From contig JAIEPU010000111.1 in the NCBI GenBank assembly GCA_019748235.1, positions 1,565 through 65,564 of the forward strand: DNA of 64,000 nucleotides, in the 5' to 3' direction. The DNA is from a bacterium (GTDB lineage: Bacteria > Planctomycetota > Planctomycetia > Kolteriales > Kolteriaceae). A model generated the notes under the pieces. That model had not been told where the DNA came from. It worked only from the letters and a program-made list of their open reading frames with translations, and ran no database searches. Below are positions 1 through 64,000 of the stretch, one piece after another; the stretch's first letter is position 1, and the number at the start of each line of letters is the position of its first letter. Both the position numbers and the translations under genes were made by a program.

Positions 1-1494
1 TTCGGCGGCCCGACGGCCACTAAGGACGGCGTCAGCGTCAGCAAGGAAATCGAACTTCCCGATCCGTTCGAAAACATCGGCGCGAAGCTCGTCAATCAAG
101 TCGCCAGCAAAACTAGCGACGTGGCGGGTGACGGCACCACGACCGCAACCGTCCTTGCACGGGCGATCTTCGAGGAAGGTCTTCGGCATTTGACCGTCGG
201 TGCGAACCCGATGCTCATTCGCCGTGGCATCGAGAAGGCGGTGGATGCCGCCGTCGCTCATCTCGAATCGATCTCCACGCCGGTCAAGAGCAAGGCTCAA
301 CTCGCTCAGGTCGGTGCGATCAGCGCCAACAACGATCCCACGATCGGCAACCAGCTTGCCGAAGCGATGGAAAAGGTCGGCAAGGACGGCGTAATCACGA
401 TCGAGGAAGGTAAGACCGCCCAGGACGAATTCAGCGTCGTCGAAGGGATGCAGTTCGACAAGGGTTACTTGTCGCCTTACTTCATCACCGATGCCGGCAG
501 CATGGCCGCCGTTCTGGAAGACGCGCTGATTCTCATTCACGAGAAGAAGATCAGCAATCTTCGAGATTTGATTCCGGTCCTCGAGAAAGCCGTTCAATCC
601 GGCAAGCCCCTTCTCATCATCTCGGAAGATGTCGAAGGTGAGGCCCTCGCAGCTCTCGTCGTGAACAAGCTTCGCGGCGTGATCAAGGTAGCGGCGGTCA
701 AGGCTCCCGGTTTCGGCGATCGTCGCAAGGCGATGCTTGGCGACATCGCTACCCTCACCGGCGGCACGCTCATCAGCGAAGATCTCGGCATTCAGCTCGA
801 GAACGTCACGGTCGAGATGCTGGGTCAGGCTCGCCGCATCGAGGTCGACAAGGAATCGACGACGATCATCGAGGGGGGCGGCAAGAAGGCCGATATCGAG
901 AAGCGGGTCGAGCAGATTCGCCGTCAGCTTGATGAAACCAAGAGCGAGTACGATCGCGAAAAATTCGCCGAGCGGCTGGCAAAGCTGACCGGCGGCGTCG
1001 CGGTCATCAAGATCGGTGGCGCGACCGAAGCAGCCATGAAGAACCGCAAGGATCTTTATGAAGATGCTCTCCATGCGACCCGAGCCGCCAGCGCTGAGGG
1101 AATCGTTCCCGGTGGTGGCGTCGCCCTGCTCCGCTGCATCGAAGCAGTTGAGGAAGGGACGAGCAAGCTCAAGGGTGACGAGAAGGTCGGCGCTCAGATC
1201 ATCGCTCAGGCTCTCGAAGCTCCGATTCGCCAGATCGTCTCGAACGGCGGTGGCGACGGTGCGGTGGTGGCCGATGAGGTCAAGAATCGCGGCAAGAACC
1301 ACGGCTACGATGCCAACAAGAACCAGTACGTCGACATGATCGAGGCGGGCATCATCGATCCCACCAAAGTCGTCCGATCGGCACTGCAAAATGCGGCTAG
1401 CATCGCGGCACTCATGCTGACGACTGAGGCCCTCGTCACCAAGCTTGATGACGATGATGAACAGGCCAAATCGGTCCAAGGCTCGGTTCGATAA
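1..1494 (+). CDS. groEL: 60-kDa chaperonin GroEL (5' end outside the window)
   Basis: Frame 1 is open from base 1 ([25 protein letters not shown]...[14 protein letters not shown]...). It shows full-length GroEL-like sequence ([19 protein letters not shown]). The C-terminus is the acidic tail [15 protein letters not shown] rather than a GGM repeat. Confidence 0.95.
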
Positions 1495-1509
1495 TTAAGA
1501 AACGCATTG

Positions 1510-1527
1510 AGCGTGCGTAAGCACGCT
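1510..1527 (+). terminator. Hairpin just after the groEL stop (AGCGTGC-GTAA-GCACGCT)
   Basis: Perfect 7-bp stem with a GTAA loop, 16 nt after the stop codon. There is no clear T-tract, so this is only a weak terminator candidate. Confidence 0.3.
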
Positions 1528-1696
1528 TGATGTGCTCACGAACAACATTGAAGACAGTTGCCGCGATTGGTGGATGGCACCCGACATTTGGGCCCCGCTG
1601 GTCGCGGTATTGTCACAAAAAGGAGCCCGCTCGTTACCGCTTGATCCAACGAGCTCCATGAAACCTCCTTCATCACTTTTGTGAACGCAGGACGCT

Positions 1697-2836
1697 ATGC
1701 CGCAAAAACGGGACTATTACGAAGTTCTCAGCGTCACTCGCACGTCCACCGTCGAGGAGATCAAAGCCTCGTATCGCAAGCTTGCGCTCAAGTATCACCC
1801 CGACCGCAACCCAAACAATCCGGAAGCCGAGGAGAAGTTCAAGGAGGCGGCAGAGGCTTTTGAGGTCCTCGGGGATGAGCAAAAGCGAGCCCGCTACGAT
1901 CGGTACGGTCATCAAGGGCTGGAAGGGACCGGCTTCCACGAATTCACGAACATCAACGACATCTTTGATGCGTTCGGTGATCTCTTCGGTTTTGGTTCGG
2001 TCTTCGGTGGAGGCGGGCGGCGCTCGCGGGGTCCTGCAAAAGGGGCCGACATCGAGACCGACATCAAGCTGACGCTCGATGAAGCGGCTCGCGGCGTCAA
2101 ACGAACAATCAGCGTCAAGCGACACGTCAGTTGTAAGACGTGCAGCGGCACAGGATGCAAGCCGGGTACTTCGCCGAGCGCTTGCAGCATGTGCGGCGGA
2201 CGAGGTCAAGTCGTCCGCGCTCAAGGCCCTTTTCGCATCGCGACGACCTGTCCCACATGTCAAGGACGTGGCAAGACTATTACCGATCCTTGCACCGATT
2301 GCCGGGGCCGTGGACGCGTCGTCGAGACGGCAGAGGTTGATGTCGAGATTCCGCCAGGAGTCGATCACGGCATGCATCTTCGCGTCCGCGAACAGGGAGA
2401 AGCAGGTGAGCCGGGTGGCCCTGCGGGAGACCTCTACGTTCTCGTTCAGATCACCAAGCATCCGATCTTCGAACGCGATGGAAGCGATCTGCATTGTCGA
2501 ATTCCAGTCGCCTACACTCAAGCGGCCCTCGGTGCTGAGATCGACGTGCCCACTTTAAACGGACCGGAAAAGTTCACCCTTACGAAGGGAACACAGCCGG
2601 GCGAAGTCTTTCGTCTTCGTGGCAAAGGAATGCCCGATCCGCGAGGCGGCTCGCGCGGCGATCTCCATTTGCACGTGACGATCGATGTGCCAAAGAAGCT
2701 CAACAAGCGGCAAGAGGAATTGCTCAGAGAACTCGCTGAGCTCGATCACAAACATGTGTCCCCGGAACGAAAGTCCTGGTTAGACACCGTCAGCGAATAT
2801 CTCTTCGGACACGACGAAGCCAAGGAAACGAAGTGA
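1697..2836 (+). CDS. dnaJ: Molecular chaperone DnaJ (type I Hsp40)
   Basis: J-domain with KYHPDRNP (HPD motif), a G/F-rich linker, and four CxxCxGxG zinc-finger motifs ([32 protein letters not shown]). Confidence 0.95.
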
Positions 2837-2923
2837 GAAGCGGAAAGGAAATCCGCGTTCGCCATCTTTGTTGGATGAATGGAACATAGAATTCATCGAC
2901 GAGTCATGAACGAGGAACAACCC

Positions 2924-3484
2924 ATGACAGAAGCCACCAACGACCCGATGAACCACGCAGGGGATGATGAATCCCGTCCGATAGGGGGCGAGGAGATCGG
3001 CGTCGTGGGAGATGTCGGCTCCATCGATCAGACGAAAGCAATCGAAGCCGAACGTGACAAGTATCTCGAATTGGCGCGACGGACACAAGCCGAGTTCGAG
3101 AACTATCAAAAGCGCGTTCGCCGAGATTTGGAATCAGAGCGTCGCTACGCGGCTCAGCCGGTGATTACGGACCTTTTGCCGGCCCTCGACAACTTGGAGC
3201 GTGCCCTTCAATCCGCCGCGAATGATGCCGGTGCGGCGAAGCTCGTCGAGGGAATTAAGCTCGTCCATAAGCAATGGCTGGAGACACTCGCCAAGCACGG
3301 CGTTACTCCCATCGACGCCGTCGGACAACCGTTCGATCCGAACATGCACGAAGCAATCATGCAACAGCCGGCGGCAAATGTACCGCCGATGACCGTTCTT
3401 CAGACGGTGCGCACCGGCTATCAGTTACACGAACGAATATTGCGACCGGCGCAGGTCATCGTTTCCGCGGCCGCGTCATCATAA
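2924..3484 (+). CDS. grpE: Nucleotide exchange factor GrpE
   Basis: GrpE-like coiled-coil region (YLELARRTQAEFENYQKRVRRD) and C-terminal beta domain (FDPNMHEA...GY.L..R.LRPA.V). The ORF opens at 2879. I prefer the ATG at 2924 because GAGGAA lies 6 nt upstream. Confidence 0.88.
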   Translation: MTEATNDPMNHAGDDESRPIGGEEIGVVGDVGSIDQTKAIEAERDKYLELARRTQAEFENYQKRVRRDLESERRYAAQPVITDLLPALDNLERALQSAANDAGAAKLVEGIKLVHKQWLETLAKHGVTPIDAVGQPFDPNMHEAIMQQPAANVPPMTVLQTVRTGYQLHERILRPAQVIVSAAASS

Positions 3485-3572
3485 CGTCGCTCGTTCCATC
3501 GCGTTTGGTAGTTCTTGAAGTCGATCGTGTGAATTGAAACTTGGTTTGAATGGGTGTGGGAGTAGCGAAGTC

Positions 3573-3929
3573 ATGCCGACCTACGAGTATGAGTGCACGG
3601 CTTGTGGGCACAAATTCGAGGAATGGCAATCCATCACCGCCGATCCCATCACGAAATGTCCCGAGTGCAAAAAGAAGAAAGTGAAGCGACTCTTGGGGAC
3701 GGGGGGCGCGATCATCTTCAAGGGATCGGGTTACTACCAAACCGACTATCGTAGCGAATCATACAAAAAGGCCGAGAAGGCTGATTCTGCTTCGAGTTCG
3801 AGCGACTCCAAGTCGAGTGAGTCGAAGTCGTCAACGAGTGCCGATGGTGCTGGTTCAGCGTCGAGCAGCCCTGCTCCTGCCGAGAAGAAGACGGAATCAA
3901 AACTAAAGAAGAATGACTCAAAGAAGTGA
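3573..3929 (+). CDS. FmdB-family zinc-ribbon protein with a Ser/Lys-rich tail
   Basis: MPTYEYECTACGHKFE...CPECKKKKVKRL matches the MPxYEYxCxxCGxxFE / CPxC signature of the FmdB family. The tail is low-complexity (SASSSSDSKSSESKSSTS). The start is set at the ATG at 3573, not the upstream ORF opening at 3534. Confidence 0.75.
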   Translation: MPTYEYECTACGHKFEEWQSITADPITKCPECKKKKVKRLLGTGGAIIFKGSGYYQTDYRSESYKKAEKADSASSSSDSKSSESKSSTSADGAGSASSSPAPAEKKTESKLKKNDSKK

Positions 3930-3959
3930 GATCATCGATCGAGACAACGAATGCGACAT

Positions 3960-4367
3960 CTACGCATGACTTGAGGTGCGCATGGTGATGGGAATAGCGC
4001 CTGGGAAATATCGAAGTACCGGTTCGCCTCTCGCCTTGCCGTACCAATCCAATCGAATGACATCGAGTCGAACGTCCTTTACGTTGACATCGGGATGATC
4101 ATCAATCCATTTCTCCGCCGCCTGATGCAATGATTCGTGGTCGATTTCCTCGTCATCTTCATGCCGGCCACCGACTCCCGCCGGGCCGCGCGTCCGAACC
4201 AAAACCAGCATCAATACGCTTCCATCTTGCCCAATAAAGTCCACCTCAATTCCAGCGAACCGATAGCCCTTGGTGATGATCCGAAAACCTTGGCGTTCCA
4301 AATATCTTCTAGCGCGAATCAGATGATCGGTGATGGGTTCAAACAACGCGCGAAACAATGATACCAT
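3960..4367 (-). CDS. YraN/UPF0102-like small protein (PD-(D/E)xK nuclease-fold candidate)
   Basis: The pattern ARRYLERQGFRIITKGYRFAGIEVDFIGQDGSVLMLVLVRTR...VRLDVIRLDW parallels the YraN layout (A..yL...Gy.il.rn.r...gEiDli....vfVEV..R...RfDvv). It is divergent, so the call is tentative. Start is taken at MVSLF (ATG at 4367). Confidence 0.4.
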   Translation of the reverse strand: MVSLFRALFEPITDHLIRARRYLERQGFRIITKGYRFAGIEVDFIGQDGSVLMLVLVRTRGPAGVGGRHEDDEEIDHESLHQAAEKWIDDHPDVNVKDVRLDVIRLDWYGKARGEPVLRYFPGAIPITMRTSSHA

Positions 4368-4485
4368 GATGCCCCCAGACCGAAGCGAAGGCGCGCAATC
4401 GCCCCCTTTAAGCAACTATGCCTCACAAATCACGAGATGGCTGATGTGAGTGAATGACGATTCTGAGAAGAGTGGGTCCGCCATT

Positions 4486-7400
4486 TCATTGAGAGGCAAC
4501 CTCATTCGGAACGAGAGATTTCGGCTCGAACCAGTGATAGATGGTGGGAAGAACGATCAGAGTCAAAAGAGTCGATGTCACAAGTCCGCCGATGACGACG
4601 GTGGCGAGTGGACGCTGTACCTCCGCACCCGAACCGGTGGAGATCGCCATCGGCACAAATCCAAGGATTGCGACGAGCGCGGTCATGAGAACGGGCCGCA
4701 TCCTAGAGAGTGCACCATGCGAAGCGGCCTCCGTCGCTGATTGGCCGGTACGGCGAAGTTCGACGATGTACGTCACGAGCACCACGCCGTTCAACACGGC
4801 AACGCCAAAGAGCGCGATGAATCCGACGCCGGCGGAAATCGAGAACGGTAAGCCTCGCAGCCATAGAGCGACAATTCCGCCCGTCGCTGCCATTGGCACG
4901 TTGAGAAAGATCAAAACGGCCAACGACGCGGACCCGAACGTCGTGTGCAACAAAAGAAAGATAAGGAGTAGAGCGACAGGAACCGCGATCGCAAGCCGTG
5001 CGCTCGCCTCCTGCAAGTTCTTAAACTGACCACCCCATGTCACCATATATCCAGGTGGAAGGGGCACCTTCGCATCGACAGTCCGCTGTGCCTCGGCCAC
5101 GAAGCTCGCCAGGTCTCGACCACGCACGTTACATTGCACAATAATGCGACGCCGAATCGCTTCACGGCTGATTTGTGCAGGTCCATCAACCTCGACCAAT
5201 TCTGCGAGTTGGTCGAGCGGAATCAGCCGACCTTGCGCATCGGCCACCGTCAGCCGACGAAGCCGATCCACCTCTTGCCGCCAATAGGGAGCCAAGCGGA
5301 CCTGGAGCGGAAATCGTCGTTGCCCTTCGTATACTTGCCCCACGACACGGCCACCAATCACGCTCACCGCATCGAGCACCTGTGTCGCGCTGATTCCTAG
5401 ACGGGAAATCTGATCTCGCTTGATCTTCACCCGAAGGAATGGAAGACCCGCGACTTGCTCTGTCTGAACATCGGCGGCACCGCGAACCGTTTCGATCACG
5501 CGAGCGATTTCATCTGCTTTTGACTTCAGCGTTGCCAAGTCGTCGCCATAAAGACTGATTCCGACATCTGACTTCACACCCGCAACGAGTTCCTGCACGC
5601 GTAGCTCGATCGGCTGCGTGAAACTAAATGAATTACCAGGGATCGCACTCGTCAGCTTTTCCTTCATCGCATCCACAAGTGCCTCGTCACTGTGAAAGCC
5701 TTGCCACTCATCGTGGGGCTTTAGCATGACGAGAATATCCGTCATGTTCGCGGTCATCGGATCGTTGGCGATCTCGGGACGGCCCGTCTTCGATACCACC
5801 GTGCTCACCGGTTGAAACTCACGGAGCAATTTCTCGATTTCCGTAGTGGTCTTGACTGAACTTTCGAGTGAGACGCTTGGCAATCGAATGGATTGAATTG
5901 CGATCGAATCCTCATCAAGCTTGGGAACGAACACTGCCCCTAAGCGAAGAGCCATTCCAATGCTTCCAAGGAATAGAATCAACGAAACGATTGCGACGAT
6001 GCCCGGACTCTTCATCTCCGATCGAAGAACGGGCTCATAAGTTCGATGAGCCCCCCGCACAATCGCGGTTTCTTCCTCCTCCACATGCTTGCGCAGGAAT
6101 AGAGCCGCCAATGCGGGCATGAGTGTTAACGCCAAGACGAGCGATGTGACCAGAGCGAACACCACCGTGTACGCCATCGGACGAAACATCTTTCCTTCAA
6201 TACCACGAAGGCTGAGAATCGGCAGATACACAAGGATGATCGTCGTGACGCCGAACACCACGGGACGAGCAACTTGAAGGCAGGCATCACGGATCACGTC
6301 GACTGACACTTGATTGCCACGCTCTGGCTTACTCATCCCAACCCGACGAATGACGTTCTCGATCATGACGACCGATCCATCCACGATCAGTCCAAAGTCG
6401 ATCGCTCCGAGACTCATCAGATTACCGGAAAGCCCGGACCATAGCATCCCGATGATGCTTCCCAGCATGGAGAGCGGGACCGCCAGCGCAACGATGAGGC
6501 CAGCGCGAAACGTGCCGAGGAGCGCTACCAAGACGACGATGACGAGAACACCACCTTCCGTCAGGTTCTTCACGACGGTCGCGATGGTCTTACGAACGAG
6601 ATCGGTTCTATCATAGAAGGTGTCAATGACGACCCCTTGCGGGAGCGTCTTCTGAATCTGTTCAACTTTCGCTTTGACCCGATCGACGACGGTTCGCGCA
6701 TTCTCGCCGATGAGAAGCATCGCGATACCGGTGACGACTTCGCCTCGACCGTCACGAGTCACCGCCCCCTGCCGAAGGAGCGGTCCATATCGGACGGTTC
6801 CGATATCACGAATATAAATCGGCGTCCCTTGCCTTGCGTCAACGACGATCTGTTCGACGTCTCCGAGCGACTTGATCAATCCTTCGCCGCGGACGATGCG
6901 CTGCTCCGCATCGTGAACGATATACCCTCCCCCTTGATTGAGGTTGTTATCGCGGAGAGCTTGCAAAACGCGATCGATCGAGATGTTGAAGTTAATGATC
7001 TTGTCGGGATCGAGTTGAACCTCATATGTTTTGAGTTCACCGCCAAAGGTGTTGACTTCGATGACGCCGGGGACACTTCGAAGTTGGTAAGCCACTTGCC
7101 AATCGAGAATCTCTCGAAGTTTCATCAGGCTATAGTCGTAACCTGGAAGAGCGCGGACTTCGAACTGGTAGATCTCGCCGAGTCCAGTCGTCAGCGGTCC
7201 AAGTTCCGGCACACCGACCCCGGCGGGGATCGTGTCTCGTGCCACGACAAGACGTTCCCCCACTTGCTGGCGTGCCCAGAAAATGTCGGTCCCTTCCTCG
7301 AAGACGATGGTGATGGCGGAGAGTCCGAACTGAGAAAGTGAGCGAATTTCCTCCACTCTCGGAACGCCGCTCATAGCGGCTTCGATCGGAAACGTGATGA

Positions 7401-7590
7401 ACTGTTCGATTTCTTCCGGGCCAAGGGCCGGCGCTTTGGTAAGAACCTGGACTTGAACGTTGGTGACGTCAGGAACCGCGTCGATCGGAAGTTGAGTGAC
7501 CGCCCAGAGCCCTGCTGCCGCCATCAGCAAGGCGCCCAGAATCACGAGCATCGGATTCTTGATCGAGAATTCAATGAGGCGGTTAACCAA
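4486..7590 (-). CDS. Heavy-metal-efflux type RND inner-membrane transporter (CzcA/CusA family)
   Basis: 1,034 aa. The N-terminus (LPIDAVPDVTNVQVQVLTKAPALGPEEIEQFITFPIE) and the GAIDFGLIVDGSVVMIENV motif are typical of CzcA/CusA-type pumps. It has 12-TM-like hydrophobic blocks. Confidence 0.9.
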   Translation of the reverse strand: MVNRLIEFSIKNPMLVILGALLMAAAGLWAVTQLPIDAVPDVTNVQVQVLTKAPALGPEEIEQFITFPIEAAMSGVPRVEEIRSLSQFGLSAITIVFEEGTDIFWARQQVGERLVVARDTIPAGVGVPELGPLTTGLGEIYQFEVRALPGYDYSLMKLREILDWQVAYQLRSVPGVIEVNTFGGELKTYEVQLDPDKIINFNISIDRVLQALRDNNLNQGGGYIVHDAEQRIVRGEGLIKSLGDVEQIVVDARQGTPIYIRDIGTVRYGPLLRQGAVTRDGRGEVVTGIAMLLIGENARTVVDRVKAKVEQIQKTLPQGVVIDTFYDRTDLVRKTIATVVKNLTEGGVLVIVVLVALLGTFRAGLIVALAVPLSMLGSIIGMLWSGLSGNLMSLGAIDFGLIVDGSVVMIENVIRRVGMSKPERGNQVSVDVIRDACLQVARPVVFGVTTIILVYLPILSLRGIEGKMFRPMAYTVVFALVTSLVLALTLMPALAALFLRKHVEEEETAIVRGAHRTYEPVLRSEMKSPGIVAIVSLILFLGSIGMALRLGAVFVPKLDEDSIAIQSIRLPSVSLESSVKTTTEIEKLLREFQPVSTVVSKTGRPEIANDPMTANMTDILVMLKPHDEWQGFHSDEALVDAMKEKLTSAIPGNSFSFTQPIELRVQELVAGVKSDVGISLYGDDLATLKSKADEIARVIETVRGAADVQTEQVAGLPFLRVKIKRDQISRLGISATQVLDAVSVIGGRVVGQVYEGQRRFPLQVRLAPYWRQEVDRLRRLTVADAQGRLIPLDQLAELVEVDGPAQISREAIRRRIIVQCNVRGRDLASFVAEAQRTVDAKVPLPPGYMVTWGGQFKNLQEASARLAIAVPVALLLIFLLLHTTFGSASLAVLIFLNVPMAATGGIVALWLRGLPFSISAGVGFIALFGVAVLNGVVLVTYIVELRRTGQSATEAASHGALSRMRPVLMTALVAILGFVPMAISTGSGAEVQRPLATVVIGGLVTSTLLTLIVLPTIYHWFEPKSLVPNEVASQ

Positions 7591-7673
7591 GATATCGATT
7601 CCCGTTGATCCGCGAGCGGTAGTTATGGACGCTCGAGTTTAGAATGTTTCTGTTCCAGAAAGTGTCCGGCATT

Positions 7674-9188
7674 TCACTCCTCACTCAGCAGGGATCGAAG
7701 CATTTCTGATTTCAGGGCAAACGCCCCTTCTATCACGACTTGCTCCCCCCCTTTCAATCCGCTGATGATCTGGACTCGATCGGACTGCCGGCGCCCGACT
7801 TCGACCTTTCTGCGCTCGAACGTCGTTGGTCCCGTTTGAGCAAACACGTTCGATTGCCCCGCGTGTTCCACGATGGCGGCATTGGGAACACTGAGCACCT
7901 CCGCCACTTCAGAGGCGGGAATCTCCACTTCGACGAACATTCCCGGCTTCAGAATTCCTTCTTTGTTCTCAGCGATTGCTAAAAGCGGTAACGCTCTCGT
8001 CGCTTCATCGACGACGTTTCCCATCGATGTTACTTTTGCAGAGAATGTCCGGCCCGGATAACTTACTGCACGAAAATTGATTTCTTTTCCGACGAGTCCG
8101 TGAATCAATCCCAGGTCTTTCTCGAACACAGATGCTTTAAGCCAAACCGTCGACAGGTCCGCGATCTTAAAAAGGAAGAACGACGTCTCGACCTGTTCAT
8201 CAAGGACGATGTCCTTCTGCAAAATCGTCCCGTCGAGCGGTGCTTTGATGGGAAAGTACGAAAGCTTTTGACCCTCTTTCAAGGGGTCCATCGATTCAAC
8301 ATCCTGCAACGTGTATCCGAGAACATAAAGCCGTGATTTACTCACCCCGACGGAAGTCTTTGCCTCGGCGACCTGTTGTTCGGCGAGTAGAAGTTGCTGT
8401 TGCGCGTCGAACTTGATTTGCTCCGCCAGCGATTGAAAGACCGCGCCAGAAGCTTCGACTTCCGCCTTGGCGCGAATGAGTTCCTTGTTGGCCACGACTT
8501 GATTTGCTAATTCACTCAGACGAGCGACATCTACCTCGGCCATTCGACGCCGGGTATAGGCACTCATCAGTTGAGATCGATAATCACCCATTGGCCGGTC
8601 GGAAAACTCTTCCACGAGCTTTACCGGATCCGGATCGGCGAGAATGCGCGTGATAAACTCCTGAACGTTTTTGTTGATCGTTCTCTGCCAGTCGAGTTTT
8701 GTCTGCGCGGCCTTCAGCTTCAATTCGTTCTGAACAAGTTCGAGTTTTGCCGTACCGACCGCAGGACTGTCAATCGTTGCGAGTAGCTGCCCGGTCTTGA
8801 CGGTGTCACCGAATGCGACATCCACATTCCGCACCACGCCGGGTGAAATGGGGTGGATATGCGCGACACGATCTTCATTAACGGCCAAGGATCCTGTCAC
8901 CCGTATGACATCGATCCAAGGAGAAGCCAACGCAGGCGCCGTCTTGATGCCGGCACTCGCGACTTGTTCTTTAGTGAGTTGAAAGGTGTTTTGTTCGGCG
9001 GCCGGACCTACTTCGTCAGAGCTTTTGGCTGCTTTCGAAGAGAAGAATTCAATAAGGCGGCCCGGACCGTCAAAGATGATGAACAGGATGACGCCGACAA
9101 TGGCGAGCGATTGAATGATTCGCCAGAATCGATTGCCGGATCTGCCACTCACCGTGCTTGATACTGTCACATGAGTGTCACTCATCAA
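7674..9188 (-). CDS. Efflux RND periplasmic adaptor (membrane fusion protein, HlyD/CzcB-like)
   Basis: It has an N-terminal TM segment, a lipoyl-like hairpin (GDTVKTGQLLATIDSPAVG), a long coiled-coil and a C-terminal beta-barrel. It lies 83 nt upstream of the RND gene on the same strand. Confidence 0.85.
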   Translation of the reverse strand: MMSDTHVTVSSTVSGRSGNRFWRIIQSLAIVGVILFIIFDGPGRLIEFFSSKAAKSSDEVGPAAEQNTFQLTKEQVASAGIKTAPALASPWIDVIRVTGSLAVNEDRVAHIHPISPGVVRNVDVAFGDTVKTGQLLATIDSPAVGTAKLELVQNELKLKAAQTKLDWQRTINKNVQEFITRILADPDPVKLVEEFSDRPMGDYRSQLMSAYTRRRMAEVDVARLSELANQVVANKELIRAKAEVEASGAVFQSLAEQIKFDAQQQLLLAEQQVAEAKTSVGVSKSRLYVLGYTLQDVESMDPLKEGQKLSYFPIKAPLDGTILQKDIVLDEQVETSFFLFKIADLSTVWLKASVFEKDLGLIHGLVGKEINFRAVSYPGRTFSAKVTSMGNVVDEATRALPLLAIAENKEGILKPGMFVEVEIPASEVAEVLSVPNAAIVEHAGQSNVFAQTGPTTFERRKVEVGRRQSDRVQIISGLKGGEQVVIEGAFALKSEMLRSLLSEE

Positions 9189-9349
9189 TCTCGACCTTTA
9201 TGACGGTGTATCGTGCGCGTCTTAACGATGACAACTTCTGAAGATGGCCACAAACTCATGCGCCAGACCACATCAATCACCCCAAGGTTATCTTACTCGA
9301 TAAACATCGGTCTGTTTCCCCGGCAATCGTGGGAATTCACTGAGTGCGA

Positions 9350-9790
9350 CTATCCGTTCAACCACGGCCCTCTTACTGAGAATGAGTCTCGGTAAAGAGT
9401 GATTTGGGGACCCTTCCCACGTCCGACGGGCCATTCGACACTGACCACGTCGAATCGAGCCGGGTATCGACTCCAACGACGTTCGTGTTTGAGAAAATGA
9501 TTCGCCAGCGCGCTTAGCTTCCTCTGCTTTTTGGGTCCGATCGTTTCCCAAGCTTCCCCATGATCGGCATCCGATCGAGTCCGAACTTCCACGAAGACGA
9601 GAGTCCCATGATCAATGGCGACGAGATCGATCTCGCCGATGGGACAACGATAGGAACGATAGAGAATCTTGTAACCAAGGCGCCAGAGATGAATGGCGGC
9701 GGCACGTTCACCCTTGAGGCCTAAAGGGAGCCATGGCCAGGGAAACCAAGGGAAACGTCGAGCGATGAATTGAAGCATGGACGAACTCAT
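9350..9790 (-). CDS. yraN: YraN family protein (UPF0102)
   Basis: GERAAAIHLWRLGYKILYRSYRCPIGEIDLVAIDHGTLVFVEVRTRS...FDVVSVEW matches the YraN signature well. Confidence 0.8.
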   Translation of the reverse strand: MSSSMLQFIARRFPWFPWPWLPLGLKGERAAAIHLWRLGYKILYRSYRCPIGEIDLVAIDHGTLVFVEVRTRSDADHGEAWETIGPKKQRKLSALANHFLKHERRWSRYPARFDVVSVEWPVGRGKGPQITLYRDSFSVRGPWLNG

Positions 9791-9940
9791 AGAGATCGCT
9801 GAATCATACTCAGAGCGATCAATTAGTAGATCGTGCCGTTCGTCGATTAATCAAGACTAAACAAGATATTGGGGATGTCGAAAATGAATTGTTGAATGCC
9901 CCAGTGCTCCGTTGCAGTCAACAGGTCCAGCGCATGCAAA

Positions 9941-9965
9941 CGGGTGAGCCAAACTGACTCACCCG
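9941..9965 (-). terminator. Putative intrinsic terminator after rplS
   Basis: 8-bp stem CGGGTGAG / CTCACCCG with a 9-nt loop. On the minus strand it is followed by TTTGCATG. It lies 36 nt downstream of the rplS stop. Confidence 0.4.
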
Positions 9966-10000
9966 ATTGAAAATTCCATGAGCAAGAGGAGCCGAAAAGA

Positions 10001-10510
10001 CTACTTGGTGGTCTTCTTGGCGGCTGGCTTCTTTCGTTCCTTCTTTTCCTTCTTCGCGGGAGCCTTGCCCGATGCTTCTGCGGCGGCGGCAAGTTCGGCC
10101 TTCGCCCTCTTCCCCTTGCGGCTCTTCTTCTTTTCGGCATCGGCCGGAGGAGCATTCATGGGGCGCTCCTTGAGGCGGAACGCACGCTTACCAACGCGAT
10201 CACGCAGGAAGTAGAGCTTCGCGCGACGAACCTTCGCCTTGCGGGTGACGACGAGGCCCGCGATTTTCGGTGAATTGAGGGGGAAACTTCGCTCGACTCC
10301 TTCTCCTTCCACGATTCGGCGAACTGTGAACATTTCACGGGTGCCCGAGCCGCTGCGAGCGATCACCAGACCCGCGAAGGGCTGAATGCGCTCCTTGTCT
10401 CCTTCGAGGATCCGAACCTGGACCTCGACCGAGTCGCCAATTTCAAATTCGAAGCGGTCCGCTCGGAGCGACTTGGCCTCGACCTTTTCCATTATCCGAT
10501 TCATCGACAT
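10001..10510 (-). CDS. rplS: 50S ribosomal protein L19 with a Lys/Ala-rich C-terminal extension
   Basis: L19 core (FEIGDSVEVQVRILEGDKERIQPFAGLVIARSGSG...FTVRRI...GVERSFPLNSP). It is followed by about 50 extra residues (AEKKKSRKGKRAKAELAAAAE...KKEKKERKKPAAKKTTK). Confidence 0.95.
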   Translation of the reverse strand: MSMNRIMEKVEAKSLRADRFEFEIGDSVEVQVRILEGDKERIQPFAGLVIARSGSGTREMFTVRRIVEGEGVERSFPLNSPKIAGLVVTRKAKVRRAKLYFLRDRVGKRAFRLKERPMNAPPADAEKKKSRKGKRAKAELAAAAEASGKAPAKKEKKERKKPAAKKTTK

Positions 10511-10512
10511 CG

Positions 10513-11217
10513 CTAGCTATCCTTCTCATGCGGGTGGCTGACCGATTTGGTTGCCTTTCGAGCTTCTGACCGAAGCCGAGCTTGTTCCCGCCTCCACTCT
10601 GCAATTTCTCGATGATTTCCCCGCAAGAGCACGTCAGGCACTTTCATGCCCCGAAACTCCGGCGGCCGCGTGTACTGCGGGTACTCGATCCAACCAGGTT
10701 GGCTGAACGAATCTTCCGCCGAGCTCTGCTCATCTCCCAGTACACCCGGAATGAGCCTCATCACCGTTTCAATCAAGACCATCGCGGGGACTTCGCCGCC
10801 GTTACAGACGAAGTCGCCGATCGAGATCTCCCAGGGATCGAGCGTCTGACGGACGCGATCGTCGAATCCTTCGTATCGGCCACACAAGAGGATGAGCCTC
10901 TTATGCTCGGCCAATCGCTCGACCACGGGTTGCGTCAGCCGCTCTCCCGCGGGAGTTAGAAGGACGATCCGTCCCGGTTCGTCGCACTTCCCCTTTACCG
11001 CCTCGACACAATCACAGACGAGGTCGGGCTTGAGGACCATCCCCGGTCCGCCGCCGTAAGGTCGGTCATCGACCTTATGATGCTTGCTCTTCGACCAGTC
11101 TCGCATGTTCCATCGATGAACCTCGAAAAGCTTGGCGTCGATCGCCTTCTTGAGAAGACTCTCGCCGAGAAAGCTGTCGAAGATCTCCGGGAACAAGGTC
11201 AGGATGTCGAATCGCAT
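10513..11217 (-). CDS. trmD: tRNA (guanine37-N1)-methyltransferase
   Basis: MRFDILTLFPEIF..., DDRPYGGGPGMVLKP, LLCGRYEGFDDRV and GGE.PAMVLIE are classic TrmD motifs. Confidence 0.95.
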   Translation of the reverse strand: MRFDILTLFPEIFDSFLGESLLKKAIDAKLFEVHRWNMRDWSKSKHHKVDDRPYGGGPGMVLKPDLVCDCVEAVKGKCDEPGRIVLLTPAGERLTQPVVERLAEHKRLILLCGRYEGFDDRVRQTLDPWEISIGDFVCNGGEVPAMVLIETVMRLIPGVLGDEQSSAEDSFSQPGWIEYPQYTRPPEFRGMKVPDVLLRGNHREIAEWRREQARLRSEARKATKSVSHPHEKDS

Positions 11218-11335
11218 GCCGGCACAGACAGTAGGTTCCGTTCGGCTTCGCGATCACGCGTTCCGAATCAGGTTGTTTCCAAGAGTTCCGCGCGCCCACG
11301 GAACTCATCTTCAGTGACTGGCCAACCGCAGCGAA

Positions 11336-11758
11336 TTATTCGCTTGCGGGAGCTTCCTCGGTCGCGGTGGCGGCTTCTGCCGGCTCCGCAGCGGGAGCGG
11401 GTTCTTCCACCGGAGCGGCCGCCGGCTGTTGCTTCACCCGACGAGGCTCTGCCTTCTTCGGGGCAACGGCCACTTCACGCACCTTCCGCTCGTCGATACG
11501 AACGGCGGGAACGTTCCCCTTGTACTTTTCCGCCAGACGCTTGACGTGATCCGTCGGAAGAGCTCCGACGCTCAGCCAGTAGTCATAGCGTTCACCCTTA
11601 AGGCTGACCCGCTTGTCGGTCTCACGGATCATGGGATCGTAGGTGCCGATTTCTTCGATGGTCTTGCCATCGCGCGGCGAACGAGCGTCCATGACGCAGA
11701 TACGGTAATACGGACGGTGTTTGCGTCCGAGCTGCTTGAGTCGAATCCGAACGGCCAC
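11336..11758 (-). CDS. rpsP: 30S ribosomal protein S16 with a Pro/Ala/Glu-rich C-terminal extension
   Basis: (V)AVRIRLKQLGRKHRPYYRICVMDARSPRDGK is the canonical S16 N-terminus. I place the start at the GTG at 11758, while the ORF track extends to 11824. The tail is KKAEPRRVKQQPAAAPVEEPAPAAEPAEAATATEEAPASE. Confidence 0.9.
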   Translation of the reverse strand: MAVRIRLKQLGRKHRPYYRICVMDARSPRDGKTIEEIGTYDPMIRETDKRVSLKGERYDYWLSVGALPTDHVKRLAEKYKGNVPAVRIDERKVREVAVAPKKAEPRRVKQQPAAAPVEEPAPAAEPAEAATATEEAPASE

Positions 11759-11827
11759 GTTTTTCGCTTCCCCAATTACCGAAAACACTTCCGTCAAAAC
11801 AGGTCCTTCCGGGACCCTCTTCAAGAT

Positions 11828-13306
11828 CTACTTTCTATTGCGCTTGCGGTTGGATTTCTTGCGCTGTTTTTCCGCTTTCCGCGCCTTTCGTCGATCTTCC
11901 GCAGAAATATTGGCTCCCCGCTTCGATCTTTCTTTAGTGTTCAACGGGGCCATCCCATTGAGAGCACCTGACCGTTGCAGTCCCATCATCGTTTTGAGAC
12001 GGTCCATCATCGATTGATTCGCCATCCCCTTGATGAGGGAGCGCATCTGCTCGAATTGCTTGATCAACTTGTTGATTTCGTGCGGTTCTGTCCCCGATCC
12101 CCGAGCGATTCGACGGCGTCGGCTATGCTCGATGAGCTCGGGCTTCGCTCGCTCAGCAGGGGTCATCGAGCTGATCATGGCCTCGATCCGGTTGAATTCC
12201 CCTTCCGGATCATCTTGATCACCAAGCATTTGCGACATGCCGGGCATTTGCTCGATAATGCCTCGGAGCGAGCCCATCTGTTTGACGCGCTGGAGCTGGG
12301 TGTAGAAGTCCGAGAGATCGAACTTCCCTTTCTCCATCTTCTCCTGGGCTTTTTTCGCGTCCTCTTCGTTGATGGTTTGCTGGGCTTTTTGAACCAGCCC
12401 AAGCACATCTCCCATTCCGAGGATACGAGACGCCATTCCTTCAGGGCGGAAAGGCTCCAGAGCGTCGAGCTTTTCCCCCATTCCGACGAATTTGATCGGA
12501 ACGCCGGTCACTTCCTTAATGGAAAGGGCCGCACCGCCGCGAGAATCACCGTCCAGTTTGGTGAGGATAATGCCGTCTAATTCGAGCGCATCGTTGAACG
12601 CCCGTGAACTGTTGACGGCGTCTTGACCGGTCAACGAGTCGGCGACGAGAAAGCACTGCTGCGGGTTGCAGCGGCGATCGATCGCCTCGAGCTCTTTCAT
12701 GAGCGCATCGTCGACGTGGAGTCGGCCGGCGGTATCAAGAATCACGATGTTTCGCTTGGTTTTCTCGGCTTCCTTGATGCCGTTCAAGCAAACTTTCACC
12801 GGATCGGTGATCGCCTCGGAGTAGACCGGGATGCCGAGCTGAGCGCCGATGGTCTTGAGCTGTTCAATGGCCGCAGGTCGCTGAAGATCAGCCGCCACTA
12901 GAAGGGGGTGCTGACCCTGGCTGGCAAGAAGCTTCGCGAGCTTACCGCTCGTGGTCGTTTTACCACTACCCTGCAAACCGCAGAGCATGAGCACAGTCGG
13001 ACCACTTCTTTTGAGGGGAATGGCCGGATTCACTGGCCCCATCAGGTTGACGAGTTCCTCGTAGACAACCTGAACAATTTGTTCACTTGGGCGAACGGAT
13101 TTGAGTACATCGCGGCCGAGCGCGGTCTGCTCGACTCGTTGAATGAAACTGTTGACGACTTCGAGACTTACGTCAGCCGACAAAAGGGCGCGGCGAACCT
13201 CGCGCATTCCCTCGTGCATGTTGGCTTCGGTGAACTTGGTCGTTCCTCGAAGCTTTCCGAGTGCGTTTGATAATCCTTGAGTGAGCGACTCGAACACGCT
13301 CGCCAT
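11828..13306 (-). CDS. ffh: Signal recognition particle protein Ffh
   Basis: N/G domain (GLQGSGKTTTSGKLA, DTAGR, TKLDGD) and a Met-rich M domain (MGSLRGIIEQMPGM). It has a basic C-terminal tail. Confidence 0.95.
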   Translation of the reverse strand: MASVFESLTQGLSNALGKLRGTTKFTEANMHEGMREVRRALLSADVSLEVVNSFIQRVEQTALGRDVLKSVRPSEQIVQVVYEELVNLMGPVNPAIPLKRSGPTVLMLCGLQGSGKTTTSGKLAKLLASQGQHPLLVAADLQRPAAIEQLKTIGAQLGIPVYSEAITDPVKVCLNGIKEAEKTKRNIVILDTAGRLHVDDALMKELEAIDRRCNPQQCFLVADSLTGQDAVNSSRAFNDALELDGIILTKLDGDSRGGAALSIKEVTGVPIKFVGMGEKLDALEPFRPEGMASRILGMGDVLGLVQKAQQTINEEDAKKAQEKMEKGKFDLSDFYTQLQRVKQMGSLRGIIEQMPGMSQMLGDQDDPEGEFNRIEAMISSMTPAERAKPELIEHSRRRRIARGSGTEPHEINKLIKQFEQMRSLIKGMANQSMMDRLKTMMGLQRSGALNGMAPLNTKERSKRGANISAEDRRKARKAEKQRKKSNRKRNRK

Positions 13307-13418
13307 CCTCTCTCGTCGGTTGTATTTCGATCATTGCGATCGGGGCAAACCGTTATCTTAGTTAGACATAAACCGCTTTCAATTCTTGTATGCCGTCAGC
13401 AAAGGAAAGGAGCTTTCC

Positions 13419-13862
13419 TCATCCAGGCTCTCCGCGCACGGACTGACAGATTCCGTGAAAAATCTCCTCGCACTCCCCTGCCTCCGGCTGAATGCATTGC
13501 ACATACACAACGACGGTTTGATGCGGCAATCGCCAACTCATGACCCAACAGTAAGCCACCATATCGAGCGTCATGAAAAGCCCTTCGGAACCAACCGCGT
13601 CGTCGAAACGTTCCGCGTCGAAATCGAGGGATTCTACTTCGATTCCGGGGTGTTCATCGCGAACGGAATCGAGTATTTGTTCGACGATCTCATCCGGTTC
13701 TTGGCTGGTGGGATAGATCCCGACGACCCCGAACGAGACCGCGTCGCTTTGCAAAAAAACGGAGATCCCCTCTTCAGAGCGGTCAACCTCGGCTTGCCAG
13801 GTCTTGGGATGGGCAAATCGGACCGACTCCACATTTGCCACTGTCCAGTCATCGATATCCAC
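13419..13862 (-). CDS. Hypothetical acidic protein (147 aa)
   Basis: Its codon usage resembles the neighbours (atc, gac, ttc and ctc preferred). I recognise no family. It competes with a 201-aa plus-strand ORF that I judged less coding-like. Confidence 0.4.
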   Translation of the reverse strand: MDIDDWTVANVESVRFAHPKTWQAEVDRSEEGISVFLQSDAVSFGVVGIYPTSQEPDEIVEQILDSVRDEHPGIEVESLDFDAERFDDAVGSEGLFMTLDMVAYCWVMSWRLPHQTVVVYVQCIQPEAGECEEIFHGICQSVRGEPG

Positions 13863-14070
13863 GCCGGGTTCCTTTTTCTTGCCTCGTTCCCCTCATCATA
13901 TTCCCGAGAGATGCCGAAACGAAATTGCTGCTTTGTCTCGCCAAAATGTCCCCAGATCCCGCTGTTCAACGATCTTGCACGAAAACGGTAGACGGCGTAT
14001 GAGATGGGAGCGATAGGCGGAACTCCGGGGTCGTTCGCACTATCACAGAATGCAAACAGGGATGTTTTTC

Positions 14071-15114
14071 ATGGTTTATTCTGTCGCGGAACTTGCGGAC
14101 TTCGTGGGAGGGACACTCCACGGAGACGGGACCGCTCTCATCCGCTCCGCTCAACCCCACTACTGCGCGACCTCCGATTCCATCACGTTTTTGAGTGGAA
14201 ATAATCGAATCAAACCAGCAGACATTAAAAATGCCGGCGCGATCGTCATTGGAACGGGGAGCGAACTTCCGCAAACGATCCCCTCCATCGAAGTACAATC
14301 ACCGCTCGACGCGATTCTGAAAATCGCGACACGTTTCCGTCCATTGAAATCGAAATCAAACACGGGAATTCATCCGACGGCCGTCATTGATCCGACAGCA
14401 AAAATCGGTGCTCACGTGTCGATCGGGCCTCTGGCTGTCATTGAAGCGGATGTCGAGATCGGGGATTCCTCGGTCATTCACGCTCATGCCGTCATTCGCG
14501 AGGCGTGCCGAATCGGTCGAGAGGTAGAGATTCATCCCCACGCGGTTCTTTATCCGTTCACGATCGTCGGCGATCGAACGATCATCCATGCCGGCGTTGT
14601 CCTCGGATGTGACGGGTTTGGTTATAAGCCGGGCTATCCTGTACACGTGAAAGTCCCTCAATTGGGACACGTAGAGATCGGTGACGACGTCGAGATTGGA
14701 GCAAACACGACCGTCGACCGCGCTACGCTTGGTGCGACGACGATTGGCTTGAGTAGCAAGCTCGACAACCAAGTCATGGTGGGTCACAACTGTCAAATCG
14801 GTCCTCGAAATTTGATCGCGGCGCAAGTCGGGATCGGTGGTTCATGCACCACGGGCGATTTGGTCTGGATGGCGGGTCAAGCCGGCATCGCGGATCATGC
14901 GACCATTGGTGATGGTGCGATGATTCTCGCGGCAGCGGGAGTCGCGCGAAGCGTGGGCCAGGGAGAACGAGTCGCCGGCGCGCCGCATCGCCCGGCGCGA
15001 GATTGGGCAGTCGAACAAAAAGCACTTTCTCGCCTTCCAAAGTTGATCAAAGAGGTCAACCAGCTCCGAAAAATGTTGGAAGGTGGAAAAGACGCGGAAC
15101 GTAAGTGTGCGTGA
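14071..15114 (+). CDS. lpxD: UDP-3-O-acylglucosamine N-acyltransferase
   Basis: The N-terminus MVYSVAELADFVGGTLHGDG parallels the E. coli LpxD start. It has long left-handed hexapeptide repeats (IGAHVSIGPLAVIEADVEIGDSSVIHAHAVI...). The ORF opens at 14050. I prefer the ATG at 14071. Confidence 0.88.
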   Translation: MVYSVAELADFVGGTLHGDGTALIRSAQPHYCATSDSITFLSGNNRIKPADIKNAGAIVIGTGSELPQTIPSIEVQSPLDAILKIATRFRPLKSKSNTGIHPTAVIDPTAKIGAHVSIGPLAVIEADVEIGDSSVIHAHAVIREACRIGREVEIHPHAVLYPFTIVGDRTIIHAGVVLGCDGFGYKPGYPVHVKVPQLGHVEIGDDVEIGANTTVDRATLGATTIGLSSKLDNQVMVGHNCQIGPRNLIAAQVGIGGSCTTGDLVWMAGQAGIADHATIGDGAMILAAAGVARSVGQGERVAGAPHRPARDWAVEQKALSRLPKLIKEVNQLRKMLEGGKDAERKCA

Positions 15115-15157
15115 GACGCGAATGGAATTCGCGTGTTCACTCGATCAGGGATGACGA

Positions 15158-16351
15158 ATGGGACAGGCAGCTGGCAAGCCGAAGCTGTTTATTTCGACAG
15201 GATGTAGCTCATCCGATATCCTCGTCGCGCCCCTCGTTGCTGAACTTCAGCAGCGACAGGCGGTCGGCGAAATCGTGGCAATGGGGGGAGAACCCCTTCG
15301 TGAACTCGGCGCTCGACTCATCTTTGACAGCACTCCTCTGAGCACGATCGGCACCGCACACGGCATTACCATGTTTCTAGGGAAGGGATTCAAACTCCTA
15401 AAGGCACTGAAACAAATCAAACATGAGTTCAAGACGAACCCTCCCGATCTAGCAATCCTGGTCGACAATGCCGGAATCAATTTCCGCGTGATGTCGATCG
15501 CCAAACAGTGCGGCATTCCGGTCCTCTTTTACGTTCCGCCGGAACTCTGGAGCGTTTGGTGGTTTGAACGCGGCATCTTGGCCGGAAGTAACGCGAAATT
15601 CGCCTCGATCTTCCAATCACAAGCCGATGAATACCATCAACTGGGTCTTGATGCCGAGTGGATTGGCCATCCGATCGTTGATCTGCTGGACAAACTTCCC
15701 AAAGCACCACGCGAGGTCGGAAGCCATCCTGTTATTGGACTCTTTCCCGGAAGTCGTCGCCAGGAGGTAAAGCAGCTTCTCTGGTCGATGCGCGAGGGTG
15801 CGGCGCTTCTTCAGCAGTCGGAGCCGAATGCGAAATTCATCATTTGCGCGGCTAATCCCATGGCGCATCGAATCATCAAGCGAGACTTGCCGAACTGGAA
15901 GATTCCGGTGGAGGTCCGTTATCGTCAATCTCATGCTGTCTTGTCGGAATGCCATCTTGCCTTCGCTTGCTCAGGAACGGTAACGCTTGAAGCTACACTG
16001 ATGGGAGTTCCGATCGTCGCGATGTATCGATTGGCTGGAATTCTCGACAACCTCGTTCAAAAGCTAGTGCTCCCGATCGGAAAATACAATCATTTCTCGC
16101 TTCCCAACGTATTGCTCGGTCGAAAAGTCGTGCCTGAGTTGGGGAACAAAGATGTGAATGCGGAGCGGATCACGAAAGAAGCGTTGCGTCTCCTGCGTGA
16201 CACAGACGCGCGAACGACGGTGCTCGACTCGCTGGCGGAGGTCCGCCCCATGTTGGGCGAAGCGGGAGCGGTCCAACGTGCGGCGGATATTGCTGAGAAA
16301 CTAATGTCTGGAACTTCGACTCGCCGTTCGGCCGACCGTCAAGCTGCCTAG
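15158..16351 (+). CDS. lpxB: Lipid-A-disaccharide synthase
   Basis: KLFISTGCSSSDILVAPLVAEL..., DLAILVDNAGINFRV, GLFPGSRRQEVKQL and ACSGTVTLEATLMGVPIV follow the LpxB pattern. Confidence 0.88.
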   Translation: MGQAAGKPKLFISTGCSSSDILVAPLVAELQQRQAVGEIVAMGGEPLRELGARLIFDSTPLSTIGTAHGITMFLGKGFKLLKALKQIKHEFKTNPPDLAILVDNAGINFRVMSIAKQCGIPVLFYVPPELWSVWWFERGILAGSNAKFASIFQSQADEYHQLGLDAEWIGHPIVDLLDKLPKAPREVGSHPVIGLFPGSRRQEVKQLLWSMREGAALLQQSEPNAKFIICAANPMAHRIIKRDLPNWKIPVEVRYRQSHAVLSECHLAFACSGTVTLEATLMGVPIVAMYRLAGILDNLVQKLVLPIGKYNHFSLPNVLLGRKVVPELGNKDVNAERITKEALRLLRDTDARTTVLDSLAEVRPMLGEAGAVQRAADIAEKLMSGTSTRRSADRQAA

Positions 16352-16369
16352 CGAGCGACGAGGGGAAAC

Positions 16370-18190
16370 ATGAGCGATACTGTGGCCGGCACCATTTCGC
16401 CCGATTCTTCTCCGAATGCCCCTGGAGAATCCTCGACCTCGGCGGATCAGCCGTGGGGTGTTTATTTTCGCCTCATGGGTCGGCTTCACCCCTTCCGGTT
16501 TCGTCTTGCCGTTGCACTCATCGCATTGACGGTTGCTTCTCTCGCGATGCTTGCCATCCCTCTACTAGCAAAGAATGTCTTTCAAGAGGCGGTGTTGCAG
16601 AAGGATGAAACGGGGGTCAAGCGAACGCTGCTCCTCGTCCTCTGCGCCGGCGCGGCTATGTCAATCGCGCGATACATCGCGGAAGACCAAATCGGCTTCA
16701 TATCGCTTCGTATGATCGAACGGCTGCGCGTTGAAATCGTCTCAAAGCTGATGCGACTCCCTCTCTGGTACCACGCCAAGGCAAAAACCGGCGAATCGAT
16801 TTCGCGCACATCGAACGACATGATGCTGCTCCAAAGCTTCACCTACGACTCACTCTTTTCGATCGGCAGTGACATCATTCAAGTCGTCGGCGCGATCGCC
16901 TTCCTCTTTTATCTCAACTGGCAACTGACTCTCGTCCTCGTCGCCATCGTCCCGGTAGGAGTCGTGGCCGTCGGCATCAGTTCGAAATGGGTTCGTCGCC
17001 GGACGAGTTTTGTTCAATCTCACCTGGCGGATATGACCGGCCTACTCACCGAACAATTGATCGCCGTTCCCGCCATCCAAGCGTTCGAAGCCATTGAATA
17101 CGAACAAGATCGTTTCGCGACGAGCGCCTCGAAGTACACGCGAGAAGGACGACGGGCGATTCGGATTGCCACCGGCACAAGGGGTTTCGTCAACTTCCTC
17201 GGCATCGTGGCGATCGTCTTCGTTCTGGTTTGCGGATTACAGGGTCTCGATCTCGAAAAGCCGGAAGGGCTCACCAATCTCGTGAGTTTTGCTCTCTTCG
17301 CGGCGATGATCGCGGACCCGATGACGCGCATCACTCGAACACTTTTCGAAATTCAGCGTGCCTTGACTGCCGGTGCTCGCATCTTTGAAATCATCGATCA
17401 AAAGATTGACCTGCATGACGGCCAGCAGGCTCTTTCGGTTCCGGTGCAGGGAGAGATTCGCTTCGAGGGAATCTCGTTCGCCTACCGGAAGGAGGAGCCC
17501 ATTCTCTCGGAGATTGATCTCGAAATACGGCCGAAAGAGAACATCGCCATCGTCGGCGCAAGCGGCTCCGGCAAGTCAACGCTGTCGAGCTTGATCCTTC
17601 GATTCAACGAGCCGAGTTCGGGAAATATCAGCATTGATGGGATCGACGTCCGCGATTTGAAGCTCGCGAACCTTCGGCGTCACATCGGCTGGATGGGACA
17701 AGATCCGCTGCTGGTCAGCGGCACCGTCGCCGACAACATTCGATATGGCAAACGGTCCGCCACAGACGAAGAGATCGAAGATGCGGCGCGCATGACGGCG
17801 GCCGATGAGTTCATTCGAGAACTCCCCCTCGGTTATCAATCGGTCATCGGCGAAAGGGGTGTCGATCTTTCCGGTGGGCAGAGGGCTCGTATCGCGATGG
17901 CCAGGGCCGTCGTCAGATCGCCTGAGATCGTTATCTTCGACGAGTCGACCGCATCCCTCGATACTGACATCGAAATGCAGCTCTGGCGTCGTCTGCGTCC
18001 CTGGATGGCGCAGCGGACGACGATCATCATCGCTCATCGGCTTCTGACGATTCTTGAGATTCCCCGCATTATCGTTCTCGAAAATGGACGGATCGTCGGG
18101 GACGGCAGCGCGAATCAATTACATCGCACATGTCCCACGTTTAGCCGACTGTTTGCTGAGCAAATGAATCTCATGCCCAGCGCAGCGTAA
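16370..18190 (+). CDS. msbA: ABC transporter permease/ATPase fusion, MsbA-like lipid A flippase candidate
   Basis: Six-TM exporter domain followed by Walker A (GASGSGKST), the signature LSGGQRARIA and Walker B (IVIFDESTASLD). It sits between lpxB and lpxL with 18-nt and 12-nt gaps. Confidence 0.75.
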   Translation: MSDTVAGTISPDSSPNAPGESSTSADQPWGVYFRLMGRLHPFRFRLAVALIALTVASLAMLAIPLLAKNVFQEAVLQKDETGVKRTLLLVLCAGAAMSIARYIAEDQIGFISLRMIERLRVEIVSKLMRLPLWYHAKAKTGESISRTSNDMMLLQSFTYDSLFSIGSDIIQVVGAIAFLFYLNWQLTLVLVAIVPVGVVAVGISSKWVRRRTSFVQSHLADMTGLLTEQLIAVPAIQAFEAIEYEQDRFATSASKYTREGRRAIRIATGTRGFVNFLGIVAIVFVLVCGLQGLDLEKPEGLTNLVSFALFAAMIADPMTRITRTLFEIQRALTAGARIFEIIDQKIDLHDGQQALSVPVQGEIRFEGISFAYRKEEPILSEIDLEIRPKENIAIVGASGSGKSTLSSLILRFNEPSSGNISIDGIDVRDLKLANLRRHIGWMGQDPLLVSGTVADNIRYGKRSATDEEIEDAARMTAADEFIRELPLGYQSVIGERGVDLSGGQRARIAMARAVVRSPEIVIFDESTASLDTDIEMQLWRRLRPWMAQRTTIIIAHRLLTILEIPRIIVLENGRIVGDGSANQLHRTCPTFSRLFAEQMNLMPSAA

Positions 18191-18202
18191 AGGGGCACGA
18201 TC

Positions 18203-19243
18203 ATGGCTCAGTTTCTTCGTGAAGTGCAGTATCTGATCGAATATGCGCTCATCTGGCCCGTGGTCATGCTTGCACGAAGCCTAAGCGATAAGAACGCGGA
18301 GCGACTCACGAAGTGGATCGCTCGTGCGGCATACGGAATTCTTTCACGTGACCGGAAATGGGCGTACCGCAATCTCGAACTCGTGTTTGGAACTAATCTC
18401 TCCGCCGAGGAGAAAAGGCGAATCGTCATCGGAGCGTTCGAGACGATTGTGAGAACACGCGTCGAATGTATTCGCTGGACGCCCGAGTGGATGCGCACCC
18501 ACGTCGTCGAAGAGGGTGGCGAAGCGGGTCGGGCATTCCGTGACAAGATGGCGGCTGAAGGAAAAGGAGTCGTGTTGATCACGGCTCACATTGGAAATTA
18601 CGAACTCCTTCCCGCATGGGGACATTATCACGGGTTCCCCACCACCGTCATGTATCGTCCGCAGAACAATTGGCGCGTAGAGCGATTGTTGCTCGGCGCT
18701 CGTCACGAATATCTTCCGAATGCCGTCCGAAGGAGCACGACCGGGCTGATGACGCTTGGATATGTGGTTCGCGAAGGAGGCAATGCGGGCCTTTTGGTCG
18801 ATATGAACACGCTTGACAATCCTGCATTCGTCGACTTTCTCGGTTTCAAAGCCGCCAGTCCGCCGGGAGCGGCCGCACTTGCTCTTTCGACCGGTGCCGC
18901 CGTGATGCTGGCCGTTTCAGTTCGACGCGAAGATGGCAAACACCGGATGATCTTTCATCCTCCGTTCGAGACGATTCGGACCGGCAATAAGCGGCGGGAC
19001 GTCATCGCCAATACGCAGCAGTACATGAAGGCGATCGAATCATACGTGCTCGCATATCCGGAGCAGTACAACTGGCCGCATCCTCGCTGGCGATTTCGCC
19101 CCAACGAGACTTATTGGACGCCGACCATGCCGATCGAGGAGATCGAGAAAGAGCGACTTGCTCCGGTGCATTCCCGAATACCCGACCCAACGCCCGACGA
19201 CATTCGCCGAAGTGCGATCGAGGAGTATCCTCGCGCCGCCTAG
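18203..19243 (+). CDS. Lipid A late (secondary) acyltransferase, LpxL/HtrB family, copy 1
   Basis: HX4E active-site motif (HIGNYE), an N-terminal anchor, and a PEQYNWPHPRW C-terminal motif typical of the lysophospholipid/lipid A acyltransferase family. Confidence 0.75.
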   Translation: MAQFLREVQYLIEYALIWPVVMLARSLSDKNAERLTKWIARAAYGILSRDRKWAYRNLELVFGTNLSAEEKRRIVIGAFETIVRTRVECIRWTPEWMRTHVVEEGGEAGRAFRDKMAAEGKGVVLITAHIGNYELLPAWGHYHGFPTTVMYRPQNNWRVERLLLGARHEYLPNAVRRSTTGLMTLGYVVREGGNAGLLVDMNTLDNPAFVDFLGFKAASPPGAAALALSTGAAVMLAVSVRREDGKHRMIFHPPFETIRTGNKRRDVIANTQQYMKAIESYVLAYPEQYNWPHPRWRFRPNETYWTPTMPIEEIEKERLAPVHSRIPDPTPDDIRRSAIEEYPRAA

Positions 19244-19422
19244 CTCCCACATGGTCGGAGCAATCCACTACCCATTAAACGTTTGGACTTTCGCTACCTT
19301 TCCAATCATCCCACCCTTTCAGGCGGATGGAAAACGTGGGGTCCATTGCTCCACTTCCTTCACAAAACCTGTTCAATCAAATGCCATTCTCTGCTAGAGA
19401 TGGTCGTCTCGTTTCATGGAGG

Positions 19423-19457
19423 GGTTTCACTGCGCGTGAAACCACATTTTAGCTTTC
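19423..19457 (+). terminator. Hairpin plus T-rich tract between the two lpxL paralogues
   Basis: Perfect 8-bp stem GGTTTCAC / GTGAAACC with a 5-nt loop, followed by ACATTTTAGCTTTC. It lies within the 242-nt spacer. Confidence 0.4.
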
Positions 19458-19485
19458 GGAACGCTGATCAGAGGACGACTACTTC

Positions 19486-20490
19486 ATGCGAAAAGTGCGC
19501 TGGCTGATTGAATGGATGTTTGCCTGGCCATTCCTGCGGCTCGTGCAGCTTCTTCCGCAGCCGATCGCACTCGGATTGGGGAGAAGCTTCGGATGGATCG
19601 CCTATTTCCTGCTTCGTAATGACCGAAAATGGTGTCTCAGAAATCTCGAACTCGTGTTCGGCGACCAATTGACGCCGCGTGAGCGAAAAAGACTCGCGCG
19701 GGGGGTGTTCGCGAACATCGGGCTCACGATCTGTGAGATCCTTCGAATGACTGAAGAGTGGGTTCGAGAGAACGTCGACTTTCGTGGCGCCGACCTCGTT
19801 CGAGAGATGATTGCACGTGGGGAACGAATCGTTGTGGTGGGCGGGCATCTCGGAAATTGGGAGATTTTCGGTGCCTGCTGGAAGTATCTTCAGCACCCGA
19901 GCGTGATGATCGCTCGACCCTTGGATAATCCATACCTGGAACGAGAACTCGAACGATGCCGAAACAATTACTGTCTTTCGACGGTAAAACGAAACAACGT
20001 ATCGATTCGGCAGGGCGTCCAAATGCTCCGTGAGGGGTATGCATTAGGAATCGCGATCGACCTCAACGTTTGCGCCAATCAATCGTTCATCAACTTTCTC
20101 GGCATTCCCGCATCAACAGCGACCGGAGCGGCAAAGATTGCCCTTCGAGAGAATGCGAGCGTCATCTCCATCGCCCCCGTGAGAGATCCGGATGGTAAGT
20201 TCAGGTTGATCATCGACCGAATCGAGATTACCCGCACAGGCGATTTCCAACATGACGTGCAAGAGAACATGCAGCGCATCACAAACGTCTGGAGCAAATG
20301 GGTAGCGAACTATCCCGAGCAATGGCATTGGCAGCATCCGCGATGGAGAACTCGACCAGACGGTAGCGACTGGACGCTCGAGCAAAATATTCAATCGATG
20401 ATTGCCGAGAGGAGCATTCCATTCCTGACGCCCCCTCGCCGTTGCAAGGAACAACCACAAGGAGTGCGGCAGCCGCAAACAAGCACATGA
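19486..20490 (+). CDS. Lipid A late acyltransferase, LpxL/HtrB family, copy 2
   Basis: HLGNWE (HX4E) and PEQWHWQHPRW motifs. It aligns by eye along its length with copy 1 (RKW.(Y/L)RNLELVFG...). Confidence 0.75.
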   Translation: MRKVRWLIEWMFAWPFLRLVQLLPQPIALGLGRSFGWIAYFLLRNDRKWCLRNLELVFGDQLTPRERKRLARGVFANIGLTICEILRMTEEWVRENVDFRGADLVREMIARGERIVVVGGHLGNWEIFGACWKYLQHPSVMIARPLDNPYLERELERCRNNYCLSTVKRNNVSIRQGVQMLREGYALGIAIDLNVCANQSFINFLGIPASTATGAAKIALRENASVISIAPVRDPDGKFRLIIDRIEITRTGDFQHDVQENMQRITNVWSKWVANYPEQWHWQHPRWRTRPDGSDWTLEQNIQSMIAERSIPFLTPPRRCKEQPQGVRQPQTST

Positions 20491-21515
20491 ACTTTCGGCT
20501 CCTCGCCATTACGCAAGAGGCCTATGACCCGGCGGTGCGATATCGCCTAGGTCATTTCGTTCCTCTGTTGAATGCGATGGGAATTGAAGTCGAGACAGCG
20601 GAATGGCCCAAGCAGTCGGCTCCTCGCTGGCCAATCATTGAACGAGCTCGCCAATTCGATGCGGTAGTCGTGTTTCGTCGATTGATGCCGCTCAAGCATT
20701 TGCGAGCGTTAAGAAAATCGGCTAAGTATCTCGCGTTTGATTTCGATGATTGCGTGACGCGGCGTGATTCCGCGCTCGGTTATCCTTGGCCGCTCCTGGA
20801 CAAAGTCATTCAGTTTCGCGCGATGATTCAGTGTGTGGATGCCGTCACCGCTGGCAATCGATACCTCGCGGAACTCGCCCGCTCCATCAACAGATCGATT
20901 CCAATCGACATCGTTCCGACGACGATTGAGCTCCGTAACTATCCGAAACGGGAAGTCGAACCGGCCAGTGATGTCGTCGGTTGGATTGGTCAAAAGGGAA
21001 CACTTACCTATCTCGCGAAGTTGAAGCCGGCGCTCGCAGATCTCTGCATGCTGCACCAACGACTTCGCATCCGAACGATCGGCGTCCCGCTTCCCTCGTT
21101 ATCGAATGTTCGATCGGAATTCGTTTCGTGGTCTGCCGCCGATGAAGTGAAGAATCTTCATCAGCTCTCCGTCGGATTGGCTCCTCTACCGGATGATCCC
21201 TGGACGCGGGGGAAGTGCGGCCTGCGGTTGCTACAGTACCTCGCCGCCGGCGTTCCCGCCGTCGCCGCGCCGGTAGGGGTGCAAAGAGAGATCATTGATC
21301 GAGGAGCAGCCTTACCGGCACAAACGATGGAAGAATGGGCAGGACAGGTAAACTGCCTTCTTTCTAATGCGGCACTTCGAGAACAAGTTTCAAGAACGGG
21401 AAGGGAACTCGTCGAACGAGAGTTTGTGCCCCTTCGTTGGATCGAAACGATCCTGCGTGATTGGTGCGCCCGATCCTACACGACTTTGCCCGACGCAGAG
21501 TCACCGGCTGCCTGA
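20487..21515 (+). CDS. GT-B fold glycosyltransferase (family 1/4-like)
   Basis: The start ATG overlaps the lpxL2 stop (ATGA at 20487-20490). The C-terminal half has a GT1-like nucleotide-sugar-binding region (GLAPLPDDPWTRGKCGLRLLQYLAAGVPAVAAPVG). The family call is by eye only. Confidence 0.55.
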   Translation: MNFRLLAITQEAYDPAVRYRLGHFVPLLNAMGIEVETAEWPKQSAPRWPIIERARQFDAVVVFRRLMPLKHLRALRKSAKYLAFDFDDCVTRRDSALGYPWPLLDKVIQFRAMIQCVDAVTAGNRYLAELARSINRSIPIDIVPTTIELRNYPKREVEPASDVVGWIGQKGTLTYLAKLKPALADLCMLHQRLRIRTIGVPLPSLSNVRSEFVSWSAADEVKNLHQLSVGLAPLPDDPWTRGKCGLRLLQYLAAGVPAVAAPVGVQREIIDRGAALPAQTMEEWAGQVNCLLSNAALREQVSRTGRELVEREFVPLRWIETILRDWCARSYTTLPDAESPAA

Positions 21516-21530
21516 GGCGGAACCAACATA

Positions 21531-23183
21531 ATGCTCCGACCCATCGGGAAACTCGAATCACGTGTCGCGACGGCCGAGAATCCGTCAACGCGATCAACCA
21601 CGATCATCGTCACACTTGCGATGGTTGTCATGGCCGCCTCATTCCTTGAGAAACTCGCCATCATCACACTCTCGGGATTTAACCTCAGTTTTGACGAGGC
21701 GTATTACTGGCATTGGTCCAAGCAGCTTGATTGGTGTTACTTCAGCAAGGGACCTGGCATCGCACTCCTGATTCGTGCGACGACGTCGCTGCTAGGAGAT
21801 ACGGAACTCGGCGTTCGGGCCGGCGCACTCTTTTGCTCCACGGTATTCGTCGCGCTCATGTATGTCTGGAGTCTGCAATTCTTTCGATGCGCGAGGACGG
21901 CATTTCTCACCGTCGTGCTTTTCGCAGCAGCACCCTTCATGATGGGTCTCGGCGTGCTCACAACGATTGATTCCCCGCTTGTGCTCTGTTGGGGTCTTGC
22001 CGCCGTCTGCTTTTGGAAAACAACCGAAACGCGCGGCAACTTCTGGTGGGTCGCGACAGGGCTTGCCGTTGCGGCGGGAACGCAGTTCAAGTTCACGATG
22101 TTGTTCTTTGTCGCTTCGATGCTGACCTATGCCGCTCTATCTAAGTGGGAGAGACCACGAGTTCTTAAGGGAACAGCACTCGTGTGCGGCATGGTGCTCG
22201 TCTCGCTAATTCCCATCTTGCTGTGGAATTCACAGCATGGCTGGATCACATTCGGTCATACCGCAACGAAAGCATCAACGATCGAGACCAAACATTGGGT
22301 CTCGTTAACTCACCTCCTTCCATCCTTCATGCAACAGATCGGCGTCGTTTCGCCGCTCATTGGGATCGCGACTCTTGCTGCTCTCGGCCTCTTGATGCGT
22401 GATACCTTTGGATTTATACCCGCACTCTCCACCGGGCGGCTCGACGCACCGCGCGCGCGGTTCCTATTCGCGATTGGTGCTCCGGTCTGCTTGTTCTATG
22501 CCCTCTTAGGCTTTCACCGCACGGTCGAGGCCAACTGGATGGCTGTCATTTACGTGACACTCATCCCTGCCGCGGCCTACTACTGGATTCATCCCTTTGG
22601 AAAGATTCAGCGATGGTCATTGGGGGCATCTCTCAGTCTCGCACTGATGATTCAATCGCTCATTCCGCTCGGAGGATTGCTCTACACCGCGGAAGTCCCT
22701 CAGCGAATCGTCGCGAGCGGCTATAAGTTCAAACCGTCGATCGACCCAACAAATCGACTTCAAGGATGGACACTACTGGGTGAAAAGTCGCGAGAGCACG
22801 CGTCCCGTTTGGAACGCGAAACCGGCAAGCCTGTCATCTTTTTGACCGATCACTACTCCATGGCAGCATGGGTCGGCTTTTACACTCAAATGCCTGACCG
22901 CGTCTTTGTGCTACCTCATGAAGAGCCGAATAATCAGTTCGATCTTTGGGGGACTAAAGGACGAATCCCGCCGAAGAGCGCGACGGGTGTATTTGTCTAT
23001 GAACTTTCAAAAGGGGGACGCCGAGCCCCTTACATGTTCGAAAAGGTCGTCGATAGGCCGGATGAATCTTCTTACTTCCGCGCGAAGACAGAAGTGAAGC
23101 ATTTCCTATTCTTCTTCGGATATGACTTCAAGGGAGAAAGTTGGTGGATTCCGCCGGAGATCTACGGCACCGTTAAATCATAG
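21531..23183 (+). CDS. GT-C membrane glycosyltransferase (family 39/83, ArnT/PMT-like)
   Basis: FDEAYYWHWSKQLDWCYFSKGPGIALLI matches the DEayYw.w...l..gYf..pP motif of ArnT/PMT_2-type enzymes. It has many TM segments followed by a soluble C-terminal domain. Confidence 0.7.
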   Translation: MLRPIGKLESRVATAENPSTRSTTIIVTLAMVVMAASFLEKLAIITLSGFNLSFDEAYYWHWSKQLDWCYFSKGPGIALLIRATTSLLGDTELGVRAGALFCSTVFVALMYVWSLQFFRCARTAFLTVVLFAAAPFMMGLGVLTTIDSPLVLCWGLAAVCFWKTTETRGNFWWVATGLAVAAGTQFKFTMLFFVASMLTYAALSKWERPRVLKGTALVCGMVLVSLIPILLWNSQHGWITFGHTATKASTIETKHWVSLTHLLPSFMQQIGVVSPLIGIATLAALGLLMRDTFGFIPALSTGRLDAPRARFLFAIGAPVCLFYALLGFHRTVEANWMAVIYVTLIPAAAYYWIHPFGKIQRWSLGASLSLALMIQSLIPLGGLLYTAEVPQRIVASGYKFKPSIDPTNRLQGWTLLGEKSREHASRLERETGKPVIFLTDHYSMAAWVGFYTQMPDRVFVLPHEEPNNQFDLWGTKGRIPPKSATGVFVYELSKGGRRAPYMFEKVVDRPDESSYFRAKTEVKHFLFFFGYDFKGESWWIPPEIYGTVKS

Positions 23184-24521
23184 CCGTTCCATTCTCTCGA
23201 TCATTCGATCGACAATCGCGTCCGCCTGTCTGGAATCATAGCCGGTCAATCGCTTAGTAGCGCTGAGGGACATTTTTCCCTCTACCGTCGTCACACCAAT
23301 CGCGAGCGGCGTCATCATTCCAGTTGGCACCGCGCGCTGATAATGCTCGACGATTGGCGAACCATCTTGGCTCCACCAGAGAAACGGATGACGAAGGTTT
23401 GATATCCCCCCCGCCACGGGATGGTTATTCATGAAGTGCCTGATTCGCTCGCTCGCGGGAAGTTTATTCCACATCCAGTTCGAGTAAGCGATTTCGGCGA
23501 GACTTTGACAATGAGCTCTCTTACTCTTGGCTCGTGCCGTTTGCCGTTGAATCAATTCAAGTTGATCGTTGAATGTGCGTCCCTTTTGCTCTTCGCAGGT
23601 CACTCGAAAGAAGCCGAGGTGTACACCGGGCAAATCGTTGACAAGCTCTGGATGCCGCTGACGGAGATCAACGGCGGAGGAGATTGCGATACGTCTTCGC
23701 CGCGATTGCTCACGTCGTTCCGGTGTTTCCGCGAGGATGGCTTCACCAAGGGCGGCCAAGAGGATGTCGTTCACCGTCAAATTATTCGAGCGGCTAAAAT
23801 GTCTTAGCCGATCCAGCAAGTCTCCGGAAAGAGACGGGAAGCTAACATCCACTCGAAGATCATTTCTGTCTCCTTTACAGGACGAATAGCAGGAGCGAAG
23901 TGCCACGGCCGACCGTATCGTCTCCATCGCGAGGAACGGCCAACGCCTGTAACACAATTCCTGCTTATGAAAGGAGACTTTTCCGTTCGTTGACATTTTC
24001 GCGGACGAACTGGAATCAATATCAGGCAAACCTAGATAACGGCGAATGATTCGTGCGAAGAATAGACCCGCGGCAAAACCGTCCCAAAGCCAATGCGGAA
24101 AAGTAAGTGCAATACGTTGTCCATAGCGAGTGGTCGTCCCTGCCAGACGAACCGGGGATCGATCGTTCATATCAAACGGGCGATTCATCTCCCGCGCTGC
24201 ATATCCCTCGATATCGAACCATGAAGTTTCTAAGGTCTCTACCGGAACTTGAAACGGTGTGGCGACCGAGTTGATCGACTTTAAATCGTCTGATACTTCT
24301 ACGCGACTAAGGTTCTCTCGTTCGAGGATCGCATTCGCCGCTTGCTGCAATCGCAGTCGATCGAAAGTACCCTGCAACTCGATCCAATCGACAACGTTGT
24401 ACGGATGAAGCGAACTCCATCGCATCATCAATCGCTGCAGTTGATTCGTGCGATGAAGTCGCACATCTCTTTCAATGGAGTGTGACTGCTCAACTTGTTG
24501 AAGGGCATGGGTGCTCATCAT
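23178..24521 (-). CDS. Stand-alone condensation-domain-like (CAT-superfamily) acyltransferase candidate
   Basis: The N-terminus resembles an NRPS C-domain start (NQLQRLMMRWSSLHPYNVVDWIELQGTFDRLRLQQAANAILERENL). PHWLWDG at aa 142-148 fits HHxxxDG with the second (catalytic) His kept. It is the last gene of the waaF-waaA operon. Confidence 0.5.
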   Translation of the reverse strand: MMSTHALQQVEQSHSIERDVRLHRTNQLQRLMMRWSSLHPYNVVDWIELQGTFDRLRLQQAANAILERENLSRVEVSDDLKSINSVATPFQVPVETLETSWFDIEGYAAREMNRPFDMNDRSPVRLAGTTTRYGQRIALTFPHWLWDGFAAGLFFARIIRRYLGLPDIDSSSSAKMSTNGKVSFHKQELCYRRWPFLAMETIRSAVALRSCYSSCKGDRNDLRVDVSFPSLSGDLLDRLRHFSRSNNLTVNDILLAALGEAILAETPERREQSRRRRIAISSAVDLRQRHPELVNDLPGVHLGFFRVTCEEQKGRTFNDQLELIQRQTARAKSKRAHCQSLAEIAYSNWMWNKLPASERIRHFMNNHPVAGGISNLRHPFLWWSQDGSPIVEHYQRAVPTGMMTPLAIGVTTVEGKMSLSATKRLTGYDSRQADAIVDRMIERMERL

Positions 24522-24545
24522 AGGGAAGACTCACTGCTAACGGAT

Positions 24546-25526
24546 TCAGTCCACTCTTTCGGCAAGAAGGAAAAGGCTATCGGAGCGATCGGCCAACCGT
24601 GCGAGCGAAACCATGCCGTTCGAGATTTGACGCGACGTAAACCATCGGCGGCTCCGCGGCAGCCCCACTTCATTTGCCTGCGAGGCTGAAGTCCGAATCC
24701 ATCCCCCCTGCCGAATCGAATGAACCCGCCTAACTCGAAAGCCGCATTCGCGGGCCATCTCACTTAATGAGTCGGGGGTGAAGTGAGTGAGATGTCGCGG
24801 AAGATCCCAACCGATCCATGCCGCTCCAAAGAATCGTGACGACCAACTCGCCGCATTAGGTACGGTCAGTAAGAGCCACCCTTTTGGGCGCAGTAGGTTC
24901 CTCATGTTTTCAATGGCGTCGAGCGGATTCTCTAAGTGCTCGAGCACTTGCTGTGCGGTCACCAGATCGAACGATCCGCTCGGCAACTTCTTTGATGGAA
25001 ACATATCTTCGACAACTTTGACGCCGTAGGTCGATCGCGCGCGCTCGGCGGCATGCGGACTTGGCTCGAGTCCCAGGACATCCCAACCCGCGTCACGAAG
25101 TCGAATCATGTAGTCGGCAGCGCCGCATCCAATGTCCACCATCTTTCGATTGCCGAAAGGGGGAACGATCGTTGGATCGAGAAGCATCGACGCCAAACGA
25201 TTCCATCCATTTCGCGTCCCAAGTTTCGCGATGCCGGCCTCGAAACTCCGCCCTAGACGCTTCCGCCAACCGAACGGTGCTTTCACTTGATAGGGATAAT
25301 AGTTGCTCGGGTAATATCGCTCCCAGTCATCGGCGGGGGGTTTCGGATCGGTGAACATTAATTGGCATCGTTGGCACTGAACCACATGCCACGGTTCTTT
25401 CAACCCTTCCGAGGCGTGAGGAACGATGCGAGTGACAGCCGTGCAGCCGCGCGGACAATAGCCGCGCGTGGTGCGTCGCGGCAATTCCCCATCACTCTCG
25501 CTCGATTTCGGAATGGCCCTCGCCAT
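24546..25526 (-). CDS. Class I SAM-dependent methyltransferase with an N-terminal Cys-rich (zinc-ribbon-like) region
   Basis: SAM motif I is VDIGCGAADYM...GWDVLGLEPS, followed by DLVTAQQVLEHLENP. The N-terminal region is CPRGC...CQRC. Confidence 0.8.
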   Translation of the reverse strand: MARAIPKSSESDGELPRRTTRGYCPRGCTAVTRIVPHASEGLKEPWHVVQCQRCQLMFTDPKPPADDWERYYPSNYYPYQVKAPFGWRKRLGRSFEAGIAKLGTRNGWNRLASMLLDPTIVPPFGNRKMVDIGCGAADYMIRLRDAGWDVLGLEPSPHAAERARSTYGVKVVEDMFPSKKLPSGSFDLVTAQQVLEHLENPLDAIENMRNLLRPKGWLLLTVPNAASWSSRFFGAAWIGWDLPRHLTHFTPDSLSEMARECGFRVRRVHSIRQGGWIRTSASQANEVGLPRSRRWFTSRQISNGMVSLARLADRSDSLFLLAERVD

Positions 25527-25567
25527 CGCTGGCTCCTCTGGAGACTGAATTCAACATCGACGCGACA

Positions 25568-26932
25568 TCACGCAGCGGCTCGATCTGTGGATTGTTGGAG
25601 CAATAGCTTGGCGTATCGCTCGGCCGTTCCTCGATTCCGCTCAACCACTTGGCGTGCTCGTGATCCCATCTCATTCGCGAGATATGAATCGGACAGTAAA
25701 CGACTGATTTCCATGCACAATGATTCAGCGGAGGGGAAAATACCAATGGCATTCTCTTCGCGAAATGCTTGCACGATATCCGTGAAGTTATCGAAGTGAG
25801 GCCCCATCAAAACAGGCTTACCCCAAGCGGCGGGTTCGATCGGGTTGTGGCCCCCCTTATCAACCAGCGAGCCACCAACAAATACGACATCTCCCCATCC
25901 GAGGACCTGAATCAACTCGCCGAGTGTGTCAAGAATAACGATGTCCGGACGATCGCCCCTTTTGTCAACATTGGAGCGTCGAAGGTATTTCAGATTTGTC
26001 TTCTCCACCAGCGAAGCGATTCGCTCTGCACGGAGAATATCGCGCGGGGCAATTAGTATCTGAAGTGTCGGACAAGTCGCGCGTAACGTCGAAACATGCT
26101 CGAGAAATTGCTGTTCCTCATTCTCATGCGTGCTCGCGAGGATCAAAAGGGGCGAATCGCCAAGCCGGAGAGATCGGCGAAGCGCGACACTTTCGCTGCT
26201 GGCTCGCATGGTAGGGATGGCATCGAATTTGGTATTGCCGCCTGACATGACTTTTTGGCTCTGCATTCCCATCGCTAAAAAGCGATCACGGTCAGCCGAC
26301 GACTGCGTGTAAACACCGGCGATCGATCGCAAGATAGGCGCGAATAACGATCGAGCCGCTAGGTAACGCGGGTAATCTCGTTCATAGATCCGAGCATTGA
26401 TCATTAGGACCGTGCGATCTTGCTCGGCGGTGAGACGAATCAGGTTTGGCCAGATTTCGCATTCCACGATCGCCAACGTCTTTGGTTGCGAACGAGCGAG
26501 AGCACGCCTGATGCAGCGAGCGGTATCCCATGGAGTCCGGCATAAGGCGTCAGCCCCAGGAGGCTTTCCGATCGCCATCTGGTAAGCGGCCTCATTCGAA
26601 GTCGTCACGAGGATCCAAGTCTCCGGACTTTGACGCTTGATCGCTTCGATCACGGGGCGAATCGACAGAAGCTCTCCGACGGAGACGGCATGAATCCAAA
26701 TGGACGAAGCTGCTTTCTCTGGCCGAAGTGGAACGTAGCCCATCCGCTGCGCAATTTCCTCGCGACCTTTCCTTCCTTTCCGCACGACGACATAAAGAAA
26801 CCAGCCGGCAATAAAAAGTGACCAACCAAGTTCATAGACGGTCAGTAATGTTCGATGAACAATACCCAATCGCACGAGCGAAGAGCGCTCGATGCTTTGG
26901 AAACTCATCGATGTCAGACTTTTCCGCATCAT
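25568..26932 (-). CDS. waaA: 3-deoxy-D-manno-octulosonic acid (Kdo) transferase
   Basis: IWIHAVSVGELLSIRPVIEAIK matches the WaaA/KdtA hallmark (W.HavSvGE). The C-terminal GT-B half contains GGSLVDKGGHNPIEPAAWGKPVLMGPH. The start overlaps the upstream stop (ATGA). Confidence 0.9.
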   Translation of the reverse strand: MMRKSLTSMSFQSIERSSLVRLGIVHRTLLTVYELGWSLFIAGWFLYVVVRKGRKGREEIAQRMGYVPLRPEKAASSIWIHAVSVGELLSIRPVIEAIKRQSPETWILVTTSNEAAYQMAIGKPPGADALCRTPWDTARCIRRALARSQPKTLAIVECEIWPNLIRLTAEQDRTVLMINARIYERDYPRYLAARSLFAPILRSIAGVYTQSSADRDRFLAMGMQSQKVMSGGNTKFDAIPTMRASSESVALRRSLRLGDSPLLILASTHENEEQQFLEHVSTLRATCPTLQILIAPRDILRAERIASLVEKTNLKYLRRSNVDKRGDRPDIVILDTLGELIQVLGWGDVVFVGGSLVDKGGHNPIEPAAWGKPVLMGPHFDNFTDIVQAFREENAIGIFPSAESLCMEISRLLSDSYLANEMGSRARQVVERNRGTAERYAKLLLQQSTDRAAA

Positions 26933-28026
26933 GCCACCTGAATCGGTCGACCACCCAAACGTGACGAATCATCTAAAAGTCTCGTCGCAGCATGAAAGAC
27001 GTCGTCAACGCCTAATTCCTTCATGCAGCGATGATGCCCCTGCGGACAAACACGGCGCTGGCATGGACCACATGGCACGGACTTCTGCAATTTGACTTCA
27101 CCGGGATAATAAGTTTCGGTCCACTCGATATGCGTCGGCCCAAAGAGGGCAACGATCGGTACGCCAAACGCTGGCGCGAAATGACGCGGGCCTGAGTCAG
27201 TCGAGACTAATAGCGACGACTTCGCAATCACCGCTTTGCTAAGGCCAATCGATATTTTCTCATCAGACATGGGAAACACCGATGATGATCGTTCGCTCCC
27301 CACTGCAATCTGCCGAGCAAGCTCCCGTTCCTGCGGACCACACATGACGATTAACTTCGCTCGCCGTTCGTCCACAAACCGGCGAGCGAGTTCGGCAAAG
27401 GATTCGACTGGCCAGCGTTTGGCGGGTCCAAAGGCTGCTCCAGGATTCAGCGCGATGACTGTTTGGTTGGGATGAAAGCCCAGACGCTGCCAAAGCTCTT
27501 GTGCGGCGATGCGATACTTCTCTTCGACGAAGAGTTCCATTTGCCGCGAATGTTGACGCGCGCCCACATGTTCCGCGATACGCAGGTAATAGTCGATGAG
27601 CGGATTGGGCTGATACCCTCGCCATGTCCAGCCGGCATCAAGTCGATCAGTCAACATGGCGCCACGACATTCACGATCGTATCCGACACGTCTCGCGGCG
27701 TTTCCAAGCCAACTTACCGCGCCAGAAAGAATGCTGTTCGTGAGCAAGATCGCGAGATCAAATCGTTCCAATCGGAGTCGTCTGACCACGCCGGCCCATC
27801 GTCGCCAGCCCGAAGGACCACAGTCTTCAAGCAGGATGTTCTGATCGAGCCAAGGGTTACCGGCCAATGTGTCAGCAATCGTCCGAAGCATGAGCCCACT
27901 GATGTGAGCATCCGAGAAATGATCGCGGAGGGCGCGTAAGAGGGGCGTTGCCATAACGGCATCCCCCACCCAATTCGGACAGAATACAACGATCTTCATG
28001 TGCTCGGCACTGCCGTCCCTGGCCAC
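26929..28026 (-). CDS. Glycosyltransferase family 9 (ADP-heptose:LPS heptosyltransferase, WaaF-like)
   Basis: MKIVVFCPNWVGDAVMATPLLRAL, NPGAAFGPAKRWP, STDSGPRHFAPAFGVPIVALFGPT. The GTG at 28026 is preceded by AGGAG with a 6-nt spacer. Confidence 0.85.
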   Translation of the reverse strand: MARDGSAEHMKIVVFCPNWVGDAVMATPLLRALRDHFSDAHISGLMLRTIADTLAGNPWLDQNILLEDCGPSGWRRWAGVVRRLRLERFDLAILLTNSILSGAVSWLGNAARRVGYDRECRGAMLTDRLDAGWTWRGYQPNPLIDYYLRIAEHVGARQHSRQMELFVEEKYRIAAQELWQRLGFHPNQTVIALNPGAAFGPAKRWPVESFAELARRFVDERRAKLIVMCGPQERELARQIAVGSERSSSVFPMSDEKISIGLSKAVIAKSSLLVSTDSGPRHFAPAFGVPIVALFGPTHIEWTETYYPGEVKLQKSVPCGPCQRRVCPQGHHRCMKELGVDDVFHAATRLLDDSSRLGGRPIQVA

Positions 28027-28210
28027 TGCTTGCTCCTGTACCTGGGCAATCTAACTCAATGGCGCAATTGGGCAAGCGATGTTTCTTAGGCGACGTTGAC
28101 ACGTTTTCACAAGTCGGAGAGCTTACCACAGAGGAACTCGGCTGAACGTCCGCCGGCAAGATGGCGTCGCGCTTGAATTCGCTCCGCCTTAACTGGGTAG
28201 TCTTTTGCGA

Positions 28211-29290
28211 ATGCCGCAGAATTTCGAAAATATTCTGCTGATCAAGATGAGCAGCATGGGGGATATTCTTCATGCATTGCCCGCCGCTTGTGCGCTTCGA
28301 GATCATTTCCCCAAGAGCAGAATTTCATGGCTGATCGATAAGCGATTCGTCCATTTGATCGAAGGACATCCAGCTCTCGACGAGATCATCTGTGCGGATG
28401 CTCCCGCCTGGGTCGACCGCATTCCCTACCGAAGTGACATTGCCAGGGGACTCAGCCATTTCAGAATCGCGAGAGAGCTGCGTCAACGAAACTTCGACTG
28501 CGTCTTCGACCTCCAGAGCCTTTTCCGTTCGGGGCTGATGGCCTGGAGCACGGGGTCCAAGACGCGTGTAGGCCTCAACGATTGGCGCGAGTTCGCGCCT
28601 CTCTTTTACACGCACCGAGCGCGATTGAGTCACCCTCACGTCGTCAGACATTATTTGTCCGTGGTGGAACGAATCATCGGTCCGGTCACCGATGTGCGAT
28701 TCGAATTGCCCGTACGTGACGGAGCGAAGAGAAGCGTCTCTGTTCTCCTTCGAGAGAGGGGGATCAGCGAAGGGAAACCATTCGTCGTCGTTGCTCCGAA
28801 GAGTTCACAAACATTCAAAGATTGGCCGGCGGATCGCTTTGCCGTCGTGGTGCGGCACCTGAAGGAGCGATGGTCTCTTCCCACGGTGCTCGTGGGCGCA
28901 CTCAAAGATAGAGAAACCTGTGAAGAGGTCGCGGATAAGGCGGGGACGTCTCCTCACTTAGTCCTTGGCCGTACGTTAGATGAGTTGATCGCTTTATTGG
29001 AACGTCCTCGGCTCGTGATCGGCCTCGATTCGGGCCCTACCCATGTCGCGTCAACGCTCGGACGACGGGTCCTGGGCATTTTTGGTCCGACGGATCCGAT
29101 TCGGAGCGCGCCTTGGGGCTCAGAGGATTTAGCGGTCCATTGCCGTCCGCAATGCAATGCGTGCCAGTTGCCCTTCAACGCTCCCTGGGGAATACCAGGT
29201 ATTCGTCATACCTGTCTGACACAACTCATGCCGGAGCAAGTCATCGCGACCATCGATCGCGAAATGCAGTCGAACCGAGCCGTCGCCTGA
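28211..29290 (+). CDS. Glycosyltransferase family 9 (heptosyltransferase, WaaC-like)
   Basis: ILLIKMSSMGDILHALPAACALRDHFP, APKSSQTFKDWP, GLDSGPTHVASTLGRRVLGIFGPT. It is divergent from the waaF-like gene. Confidence 0.85.
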   Translation: MPQNFENILLIKMSSMGDILHALPAACALRDHFPKSRISWLIDKRFVHLIEGHPALDEIICADAPAWVDRIPYRSDIARGLSHFRIARELRQRNFDCVFDLQSLFRSGLMAWSTGSKTRVGLNDWREFAPLFYTHRARLSHPHVVRHYLSVVERIIGPVTDVRFELPVRDGAKRSVSVLLRERGISEGKPFVVVAPKSSQTFKDWPADRFAVVVRHLKERWSLPTVLVGALKDRETCEEVADKAGTSPHLVLGRTLDELIALLERPRLVIGLDSGPTHVASTLGRRVLGIFGPTDPIRSAPWGSEDLAVHCRPQCNACQLPFNAPWGIPGIRHTCLTQLMPEQVIATIDREMQSNRAVA

Positions 29291-29298
29291 ATCTGCGG

Positions 29299-31194
29299 TC
29301 ACTTGAGAGACGGCACGGCTTTCGGATGCTGGGCCGATTCAAGATTCTCGACCCGATAGGTCCGCACCATTTCACGACTGGTGGGATCGTTTGACAGCGG
29401 CATCACCAACCATTCTCTAAGTCGCCAATGTCCAAACTCGAGCGGCACTGAGTTTCGGCCGGTGGCCTCGGCAATCAAGCGGTCCGAAAGGATGACGAAT
29501 TCAATCTTTTCGAATCGATCAAGCGTACCGTGCAAACCGTCGAATGAAAAGTTACCGACCCACGGCCAACGATTCCCCTTCTCCATTCCCGCATAAAACG
29601 ACGAAACAAACGAGGGGTCAATCACGTTCGAAGCATTCGCCACTTCCCGATGTAGCCGATCTCCCATTGATTTAAGCCCCGCGATCGGACGATTCAGCGG
29701 TTGGCGAGCCCCCGCCACTCCAAGCGCAATGACCAAAGGAACGATGCAACTGATGCACGCGAATTCCGCGGTACAAGGCCATGCAATCGCATGTCCTGTC
29801 AAGTAACGGCGGAAAGCAGACAGTCCGTCTCGCAAGAGATGGCAAAGTAACAAGCAGCCTGACCAAGCCCAGATCGACGTTAAACAGAATCCGGGCATGA
29901 CATGTCTAATATCGAGGTAGCCGCAAAGCGCGAAGAGAACGAATGGAAGTCCAAGGAAGTTCGCGATTCCCGCACCACCGACCAACAAATGATCTATTCG
30001 AGTGAAGAATCGCATCGATCCACTGAAGGGGGCCATCAGTAACGGCAGCACAAAGACATAACCTGCCAGGGATGCCCAAAGTTTTCCAAAGAGGATAAGA
30101 CCTGTCCCGTACGCGGGCAGCAACAGACTCAGGCTTCGTCGGCTTTCTGTTTTGAACGATGGAACAAAACGAGCCGTGACTGGTTTTTGAGGAACAGTCT
30201 GCGGTGAAATCCTCGTTTGCCCTTCCACTTGGTGACTGGACACAGGAGGTGCCGTCACAGAAGCTGCGATATGCGGTGCTCGTATCGGCGGAACCTCAAG
30301 GTTCTTCGCGTCGACCACAGCAGTCGCGGCCGGCTTGGTAAAGAGAAAAGACTTCTTGGTAAGCGCGGACCCTTTTATCACGGTGTAGGGGAGAACGAGT
30401 AAAGCGAGAGGCAGCATAAGTGCCGCCAACGAGATCGCAGGACGAAGTGAAAGCTTTCGAAATTCCGCCACGCTGAGAGCGAACCAAATCACTCCCATTC
30501 CCAAGGCTAGCTGAATTGCTTCAGGCCGAATGAGATAACCCATCCCCGCGAAAAATGAGCCCCAGAGCATGTATCCCGATTGCCGAGTTCGAAGCGACCG
30601 GGAGTAAAAGATCGCAGACAAAAGCATGAAGGCAACTGCAGGAGCATCGGAGAGAGCATCCGCGCCGATTCGGATAACAGGAGGCGAGAAGCCAACGATG
30701 GCGGCTCCCATCAATCCCGAGGCGGGATTCAACAAATCCGTTCCGAGCCGATACACCGCGAGGATGATAACCGCGAGTCCTAAAAGGCTCACGATTTGAG
30801 CGCTCCGCGTCCATGACATCACGGAATCGTCGGGATAGAAACTGGAGAGGAAGGAATTGACTCCCGCAATCATCGCGGCAAAACCGGGGTGTTGAGAATT
30901 ACGCTGGACGACCTCGATCATGGGAGAATGTTGGGACAGCCAACCCTGAACGGACTCGGCAGGTTGATGATCAGCAATCCACCACTTCGCCTCGCTCAAT
31001 TCCCTCGCATATCGAATGAAAACAACACTGTCGTAAGTTAGGGAATCTGCATGTGAGATCACCCAGCATGCACAGAACAATGAACCCAAGAGGACTAAAA
31101 GAACACCGATATTGAATGAGTGAAAAGAAGTGACCGCCGGTTTCTGGTCCGTAGACCGGGCCGCTCGATATTCAGGAGTCGTTGACTCAGTCAT
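29299..31194 (-). CDS. Polytopic membrane protein, GT-C (ArnT/PMT_2-like) glycosyltransferase candidate
   Basis: About 12 hydrophobic segments. The early-loop pattern (DSVVFIRYARELS...QHPGFAAMIAG...VYRLG) resembles GT39/83 enzymes. A soluble C-terminal domain follows. Tentative. Confidence 0.5.
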   Translation of the reverse strand: MTESTTPEYRAARSTDQKPAVTSFHSFNIGVLLVLLGSLFCACWVISHADSLTYDSVVFIRYARELSEAKWWIADHQPAESVQGWLSQHSPMIEVVQRNSQHPGFAAMIAGVNSFLSSFYPDDSVMSWTRSAQIVSLLGLAVIILAVYRLGTDLLNPASGLMGAAIVGFSPPVIRIGADALSDAPAVAFMLLSAIFYSRSLRTRQSGYMLWGSFFAGMGYLIRPEAIQLALGMGVIWFALSVAEFRKLSLRPAISLAALMLPLALLVLPYTVIKGSALTKKSFLFTKPAATAVVDAKNLEVPPIRAPHIAASVTAPPVSSHQVEGQTRISPQTVPQKPVTARFVPSFKTESRRSLSLLLPAYGTGLILFGKLWASLAGYVFVLPLLMAPFSGSMRFFTRIDHLLVGGAGIANFLGLPFVLFALCGYLDIRHVMPGFCLTSIWAWSGCLLLCHLLRDGLSAFRRYLTGHAIAWPCTAEFACISCIVPLVIALGVAGARQPLNRPIAGLKSMGDRLHREVANASNVIDPSFVSSFYAGMEKGNRWPWVGNFSFDGLHGTLDRFEKIEFVILSDRLIAEATGRNSVPLEFGHWRLREWLVMPLSNDPTSREMVRTYRVENLESAQHPKAVPSLK

Positions 31195-31351
31195 TTACAC
31201 CGGACCCGGATGATATTCACGCTGTGGGGTGCTCGGCGCGCAGGATCTCCCTGGCCGATGCTTCGGTGTACGCCTCTTCGGAAAAGGTGTCAAGGCAAAG
31301 AGCGGAGATGTGATGCGTCGAATCTTATTGCTGCGATTTGATTTAGAATGA

Positions 31352-32782
31352 TCAAGCGATGATGTCGTGGACGACGTTTCCGTGCACATCCGTCAATCGC
31401 ATGTCGCGGCTGCTGAAGCGGAAGGTCAATCGCTTATGATCGATTCCGAGTAAGTGAAGCATCGTCGCGTGCAGGTCGTGCATCATCACTTTATTTTCGA
31501 TCGCGAAATAACCATAGTCGTCTGTTGCTCCGTAAGCCATCCCTCCCTTGATTCCACCCCCAGCCATCCAAATGGTGAATCCGAACGGATTGTGATCTCG
31601 ACCGTCTGACCCTTGAGCCATGGGCGTCCGTCCGAATTCACCTGCCCAGACAACGAGCGTTTCGTCGAGCAAACCCCTGGCTTTCAGATCTTTGAGCAAC
31701 GCCGCGATCGGTTGGTCCACCGCGAGCGAATTCTTTTGGTGACCGTCTTTTAAGTTACTGTGCTGATCCCACCGATCCGCGCCGACGCTGGGACACGTGA
31801 GCTCGATGAATCGAACACCTCGTTCGACGAGGCGGCGAGCGATCAAACAAAGACGGCCATAGATCTGCGTTGGCGGAAACGAATGATCCAATCCATAGGC
31901 GTGCCATGTTTCTTTTGTTTCGCCGTCAATGTTCATCAGAGAAGGAACCGCGGACTGCATCCGGAAAGCAAGTTCGTAGTTCGCGATCGCTGCTTCAACC
32001 TCGTTCTCGTTAGGCCTCTCCGCAATGAACCCCTGATCGAGCTCACTGATAAATCGCAGCTTCTGTCGTTGTTTGTCGAGCGATCCGTCAGCCGGCTGAA
32101 TATTGGCCACTGGATGCGCGCCCGTCTTGAAAATGGAGCCTTGATAGGTAGCTGGCAGGAAACCGCTGTGGAAATTATCGGTGCCACCTCGCGGGATCAG
32201 CCCCCCATCAAGAACGACATAGCCAGGCAACTCATCACATTCTGTCCCGAGCCCGTACGTCACCCAAGACCCCATACTCGGGCGACCCTGTAAGCCGGAG
32301 CCGGTGTGAAGGAAATAGTTCGCGAACGTGTGTTCAGAAAAGTTCGACACCATCGAACGGATAATTGCGAGATCATCAATGCATGTCGCGACGTTTGGGA
32401 AGAGTTCGCTGACGGGAAGGCCACACTCGCCATGCTGCGAGAATTTCCACGGTGATTTCAATACGGTTCCCACGTTGTCGAACTGCGTGGCCGGTACTTT
32501 CGCGAGTTTGATCGGCTGGCCATGTTCTTTGTCTAAGCGGGGCTTCGGATCAAAGGTATCGAGCTGCGAAGGTCCGCCATCCATGTAGAGGAAAATCACG
32601 CTCCGCGCTTTCGGAGGATGGTGAAATTCCTTCAAGATTCCGCCAACCGGTATCGCGTTCGAATGGGCGAATGACTTATTCGTGAGTAAGGAAGTGAGCG
32701 CGACGGCGCCGAAGCCATTGGCCGCTTGTGTCAACATCTGGCGGCGCGAAATCGGTCGATGAGACCCGTCACAACAAAACAT
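31352..32782 (-). CDS. DUF1501 domain protein (sulfatase/alkaline-phosphatase-like fold) with a Tat-type leader
   Basis: SRRQMLTQAANGFGAVALTSLL resembles a twin-arginine leader. VIFLYMDGGPSQLDTFDPKP and GEFGRTP...GRDHNP are hallmark DUF1501 motifs. Confidence 0.9.
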   Translation of the reverse strand: MFCCDGSHRPISRRQMLTQAANGFGAVALTSLLTNKSFAHSNAIPVGGILKEFHHPPKARSVIFLYMDGGPSQLDTFDPKPRLDKEHGQPIKLAKVPATQFDNVGTVLKSPWKFSQHGECGLPVSELFPNVATCIDDLAIIRSMVSNFSEHTFANYFLHTGSGLQGRPSMGSWVTYGLGTECDELPGYVVLDGGLIPRGGTDNFHSGFLPATYQGSIFKTGAHPVANIQPADGSLDKQRQKLRFISELDQGFIAERPNENEVEAAIANYELAFRMQSAVPSLMNIDGETKETWHAYGLDHSFPPTQIYGRLCLIARRLVERGVRFIELTCPSVGADRWDQHSNLKDGHQKNSLAVDQPIAALLKDLKARGLLDETLVVWAGEFGRTPMAQGSDGRDHNPFGFTIWMAGGGIKGGMAYGATDDYGYFAIENKVMMHDLHATMLHLLGIDHKRLTFRFSSRDMRLTDVHGNVVHDIIA

Positions 32783-32812
32783 TCGGCTCTACCTCTTTCG
32801 CATTATCTTCCG

Positions 32813-35800
32813 CTAGGGGATGAAAATGAATTCCTTTGCATTCACCATTGAATGACAGACCATCGTCCAGACTTTGATTTCCTGATCCCTATCCGCGATG
32901 ATTCCCTCCGATTCGACGAACGCTTTGAGACGATTCATTTCATCGGCACACACCGGTCGACCAAATGCCTCCTGATAGGCGCGGGCGACCCGCTCATCAA
33001 ATTTTGGCACATCGTTGACTAGATGCGTCGCCCAATGGTGGCATTGATCCAGGATGAACTGATCATTCAACATGGAGAGCGCCTGAGCGGGGACGTTGGA
33101 CGTGTTACGACGGCCTATCGTCGTCTGCGGCAGCGGGTAGTCAAATGCAAGGAGAAGCGGCGATAGAAAATTGCGCCGAACTTTAAGGTATACACTACGC
33201 CGACCTGCTCCGTCGATCGGGCCCGAACTGGGAGGACGGCCAATCGGCGGCATGAAATCAGTCAAATAGGGATCGATGCCTGGACCTTCCATCCTCGAGT
33301 CGAAACGACCAGAGACCACGAGAAGGGAATCACGAACCGCCTCCGCTTCCAGCCGTCGAAGCGGCATACGTGTCAGATACTCATTCCGGGGATCTCGTTC
33401 ACGGACCTCTTTCGCAGTGGAACTGCTCATTTGATAGGTATTGCTCTCGAGCATCACCCGGTGTAGCTGCTTCGTGGACCAACCCGATTCCATCAACTCT
33501 ACCGCAAGCCAATCGAGCAGCTCTGGATGGGAGGGAGGCTGCCCCATTTTTCCAAAGTCATCCGGCGACCGAACGATTCCCTCGCCGAAGTGATGTTTCC
33601 AAATTCGATTCGCCCACACTCGACTGAGCAGAGGATTCTCCGAGTTCGTCAATCGTTTGCTCAGTTCAAGACGTCCGCTTCCCTTCTCGATGGGTAGATC
33701 ATCGGGACCATCAATAACCTCGAGAAAGCGTCTTGGAGCGACGGCTGCCAAAGTTTTGTGGTTCCCTCGAATGAAAACAAATTCGTTCTCCCCCGTTCCC
33801 TCGGCCAAACTCGGCGCGTAGGTCGGACGTTCCCATGAATGTTGAAGCTGCTCGATCTTGCTCGTGATTTCCGCGAGTTTCTGAATTGTTTCTGAGGACA
33901 GGCTCTCTGGAGTTTCTGAATCCAATAACCCCATGATCAAAAGAGAATCGAACAATTGGTAGGCACGCAAAGTCCCTTCCGTCACGGGATGGGATGTATC
34001 GCGAACGATTTGAAAGACTTCTTGAAAGGCACCCTGATAACGGGACATCAATTCTGTCGAGGACGTGGGAATCGGCTCTTTCAGCACTTCGAGATTTAGC
34101 GGATGCACCGCCTGGATTGGGGAATTTGATTGGGAGGAGAATACGATCTCGCGCGCCGAGAAATATCCCTCCGCCGGTGTCCCTTCATTTGGACCGTGAG
34201 AAAGATCCGCGATCCCTTGATCGACGAATTCAATATAGGCGCGATGCCCGATCCATTTACTGACATTGAACGTCCGCCAGGAGGGGTGATCGTCATTCAG
34301 TCGAATGGTGAGTCCGCCGTAGATTGGATCTCGGATAATGGGAAAGCCATCGATAATGACGTTAATTCGAGCTCCCCGTCCTCCGGCGTTGACGTGGATG
34401 AAGTTCTTTTCAATGACGAACGTCTCCGACCGGAGTGTTCCCTCAAGTTCTTTGGCGATCGCTGAACTGTCCGACCAACGGGCTTCCGTAAGACGGACGA
34501 CTCCCTTCTCTCCCTTCATGCCGGGAACGAAGAGGGGCCGAATTATCACATCACCACGGAATGCATCTCCTTCTCTTTTCCAACGTGGTCGCTCTTCCGG
34601 GGAGAATGTTGCAAATATCGTCTCCCGTGAAGTAGCCGCCTTCGTTGCCTGCTCCGTTAGTTTCGACCGAATGAGGGCTGCTCGCTCTGCAAACGATGGT
34701 CCAACTGCCGTCGAGGGATCGTCTTTCAAGATCTTCGCCACGTAGAACGGATTCTCCGCCGACCATTCTTTGGGAGAGACAGACTTCTCTTGAAGCCGGG
34801 CCGAAGACTGGTGAACCTGTGGCTCCCAATGGGGCATCATCGTCTGGCGAGCGAGTTCATCGGCCGAGGTTCTTTCGCGCTGTAAATCATCCAGACGACG
34901 ATGTTGCTGCTCGTCATTGCCGATGGGCCGCTGGTCATAACGCGAGCTCTTTAAGAAGCCGGCGAGTGCGTAGTAATCCCTCTGAGATATCGCATCGAAC
35001 TTGTGATCGTGGCATCGAGCACAAGCGACTGATTGCGCGAGAAACGTTTTTGACAAGACATCGATTTGATTATCGATGCGGTCCGCCTGGGCCTGTCTGA
35101 CGTCAACGGGAGAATGCGATGCCTCGCCAAACCAAAAGAAAGCCGGGGCAATACCTGACTCTTTTATTCCTCTCGTCAATTCAATTCGTTGAGGCACCAG
35201 TAAGTCACCCGCGATATGCTCCTTGACGAAGACATCGTATGGGAGATCCTGGTTCAGCGCCCGGATTACATAGTCTCTGTAATGCCATGCTTCTGGCAGT
35301 TCAAAATCGAACTCATGTCCAAGCGTTTCAGAATAACGAACTAGATCGAGCCAGTGGCGTCCCAAGCGTTCGCCGTAACGAGGCGACGCCAACAACAGAT
35401 CGATGCGCCGTTCGTAAGCATCCGGACGTTCGTCTGAGACAAATTCATCGATTTCACCTGGCTCGGGAGGTAGCCCCGTCAAATCAAAGGTCATCCGTCG
35501 CAATAATACCAATCGTTCCGCGTGAGGCGCCGCCGTCAGACCCTTGTCGTCACGGGCCCTCTCGATGAAGGTATCGACGGGAGACTCGAGGCTATCCCTG
35601 TTCTTCACCATCGGCAGAGAAGGCCGCTTGACGGGTTGATAAGCCCAATGGTGTTTCCGATCTTCGATGCTGAACTCTATGGCGGAAACTCCGGCTGGAG
35701 ACACGACATCACCCTTCGGAAGTGACGCACCCCGCCCGATCCATTCAGTAATCAGTCGAATTTCATCGTCAGAGATTTTGCCTTGCGGCGGCATTTGAAA

Positions 35801-36109
35801 ACCTTCGACCTGATAGCCGATGGCTTCGATCAGCAGACTCTCGCCCGGCTTCGCAGGAACGAAGGGAACACCCTGTTCGCCCCCCTTTGCGATGGCAGCG
35901 GGATGATCAAGCCGAAGTCCCCCCTTTTGTTTGTCGGGCCCATGACACTCCACACAGCGAGCAACAAAAATCGGCCGGATATGCTTCTCAAAGAATTCAA
36001 TCGACGCTGATTCATCACTGGAGACATCTTCGGACCATGAAGGTGCCGCCAAGCAGTGGAGCATCGGCAAAACACTCAAGATCAATATTCGATGAATCGC
36101 GTGCGACAA
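32813..36109 (-). CDS. PSCyt1/DUF1549/DUF1553 (PSD1) protein with a c-type haem motif
   Basis: It has a signal peptide. The PSCyt1 motif is FFEKHIRPIFVARCVECHGPDKQKGGLRLD (CxxCH at 35942-35956). The DUF1549 motif is CARCHDHKFDAISQRDYY. The DUF1553 C-terminus is RRSVYLKVRRNFLSPLLLAFDYP...QALSMLND. Confidence 0.9.
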   Translation of the reverse strand: MSHAIHRILILSVLPMLHCLAAPSWSEDVSSDESASIEFFEKHIRPIFVARCVECHGPDKQKGGLRLDHPAAIAKGGEQGVPFVPAKPGESLLIEAIGYQVEGFQMPPQGKISDDEIRLITEWIGRGASLPKGDVVSPAGVSAIEFSIEDRKHHWAYQPVKRPSLPMVKNRDSLESPVDTFIERARDDKGLTAAPHAERLVLLRRMTFDLTGLPPEPGEIDEFVSDERPDAYERRIDLLLASPRYGERLGRHWLDLVRYSETLGHEFDFELPEAWHYRDYVIRALNQDLPYDVFVKEHIAGDLLVPQRIELTRGIKESGIAPAFFWFGEASHSPVDVRQAQADRIDNQIDVLSKTFLAQSVACARCHDHKFDAISQRDYYALAGFLKSSRYDQRPIGNDEQQHRRLDDLQRERTSADELARQTMMPHWEPQVHQSSARLQEKSVSPKEWSAENPFYVAKILKDDPSTAVGPSFAERAALIRSKLTEQATKAATSRETIFATFSPEERPRWKREGDAFRGDVIIRPLFVPGMKGEKGVVRLTEARWSDSSAIAKELEGTLRSETFVIEKNFIHVNAGGRGARINVIIDGFPIIRDPIYGGLTIRLNDDHPSWRTFNVSKWIGHRAYIEFVDQGIADLSHGPNEGTPAEGYFSAREIVFSSQSNSPIQAVHPLNLEVLKEPIPTSSTELMSRYQGAFQEVFQIVRDTSHPVTEGTLRAYQLFDSLLIMGLLDSETPESLSSETIQKLAEITSKIEQLQHSWERPTYAPSLAEGTGENEFVFIRGNHKTLAAVAPRRFLEVIDGPDDLPIEKGSGRLELSKRLTNSENPLLSRVWANRIWKHHFGEGIVRSPDDFGKMGQPPSHPELLDWLAVELMESGWSTKQLHRVMLESNTYQMSSSTAKEVRERDPRNEYLTRMPLRRLEAEAVRDSLLVVSGRFDSRMEGPGIDPYLTDFMPPIGRPPSSGPIDGAGRRSVYLKVRRNFLSPLLLAFDYPLPQTTIGRRNTSNVPAQALSMLNDQFILDQCHHWATHLVNDVPKFDERVARAYQEAFGRPVCADEMNRLKAFVESEGIIADRDQEIKVWTMVCHSMVNAKEFIFIP

Positions 36110-36280
36110 CGAATACTCCCCGACCAGCTGGTCAATTCAACCCTCACCGTTTAAGAAAGAGAGCTATTGGATGAACGGATCCGTCGCGCCTTCACCGGAT
36201 ATTCTCCGGTGTGTCGGCTCCTTCATGGTACTTCACAAGAGAGAGGACGGTCAAATGCCTCTTCCGCAACAAGAAATGAT

Positions 36281-36315
36281 CCGGGAGCAGTCTCCTATTC
36301 GAAGTCTGCTCCCGG
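36281..36315 (-). terminator. Putative intrinsic terminator of the giant gene
   Basis: Perfect 10-bp GC-rich inverted repeat CCGGGAGCAG / CTGCTCCCGG with a 15-nt loop, 40 nt downstream of the stop. On the minus strand it is followed by ATCATTTCTTGTT. Confidence 0.5.
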
Positions 36316-36354
36316 TGGGCTGGGAGAAAGAAGAGAGCTCTTACCGATGAGCGG

Positions 36355-39300
36355 CTAAAGCTTCAGCGAATCGATGATGTCCTCATTCAAGTGAGCATCA
36401 TTGACCGTGTCGATTGTGGCCGTGGCGAGAATCCAATCCCCATCCGTGTCGCTTCCAGCGAAGACAGAATCGATCGCGTTATCCTCCAGCACGTTGGCCC
36501 CTTGATATCCAGATCCGCCCGGAATCAGGAATGTGAATGCATTGGCGCCGTCCAATCGCTTACCGAAAATCGAATCTCGCCGAACCGTGAAGGAACGATC
36601 GCTGACCCATTCTCGCTGGATGTTTTGGAACGCCGCGACGTCCAGGTTCGTCGTGTATCCCGCGATGACGAGATCACTCCCCGTGCCGCCCGAGACACTA
36701 TCTGATCCACCGCCGCTATAAATAACGTCATTCCCAGATCCACCGTCGATGGAATCATTTCCACCTTTGTCAACGGAAACACTCGGACTATCTCCAAATA
36801 GGAGATCATTACCGGCTCCGCCCAGAATGGTATCACCTGTCGGTCCCATTCCTTCCGATCCGTCAGCCATCACCGTATCGTCACCGTCGCCGGCATCGAT
36901 ATAGTCGCTTTCCCCTTCGCCGCCATCTCCGTCACCATAAATGACGTCATTCCCCGTTCCGCCGTAGATCGTATCTTTTCCAAGGCTGTTACGGGTGAGT
37001 GAGATTCCCTGTTTACTCGGTGCATCGCCGAAAATAACGTCTTGCCCTGCGCCACCGTCGATATTGTCATTGCCAAGTCCGCCCCAGATAGTGTCGTCAC
37101 CATCACTACCTAGGATGGTGTCATCGACATAACCGCCGAGAAGCGAATCGTTCCCCGTTCCTCCATCGATCGACACGGCCGTATAGCGAACATCCTTCGC
37201 ATTGATGAGGTCGTTACCGCCGTATCCATAGGCTTCGACATGGCCTGTAATGTTCGTGAACTGATAGGTTTGATTGACCGCAACGCCGTTCAAGATGGAG
37301 ACGAGCACCGTGATCGGACCACCCTTTGTATCTTGAGTGATCGTGATGTTATCCGTTCCATCTGAACCGACGATGATCAGGTCATTTGTCCCAGGGTCTT
37401 GTGGATTGGGATCCACAAAGATTCCCCCCACGAAAACCGCGGTCGATGCAACATCGCTGACTCCGCCATCCTTATCGGTCGCGGTGACATTCACGGTTTG
37501 CCAACCGGCCTCGTAGAAAATGTGCGATACGACAAGTCCGCTCGGTCCTACGACCGTTTCATCTGTGACGCCATCGCCGTTCCAGTCGATATCGAAGGTG
37601 AACAACGCGCTCTCATCGACAGTACTCGGATCAGTGGCGCTGAGCGTGATGGATTGCTGGATACCACCGACGACGACGCTTGGAGCATAGATAGTCGCGG
37701 TCGGCGCCAAATTGCCGACGTCAACAAGGAACGTGCGAATCGTCCGCAATCGTGAGTCAGAACTATCGACGGCTTCGATCGTAATCGGCATGAGGCCGTT
37801 GTAATTATCAGGGGGAGTCCACTTGAAAGCCCCGGTCTTGCTGTCGATCGTCGCCCCTGCTGGAGCAACGGCCAGATTGTAAGTGACGTTGCCTCCCACT
37901 CCCGATATCGATGAGACGCTGAATTGAACGGTGTTACCTTCACCGAGAACAGCCTGCGAGATGGCATTAATCACCGGTGCGCCGGCGGACCCGCTTTGAA
38001 TACCGCCCGTAATCAGCGTTCCCTCCGAATTGTTCTGGTACGACGGATCGCTCAGGAGCAAGAGAGCATAGGCTCTTCTTCCCGCAACGGTGTCACCGCC
38101 GTTCGCATTCACGAAATTCTTCCCCGCCGTGATATCAGAGGCCGACGGGGTTTCGAGAAGCACTTGACGGAAGGCATTCTCGACAAATGTATCAAGCGTT
38201 CCACCCGAATTCGTTCTAAAGTCGATGGACGCCAAAACGTCAGCTCGTGCCTCGTTCTCTGTCTCACCGCTCTTTAGCGATTGAACCAGAGCCTGAACCT
38301 TCGCCGGATCCACCTGACTCTTGCTGAGTTGCAAGTACTCGCGATAAATCGATTCCGCCAGTTGCGTGTAAATGTAATCGCTCGTCGTGACAACGGACTT
38401 CACCAAGTCGCGATCCGACAGATTGACACTTGCATTCAATTCCGTCGTCGTCGGAGTGCGACCAAGGAACTTGACGTAAGCCTGCGTCACCTGACTTTGC
38501 TTGAAGGCGAGCGATGCAAGGATACCGCCATCGGAATTGTTGGAGATAATCCAGCGACGACCACCCTCGAAGACATTTTGAACCTGGGCATTGAGCTGCG
38601 CGGTCGTGAGAGTCACTCCCGGCAGGAGGACGGCATACACGCGCTGGACGTAGCTCGTCACGGCCGCTCGATGAGCCGCGTTGTTGAAGTTGAGACTTAA
38701 ATCGGGCGGAAGCTGTGCAAACTCATCGCTCGTTAAGAGCGAGATACGAGCTTGGTTGAATGATCCCGTGGTGATGAACTGAGCACTATACGTCGCGATC
38801 TCTTGGGGAGTCGCGGCTCGGCCCAGAATGCTCTTCACCAGCGCGGAAGCAGCCCCGGTCGCGAACTCGGTCGATCCCACGATCGCCTGGGCCATCAACG
38901 GGAACGTCACCAGTGATTCGATCGGACTGAATTGATCAGTCGTTTCGTTCAACACGCCGTCACGGCCTAACAAATCATTGAACAGGCTGCTGACGTACGC
39001 TCGAGCAAACGTCGCACGTGGACCGATCAAGGACGACGCCGTGATGACTTGGCCGTACTCGTTCGTCACGGTGATCGTCAACGACTCGCCATTCAGATCG
39101 ACCGGAAGCAGCTTATTGAAGCTGAGCAATCCGCTCGCACTGACGAACAGTGTGGTATTGATCAGTTGGGTGCTCGCGCCCGAAGGATCGACCTTTGCGT
39201 CCACCGTTACGGTCAACTTGCTGAGAGGATCTCCCTGCAAATTGAAGCCGATATAAGTTTGTCCGCCAAAGTCGGAGAGCCCGAGGTTTGCAATAAAGAT

Positions 39301-42300
39301 ACCCTGCGGGATCGAGATCGGTCCTGGAGGAGTAAAGGATACGACGAACTCGGTCGTTCCCGATGCCCGATTGGGACGAAGCTGGTTACCTTGTGCGTCG
39401 AGAATTCCCGTGGCCGAATTGTCGAGCTTGATGTCGTATTGACCTGGCTGGAAATCAGATCCGACCGAAGCGATCGTGATGATATCCGTCGTCGGTTGAT
39501 AGACGAAGGCGTAGTCGACTCCCTGTTGAAGGAGGACGCCGTCGCGAGTAACGACAACCTTTGATGCAGTGACGGTCGAATCATTAATCGCGAAGCCGAC
39601 CTGTCCCAAGAGGATCTGGAACTGGTTGACCGCCGTCTGCGAATAGAACAGCACATTGTTCGGCGTCGGATCTTTGTCCTGGCTCGATCCATCGAGTGGA
39701 TCGACGAGCGAAGCAACCGGTCCAGGCGCCGCGATCGAGACAAAGAAGGTGGTCGTTCCATCCGCTTGATTCGGCTGCAAACGATTCCCCGCCAAATCCC
39801 GGATACCGGTGGCAAGGGTATTGTCGAGAACCACCTTGTAATCCGCGGGCACCTTCGTCAAATCCGTGAGCACGAGCGAGATCGTCGATGTGCCGGAGTT
39901 GTAGCTGAAGTTGTAATCGGTTCCGCGCACCAAGAGGACGCCGCCGCGGTATAGCTTCACGGTGGATGCCGTCACGGTCGAGGCATTGATGGCGGCGGCA
40001 TCTTGTTTGAGCAAGATATCGATCTTGGGCAATCCACTGGTGCTGACGACCTGAACGTGATTGGCCAGCGGATCATTGTCTGAAGAGCCGTTATCGAGCG
40101 GCGCGGAAACGACTCCAACCGGCCCCGCCAGTAACAGGTTCGCATTAAACGCGACGGTGCCGTTATTGCGGTTCGGTTGAATCGGATTGCCGTTATTATC
40201 GAGGATTCCGCCATCCTGAGTATTGTTGATCAGGATGGAGTATTGGCCGGGAACGAAGAGTTGGCCAACCGACGTCAGGCGAATCTTGTCCGTCGTTGAG
40301 TCATAACTGAAGACGTAATCCGATCCGAGCGTGAGCTGGACGCCATTCTTTAGCAGAGTGACCTTCGTTGCGTCGACCGTTGAATCCTTAATTCCACCGA
40401 CGCCACCAGCCAGCGTGACTTCCAGTGTCGTCAGACCCTGCGCTGTCTTCACGGTGACGTCGTTGGCGGCTGTATTCAAATCGCTTGGACCGCCATCCTG
40501 CGGCGCGGTGAGAACACCGGTCGGACCGGTGAGAACGATCGAGACGTTGAATACCGTCTTCTTGTCCGAGGTATTCGACTGTACCGGATTTCCCGCCTTG
40601 TCAAGGATACCGGTGGCAGAGTTGTTCAGTGCGATCTGATAAGTGCCCGCGCGGAACTGAGCTCCCGCCGAAGTGAGCACGATCACGTCACGGGCCAGGT
40701 CATACTTGAAGGTATAATCGACCCCTTGGACAAGGGTTTGACTTCCGAGCGTAAGCACCACGTCATTGGCGGCGATGCTTTGCTGATCGATCCCCGATCC
40801 CATGAGGTCAACCAAGCCGACTTCAAATTTCGACGTTCCGAATCCGGCAGTGATCGCCACGCTGCCGAGCGCGGAATTAGTGTCGCCCGGTCCGTTGTCT
40901 TGTGGTGTGACTAGGAATGCATAAGGACCGAGGAAGTCGGCACGTTCAATCGCACCACGATCCTTGAAGGTGTTGCTTCCAAGTCCTGGAGGAGACGTGA
41001 CGCTGGCATCATCGACCCGCTTCTGACCATTTCGGTCATCATCAGGCGCGACGATCGGCGACGGCGACATGCCGAGGGCCATCCGCACGTTCATGATGCC
41101 AATGCGGTCGTCGAGCGAATTATTCGCACTGTCGACGGCGAGATTAGGATTCGCGGCCGTCCCTGGACGAAGCTGGAAATTGCCTCGGGCGGCGTCGACG
41201 AAGATCGGGCTCGTGGTCGCCTGGATCAAATCATAATTTCCAAGAGCGCCCCCCTGCTTATTGGTGACGTTCCCCTGGAAAAGGTTCGAAAGTTCCTGGG
41301 TGGCGGACTGTGACGTGGCATCCACGCGAATTCCGGTCTGAGTGCTCGCGATGATGTTATTCATCAGGGTTGGAGCGGCACTGTTCAATACGTCGATGCC
41401 GATCCCTGTCGCGGTCACTCCTCCCCAGATCGAGTTATTCACGATGCGGCCGAACGGAATCGGAGAAAGAGGGCTGCCGTTCGCATTGACGACGCCGGCA
41501 AAGCGGATGCCCGCGTCGACAAAGTTCGAGATCACGTTGTTCGTGAGAACCGTTCCCGGAACTTGCCGCGTCGAATTGAGCCCCGGTACGTTCCGAATAC
41601 CGCCTGGAGCGGTGAGATCGGTGCTCGAATCGCGATCCGACAGCTTGACGTCAATACCAACTTGGGAAACGTTACTGATCGAGTTGTTCGTGATCAGAAT
41701 CATTCCCTGAAGCCGTTCGAGGTTGGAGTCGCCGAGTTCGCTGTAGAAGCCCGAACGTCCAAGCTCAACGCCGTAATGCTTGAAGATTCCCGCAGTGCCC
41801 AGAATGCTGAGGATGTCAACCTTGGCGGCGTTGAACAGGGTAACGATATTCGACTTCGGATTTGGCTGATTCCCCGACTTCTCGAGGTTCAGCGTCGTCG
41901 CGTTAACCTTCAAAACCTTGCCGAGCGTGACGACACTATTGATCGCGTTCGCGAGGGCGTCAGCGACTCGCGAATCGTCCATAGTGTCATCGATTTCGAC
42001 CTGAACACGACCGGCTCCGACGGCCACTCCCCGCCGCGCGAATTCGAAGCCAATGGTGTTGTAGCCATCCGAAATCGTGAAGCCGGTCCCATTGGCGATT
42101 TGATTTCCTGCCTTCAGGGCGATGCTCCAACCGTTCGACAACCGGTCATTGGTGTCGAAAGAAGTCGCGCCAGTGATGTCGAGAGGAGCAGGCTTTCCGG
42201 GAGGCGCCGCATTTTCGAGAGTGACTTTTCCGAACTCCGTGCCGCGGCGAATTTCGAGCTGATAAGCGCCGACGAGTTGAGGAACGGGATCATTGGGATT

Positions 42301-45300
42301 GGTGGATTTCGGCAATGTTTGGAAATCGGACGACTCACTTGTCGCGGTATTGGTCGCACGAGTCACCATCTCGCCCCGCTCAGCGAAGCCGATGATGATG
42401 TCGTCGATGAAAACGCCGCGGTGATTGTTGTTCTGTCCCTTTTCGATCGATTCGAAATTGCCGAATGCATCCCCCTCCAAGTACTCGGGGATGGTGCGAT
42501 CATTCAGATTCGTCATTCCCACTTGAGAAATCGAAACAAGATCGACATTCTGATTCTCAGACGGTGTAACCGAGTACTTGATGCCGAAATCTACAAGAGT
42601 GGAGGCAAAAAACACTGCTCTAGTGTTCCGAAGGCCGACGTTCAGCTCAACCGTATCTTTTGTCGCGAACTGAGAGCGATCGGCGATGGTCCCCAGATCA
42701 CCAATCGTCTGAGCCGTGTAGGTCTTGTTTGCTGAGTTGATGGCTGCCGCGATGGCAGCAGCGACGGCTGCGTTCGCCTGAGCGAGCGATCCATAGGAGG
42801 CGGCCACTTGCACCGCGGTAAATTCTGGCGAAACCGTACCCCCGACATCAACGAACTTGAAACTCGCCTGGCCTGTGCCATCCTGAAGCTGAGTAGTGAA
42901 AGTTGAACCCCACAATTTAGAAGTGTTCGTATCAAGCAAGTTGACTTTCATCTGTGCGGCTTGATCAGAATCGCCCGCCGTCGAGAAGTCAAACCTCAAC
43001 TTCAGATTGTCCATCCCCGCGAAGTCGCCGAGGTCAACTCGAACTTGTCGCCATCCTTGCTCATCAAACGTTTCTTGAATGCGTGCCTGCGAATCGTTCA
43101 ACGTATTGGTCAGGTTTTGATATTGGCCACCAGATTCGGTGTAGTGTCCTCCCAATTCTGATTTGCCGGTAGCCGTACCGAAATCAAGCGAGCGAGTGGA
43201 GTTATTCGTGGTTAATTCAAACCAATTAATTCCGTCATTGCTGATGTAGACGCGGAAGCTGTCTCTCATCGTATCCGCATTCGGAAGGTTATCCGTCTTC
43301 CCTGCAGCATTCTGTGTATCGAGATTGTAGTTAAAATAGAGCGTGGGTTTATCGAGCGCAGAGTAGCCCTTCAGGCTGAACGTATTGCTCGTCAACGATC
43401 CCGCGGCACCACCCGGCAAATTATAGGTATCGACGACGGCATCCCCGTTCGAACCCTGACCTCGGAAACGGTAGACGCTTGCGTTGAACATATTGACGAC
43501 AGCTTTGTCGCTATCTTTGAGATCAAGGCCAAATCGATAACTGGCAAGGCCGGCCGCATCATCAACCGCCTGAGTCAGCCCCGTAATTCGCGATCCGTCA
43601 TAGGTATCGTTTATGCCATGTCCTGGCGAAGTCGCTTCACGCAATGTTGGGTGCCAGAGATTGAAATCGAGTGTCGAGAAAGCGATGCCGTTGATGAGTG
43701 CTCCCGAGTTTGCAACATCGCCAATGGACTGCAATTTGACGCTCGATTTTCCACCAGCGAGGACGTTCGCCAGGACGGCCGTTGAGCCGGACACATCAAT
43801 GGCAAACATCCGACCATCGGTGGTCGTCGCGAAGAGAATCTTCGTGTACTTCCCTCCTTCCAGGTTGATCGGAGCACGGGTCAAGCTCTGGAATTCAAGG
43901 ACCTTGCTGCTGTCCGCCGGGTCGGCAAATTTCGTGAAGTTGCCCGATTTGCCGTCATTTCCATCGATCTGGATGATGTAGCCCTTATCCGTCGCCGCAT
44001 AGACCCGTTCCCCACCGCCAGCCGAACCATTGGCGGGATTGTAGTTCGGATAGACGGACGCAAGACCCCTTACAATACCGATTGTCTGGCCAGCGACTTC
44101 GATCGTACCTCGTGGTATGACAGTGGTTGAGAGAGGATCCACGGCTCCCGTATTGGGATTGGCCCAGTAGAACCGGTTGAGGTTATCGACATAGCGCAAT
44201 CTGAAGCCAGTGTTGTCGACGTCTGAAGGATCAAGTCCAAGGAAGGTCATCGCGGTGTAATCAGTGCCACCTAAAGTTTCACGAAGCGCAATACCGTCAT
44301 CACCGCGATTCGTCTTTCCCGCGTTCCCTGTATCAACGAGAACATAGTTGCCGGTTTGAGTGTCGTTGTTACCGCGGGTTTGAGTGAAGAGCAAACCGTC
44401 TGGACGCATGGCGATGTCATTGACCGACTGATTATTGAATGACAGGCTATTGTCACCAAAAGTCGTCTGCAGCGCGCCGGTGAACGGGTTGTACGTGAAG
44501 AGGGACGATCCACGCGACACGAAGAGGACGACATCCGACAGCGTGTAAGGGTTCGCGTTCGTGGCAACAGAATTCGGCGATCCCTGAATACTTCCGAAGA
44601 GAAGCTTTGAAGGATTCGTCGGAGCGCCGCTAGAACCACCACCACTCGGGCTAGTTAAGTAGTATCCCGCGTAACCGATGTGGTCTTCGACGACTCTTTT
44701 CATCGTGTTGACCGGTTCGAGGCGAACGAACGGGGTCGACGAATTGGCGTCATAGAACTGGCTGAGGACCTTCGGTGCGGTCGCCTTGGAGGAGACGGCG
44801 ACGTAATACGTCTGCGACGCGGAACCGACGCGGCCGGTAGGCAACTGGGCCGTGCCGATGTAGGCATCGTTCGCTCCGTAGGACCCGCCGTTCAGCGCAT
44901 TGGGGCTTCCCGCCGCATTCGTGCGATCGTCCGCGACGTTCGAATCATGTCCGACCAGGATCAAGTTCCCGTTCGCATCGAACACCGAAAGCGTCGTATC
45001 CGGACCGGTGATGCCGTCGGCATAATCGATGTCAAAGATGGCCGGCCAGCTCAAGCCGGCGGCATTCAGACCCGCGATCGTCTGAAGGAAATCGAAGTCG
45101 ACGGTGAACTGATACCAGTCGACGTCATTCAGGCTACTAAGGAAGCCTCCGACACTGATCGTGTTCCGATCAATGCCGAGCAAGTTGCCAAGCTTTTGGG
45201 CAGCTCCAAGCGAGTCGTTCTGTCCTGTTTGGCCCGGAGCTTCCTTGTCGGCCGCCTCTCCGGTGAGCGGAGAATGCAACGGCTGGCCAGCGACCGTGAT

Positions 45301-48300
45301 GCCATTTGTCGCGTAACGGATGTCGGCATATTGGATCGTCGTGCCGGGCTTCTGATCCACCTGCTGAAGACGGATATTGAGCTGATACTCACCTCGGCTG
45401 AGACCGGTTTGAGGATCGTTGATGTTCGACATCGTCGCGGTCGTCTGCGGATTCGAGCGGATTCGAACGTAGTAATCGAGCCGCTGACCGGACTGTCCGG
45501 GAAGGACAAGCCGCATCCCCGGATCTTTCGCATTGATCGAGTAGAAGTCATAGTTGTTCGCAGGATCTCCGCCGAGCGATGCATCCTTATCCATCGTCTG
45601 CGGGCCTGAGTTCGCGGGGAGCTGGAAGTTCTGATAAAGGCTCGATCCGTTCCCTTGCGATCGGGCGAGCACGCTCCCATTCACGTCGACGAGTTCCACG
45701 ATCGCATCGAGCGCGTACCGGGTCATGTCCACGTCGATCCAAACTTCACTTCCGGCCACGCCGCTGAATCGATAAACATCAGCATCGGTCGGGCTGTCGT
45801 AAGCAATGGAACCGTGGACTTGGAAGCCAAGCCGTGACGTATCGTCACCCGATTGAATATTGGCGGCGAGGTTCCCCAGGTACTCCGCCTTCGCCGGGGT
45901 GTTATTCGAGTTGGAAGTCCCGACGTAGGGCTTTTCCTTTTCGTAATAGATCGCGACATTGGTGTCGTTCGCATACTGCGTGACGTCGATGCTTCGCCAA
46001 TCACCGGCTGATGGAGCGGCACCGTTTCCGTTGATGAAGCTTCCGTCGTTATTGGTGTCGGTAACGACGTTGCCCTTCAAATCCAAACCCGCGCCGACGG
46101 AATCGTCCTTCAGCGAGGTCATGATGACTGAATACTTCGTCGATCCAAGGATATAAAGCGATCCGCCGATCCGGTCGTTGATGTCGATCGGCGTTCCCGT
46201 CACCGTGATGCCGGCTTCACCTAGCGCGGGCGAGGAGAGTAGCTTCACGACCAGACTTGCCGACTCACTGCTCTTCAGCATCAGGCCGTTATAAACGTGA
46301 AGGTTCGGGATGACGATTTCGTTCAGGACGATGTGAACGATATCCGTGTCGTCCCAGATGGTCTCGGTCGTCAGCGTCGCGCCGCGCACCACCATGCCGT
46401 TCAGGGCATTGCTCTGCAGGAAGTTTCCGCGAACGAGGGCGCCGTGATTGTCGTTGTACTGCGTGTAGGCGCTGGCAAAACCGGTGCTTCTGCCGGAATC
46501 ACCCTGCACCACCGTGGACATGGCGTCGGCATTGATGCTGACGGCTGGGCCGAGATTGTTCTGGAACGTGTTGGCAACGATGACGGGCTGCGCGTACTGG
46601 GTGTAAATGACACCTGAAGAGGTGACGCCCTTACCGTCGCGGTTCGGATCTTGATTGCTCGCCGACCCACCCCCCGCATTGAATCCGAAATAGCTATTGG
46701 CAATGCGGACCTTCGCCTGATGAATCTCGACCGCGTTGAACGTCGAGGACTTGCCGGTGATGTCTGACGCCCCACCCGCGTAAGTCATGCGCACATTGTC
46801 GAGTGAGCCGGACGAAGTCGGGCTGAAATAGACACCCGCCCAGTTCGCGGGAGCCGGCTTCGAATTCGAGTGATCACTCGTCGTGTCGAATGTTCCGCCG
46901 GCACCGTAGGTATCGTCCGCGACCGACGTCATGATGATCGGACGATCCGCCGTTCCCTCGGCAAGGAGAAGTGCCCCCATCTCCGCTTCAATGCGTGTAT
47001 TCGTGAACTTGAGGATAGCACCTGGATCGATGACGAGGCTGCCGGCGACCTTCGCCTTCACGCCGGAGATGAAGTACTTAATAGGGCCAAGTGCGACGGT
47101 GACGGTCGTATCGAGGTACGCGATCTTCTTCGCGCCGTCGTAGGAAAGAATCTTCGCCCTCGGGCCGGTCGTGCCGCCGAGCGTGATCGTCAGGCCGGTA
47201 TACTCCTCATCGTTCGATGAAGCTCCATCGTCGAGGATGACGTAATTCGGAGCGGCCATCTTCGCGACCGACCAATTTTTCACATCCGCGGAAAACGCCG
47301 TCGTGTAGTTGTAAAGGTTGCCCGCGGCCTGCGAGAGCAGAATGTTCTCGCCGATTACGTAGACCATGTCGAGCGTGCTGAAATGAGCGAAGCCGGTGAA
47401 TTCCTTGGTAGAGCCATCGACCGGAGTGATCGTCCGAACGAACAGGCCGTTGAAGCTGTTATCGTTGACGATGTTGCCGTGAATGTCGATTCCCTTGCGG
47501 CTGTAATCGACATTGAATGACTCGTACTTGCCGTAATCGGTCTCATTGAATGAGTCAGGGTCCGCGGAAATGGCGGCGCCGGCGTTGTTGACAATGATGT
47601 TATTCGTGATGGTTGGACGAACCCCTTCGACCGTGATCACGTCACGCTGAATGGGATTGCCGGTGTCGTTGACCGTTCCACCGCCGTAGGAAAGTGTCGC
47701 CTGGTTGACGTAGTTGAGGAAGATCCCCTGCTTCTCATAGTCCGCGCTCGAGCCGAAGACGACCCCGCCCCAATCCCCCGTGAAGGGATTGCTGACCGAG
47801 TTCGGCGCATCGCCCCCGACGGAATCATTATTGAGAGAAGTCAGAACGACGCGCGCATTCGGCGTACCGAGAATCTGTAGCGCGGCTCCACTTCGGTCGA
47901 CGTTGACGAGCGAATCACCGACGGTGATATTCGCCCCCGCCAGCTTGATGATCGTCCCTTGGTCAACCATCACGGTCACGCCCTGAGGAACGACGAGTTG
48001 GTTCCCGTCTGCACTTCCCTCCGCGATGATGTAGGGAGTGTTATCTTGAACGGTGCTGATATTGCCGTCCGTTCCGCCGTTCCCCTCGATGCGAACAATG
48101 TTCGGCGTCGTCAAGAGAGCGCTGCTCCCCGACAAGTCGATCGTGGGAGCATTCCCTGAGACGGTCGGAGCCAATGAAAGAATCGCCCCCGTAGCGTTGG
48201 CGCTCACACCAAAACCGGAAACGCCATTGATCGCGTTCGCGATCTTTGTGGCCAATTGAAGTGAAGTATCAGACGTGGCGAAGAGGATGCGTCGGCGCCC

Positions 48301-50520
48301 GAGCGAATCGGTCGCGGGATCGGCACCATTCGTGGTGAAGTAGAACGTGGCGACCTGCGTCGTCCCGTTATTCACACTGAAGTAATCGCCGACCTTAATG
48401 AAAGCGCCGCCCGAGGCCGGCACGACGATTCGTCGGCTAGCCGCCAGCAATCCATCTGCAATGTTTTGGTAAGGGGTCGCAGCCGAACCATTCCCTCCGG
48501 CAGAGGCCACCTTGTCGACATAGATGGTGGAACCTGACTGAAACCAGAAATCGAAATCGCCACCAGCTTTGCCGTCAGAATCTCCGTCGAGGGCGAGACC
48601 GTTCACGCCGGTCATCACGCTATTTTTCGCGAGGGGATCGAAATCGATGCGAAGATCGTATGTTCCTTCGGTCGTTCCTCCCATGCCACTGTCGTCGATG
48701 CGGCCGTCGAAGTCAGTATTCCCGGTGCTGGTGACGGCGACGTAATAAGTCCCCGCCGCGAGCCCGCTGAGCTGAACGTAAGAGTCCTTGCCGTAGTAGT
48801 TGTCGTTCCTTGCGACGAGCTTGTAGTCCTGATCGTAGACGCTGATGACGGTGTCGAGCGAGCTTGCCGATCCCGATAAGCGCTGCGCGATGGTCTGGAC
48901 CGTCAGCGTACCCACGGCGCCGACTTGAAACGAATAAAAGTCGATGTCGCGGCTTTCCGGACGGAAAAGAACCTGCCCGTGCAGAATGGCCGCCGGGTCA
49001 GGGAACGCCGCCTCGAACGGCGCGGTCGATGTCGGAACGAGGCTGTCTCCCGCTTGCCCCATCACGTTGGGACTCGGGAGATCAGAAGCATGAAGCAATC
49101 CGATCGAATGACCGATCTCGTGCATGGCGGTGTTGAACCACGCGCCACCGAACTCACTCGCGCCCCAGTTTTGGGCGCTATTCATGATGGCAAGTCCCTT
49201 TCCCGCGATACCGCCGACCCCCGCAGGAGGTACAGTCGGATCCGCAGCGCGTGGATCACCTGTTACGACGACAATGTTTCCGCCGGACGCTACCTCAGTA
49301 AACGTGATGCCGAGGTAGTACCCATAGAGATCGAAGATCTGCCGGGCGCGAACCTTTTGAGTCTCGGTGATTTGATTGATGAGCGGAATGCCGTTGATGT
49401 CGGTTCCATAATTCGGGTCGAATGAGTAGGTGAGATTTTCGATCCCGGCGCTGCCATCTTGTCCGCCGACGTACCCCTCGTGTGATCCACCCGAGTCAAC
49501 GACGCGCGTGCCGGGGTAATCGTTCGTTCCGGGGAACGAAAGGTTATAAGCGGGAACATCCGATGCTTGGATGTTCTGCCCCTTGATGAGAATGCTCGTT
49601 TGTACGCCCGCTGAGCCACCGAGATTTCCCAGACTGCTGGCGTTTGAGAACATCTCTCCCGGATCGGTGATGACATTCACCGTGGTCGGTGTTGAGATCA
49701 AGGGATCGTTGTTGCCGACGCGGAGGCGGTACGTTCCCTCAGTGATCGGCGTGCTGAAGCTTAGCGTCGCCATTCGGCGAGTGGCATCGTACGTGACGCT
49801 GAGTGGATTCGACTGATTGACGAGCACGTCATCGGTCGTGTCGAGCGTTCCCTTAGTGTTGATGAGCTGATACAACTCGGACTTCGTCGCCACCGACGCG
49901 GCGATGTCTTGGTTGAAGTAAACCTGAATCTGGTTGTTCTGCGGATTCAGCGTCCCCCCGCTTCGCGTGACCGGTTGCGGTACCACGGCCAAAATTTCGA
50001 GCGGCGTTCGCACCTGGAATGTGAAGGTTTGGTTTACCCCCTTGTTAAACGCTTCTTGAGCGGTGTTGCGGAGCGCGGAGATCCCGGCGCCGACGATTTG
50101 AATCTGGTAGTTGTCCTGACCAAGCCCGCCGTCGAAGCGCGCGACGACTTCGTTTGATGTCTTGCCGAGCCCGATGTAAGCCGGGGTGATCGTCTTGTCG
50201 TTGCCGTTCCCGAAGATATTGTCGCCGCCCGAGCCGATGAACTGAATGCCGCCGAGCGTGGTGGGATCGATTACTTGATTCTGGTCGAAATCGATAATGA
50301 CTTCGCGCGCGGCTTGATTGTAGATGTCGCCATTATGGAAGACCACGCTATCAATCAGGATCTGACTCACGGCCGGACCGGTCATCACCAGTCGGCTTTC
50401 GAGCGGTTCCAGTAAATATCCGCCACGCCGTATTTTGGACCATATCGTTGACTTAGGAGAGCGGCTTTTCCGAACGCTCATTCCTCGATCGCGACGTGAA
50501 AAAAGGGACCAAGTCGCCAT
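36355..50520 (-). CDS. Giant 4,721-aa multidomain secreted/cell-surface protein. It combines a metzincin-type Zn-peptidase module with PPC, parallel beta-helix, Ig-like tandem repeat, DUF4214-like, PKD and RTX Ca-binding regions.
   Basis: Uninterrupted 14,166-nt ORF. The ATG at 50520 has AGGAGA 6 nt upstream. Domain reading of the translation is given in the findings. My residue count was verified against nucleotide landmarks at aa 467, 3198 and 4431. Confidence 0.9.
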   Translation of the reverse strand: MATWSLFSRRDRGMSVRKSRSPKSTIWSKIRRGGYLLEPLESRLVMTGPAVSQILIDSVVFHNGDIYNQAAREVIIDFDQNQVIDPTTLGGIQFIGSGGDNIFGNGNDKTITPAYIGLGKTSNEVVARFDGGLGQDNYQIQIVGAGISALRNTAQEAFNKGVNQTFTFQVRTPLEILAVVPQPVTRSGGTLNPQNNQIQVYFNQDIAASVATKSELYQLINTKGTLDTTDDVLVNQSNPLSVTYDATRRMATLSFSTPITEGTYRLRVGNNDPLISTPTTVNVITDPGEMFSNASSLGNLGGSAGVQTSILIKGQNIQASDVPAYNLSFPGTNDYPGTRVVDSGGSHEGYVGGQDGSAGIENLTYSFDPNYGTDINGIPLINQITETQKVRARQIFDLYGYYLGITFTEVASGGNIVVVTGDPRAADPTVPPAGVGGIAGKGLAIMNSAQNWGASEFGGAWFNTAMHEIGHSIGLLHASDLPSPNVMGQAGDSLVPTSTAPFEAAFPDPAAILHGQVLFRPESRDIDFYSFQVGAVGTLTVQTIAQRLSGSASSLDTVISVYDQDYKLVARNDNYYGKDSYVQLSGLAAGTYYVAVTSTGNTDFDGRIDDSGMGGTTEGTYDLRIDFDPLAKNSVMTGVNGLALDGDSDGKAGGDFDFWFQSGSTIYVDKVASAGGNGSAATPYQNIADGLLAASRRIVVPASGGAFIKVGDYFSVNNGTTQVATFYFTTNGADPATDSLGRRRILFATSDTSLQLATKIANAINGVSGFGVSANATGAILSLAPTVSGNAPTIDLSGSSALLTTPNIVRIEGNGGTDGNISTVQDNTPYIIAEGSADGNQLVVPQGVTVMVDQGTIIKLAGANITVGDSLVNVDRSGAALQILGTPNARVVLTSLNNDSVGGDAPNSVSNPFTGDWGGVVFGSSADYEKQGIFLNYVNQATLSYGGGTVNDTGNPIQRDVITVEGVRPTITNNIIVNNAGAAISADPDSFNETDYGKYESFNVDYSRKGIDIHGNIVNDNSFNGLFVRTITPVDGSTKEFTGFAHFSTLDMVYVIGENILLSQAAGNLYNYTTAFSADVKNWSVAKMAAPNYVILDDGASSNDEEYTGLTITLGGTTGPRAKILSYDGAKKIAYLDTTVTVALGPIKYFISGVKAKVAGSLVIDPGAILKFTNTRIEAEMGALLLAEGTADRPIIMTSVADDTYGAGGTFDTTSDHSNSKPAPANWAGVYFSPTSSGSLDNVRMTYAGGASDITGKSSTFNAVEIHQAKVRIANSYFGFNAGGGSASNQDPNRDGKGVTSSGVIYTQYAQPVIVANTFQNNLGPAVSINADAMSTVVQGDSGRSTGFASAYTQYNDNHGALVRGNFLQSNALNGMVVRGATLTTETIWDDTDIVHIVLNEIVIPNLHVYNGLMLKSSESASLVVKLLSSPALGEAGITVTGTPIDINDRIGGSLYILGSTKYSVIMTSLKDDSVGAGLDLKGNVVTDTNNDGSFINGNGAAPSAGDWRSIDVTQYANDTNVAIYYEKEKPYVGTSNSNNTPAKAEYLGNLAANIQSGDDTSRLGFQVHGSIAYDSPTDADVYRFSGVAGSEVWIDVDMTRYALDAIVELVDVNGSVLARSQGNGSSLYQNFQLPANSGPQTMDKDASLGGDPANNYDFYSINAKDPGMRLVLPGQSGQRLDYYVRIRSNPQTTATMSNINDPQTGLSRGEYQLNIRLQQVDQKPGTTIQYADIRYATNGITVAGQPLHSPLTGEAADKEAPGQTGQNDSLGAAQKLGNLLGIDRNTISVGGFLSSLNDVDWYQFTVDFDFLQTIAGLNAAGLSWPAIFDIDYADGITGPDTTLSVFDANGNLILVGHDSNVADDRTNAAGSPNALNGGSYGANDAYIGTAQLPTGRVGSASQTYYVAVSSKATAPKVLSQFYDANSSTPFVRLEPVNTMKRVVEDHIGYAGYYLTSPSGGGSSGAPTNPSKLLFGSIQGSPNSVATNANPYTLSDVVLFVSRGSSLFTYNPFTGALQTTFGDNSLSFNNQSVNDIAMRPDGLLFTQTRGNNDTQTGNYVLVDTGNAGKTNRGDDGIALRETLGGTDYTAMTFLGLDPSDVDNTGFRLRYVDNLNRFYWANPNTGAVDPLSTTVIPRGTIEVAGQTIGIVRGLASVYPNYNPANGSAGGGERVYAATDKGYIIQIDGNDGKSGNFTKFADPADSSKVLEFQSLTRAPINLEGGKYTKILFATTTDGRMFAIDVSGSTAVLANVLAGGKSSVKLQSIGDVANSGALINGIAFSTLDFNLWHPTLREATSPGHGINDTYDGSRITGLTQAVDDAAGLASYRFGLDLKDSDKAVVNMFNASVYRFRGQGSNGDAVVDTYNLPGGAAGSLTSNTFSLKGYSALDKPTLYFNYNLDTQNAAGKTDNLPNADTMRDSFRVYISNDGINWFELTTNNSTRSLDFGTATGKSELGGHYTESGGQYQNLTNTLNDSQARIQETFDEQGWRQVRVDLGDFAGMDNLKLRFDFSTAGDSDQAAQMKVNLLDTNTSKLWGSTFTTQLQDGTGQASFKFVDVGGTVSPEFTAVQVAASYGSLAQANAAVAAAIAAAINSANKTYTAQTIGDLGTIADRSQFATKDTVELNVGLRNTRAVFFASTLVDFGIKYSVTPSENQNVDLVSISQVGMTNLNDRTIPEYLEGDAFGNFESIEKGQNNNHRGVFIDDIIIGFAERGEMVTRATNTATSESSDFQTLPKSTNPNDPVPQLVGAYQLEIRRGTEFGKVTLENAAPPGKPAPLDITGATSFDTNDRLSNGWSIALKAGNQIANGTGFTISDGYNTIGFEFARRGVAVGAGRVQVEIDDTMDDSRVADALANAINSVVTLGKVLKVNATTLNLEKSGNQPNPKSNIVTLFNAAKVDILSILGTAGIFKHYGVELGRSGFYSELGDSNLERLQGMILITNNSISNVSQVGIDVKLSDRDSSTDLTAPGGIRNVPGLNSTRQVPGTVLTNNVISNFVDAGIRFAGVVNANGSPLSPIPFGRIVNNSIWGGVTATGIGIDVLNSAAPTLMNNIIASTQTGIRVDATSQSATQELSNLFQGNVTNKQGGALGNYDLIQATTSPIFVDAARGNFQLRPGTAANPNLAVDSANNSLDDRIGIMNVRMALGMSPSPIVAPDDDRNGQKRVDDASVTSPPGLGSNTFKDRGAIERADFLGPYAFLVTPQDNGPGDTNSALGSVAITAGFGTSKFEVGLVDLMGSGIDQQSIAANDVVLTLGSQTLVQGVDYTFKYDLARDVIVLTSAGAQFRAGTYQIALNNSATGILDKAGNPVQSNTSDKKTVFNVSIVLTGPTGVLTAPQDGGPSDLNTAANDVTVKTAQGLTTLEVTLAGGVGGIKDSTVDATKVTLLKNGVQLTLGSDYVFSYDSTTDKIRLTSVGQLFVPGQYSILINNTQDGGILDNNGNPIQPNRNNGTVAFNANLLLAGPVGVVSAPLDNGSSDNDPLANHVQVVSTSGLPKIDILLKQDAAAINASTVTASTVKLYRGGVLLVRGTDYNFSYNSGTSTISLVLTDLTKVPADYKVVLDNTLATGIRDLAGNRLQPNQADGTTTFFVSIAAPGPVASLVDPLDGSSQDKDPTPNNVLFYSQTAVNQFQILLGQVGFAINDSTVTASKVVVTRDGVLLQQGVDYAFVYQPTTDIITIASVGSDFQPGQYDIKLDNSATGILDAQGNQLRPNRASGTTEFVVSFTPPGPISIPQGIFIANLGLSDFGGQTYIGFNLQGDPLSKLTVTVDAKVDPSGASTQLINTTLFVSASGLLSFNKLLPVDLNGESLTITVTNEYGQVITASSLIGPRATFARAYVSSLFNDLLGRDGVLNETTDQFSPIESLVTFPLMAQAIVGSTEFATGAASALVKSILGRAATPQEIATYSAQFITTGSFNQARISLLTSDEFAQLPPDLSLNFNNAAHRAAVTSYVQRVYAVLLPGVTLTTAQLNAQVQNVFEGGRRWIISNNSDGGILASLAFKQSQVTQAYVKFLGRTPTTTELNASVNLSDRDLVKSVVTTSDYIYTQLAESIYREYLQLSKSQVDPAKVQALVQSLKSGETENEARADVLASIDFRTNSGGTLDTFVENAFRQVLLETPSASDITAGKNFVNANGGDTVAGRRAYALLLLSDPSYQNNSEGTLITGGIQSGSAGAPVINAISQAVLGEGNTVQFSVSSISGVGGNVTYNLAVAPAGATIDSKTGAFKWTPPDNYNGLMPITIEAVDSSDSRLRTIRTFLVDVGNLAPTATIYAPSVVVGGIQQSITLSATDPSTVDESALFTFDIDWNGDGVTDETVVGPSGLVVSHIFYEAGWQTVNVTATDKDGGVSDVASTAVFVGGIFVDPNPQDPGTNDLIIVGSDGTDNITITQDTKGGPITVLVSILNGVAVNQTYQFTNITGHVEAYGYGGNDLINAKDVRYTAVSIDGGTGNDSLLGGYVDDTILGSDGDDTIWGGLGNDNIDGGAGQDVIFGDAPSKQGISLTRNSLGKDTIYGGTGNDVIYGDGDGGEGESDYIDAGDGDDTVMADGSEGMGPTGDTILGGAGNDLLFGDSPSVSVDKGGNDSIDGGSGNDVIYSGGGSDSVSGGTGSDLVIAGYTTNLDVAAFQNIQREWVSDRSFTVRRDSIFGKRLDGANAFTFLIPGGSGYQGANVLEDNAIDSVFAGSDTDGDWILATATIDTVNDAHLNEDIIDSLKL
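36661..37230 (-). repeat. RTX-type Ca-binding nonapeptide repeat block (aa 4431-4620 of the giant protein)
   Basis: At least a dozen GGxGxD-type units: GGNDLINA, GGTGNDSLL, GSDGDDTIW, GGLGNDNID, GGAGQDVIF, GGTGNDVIY, GDGDDTVMA, GGAGNDLLF, GGNDSID, GGSGNDVIY, GGGSDSVS, GGTGSDLVI. Confidence 0.85.
38041..39009 (-). repeat. About six degenerate DUF4214-like units (aa ~3838-4160 of the giant protein)
   Basis: Recurrent units of about 50 aa: FARAYVSSLFNDLLGRDG...GSTEFA; ALVKSILGRAATPQEIATY...LLTSDEFA; VTQAYVKFLGRTPTTTEL...; FVENAFRQVLLETPSASDI...LLSDPSY. They resemble the fV..lY...LgR.p....l......S.EF pattern. Confidence 0.5.
39325..40929 (-). repeat. Four tandem 134/134/134/133-aa Ig-like repeats (aa 3198-3732 of the giant protein)
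   Basis: Each unit begins GP(Y/T/V)(A/G)..(V/T/S/D)(T/A/D)P(Q/L)D(N/G)G.SD. Each contains (V/T)D(Y)xF(S/K/V)Y(D/N/Q)...I.L(T/A)S.G..F.PG.Y.I.L(N/D)N(S/T)..GILD..GN.(L/I/V)QPN. The period is 402 nt and the repeats have diverged at the DNA level. Confidence 0.85.
48631..48963 (-). other. Pre-peptidase C-terminal (PPC)-like domain following the peptidase module (aa ~520-630)
   Basis: RDIDFYSFQVGAVGTLTVQTIA...LDTVISVYDQDYKLVARNDNY...GTYYVAVTSTGN...GTYDLRIDF matches the D.D.Y.F........D..l.lyd..g......d......l..GtYy..V pattern. Confidence 0.55.
49090..49122 (-). other. Metzincin zinc-binding motif HEIGHSIGLLH (aa 467-477 of the giant protein)
   Basis: Read directly from the reverse complement of 49090-49122, which is cac gag atc ggt cat tcg atc gga ttg ctt cat. 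It fits HExxHxxGxxH. A candidate Met-turn (NVMG, M487) lies 10 residues after the third His. Confidence 0.7.
50383..50412 (-). other. N-terminal LEPLESRLVM motif after a highly basic, non-hydrophobic leader (aa 37-46)
   Basis: aa 1-36 contain 10 Arg/Lys and no hydrophobic h-region. They are followed by LEPLESRLVMTG. Confidence 0.5.
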
Positions 50521-50526
50521 TCAAAC

Positions 50527-50532
50527 TCTCCT
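50527..50532 (-). promoter_or_regulatory. Shine-Dalgarno sequence of the giant gene
   Basis: The minus strand reads AGGAGA-gtttga-ATG. Confidence 0.6.
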
Positions 50533-51445
50533 AGGTGCGGATAAGTCGGATAATGAATTAGGATCAGCGCAATTCTTCAGCGAACAACAGACGAGTACCC
50601 GCATCAAACCGCTCTGAGATCTCAGCACAGAAAAGAGCTGAGTTCGGACGAACCATTGGACGAACGATCTTGAGAAACCGTTCGATGAAAAATGCGTTCG
50701 ATCGAAAATCGTTCCGCGGGTCAAAATTGTCGTGGTGTCGGCTTACCTCTGCTGTTCACGGCCTACGCGCCATGAGATTAGTGAGATTCAACATACCGGC
50801 TGACACACGAGGCCTATCGCGCGCGGGTGGCACGGAGACCTTGAATGCTCAGATCACAACCGGGCGAGGAGAGACGTAACACATCACGTCGAACGAGCGA
50901 CTCGGACGCATGGAAAAGCGTGGGGGGAGCCAACCAGCCGACGTTGATGCATCATCCAAATGGATCGACCGAGCCGAGCACTGTAAACCGAGCCCGAAGG
51001 CTCGTTCGAAAGGAATAGCTCGCCTGCCGCGATCACGAAAAAGGTCTAACCTTCCTTGAATGAACCTTTAGGGAGATACATACGGTAAAGAGGTACTGGT
51101 CAGCCGTCAAGAAGTGGATGTCTGATTCTCGATTTGTGAAATCATCTCGCGCAAAATCATTGATAAATAGACTTTTCGTAATCTTGAACTCTTGACAGGC
51201 CGGGCCGAATTAGACAATGATCGCTTGGGCCCAATCTTCATGAATTCGTCATCGCTGGGTCGGCGAAGGCGATCCTCCCTGGGTTTAAACGTCGGTTGAC
51301 TGCTCGCTGCTTTGGGTTTCTCAATCCTCCCTTGAGTTCCTGAGTCCCACGTGGTCTTCGTGTATTGCCGTGATAGCCGGAGATTATTTGGAACAAAGTT
51401 CCCTCGATAATCATCAAACCGGTTGACCGCTTTAAGCCCCCGCAA

Positions 51446-53068
51446 GTGTTAACCCTCCTGTGCGAAGGATTCTCTCCCTTGAAACGTGCAGTCTTCCTCG
51501 TTGCGTTCTGCCTCACATCCATCGTTCATGCCGCTGACGAGAACGTTCTTCTCGACGACTTCATCAAAGCGCCCGACCCAAACTACAAATACGCAGTTAC
51601 CGACAGCTTCTATTCGAGTGGCAGCACCGTCTACATTCTTCAGATGCAGTCTCAAGGATGGCTCGATAGCGCGACCGTGAGCCCCTCGGTTTGGAAACAT
51701 GACATGGTCGTCGTCGTGCCGAAGTTTCAATCGACGAGCACCGCGAGTCTTATCATCGGAGGAGGATCGAATTCGAACGAACCCCTGACTCGAGACGATC
51801 TGGTGAATGACTCCAACATTCAGCGTGCGATTCAATCGGCCGCCGCGACTGGATCGGTGGTGGCCGTCCTCAATCAAGTGCCGAATGAGCCGACGCAGTT
51901 CGCTGCCGAGAAAGATCCCAAGGGGAACCCGGTGAATCGTTCTGAGGACGCCATCATCGCTTACACGTTGAATCAATACCTTGAAAGCGACGGTTCGAAG
52001 ACCGATTGGCCCGCCCTATTGCCGATGACCAAGTCGGCGGTAAGGGCGATGGATACCGTTCAGTCGCTCGTCAATAATCTTCCTCAGTCCGGGGGAACGA
52101 ACGCGGTTAGCGATTTCGTGGTGCTTGGGGGATCAAAACGAGGCTGGACCACATGGCTGACAGCGGCCGCGGATGACCGCGTCAAGGCAATCATGCCACT
52201 CGTCTACGACAACTTGAACATCCAGGAACAATTCAAGCATCATCCTGATGTCTACAAGGACATCAATACCCCTGGCTCCTACGTCGTCGACAGTCAGGGG
52301 AACAAGTACTCGATCGCGCTCAAGGACTATATCGGCTATGACTTGCCGCTCCGCTTCGGCGATCCAGGATATAAAGAAGCGCTCAATCTGATCGACCCGT
52401 ACGAATACATGGATCGATACACCGACATTCCGAAGTACATCGTCAACTCGGCAGGGGACGAATTCTTCGTCATCGATTCGAGCAGATACTATTACGATCA
52501 GCTCCCCGGAGACAAATGGCTTCGCTACGTTCCCAATACGGGGCACGGCTCGGTGGGAACAGATGATGTCGCGGAAGGGTATCTAGCCTACTTCGATGCG
52601 ATCGCACACAACCAACCCCTCCCGCATTACACCTTCAACATCAGCGATAACGGAGAAAACATCACCGCCCACCTCGATACATTGCCGGACGAAGTTCATC
52701 TCTGGCTCGCCTATAACCCGCTTGAGCCTGACTTTCGTCATGCGATCTACGGAGATATCTGGCAGGAACAAAGCCTGTCGCTCATCGATTACCTTGGAGA
52801 TGGAACTTTTTCCACAGGATTTCTCACGCCGCAAAGTGGTTGGATCGCCTACTTCATGGAATTCGTCCACTACACGAGCAGCGGACTTCGCTTCACCTAT
52901 ACGACTGGTATCAGTGTGATTGGAAATAAGCCGACGTCAGACGTGTTCGCATCGAACATAGACAGCAAGACGGCGGCCGTTCCCGAAGTGTCCTCGTTCG
53001 TCATGGCGGGATTCGGCTTGGCCTGCTTTGCAATGTTCGCCAAAAAGCGATTCCGAAAGGCCGCATAA
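51446..53068 (+). CDS. PhoPQ-activated pathogenicity-related (PqaA-type) alpha/beta-hydrolase-like protein with a PEP-CTERM-like anchor
   Basis: Signal peptide (AVFLVAFCLTSIVHA-AD). The motifs WKHDMVVVVP, VLGGSKRGWTTWLTAAADDRVKAIMPLVYDNLN, AGDEFFVIDSS and RYVPNTGH resemble the PhoPQ_related family from memory. The C-terminus is VPEVSSFVMAGFGLACFAMFAKKRFRK. Confidence 0.55.
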   Translation: MLTLLCEGFSPLKRAVFLVAFCLTSIVHAADENVLLDDFIKAPDPNYKYAVTDSFYSSGSTVYILQMQSQGWLDSATVSPSVWKHDMVVVVPKFQSTSTASLIIGGGSNSNEPLTRDDLVNDSNIQRAIQSAAATGSVVAVLNQVPNEPTQFAAEKDPKGNPVNRSEDAIIAYTLNQYLESDGSKTDWPALLPMTKSAVRAMDTVQSLVNNLPQSGGTNAVSDFVVLGGSKRGWTTWLTAAADDRVKAIMPLVYDNLNIQEQFKHHPDVYKDINTPGSYVVDSQGNKYSIALKDYIGYDLPLRFGDPGYKEALNLIDPYEYMDRYTDIPKYIVNSAGDEFFVIDSSRYYYDQLPGDKWLRYVPNTGHGSVGTDDVAEGYLAYFDAIAHNQPLPHYTFNISDNGENITAHLDTLPDEVHLWLAYNPLEPDFRHAIYGDIWQEQSLSLIDYLGDGTFSTGFLTPQSGWIAYFMEFVHYTSSGLRFTYTTGISVIGNKPTSDVFASNIDSKTAAVPEVSSFVMAGFGLACFAMFAKKRFRKAA

Positions 53069-53101
53069 GCGAGTCGGCTGGTAGAGAACTGATTCCACGC
53101 G

Positions 53102-53135
53102 CGTCCCGCCTCAACGCGGGACGTATCGTTTCCTG
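53102..53135 (+). terminator. Putative intrinsic terminator after the PqaA-like gene
   Basis: 8-bp stem CGTCCCGC / GCGGGACG with a 6-nt loop, followed by TATCGTTTCC. Confidence 0.45.
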
Positions 53136-53161
53136 CTGATCGACTCTTGAAAGAACCCGAA

Positions 53162-53527
53162 CTACTGCGCGGAATAGACGAAGTAAGTGTATTCCAACGT
53201 CGCATCCCAAATGTTGATCATCTTCCAAGTGGTGAATTTACCCATCTGACCGACTTTCAACGGCCACGTTTCATATTCGAGGGAAGCCTCATTTCGAAGA
53301 CCATGTTCGACCTTTCCGGTGAGGACAACCTTCTTGAGAGAGCTACTTCGGAACCAATTCCCGCTACCTGGGTCAATGGTTCCCCGAGACTCTTCCATCA
53401 TCATCCATTTGTCGTCGTCGTCTTCGGCACTGTCGATGATCAGAATCTTCGCGACGACCTCGTACGATGTTTGCTTCTTGTCTGATCCGGTCTTTCGCAT
53501 GATGTCCAATTGGTAAAGCTTCGCCAT
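53162..53527 (-). CDS. Hypothetical small Trp-rich protein (121 aa)
   Basis: ORF in a locally AT-richer segment. I recognise no family. Start is taken at the ATG at 53527 (MAKLYQLD...). Confidence 0.4.
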   Translation of the reverse strand: MAKLYQLDIMRKTGSDKKQTSYEVVAKILIIDSAEDDDDKWMMMEESRGTIDPGSGNWFRSSSLKKVVLTGKVEHGLRNEASLEYETWPLKVGQMGKFTTWKMINIWDATLEYTYFVYSAQ

Positions 53528-53962
53528 GGCGGCCTCGTCTCTTTCCACTTTGGTAACGATCGATGCTCAGACCAAACCCTCATCCGGGTAGAAGCGAGAA
53601 GTCTGCGAACCGGACGGAAAAGATCATTAATTCTCCACAGCCTCTTCATCGTTAAACGGGATCCGTCCGTCGTGGTGTAGGGTTATGGGCGGCGAACTCG
53701 ATAGGTTAAACGATGGTTCAAGCCATCCCCGTATCTTCCGCAATCTCCTCAAATCTCGCAGTCCAAGCAAATCCGGCAGAACCCGAACAATTGCTTTAGC
53801 CCGACCATCTTGCCAGCCGATCAATCATGACAAGCGGAACGAGCATCCGTCGCGCGTGGGCATTGCAGGGAGATTCAACCCTCCCCTGGCTCATGAACGA
53901 TGGAAGGGATCGATCGCGGGCCTCATTTGATCTGTCCGCGATTTCGTCAAAGGAAGTGCATT

Positions 53963-55516
53963 ATGGCGCAGGGAAGCCGCCTTGCTCGGTGGGCTTATAG
54001 ACTCCTCGGTCCTGCCGTGATGGTACTCGGCGTGGGATGGACGTTGGCGTCGGTAAAGGCGGACAACCTTCTCATTTGGGAGGGGAACGGCGATACCACG
54101 CTGCCGACCGTCATGCAGTCGGAGCTCGAGGCGGTCCCGGCCGAGAGCCAGCCTCAGCAGAAAACGAGCAACTCCATCGTCGAACCGACTCCCGTCGACG
54201 ATCAAAACTTCGCCGGCGAAATCGTCGATCCCTCGTCATCGATCGGAGCGATCAGCCAGCAGGGAGGCCAACAAATCGGCCTCGGCTCACTGGGAAATAT
54301 GTCGGTCTACGGCGGTGGTGGTGGAGTTGGTGCACGACTGTTTGGCAACTACGGAACGGGTTTCATTCGTGACGTCAGCGCGGGGGTCTTCGGCAATCCG
54401 AACCAAACGGTCTATAACGGCGGTACGACGCTCAAGCTCTTCGAGACCGACGGGGCCGTCCTCATGACCCGCGGACTTTTCGGCGTGGTCAATGATTCCT
54501 ATCTGGGCCAATCAAACTTCACTTATTCGGTCGACAGCTATGCCAGCCTTCGTCTTCGTAGCTACGGCGGGGCAGAGCATTGGCTCAAATTCGGTGGTTT
54601 CGTGGATGATCAGAACCACTTTGGCAAAGCCGGCCCGATGTTCGGTGCCCTGCTCTTTGCCAACGAGAGATTCCCAGTCACTTTCGACGGAGCGGTCGGA
54701 TTCGGTTATGGTAGCCCCATTGATCAATTCCCCGCCACGACGAATGTGATCAGCGTGGCCGCTCGCGACTATCAACTCCGCGTCGGTACTTATCTCGCTC
54801 CACGACTTCAAGTTGGTATGTCCAGCATGATTGCCGACTGGGGTAGCGGACCAGACAACCGAAATTGGGGACTAGGTGCATTCACGAACTTTTACCTCTT
54901 CAACCGAACGATGGTTCGCCTCGACTTCACCAGCGGCGACGCCGGGTTCCGCGGCTATGCCATGCTTTCCTACCTGTTCGGACCTGGCCCGTCGGTCCAG
55001 ACCGATGGACTTTGTCGCGTCGACGGCAAGGATTGGGCGATGCAGCCGGTCAATCGCGATGTAGCCGTACAGCTCAAGGAGAGAAACGTCCCCTTCGCCG
55101 ATCGCTTGAACGTAACGGCGACAGTGATTTCTCCACCACGGCAAGCACTCTGCACGGGTAACCCGAACGGTATCGTCGAAGCGGGCGAATGCTTCGAATT
55201 GAATCTCGCTGTTCAGAACCCAACGACGGTGGCGGTTTCGAACGTGAGCGTGGGACAAAGTCCGTCGACGAGTGGAAGTGCGGGAGCTTCACCGCAGGGT
55301 ATCAGCGGCGCCACCTTCCCGAACCTCCCCGCTGGGGGCACGGTGCAGACGGATCAGCTCACCGATATCAACATCAATGTGCCAGGATCTGCCGCAAGCG
55401 GCTCGACGATCTTCGTCACATTTGATTTGACCGTCGACAATGTTACCCGTCGCATGACGGTCGGCCCCATCGTCGTCGGCCAAACGACGACCGGCACCAG
55501 CTATGCTGCGAATTAA
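53963..55516 (+). CDS. Secreted hypothetical protein: putative beta-barrel-like central region plus a C-terminal Ig/CARDB-like domain
   Basis: Signal peptide (LLGPAVMVLGVGWTLASVKA-DN). The Gly/aromatic-rich alternating segments (YQLRVGTYLAPRLQVGMSSMI, WGLGAFTNFYLFNRTMVRLDF, GFRGYAMLSYLF) suggest amphipathic strands. The C-terminal part (GECFELNLAVQNPTTVAVSNVSV...) looks CARDB-like. Confidence 0.45.
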   Translation: MAQGSRLARWAYRLLGPAVMVLGVGWTLASVKADNLLIWEGNGDTTLPTVMQSELEAVPAESQPQQKTSNSIVEPTPVDDQNFAGEIVDPSSSIGAISQQGGQQIGLGSLGNMSVYGGGGGVGARLFGNYGTGFIRDVSAGVFGNPNQTVYNGGTTLKLFETDGAVLMTRGLFGVVNDSYLGQSNFTYSVDSYASLRLRSYGGAEHWLKFGGFVDDQNHFGKAGPMFGALLFANERFPVTFDGAVGFGYGSPIDQFPATTNVISVAARDYQLRVGTYLAPRLQVGMSSMIADWGSGPDNRNWGLGAFTNFYLFNRTMVRLDFTSGDAGFRGYAMLSYLFGPGPSVQTDGLCRVDGKDWAMQPVNRDVAVQLKERNVPFADRLNVTATVISPPRQALCTGNPNGIVEAGECFELNLAVQNPTTVAVSNVSVGQSPSTSGSAGASPQGISGATFPNLPAGGTVQTDQLTDININVPGSAASGSTIFVTFDLTVDNVTRRMTVGPIVVGQTTTGTSYAAN

Positions 55517-55560
55517 TGCATGATCGACATTCGCCAGTAATGAGCGGTGGATAAATCATG

Positions 55561-55595
55561 AAAGCCGGGTCTTCGGGCCCGGCTTTGTTCATTTC
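55561..55595 (+). terminator. Intrinsic terminator between convergent genes (possibly bidirectional)
   Basis: AAAGCCGGG-tcttcggg-CCCGGCTTT followed by GTTCATTTC. An A-run lies on the 5' side, so it could also serve tsf on the other strand. Confidence 0.6.
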
Positions 55596-55755
55596 TAACA
55601 GCCAATCTCGGCTTCGGTGACATGATTGTTTCACCTATGATCCATTCGCTGACCCCCGCGTTGATGACGACTGAGTCCAACCCAAGAAATGCCAACGCCG
55701 ATCGAGATCTCTCGCGATCGGCGATGATGTTCAAGTATCGAAAGAGCCCAAAAGC

Positions 55756-56376
55756 TTAGGCTTCAGCAGCAGGAGCGGAACCTTCGCCAACCTTGAAACG
55801 AGCGAAACGCGAAATCGTGACGTTTTCGCCGAGCTTCGCGATGTGCTCTTCGATGACTTGCTGAACGGTCTTTTTCTTTGACTCGTCCTTGACATAGATC
55901 TGATCGAGCAGGACCCGCTCTTCGAAGTACGTCTTCATCTTTCCTTCGGCGATTTTCTCGGCCACCTCGGGAGGCTTCCCTTTGATCTCCGACATGTGAT
56001 GCGTCTTGATGTCGGCAACAAGCTTCTGATCGAGCTGATCCCGACGAATGACTTCGGGGTTCAACGCCGCGATATGAAGAGCAATCCCCTTCGCGAGCGC
56101 ACGGAAGTCCTCGTTCCGGGCAACAAAGTCAGTGTTGCAGTTGAGCTCGACCATCACGCCGAGCTTGCCGTCGAAGTGGATGTACGTTTCGATCACCCCT
56201 TCCGAGGTGGCGCGTCCCGAGAGCTTGCCCGCCTTGGCCAAGCCGCGCTTGGCGGCCTCGGCCTTAGCCTTCTCGAAATCGCCGTTGAACTCGGCGAGGA
56301 TCTTCTTGCATTCCATCATTCCGAGGCCCGTCAACTCGCGGAGCTGCTTGACGGCTTCGGCATTCGAAAGAGCCAT
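55756..56376 (-). CDS. tsf: Translation elongation factor Ts (short form)
   Basis: The UBA-like N-terminus VKQLRELTGLGMMECKKILAEFNGDFEKAKAE and the core motif GVMVELNCNTDFVARNEDF are diagnostic of EF-Ts. Confidence 0.9.
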   Translation of the reverse strand: MALSNAEAVKQLRELTGLGMMECKKILAEFNGDFEKAKAEAAKRGLAKAGKLSGRATSEGVIETYIHFDGKLGVMVELNCNTDFVARNEDFRALAKGIALHIAALNPEVIRRDQLDQKLVADIKTHHMSEIKGKPPEVAEKIAEGKMKTYFEERVLLDQIYVKDESKKKTVQQVIEEHIAKLGENVTISRFARFKVGEGSAPAAEA

Positions 56377-56581
56377 GATTTTGTTCCCCCAATCCAATGG
56401 TGTTCGCGTTAAATGAAAAGGCTTCCCTCGCGGAGGGAATCAGCCTCAATGAGACTGAAACCGTTCTCTGCGTTCAGGAAGACCATTTCGAATTCCGATT
56501 TGCTGCAGACGGCAGCTTCATGAAGTGGCGGGAGAACGCAGACCGCGTCGCTCCCACCGAGTAAATTTTCGCCGCCAGAAA

Positions 56582-57433
56582 CTAGCCTTCGGCTGCCGGA
56601 GCCTCAGGTTCTGCTGCGGGGGCCTCAGCCGGAGCAGCGGGTTCCACTGGAGCGGCCGCTACAGGAGTGCTCGGGAGCGACTCCTTCATCACGACAGGCT
56701 CATGGGCCTTCGTGAAGTCATTTTGCAACTTCTCGACTTGATCCTTCGGAAGCTGATTGAAGCCCTCCTTGATTGCCTGGGCCAATCGCTCGAGGACGAG
56801 ATCGATCGCACGAACGCTGTCGTCGTTTCCTGGAATTACCAGGTCGATCGCGGTCGGGTCGCTGTCGGTATCGACAAGAGCGATCACCGGAACACCCATC
56901 TTTCGGGCTTCCCGAATCGCCGTCGCTTCCTTGTGGGCATCGATGACGATCATTGCGCCGGGCATTCGATTCAAGGTACGAATACCAGAGAGGTTACGAC
57001 GAATCTTGCGAAGCTCGCGGAGTAGGGTCGACTTCCGCTTCTTGCTGTACGCGTGAATTTCGCCGGTTCGGAGTAGGCTCTCGAGCTCTTCCAAGCGGCG
57101 GAGTCGGCTACGAATCGTCCGGAAATTGGTGAACATTCCACCAATCCAGCGTTCGGAGACATAGGGCATCGAGCAGCTCGTCGCGACCCGTTGAACCGAT
57201 TCTTGGGCTTGTCGCTTCGTGCCGACGAAGAGAATGAGCGAGCCTTGGGCGGCAACCTTTGACAGGAATCGGTACGCCCGGATCAGGCCACGCACCGTTT
57301 CCCGCAAGTCAATGATATGGATGAGGTTACGCTTGCCATAAATGTAATCCCGCATGCGGGGATTCCATCGGCTTGACCGATGGCCGTAATGTACACCGGC
57401 TTCGATTAACTCGTCCACATGAACGATCGGCAC
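56582..57433 (-). CDS. rpsB: 30S ribosomal protein S2 with a Pro/Ala/Glu-rich tail
   Basis: [35 protein letters not shown]... is canonical S2. The GTG start is preceded by GGAGA. The tail is [27 protein letters not shown]. Confidence 0.95.
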
Positions 57434-57558
57434 GACCTATCTCCGTTCCAACAGCGCTCTACAAACGAGCCAAGAGGAGGCATCGTCAGGAACCGGGAAG
57501 ACCGCTATACCCAAAAACGACTTCCACGGCAGTTCCATGGACGGGCAATCTTAGGGAG

Positions 57559-58692
57559 ATGAACAACTTGCGTCCAATCGAGGCTCGGTTTTCTCGCGCT
57601 AATCCTGATCGGTTCCCGGAGCGGCGCGATCGTTTGACTCGAATGATTGTGCGGAAATCACTGGCAGGATTCCTTGTTACGGATTCCGCCAACGTTCATT
57701 ACCTGACCGGATTTCGGGGGGAAGATAGTTGGCTTTTTCTCTCAAAGAATGAAGCGGTGATTCTTTCTGATAGCCGTTTCACGGACCAAATTGCCGAAGA
57801 GTGCCCCGGTCTGGAGGCCCAAATTCGGAAGGCAGGCCAGAGCCTCATCAGCATGGCGGCTGATCGGGCAGAGTCGATCGGTTCACAAATTGGATTCGAG
57901 AGCCGGGCGGTCAATGTTGCTGATTGGAGCGATTTAAAGGAACGGTCCCCCGCTGCGGAGTGGATCCCGACGAACGGCCTCGTAGAGGAACTCCGCGTCA
58001 TCAAGGACAAAGATGAACTCGATTCACTTCGGCATGCGGTCTCGATCGCCGAGCGGGCGTTCACGGTCTTGCGGGCATCCCTACGTCCTTCGGACACGGA
58101 AAAGGATCTGGCCAATCGTTTAGATGCCACGATCCGAAGCCTGGGAGGGGAGTGCTCCGCGTTTCCGCCGATCTGCGCGGTCGGGGGACGGGCCGCCCTC
58201 CCCCATGCGATTCCCACGGATCATCGTTGTGAGGAAAGCCCACTCCTACTCGTGGATTGGGGTGCCCGGCGAGATATGTATAACAGCGACATGACAAGGG
58301 TACTGGTCACCGGCAAGCCAAATGCAAAGCTGTCAAAGGTCTATGGCGTCGTTCTAGAGGCACAATTAGCAGCGATTGATGCTATTCGCCCTGGCGTGAA
58401 CGCCGGGGAGATTGACAAGATTGCACGTCAGAAGATTGATCAAGCGGGCTACGGACGATACTTTGGCCACAGCCTAGGACATGGTCTTGGCCTTCGCGTC
58501 CACGAAGCTCCCGGTTTGCGAGCGGGGAATGATACTCCTCTTCGCCCTGGAATGGTCATTACCGTAGAACCAGGAATCTATTTGAAAGATTGGGGCGGTA
58601 TTCGAATCGAAGATGATGTACTAGTCACCAAACATGGTCATGAAGTCATCACCTCGGTCCCTAAACAGTTTGAAGAAATCTGTCTCGTCTGA
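57559..58692 (+). CDS. pepP: Xaa-Pro aminopeptidase / M24 family metallopeptidase
   Basis: Pita-bread fold motifs: [54 protein letters not shown]. The upstream part of the ORF (57373-57558) overlaps rpsB and was discarded. Confidence 0.85.
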
Positions 58693-58729
58693 TCACTCGC
58701 CGGCACGCGGCGGAAAGGAACTGTGAAGA

Positions 58730-59227
58730 ATGGACAACCAGGGAGAAGGTTCGGAATCGAGCTGGTTTGATTTGTCCCGCATCAAGCAACTCGTGCGTCT
58801 CATGCGCGACAACGATCTCAGCGAGATCGACATGCAGCAGGAGAACTCCCGACTTCGGCTTCGGCGTGGCACCACTCAAGTGGTGGCCGCTGCCCCCGCG
58901 CCGGTCCCAGTTGCCGCCGCTCCCGCCGCGCCCGTTCCTTCGACCGAACCGGCAAGTGCGGCGAAACCTGCTGCCGCATCGAGTTCGCTGACCGAGATCA
59001 AATGCCCAATCGTCGGGACTTTCTACGCCGCCTCAAGCCCTGACGTGGAAGCGTTCGTCAAGGTCGGTAGTCGAGTCAATGCGGACTCGGTCGTATGCAT
59101 TGTCGAAGCGATGAAAGTCTTTAACGAGATTCAGGCGGGGTGCTCGGGAACGATTCGTGAGATTCTCGTCGAGAATGGCGCACCGGTCGAATACGGACAA
59201 GTTTTGTACCGAGTCGAAGCGGGCTAA
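58730..59227 (+). CDS. accB: Acetyl-CoA carboxylase biotin carboxyl carrier protein
   Basis: Pro/Ala linker followed by a biotinyl domain with the [14 protein letters not shown] (EAMK) biotinylation motif. Confidence 0.9.
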
Positions 59228-59500
59228 ACTGACATCCGGGCGGCGAACGAAATCCCGGCGTGCGAGCCGATAACGGATTGTCCGCCGAGCCAATCTTCGA
59301 TCTCTCGGTTGCCGTCGCAACGACAATGGGAGACGAGTGAAGCCGGTGAGTCATCATCGACCTGTGCCGACTTTACGCATTCATGTCGAGTCGACACGGG
59401 AAACGATCGTAGGTTGCCAACACGGGGCACGCCCCCGACTTTATGTCTGATCTGGCGGGCGGCATCGGCTGCCTCGAATTCAACCCGGGCGAGGAAGAAC

Positions 59501-60853
59501 GTGTTCCAACGAATCCTTGTGGCAAACCGCGGCGAGATTGCACTTCGAGTCATCCGTGCCTGCAAAGATCTCGGCATCCAAGCGGTTGCCGTCTATAGCG
59601 AAGCAGACCGTGGCGCGCCCTACTTGCGGCTGGCGGACGAGACCATTTGCATCGGTCCAGGCCTCTCGGCGGAAAGTTATCTGAATATTCCCCGTATCAT
59701 CGCGGCTGCTGAGATTGCCGATGTTGAAGCGATTCACCCCGGTTATGGATTCCTTTCGGAGAACCCTCGTTTCGCCGAGGTATGCCGTTCCTGCAACATC
59801 GCCTTCATCGGCCCTTCGCATGAGTCGATGAAGCTCCTCGGAAACAAGTCCGCCGCGCGAGAACTCGCCATCGCGAATAAAGTCCCGGTCGTTCCGGGAA
59901 GCGACGGTCCGGTCAAGGAGGAGCACCGGGCGATTGAGATTGCCCACCAGATCGGTTTCCCCGTGCTCATCAAGGCGGCAGCGGGAGGTGGCGGTCGCGG
60001 CATGCGAATCGCCAGAAACGACAGCTCTCTCCGAACTGCTCTTCAGCAGGCGAGCGCCGAGGCCGAAAACGCGTTCAAGGACGGTACCGTCTACATCGAG
60101 AAGCTTGTCGAATACCCGAGACACGTGGAAGTACAGGTCATCGCGGATTCGCACGGTAATATCGTCTACCTCTACGAGCGCGACTGCTCCCTCCAGAGAC
60201 GATACCAGAAGCTTGTCGAGGAGAGCCCCGCGCCAGGTTTACCCCCCGAAGTGCGAAAGGCCATGTGCGAGGCTGCGGTGAGGCTCCTGCGGGCGAGCAA
60301 CTACGTGAACGCGGCGACCTGCGAATTCCTGCTCGCACCGAACATGGAGTTCTACTTCATCGAGGCGAACACCCGTGTTCAGGTCGAACATCCGGTGACT
60401 GAACTGGTCACCGGTGTCGACATCGTCCGAGAACAGATTCGCATCGCGGCGGGACTTCCGCTTTCGTTCAAGCAGGAAGATATCAAGCTTCGCGGCGCAG
60501 CCATCGAATGCCGAATCAATGCCGAAGATCCCGACCATAATTTCCGACCGTCGCCAGGCCTCATTGAGGAATTCATTGTGCCAGGTGGGTTCGGCGTGCG
60601 AGTCGACACGCACGCGGCGGCAGGTTATCGCATTCCGCCAAATTATGATTCACTCGTAGCGAAATTGCTCGTGCATCAGCCGACGCGAGAAGAAGCAATC
60701 GCCTGCATGCGTCGGGCGCTCGATGAATTCACGATCAAGGGAATACACACGACGATTCCGATCCACCGTCGCATCATGCGTGACAAGGCATTCAACGACG
60801 GTAAAGTCGACACGACGTACCTTGAGCGGACCTACTTTCCACCGACGACGTAA
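59501..60853 (+). CDS. accC: Acetyl-CoA carboxylase biotin carboxylase subunit
   Basis: (V)[21 protein letters not shown] is the conserved N-terminus. The GTG at 59501 has GAGGAAG upstream. ATP-grasp motifs are present ([32 protein letters not shown]). Confidence 0.93.
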
Positions 60854-60883
60854 AGATGTGTGCGATTTTCAGCGAAACGCATT

Positions 60884-60912
60884 CAGCGGCCATTTGAGGC
60901 CGCTGTTTCTTT
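60884..60912 (+). terminator. Intrinsic terminator after accC
   Basis: CAGCGGCC-atttga-GGCCGCTG followed by TTTCTTT. It lies between the convergent accC and FHA genes. Confidence 0.6.
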
Positions 60913-60916
60913 AGGT

Positions 60917-63052
60917 TTAGGCTGCCTGACCGAGATTCGGTTCCAGGTAACTGACCGCGATCGATTCCAGTTCGCCGCGCAGCTTCTCTAGTTCTCGCTG
61001 ATATTGCCGACGCTCCTCTTCCCAGCTCTTGGCACGGTGGGTCTGATCAAGTTTCATTGCCGCGAGCGTCGTCTTCAATTGGTCGAGTTCGTCGTCCTTG
61101 GACGGATTTGCACCCATCGACGAAAGCGATCGGCCGGCGATGATCTCACGCTCGATGGATTCAAGCGATTCTGAAATTCGCGACTCCAGATTCACCCAGC
61201 GTTGTTCATTCTGGCGTCGGCGTTGAAGAAGCGTTTCCCGCTCATCAGCAAACCTTGGATTGAAGGGATCGGACTGAGCCGAACGGCGAAGATCTTCCTC
61301 GCTCCGAACAAGCTCCATCGCGCTAATCTCTTGCCTCAAGATTTCAAGGCGCGCCTCGCGTCGCATGAGGTCACCGATTCTTGACAGAACGCGGCGTCTG
61401 TCCTGACGCACTTCCTCACGATCTCGGCGGAACCGCTCCATTCGACGCCGATGATGCAACACGAGATGGGAACGCTTCTGGTTGAGCCGATTCCACTCGT
61501 CTCGAAGCGCGGCTTGATCAGAAAGCTTCGTCTCCTCCCATGCCGCCCGTTCGACCAGCCATGCGGCTCGCTCTGATTCAAAAATCTGCTTTGTGACGGC
61601 CAGCTTTCCCTCGTGATCCGTCACTTCTCTCTCGCGGCGCTCGATCTCTTCCAACCGTGGGGTAATCGTTTTTTGCTCGCACTCATCAAGCTCTTTTTGC
61701 CGCTGCTTGAGATGGCGGGCAAAATGGACGAGTCGACGGCGCTCCTCCGCAATGCGACGATTGCCGATTTCCACCTGGCTCGCGCTCTCTTCGATTTCGG
61801 CCGTCATCTTTTCGATGTGGCGAGCAAGTTGCTCTAGTTGAGCAACTTCTACTGCCATGGGTGCGGAAGTCGAGATTTCAGTACTCGTCGGTCGCGGGTT
61901 TTCTCCCGACGCACGTCTTCGCTGAAGATCGGAAAGGAGAATACGTTCGTTGTCGATTCGGCGGGTCAAGCCGGCCAGTTCATGAGCGCGTATTTCAAGC
62001 TGCCGTTCGATTCGGGATCTGGTTTGTTCGAGCCGGCTCTCTTCGTTCTTGACGGATTCCGCGCGTCGATCAAGTTCCGACTGATCCCGCTGTAGCTTTT
62101 GAATCAATCGAGCGGTCGATCGAAGAGATCGCCGGTTTGCCTCTTCCTCGGTTTGCCTGGTCTTTTCCGCCTCGCGACGAAACCGGACGATAGTCTCTCG
62201 GTCAATGGACAGACGACGAAGCGATTCCGCGAGATCGCGCTGCTCCCCGTCAAGTTCCTTCTGACGAGTGTTGATGTCGATGCGTGCTTGGGTCCACTCC
62301 GATTCAAAACGAAGTCGCTGCGCGGTCAGTGCTCGCTCCGCGGAGAAGACTCGTTCCTCGGCAGCGACACGACGTTCCTCGATCTGCTTTTTCTCTGCCG
62401 CTAGCCGACTGAGCCATGTTTCGCGGTCCGCTTCAAACTCCGCCCGAGCTAAGTCAATTTGCGTTTGACGCTTGGCGAGTTCCGTAATCACCGCGCGACG
62501 AGGGTCGGTCGGGTCGTGCGGGAGATTGGAAAGAGACGGCGGAACCTGAAAGGGACCGAGGTGGAAATTGATCATCACTCCACCAATGGCGATCACGTCC
62601 CCCTCGCTCAGAACGGAGGATCGCGTGGATTTCCCATTCACCTCGATCGCGCCCGAGGGAGTTTCTGCTTGTACCGACCAACGGCCATCTGCGAACGCAA
62701 TCACTGCGTGCCTAGGCTGGATCGCTGAGCCACCCAAGCGAATATGAGATTCGGAAGATCGACCGATGCGGGTGGGATTCAGAAGACGAAAACTTTGCTT
62801 CGTCCCGGTAACCTCGAGCGTGATCGTCGCCTCGACTTGTCGCGTCGAATGGATGGGCGGATGCTTCAACACCATTGGGTGCAGTCCTCTAGGAGCAGTG
62901 ACCGGCTTTCTCAAAGTCGTCCCCTGTCCAAACGCCGAGGCGTTGAGCACGAGAGAGAAAGCGGCCTTATCCTGCCATCGACCGATCTGCCCATCCTGAT
63001 TCAAAGCAATCGCCCCTCCTTTCCAACGGATTCGATGCCACCTCCGGGTCAT
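60917..63052 (-). CDS. FHA-domain protein with a ~500-aa Arg/Glu-rich coiled-coil
   Basis: The FHA core is TRIGRSSESHIRLGGSAIQPRHAVIAFADGRWSVQAE...VNGKS...LSEGDVIAIGGVMINF (about 62558-62815). The rest has heptad-like, highly charged sequence. The start is uncertain (M1 or M60). Confidence 0.75.
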   Translation of the reverse strand: MTRRWHRIRWKGGAIALNQDGQIGRWQDKAAFSLVLNASAFGQGTTLRKPVTAPRGLHPMVLKHPPIHSTRQVEATITLEVTGTKQSFRLLNPTRIGRSSESHIRLGGSAIQPRHAVIAFADGRWSVQAETPSGAIEVNGKSTRSSVLSEGDVIAIGGVMINFHLGPFQVPPSLSNLPHDPTDPRRAVITELAKRQTQIDLARAEFEADRETWLSRLAAEKKQIEERRVAAEERVFSAERALTAQRLRFESEWTQARIDINTRQKELDGEQRDLAESLRRLSIDRETIVRFRREAEKTRQTEEEANRRSLRSTARLIQKLQRDQSELDRRAESVKNEESRLEQTRSRIERQLEIRAHELAGLTRRIDNERILLSDLQRRRASGENPRPTSTEISTSAPMAVEVAQLEQLARHIEKMTAEIEESASQVEIGNRRIAEERRRLVHFARHLKQRQKELDECEQKTITPRLEEIERREREVTDHEGKLAVTKQIFESERAAWLVERAAWEETKLSDQAALRDEWNRLNQKRSHLVLHHRRRMERFRRDREEVRQDRRRVLSRIGDLMRREARLEILRQEISAMELVRSEEDLRRSAQSDPFNPRFADERETLLQRRRQNEQRWVNLESRISESLESIEREIIAGRSLSSMGANPSKDDELDQLKTTLAAMKLDQTHRAKSWEEERRQYQRELEKLRGELESIAVSYLEPNLGQAA

Positions 63053-63276
63053 GACAACCTTGCCACTTGTGACGAAAGAGAGGACGGAATCGACGAGGGA
63101 AGAATGGAGGGCGTTCGCCCAACAGCGTCTCCTGGAGCGGGAGAATCAGCACCATCGAGCAAATTCGCCCGGGACGGCCGGAGTAGTCATAGAAAGGAAC
63201 TTGAAGAAAGGAACTTGAGTCATCGGATCGAGAAGAGTCGTTTTAGAACGAGCAATGGCAAAAGGTTTCCGTCGCA

Positions 63277-64000
63277 ATGTTTGAACACCTGATGCTGAAT
63301 GAATGGTCCGCCTCCGTCGTGGAGGACATGATCGCCAACGGTGAAGTCCTCGGGTGTCAGATTCATGACATTGAGGGGGCACAAGTCGTTGATTGCGGCG
63401 TGAAGGCCCCCGGAAGCCTCGAGGCGGGACAGCTGCTATCGCTTGCTTGCATGGCAGATCTGGCGGATATCGACTGCGTGCTCGAACGACTCGAAGGTCA
63501 ACTCACCCCCAAAGTGAACGTCACCGTCACGGACCCAGCGGTCTCCTGTTTGCTTTCCCAGTATGCTGGTTGGAAAATCACGGCGGATGATTATTTCGCG
63601 ATGGGCTCGGGACCGATGCGGGCCCTCTATGCCAATGAACCGATCTTTGAAAAATTGGGGTACAAGGAAGAGATCGATACGGTCGCCGTCGGCATCCTCG
63701 AGGCATCGAAGCTTCCCACCCCTGCCGTGATTCGCTCGATCTGCAAAGCCATCAACGTCCATCCCGACTCGTTGATTCTTCTCGTCGCCCGCACCGCAAG
63801 CATCGCGGGAAGTTATCAGGTCGTCGCCCGTTCGGTCGAGGCGTGCCTGCACAAACTTCACGAACTCGGGTTCGATGTGATGACGATTCGTTCTGGCATC
63901 GGCTCTGCTTTTCTTCCTCCGATCCCCAAGGACGACTTGACGGCGATCGGCCGGACGAACGACAGCATTCTCTACGGCGGTGAAGTCATGCTGTGGGTCG
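63277..64000 (+). CDS. mch: Methenyltetrahydromethanopterin cyclohydrolase (3' end outside the window)
   Basis: This frame is not in the ORF track because it runs off the window. Translation: MFEHLMLNEWSASVVEDMIANGEVLGCQIHDIEGAQVVDCGVKAPGSLEAGQLL...VSCLLSQYAGWKI...MGSGPMRAL...ARTASIAGSYQVVARSVEACLHKLHELGF. It matches my memory of Mch proteins. An in-frame stop at 63244 leaves the ATG at 63277 as the first in-frame ATG after it. Confidence 0.8.
   Translation, partial: MFEHLMLNEWSASVVEDMIANGEVLGCQIHDIEGAQVVDCGVKAPGSLEAGQLLSLACMADLADIDCVLERLEGQLTPKVNVTVTDPAVSCLLSQYAGWKITADDYFAMGSGPMRALYANEPIFEKLGYKEEIDTVAVGILEASKLPTPAVIRSICKAINVHPDSLILLVARTASIAGSYQVVARSVEACLHKLHELGFDVMTIRSGIGSAFLPPIPKDDLTAIGRTNDSILYGGEVMLWV

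Follow-up and report, generated by a model that had tools for sequence, protein, structure and literature searches.

In the window, by which we mean the whole 64,000-nucleotide stretch of DNA analysed here, a single 14.2-kb gene encodes a protein of 4,721 amino acids, which is best explained, with a probability of about 0.6, as a giant exported planctomycete surface protein: a member of a family with a collinear core, built as a modular fibre with a metzincin protease and a C-terminal cassette. The protein is almost certainly exported, on indirect evidence: it joins a planctomycete N-terminal motif and Ca-binding repeats to a near-total lack of cysteine and an acidic composition. As far as its sequence indicates, it most likely serves as an exported surface fibre, an adhesin or an enzyme scaffold. 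An earlier note on this DNA had proposed a multi-domain protease/adhesin-like protein encoded by one real gene, and profile and fold tests support that proposal; about 11 of its 15 domain assignments survived them, the corrections being a propeller, a split beta-sandwich, the DUF4214 assignment and a missed module of ~80 aa. The result is mainly a clarifying one: the gene is real, already deposited, and typical of planctomycete genes for giant surface proteins. The features are collected in Table 1.

Table 1. Features of the giant gene and its predicted protein (positions in the window; aa, residues of the protein; GA, Pfam gathering threshold)
Feature	aa	Position	Strand	Basis
Complete CDS, 4,721 codons + stop		36355..50520	minus	ORF listing, translation
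Shine-Dalgarno-like AGGAG, 8-12 nt 5' of ATG		50528..50532	minus	upstream sequence read directly
Leader: basic stretch, then LLEPLESRLVM (aa 36-46)	1-47	50380..50520	minus	motif and relatives
Two Big_5-like Ig modules (probable)	~50-290	49651..50373	minus	relatives' profiles
Matrixin-like (M10) metzincin catalytic domain	~330-500	49021..49533	minus	motif, family profile
HEIGHSIGLLH zinc motif	467-477	49090-49122	minus	translation
Met-turn M487 (NVM(487)G)	487	49060-49062	minus	alignment
PPC domain	~520-630	48631..48963	minus	Pfam, relatives
~80-aa alpha/beta module, copy 1	696-776	48193..48435	minus	HMM from A13, iE 6e-14
Right-handed beta-helix unit 1	~800-1100	47221..48123	minus	duplication, AF2, Foldseek
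Right-handed beta-helix unit 2	~1160-1520	45961..47043	minus	duplication, AF2, Foldseek
Second PPC-type module	~1545-1720	45361..45888	minus	hhalign
Third PPC-like module (probable)	~1765-1915	44776..45228	minus	pattern VDWYQF...YYVAVSS
Beta-propeller (DUF4394-like)	~1987-2300	43621..44562	minus	AF2, Foldseek, relatives
Predicted beta-sandwich, main part	~2300-2520	42961..43623	minus	alignment, AF2
Lineage-specific insertion within beta-sandwich	2521-2689	42454..42960	minus	spacing vs relatives
~80-aa module, copy 2, inside the insertion	2538-2600	within 42454..42960	minus	HMM, iE 1e-6
Predicted beta-sandwich, closing strands (GVFIDDIIIGFAERGE)	~2690-2720	42361..42453	minus	alignment
~80-aa module, copy 3	2786-2895	41836..42165	minus	iE 6e-32, alignment A13
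Third right-handed beta-helix (Beta_helix/NosD type)	~2935-3130	41131..41718	minus	relatives' profiles
Four tandem 134-aa Big_5-like Ig repeats	3198-3737	39310..40929	minus	self-comparison
DUF4214-like region (weak)	~3838-4160	38041..39009	minus	Pfam, below GA
He_PIG (PF05345) Ig domain	4181-4257	37750..37980	minus	37.7 bits vs GA 24
PKD-like domain	4270-4362	37435..37713	minus	PKD_4 26.2 bits, E=8e-6, GA 27
RTX nonapeptide block	~4431-4620	36661..37230	minus	Pfam, PDB, motifs
Conserved C-terminal domain (...QREWVSDRS...VLEDNAIDSVFAG.D.DGDW...NEDIIDSL)	4621-4721	36358..36660	minus	exhaustive search

The extent of the gene given in the earlier note was confirmed exactly, and three assemblies concur. 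Translation starts at ATG and meets no internal stop; with stop codons taken as ~4%, the chance of an open frame of 4,721 codons is ~e^-190. An identical protein is held at NCBI as MBX9653939.1, under the name "putative Ig domain-containing protein". Full-length intact relatives are present in a Logan assembly (L082; 4717 aa, 93.7% identity) and in a JGI assembly (4674 aa, 91.9%); these independent copies are uninterrupted, so that the frameshifts or stops named in the earlier note as grounds for discarding the ORF were not found. Further full-length orthologues measure 5,113 and 5,321 aa with conserved synteny, which is kept around the gene up to a 6.9-Mb contig. Against the Logan copy, dN/dS was 0.115 for the whole gene and, taken segment by segment, 0.02-0.16 in 17 of 19; the leader segment gave dN=0 and dS=0.17, and at aa 2521-2690 the ratio was undefined, with dS saturated. 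The GC content of the gene (53-58%) is like that of the remainder of the window, and promoter and terminator scans at both of its ends stayed at background level. The giant gene is thus real, intact, vertically inherited and under purifying selection in three assemblies.

The first 50 residues had been described as a basic leader, which was borne out, with the addition of a motif of the planctomycete LExLExRxLL type (PF07595-type). The leader sequence (...RRGGYLLEPLESRLVMTG) matches this motif, and a hydrophobic h-region is absent. All 16 N-terminal relatives carry the motif at the same position, and one of the relatives (P0057) is annotated with PF07595; the PF07595 Pfam HMM gave no match at E<=0.01 on the giant protein's own leader. 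In the literature the motif counts as an export signal of planctomycetes, and it occurs in 8 of the 10 longest T. immobilis proteins (PMC8567305). The protein contains no cysteine among its 4,721 residues and is acidic in composition; the median cysteine content is 0.02% in its family vs 0.95% in the other proteins of the window.

A scan of 185,579 species genomes (GTDB representatives) yielded 392 confirmed matching stretches, nearly all labelled Planctomycetota, with a best match of 46% identity, and 81 loci were fetched. Giant ORFs of 3,500-7,000 aa match residues 1 to ~3330 in collinear order at most of the 81 loci, as does a frameshifted relative (L001). When this part was divided into 100-aa bins, 13 to 81 of the 81 loci aligned per bin, the two bins of aa 2500-2700 having 18 and 13 and the other bins 29-81. 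The core of ~3,300 aa begins with the leader and Big_5-like Ig modules and continues with the M10 peptidase and a PPC domain; these are followed by a pair of beta-helix units, a pair of PPC-like modules, the propeller and the beta-sandwich, and the last elements are the third beta-helix and one or more Big_5 repeats. Pfam and NCBIfam models are missing for ~2,000 of its residues, and we met with no account in the literature that treats this collinear core as a family. Many Planctomycetia-type genomes encode a member of the family, some of them two; a few loci bear non-planctomycete bin labels (Chitinophaga, Gammaproteobacteria), which are probably due to mis-binning. Since the N-terminal 3,300 residues match a large planctomycete family, the gene is, by sequence, an ordinary one for its lineage, its core family being common in Planctomycetota and uncharacterised; the combination of domains is consequently not the unusual one that had been supposed.

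The context of the gene is likewise typical of planctomycetes (PSCyt1/PSCyt2/PSD1 and DUF1501). The neighbours in the window (PhoPQ-related, PSD1, DUF1501, PMT_2 and a 538-aa protein of unknown function) were found beside distant family members in at most one of the 81 loci, and when 455 flanking ORFs were clustered without bias, no cluster reached more than 12 of these loci. No conserved partner gene was found beside the family members at these loci.

The peptidase placed by the earlier note at aa ~330-500 is borne out. HEIGHSIGLLH is the sole HExxH in the protein and fits HEXXHXXGXXH; HExxHxxGxxH together with a VMG/IMG Met-turn is kept in 33 of 41 relatives, and the Met-turn column, VMG/IMG in most relatives, aligns with the Met-turn of MMP-12 (AVMFP). 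The zinc motif is lost in the other 8 of the 41, so that catalysis may be dispensable in some paralogues. A family profile of the domain matches MMP-12 (E=2e-9), and Peptidase_M10 was detected in 33 of 33 relatives at E<=0.01 (best 1.5e-10); the giant protein itself scored 21.0 bits for Peptidase_M10 (GA 24) and 23.6 bits for Reprolysin_3 (GA 22.4). No zinc ligand is missing, and the catalytic Glu and Met-turn are likewise intact; peptidase activity is predicted. Downstream lies the PPC domain that had been recognised before: PF04151 scored 26.7 bits (GA 25.9) at aa 526-598 when a 341-aa segment was scanned and 25.4 bits inside a 650-aa segment, and PPC was found at this segment in 25 of 33 relatives. 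The two additional PPC-like modules proposed in the earlier note fared differently. The second aligned with the first by hhalign (95.9% probability, E=5.6e-9), and the third is only probable; PPC was found in 15 of 35 relatives for the segment holding both, and a profile search of PDB sequences with aa 1540-1950 gave no match.

The region at aa ~800-1520, previously read as one beta-helix, keeps this fold class and is really two tandem homologous units that arose by internal duplication, unit 2 keeping the family motif WDDTDIVH. The AF2 model of this region has a mean pLDDT of 73.5, and all 50 top Foldseek matches of the aa 640-1540 model were parallel beta-helix proteins; these matches are weak (E>=3e-4, TM 0.1-0.3 and at most 0.33, 6-12% identity). 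Pfam Beta_helix was found here in just 3 of 34 relatives, and in profile searches of PDB sequences aa 640-1160 had no match, while matches of aa 1160-1540 fell short of significance (E>=0.3). The helix proposed at aa ~2935-3130 is better documented by its relatives: Beta_helix was found in 32 of 35 (best 7.5e-8), NosD in 22 of 35 and DUF5123 in 19 of 35, the giant protein's own scores being 17-22 bits, below GA. A lyase-like or glycan-binding nature had been suggested for the helices, and nothing to support it was found beyond the fold class.

Aa ~1990-2290 had been left unassigned and is now read as a beta-propeller. The AF2 model shows runs of 4-strand blades (pLDDT 70-94), Foldseek matches it to WD40/YncE propellers (E~1e-6), and DUF4394 was found there in 10 of 35 relatives. 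The next two modules had been taken for separate jelly-rolls (~2330-2520 and ~2600-2720). The spacing from RFDFST to FYIDDIIV is 194 aa here vs 35-55 aa in 50 of 62 relatives, and the two most likely belong to a single beta-sandwich that an insertion of ~150 aa interrupts. Its main part is the most conserved module, with the motifs DFNLWHPT, GHGI, YNLPGGAxGSL, KPTLYFNY, one Asp-box (SNDGINW) and WRQVRVDL...RFDFST; AF2 predicts its strands with mixed confidence, and no recognisable relative was found in Pfam or PDB, profile matches of aa 2290-2530 to PDB sequences being non-significant (E>=0.3). The insertion is the stretch that diverges most between strains (62-71% identity with P0117/P0118). 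We also observed an unnamed module of ~80 aa that is present three times and had been missed before. In the AF2 model copy 1 follows the pattern beta-beta-beta-beta-alpha-beta-beta; its segment is absent from many relatives, copy 3 is conserved in the family, and a profile search of PDB sequences with aa 2680-2930 gave no match. The four 134-aa repeats were borne out (pairwise 36-46% identical, E down to 1e-34) and are Big_5-like, with Big_5 found in 8 of 35 relatives; relatives hold at least one copy of the repeat. The Ig-like reading of aa ~50-290 holds through relatives (Big_5 in 6 of 20, CopC in 7 of 20) and not through the protein's own sequence, on which Pfam gave no match; hhalign against the 134-aa repeat reached 54% probability (E=1e-4).

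Only the C-terminal ~950 aa are the lineage-specific part of the protein. RTX and tail are absent in 80-81 of the 81 family loci. The DUF4214-like repeats claimed here fall short: the region scored 18.3-20.2 bits vs a GA of 23.2, and 22.5 bits in an orthologue (P0083). The cadherin/He_PIG-like Ig domain is well above threshold, and the PKD assignment comes close to threshold (PKD_4, PF18911, as in Table 1; PKD, PF00801, 17.8 bits vs 23.5). The RTX block, also recognised before, has nine GxGxD motifs at aa 4454-4616, scores 65.3 bits for HemolysinCabind and matches the RTX blocks of CyaA and serralysin in PDB (E=4e-10). It was the only part found by a PDB sequence search with the whole protein, and NCBIfam gave nothing past RTX-containing families and a sub-threshold DVUA0089/PPC-like match. 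Profile matches were obtained for peptidase, PPC, RTX and, near threshold, PKD, the lack of which the earlier note would have counted against its reading. What that note called a tail is a conserved C-terminal domain: an exhaustive search (E<=1e-3) found it in 33 representative clusters, 31 of which, with proteins of 97-5,707 aa, have it at the C-terminal end or close to it. The PKD-RTX-tail cassette (last ~450 aa) is also borne by planctomycete GH10+CBM60 xylanase and S8+PPC subtilase proteins, which carry the N-terminal leader too.

Other explanations must be weighed against a modular surface fibre. The reading of the long ORF as an assembly artefact or chimera, or as a pseudogene in decay, has next to no chance of being right, even though the contig is metagenome-assembled, relative L001 is broken by frameshifts and divergence between strains is abrupt at aa 2400-2700. 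The same uninterrupted ORF occurs in three independent assemblies, and because two of these hold intact copies 92-94% identical to it, the ORF is not an artefact; the internal repeats, only 36-46% identical, make mis-assembly through them impossible. Furthermore, dN/dS is low in each computable segment, synteny extends to the 6.9-Mb contig, and in dozens of relatives an ORF of 3,500-6,600 aa runs unbroken from one flanking stop to the next, with frames of further relatives, up to ~7,000 aa, running past the end of the fetched stretch. Intact copies, low dN/dS and kept synteny effectively refute this reading. A more serious proposal, which we nevertheless consider unlikely, is that the protein leaves the cell by type I secretion (T1SS), like RTX adhesins or serralysins; RTX and tail would form the secretion signal, with C-terminus-first passage through ABC/MFP/TolC and Ca2+-dependent folding outside. 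The strong RTX match shared with CyaA and serralysin, the lack of cysteine, the acidic composition and the terminal position of the tail domain all agree with it. Genes for the ABC transporter, MFP and OMP usually lie adjacent to those of T1SS substrates, which have an uncleaved C-terminal signal and no N-terminal one. However, the ORFs scanned in the window include no such operon; there the sole ABC protein adjoins LpxB and resembles MsbA and an HlyD-type protein is paired with AcrB. Nor were T1SS genes found beside three other cassette-bearing genes. RTX and tail are absent from nearly all family loci, yet the family is equally free of cysteine. In the giant protein a conserved leader at the N-terminus is combined with a conserved domain at the C-terminus; other cassette-bearing proteins also have the leader, which T1SS substrates do not need, and the tail is a conserved domain of 100 aa, whereas T1SS signals are usually poorly conserved.

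Less probable again is a main role in polysaccharide degradation, with the beta-helices as active lyases or hydrolases (PL6, GH136, GH110-like) and the remainder as carbohydrate-binding and spacer modules. The aa 640-1540 model has as its top structural neighbours chondroitinase B, PL6 alginate lyases and GH136/GH110 enzymes. Profiles of Beta_helix/NosD/DUF5123 match the third helix, the helix units hold conserved acidic/His motifs such as WDDTDIVH, and a GH10 xylanase is decorated with the same C-terminal cassette. These matches are at the level of fold, however, and include the non-enzymatic adhesins Ag43, PfbA and Hbp; no CAZyme family match was obtained in Pfam, NCBIfam or PDB sequences, and no catalytic residues could be mapped on the helices. 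A serralysin-like protease-RTX unit was also considered and rejected, since the protease and the RTX block lie 3,900 residues apart and RTX is missing from most relatives.

According to the surface-fibre reading, the giant protein would reach out from the envelope as a long modular fibre, and its beta-helix, propeller and beta-sandwich modules may bind polymeric substrates or surfaces. Because its zinc ligands, catalytic Glu and Met-turn are intact, the N-terminal metzincin is proposed to cleave proteins at the distal end, or to process the giant protein itself. The C-terminal ~950 aa (DUF4214-like, He_PIG, PKD, RTX, tail) are a lineage-specific add-on, whose last ~450 aa form a portable cassette that may serve Ca2+-dependent folding and envelope retention or sorting. 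The crateriform structures of planctomycetes give rise to dextran-binding fibres (Boedeker et al. 2017, PMC5394234). It is a long shot that the core family is the protein of such polymer-binding fibres, with ligand specificity set by the strain-variable beta-sandwich insert, and with the leader and PKD-RTX-tail defining a planctomycete-specific way of export and anchoring that differs from Sec, T1SS and T9SS. The collinear core with its intact matrixin-type active site is a defined target for work on surface fibres, attachment and polymer capture, and two unnamed modules, the ~80-aa alpha/beta module and the ~100-aa C-terminal domain, are available for domain databases.

Among known systems, the matrixins (M10) share the HEIGHSIGLLH motif, an ASD past the third His that resembles the HSSD of MMPs, a Met-turn 10 residues past that His, and ~100 residues of profile that align with MMP-12 and MMP-1 (E=2e-9). 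In contrast to them, the giant protein has no haemopexin domain and, being without any Cys, no cysteine-switch propeptide, and its catalytic domain lies inside a 4,721-aa chain, ~330 aa after the N-terminus. Serralysins (M10B) differ in that their RTX block directly follows the protease, instead of lying 3,900 aa away, and in two residues that are absent here, the Pro that follows the third His and the tyrosine of SxMSY. The giant RTX adhesins secreted by T1SS (LapA, MpIBP, SiiE, FrhA) are similar in giant size, tandem Ig-like repeats, C-terminal RTX, near absence of cysteine and acidic composition; unlike them, the protein is without a LapA-type N-terminal retention module, a LapG site and adjacent T1SS genes, its bulk consists of non-repetitive enzyme-like or binding-like domains, and RTX is lacking in the majority of family members. 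Right-handed parallel beta-helix proteins (PL6 lyases, GH136, AlgE epimerases, Ag43/PfbA adhesins, phage tailspikes) resemble the predicted fold of aa 800-1520 and the Beta_helix/NosD signal of aa 2935-3130, a likeness of fold only, since by sequence the protein belongs to no CAZy or autotransporter family. Giant planctomycete genes have been predicted to encode adhesins or extracellular hydrolases (PMC7717043; PMC5177795), among them a 6,858-aa "Matrixin" listed for Stieleria varia (PMC7717043), and the PF07595 leader (Planc_extracel, RRLxxExLExRxLLA) was described by Studholme et al. 2004, as cited in PMC8567305. The gene differs from those of PF07595-leader giants in lying in a conserved housekeeping neighbourhood and not in a genomic island; it shares with them a genomic setting typical of planctomycetes, a basic N-terminus and then LExLExRxLL without a hydrophobic core, a length above 4,000 aa and a mix of Ig, PKD, Ca-binding and beta-helix modules.

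The open frame of the giant gene agrees exactly with the one claimed in the earlier note (see table), and chance cannot have produced 4,721 open codons. The identical protein is deposited at NCBI as MBX9653939.1, under the name 'putative Ig domain-containing protein [bacterium]', and two separately assembled relatives, one from Logan (4,717 aa, 93.7% identity) and one from JGI (4,674 aa, 91.9% identity), are uninterrupted over their full length. When compared with the Logan copy L082 by the Nei-Gojobori method, the whole gene gave a dN/dS of 0.115 and 17 of its 19 segments gave 0.02-0.16; the leader had dN=0 and dS=0.17, and at aa 2521-2690 dS was saturated, leaving the ratio undefined. The four internal repeats are harmless for assembly because their pairwise protein identity is just 36-46%. 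Identical deposit, intact independent relatives, low dN/dS and divergent repeats together rule out an assembly product, and the gene is shown to be real, conserved and under purifying selection.

Features of the giant gene and its surroundings, by window position and protein residue
Feature	Window position	Strand	Residues (aa)	Remarks
Giant CDS	36355-50520	minus		ATG start, 4,721 codons, zero internal stops
AGGAG				8-12 nt upstream of the giant gene's ATG, read from the sequence
~80-aa module, copy 1	48193-48435		696-776
~80-aa module, copy 2	42721-42909		2538-2600
~80-aa module, copy 3	41836-42165		2786-2895
Counterpart of PGGxDEPGHRD..ExH	49400-49530		~330-350	degenerate, NDYPGTRV..GSHEG
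Allelic mosaic region	~41800-43600		2300-2900
PKD, RTX and tail unit	36358-37713		~4270-4721
LPS/lipid A neighbourhood	14050-29290
AcrB/MFP efflux pair	4486-9188
538-aa ORF	53900-55516	plus

The domain combination had been called unusual, a view that the relatives do not bear out. A search of species-representative genomes with two conserved beta-sandwich peptides gave 392 confirmed stretches, and in most of the loci fetched (the best 80 of the 392) whole-protein tblastn aligned aa 1 to ~3330 collinearly. In 100-aa bins over this range 13-81 of 81 loci aligned, many of the gaps being contig ends; aa 2520-2680 aligned in only 13-18 of them and aa 3800-4721 in 0-1. Dozens of family ORFs are uninterrupted over 3,500-6,600 aa and stop-bounded at both ends (for example 6,588, 6,092, 5,886 and 5,220 aa, 5,119 aa in a Gimesia bin and 4,994 aa in Fuerstiella), and further frames reach ~7,000 aa, running off the fetched stretch. 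Some genomes carry two copies per contig (loci L025 and L037), and the cultured Roseiconus nitratireducens JC645 (L021) is among the carriers. A relative located on a 1.7-Mb contig keeps the collinear order but is frameshifted, and dockerin repeats form its end. Orthologues of full length, C-terminal part included, are P0084 (5,113 aa) and P0089 (5,321 aa), at 44-54% identity. The GTDB species representatives do not include the source genome, their best match having 46% identity. Apart from a few oddly labelled bins, every relative found bears the label Planctomycetota or that of a subordinate taxon. Cysteine is absent from all 4,721 residues of the window protein, has a median of 0.02% over the 57 relatives with 3,000 aa or more (zero in 21 of them) and makes up 0.95% of the window's other proteins; its avoidance is a family-wide property. 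By this collinearity, the window protein is a member of a widespread family and not a one-off mosaic.

The leader (aa 1-47) is basic and ends in LLEPLESRLVM. The motif LExLExRxLL stands at the same place in 16/16 N-terminal relatives, none of which has a hydrophobic core; the literature takes it for a planctomycete-specific export signal and reports it in eight of the ten longest proteins of Tuwongella (PMC8567305). Its Pfam model, PF07595, is annotated on one relative and does not match the window's own leader. Residues 50-290 have no Pfam match in the window's own sequence, yet the Ig-like character proposed for them is probable, since relatives carry Big_5 (6/20) or CopC (7/20) here and hhalign links the region weakly to the 134-aa repeat. 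The metzincin call is supported by its motifs. HEIGHSIGLLH at aa 467-477 is the sole HExxH of the protein and is followed by M487, every zinc-site residue being intact; a profile of 33 relatives matches the catalytic domains of MMP-12 and MMP-1 (E=2e-9) over the active-site helix and Met-turn, Peptidase_M10 matches in 33/33 relatives, and NCBI names some of them 'matrixin family metalloprotease'. The window's own peptidase scores 21 bits for M10, slightly below the curated cut-off, and its separate Reprolysin_3 score lies slightly above the cut-off of that profile. The zinc motif and a VMG/IMG turn are retained in 33/41 relatives and the motif is degenerate in eight paralogues (MREIGR, FQMIGR, LRQIGI and similar). 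These eight (L025, L031, L037, L040, L060, L065, L066 and L076, including both copies on contig PBSM01000188.1) are, by their sequences, pseudo-peptidases. Some 120 residues N-terminal to the zinc site the relatives conserve PGGxDEPGHRD..ExH, which could be a propeptide or switch element. Furthermore, two proteins related in the beta-helix region (P0035 and P0036) carry a subtilase (S8) domain besides or in place of M10, so that the enzymatic head of the scaffold is variable.

Among the middle modules, both the PPC domain (aa 526-598, at the Pfam threshold) and the PPC-like module at aa 1545-1720 were as the earlier note had them, the latter being homologous to the former (hhalign 95.9%, E=5.6e-9), with PPC found across the broader segment in 15/35 relatives. 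The beta-helix proposed at aa 800-1520, which holds an internal duplication (aa 838-1100 and 1160-1476), has scant sequence evidence (Beta_helix in just 3/34 relatives, and a non-significant E=0.3 against PDB sequences), but an AlphaFold2 model (25-row alignment, mean pLDDT 73.5, pTM 0.72) shows a ladder of short strands, as in a beta-helix, in both duplicated units. All of its top 50 Foldseek hits are right-handed parallel beta-helix proteins, among them GH136, chondroitinase B, PL6 lyases, Ag43, PfbA, AlgE4 and tailspikes, with weak scores (best E=3e-4, TM 0.1-0.3). The model thus supports the fold, and the matches carry no information on activity. The segment left unassigned at aa ~1987-2300 is a beta-propeller: its model (pLDDT 70-94) has repeating four-strand blades, Foldseek matches WD40/YncE propellers (E~1e-6), and DUF4394 occurs in 10/35 relatives. 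A third beta-helix lies at aa 2935-3130, with Beta_helix in 32/35 relatives, NosD in 22/35 and DUF5123 in 19/35, and four 134-aa repeats stand at aa 3198-3737, which are Big_5-like (Big_5 in 8/35 relatives).

Conservation within the family is highest at aa 2300-2520, a stretch that has the invariants DFNLWH.T, GHG, NLPGGA.G.L, P.LYFNY, one Asp-box and WRQ.R.DL...RFDF.T, and Pfam and PDB searches found no relative of it. Two jelly-roll-like modules had been placed at aa ~2330-2520 and ~2600-2720. They would form one beta-sandwich split by a ~150-aa insertion, since the distance from RFDFST to the next conserved strand, FYIDDIIV.FAERGE, is 35-55 residues in 50/62 relatives and 194 in the window protein; the model of this fold has mixed confidence. 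The second copy of an unnamed ~80-aa alpha/beta module appears to be inserted within the sandwich. This module (G.tFtI.DG..t.tFEFd....V.f....t...vA..i..AIN....v.A) has three copies in the window protein and at most 12 in relatives (also seen in L031, L058, L046 and L065), and matched nothing in Pfam or NCBIfam. At aa 2400-2700, identity to orthologues that are otherwise 97-100% identical (L082, P0117/P0118) drops sharply to 62-71%, with saturated dS, which suggests exchange of the sandwich and insert region by recombination between strains. The two other strains agree here with each other at 96-100% identity, and smaller divergent stretches occur at aa 401-500 and 2101-2200.

Downstream of the giant gene, on the same strand, lie a PSCyt1/PSCyt2/PSD1 protein and a DUF1501 protein, a pair that is a hallmark of planctomycetes. 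Beyond them come PMT_2, two GT9 heptosyltransferases and a Kdo transferase; the upstream side holds, divergently oriented, a PhoPQ-related protein and then tsf and rpsB. With the LPS/lipid A genes (LpxB, an MsbA-like ABC exporter, two PMT_2, two GT9 heptosyltransferases, Kdo transferase) and the efflux pair around it, the gene sits among envelope-biogenesis genes and not in a genomic island. The 538-aa ORF has no Pfam match; a 517-aa gene, likewise without one, is syntenic in L082 and L083, and no counterpart was found beside any of 81 distant family loci. P0084 and P0089 occupy the same neighbourhood, and outside their clade no flanking gene is conserved.

In the C-terminal part, He_PIG and RTX (aa 4431-4620) are solid as called, PKD (aa ~4272-4363) is a near match with PKD_4 0.8 bit short of its cut-off, and the DUF4214-like repeats (aa ~3838-4160) fell below threshold in the window's own sequence. 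Searched exhaustively with HMMER, the final 111 residues gave 33 representative clusters, in 31 of which the tail matches at or near the C-terminal end of proteins of 97-5,707 aa; what the proteins usually share by BLAST is PKD, RTX and tail together, or about 450 residues at the C-terminus. This cassette ends a CBM60+GH10 xylanase (P0096/L085), an S8+PPC peptidase (P0100/L086) and a CARDB/PPC giant protein (P0092/L084). The main rival reading, that the giant protein is a substrate of type I secretion (T1SS), draws on the solid RTX block and seems to us unlikely: T1SS genes were found neither among the ORFs scanned in the window nor beside these three carriers, and most full-length carriers start with the LExLExRxLL leader. 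Because it occurs on varied leader-bearing proteins with no T1SS genes beside them, we take the cassette for a portable module that serves planctomycete exoproteins in Ca binding, retention or sorting, and do not count it as proving type I secretion.

Judging by its domain families, the window protein would be exported and extracellular, with a metzincin domain predicted to be catalytically competent and beta-helix, propeller and beta-sandwich modules predicted to bind polymers or surfaces. More speculatively, the protease head might cleave external proteins or its own chain, the leader might define an export route and the cassette might anchor the chain.

The giant gene itself would not surprise a specialist, and the family-level picture and the two unnamed modules are modestly useful. 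The closest known kind are the giant surface proteins of planctomycetes that carry the PF07595 leader. Such genes are already listed in descriptions of species, including a 6,858-aa 'Matrixin' (PMC7717043), and adhesion or extracellular hydrolase roles have been predicted for them (PMC5177795). The window peptidase has the metzincin motifs and is matrixin-like, although it lacks the cysteine switch of matrixins and the residues specific to serralysins. The protein is like RTX adhesins in its size, its repeats, its RTX block and its avoidance of cysteine, and differs in genomic context from those secreted by T1SS.
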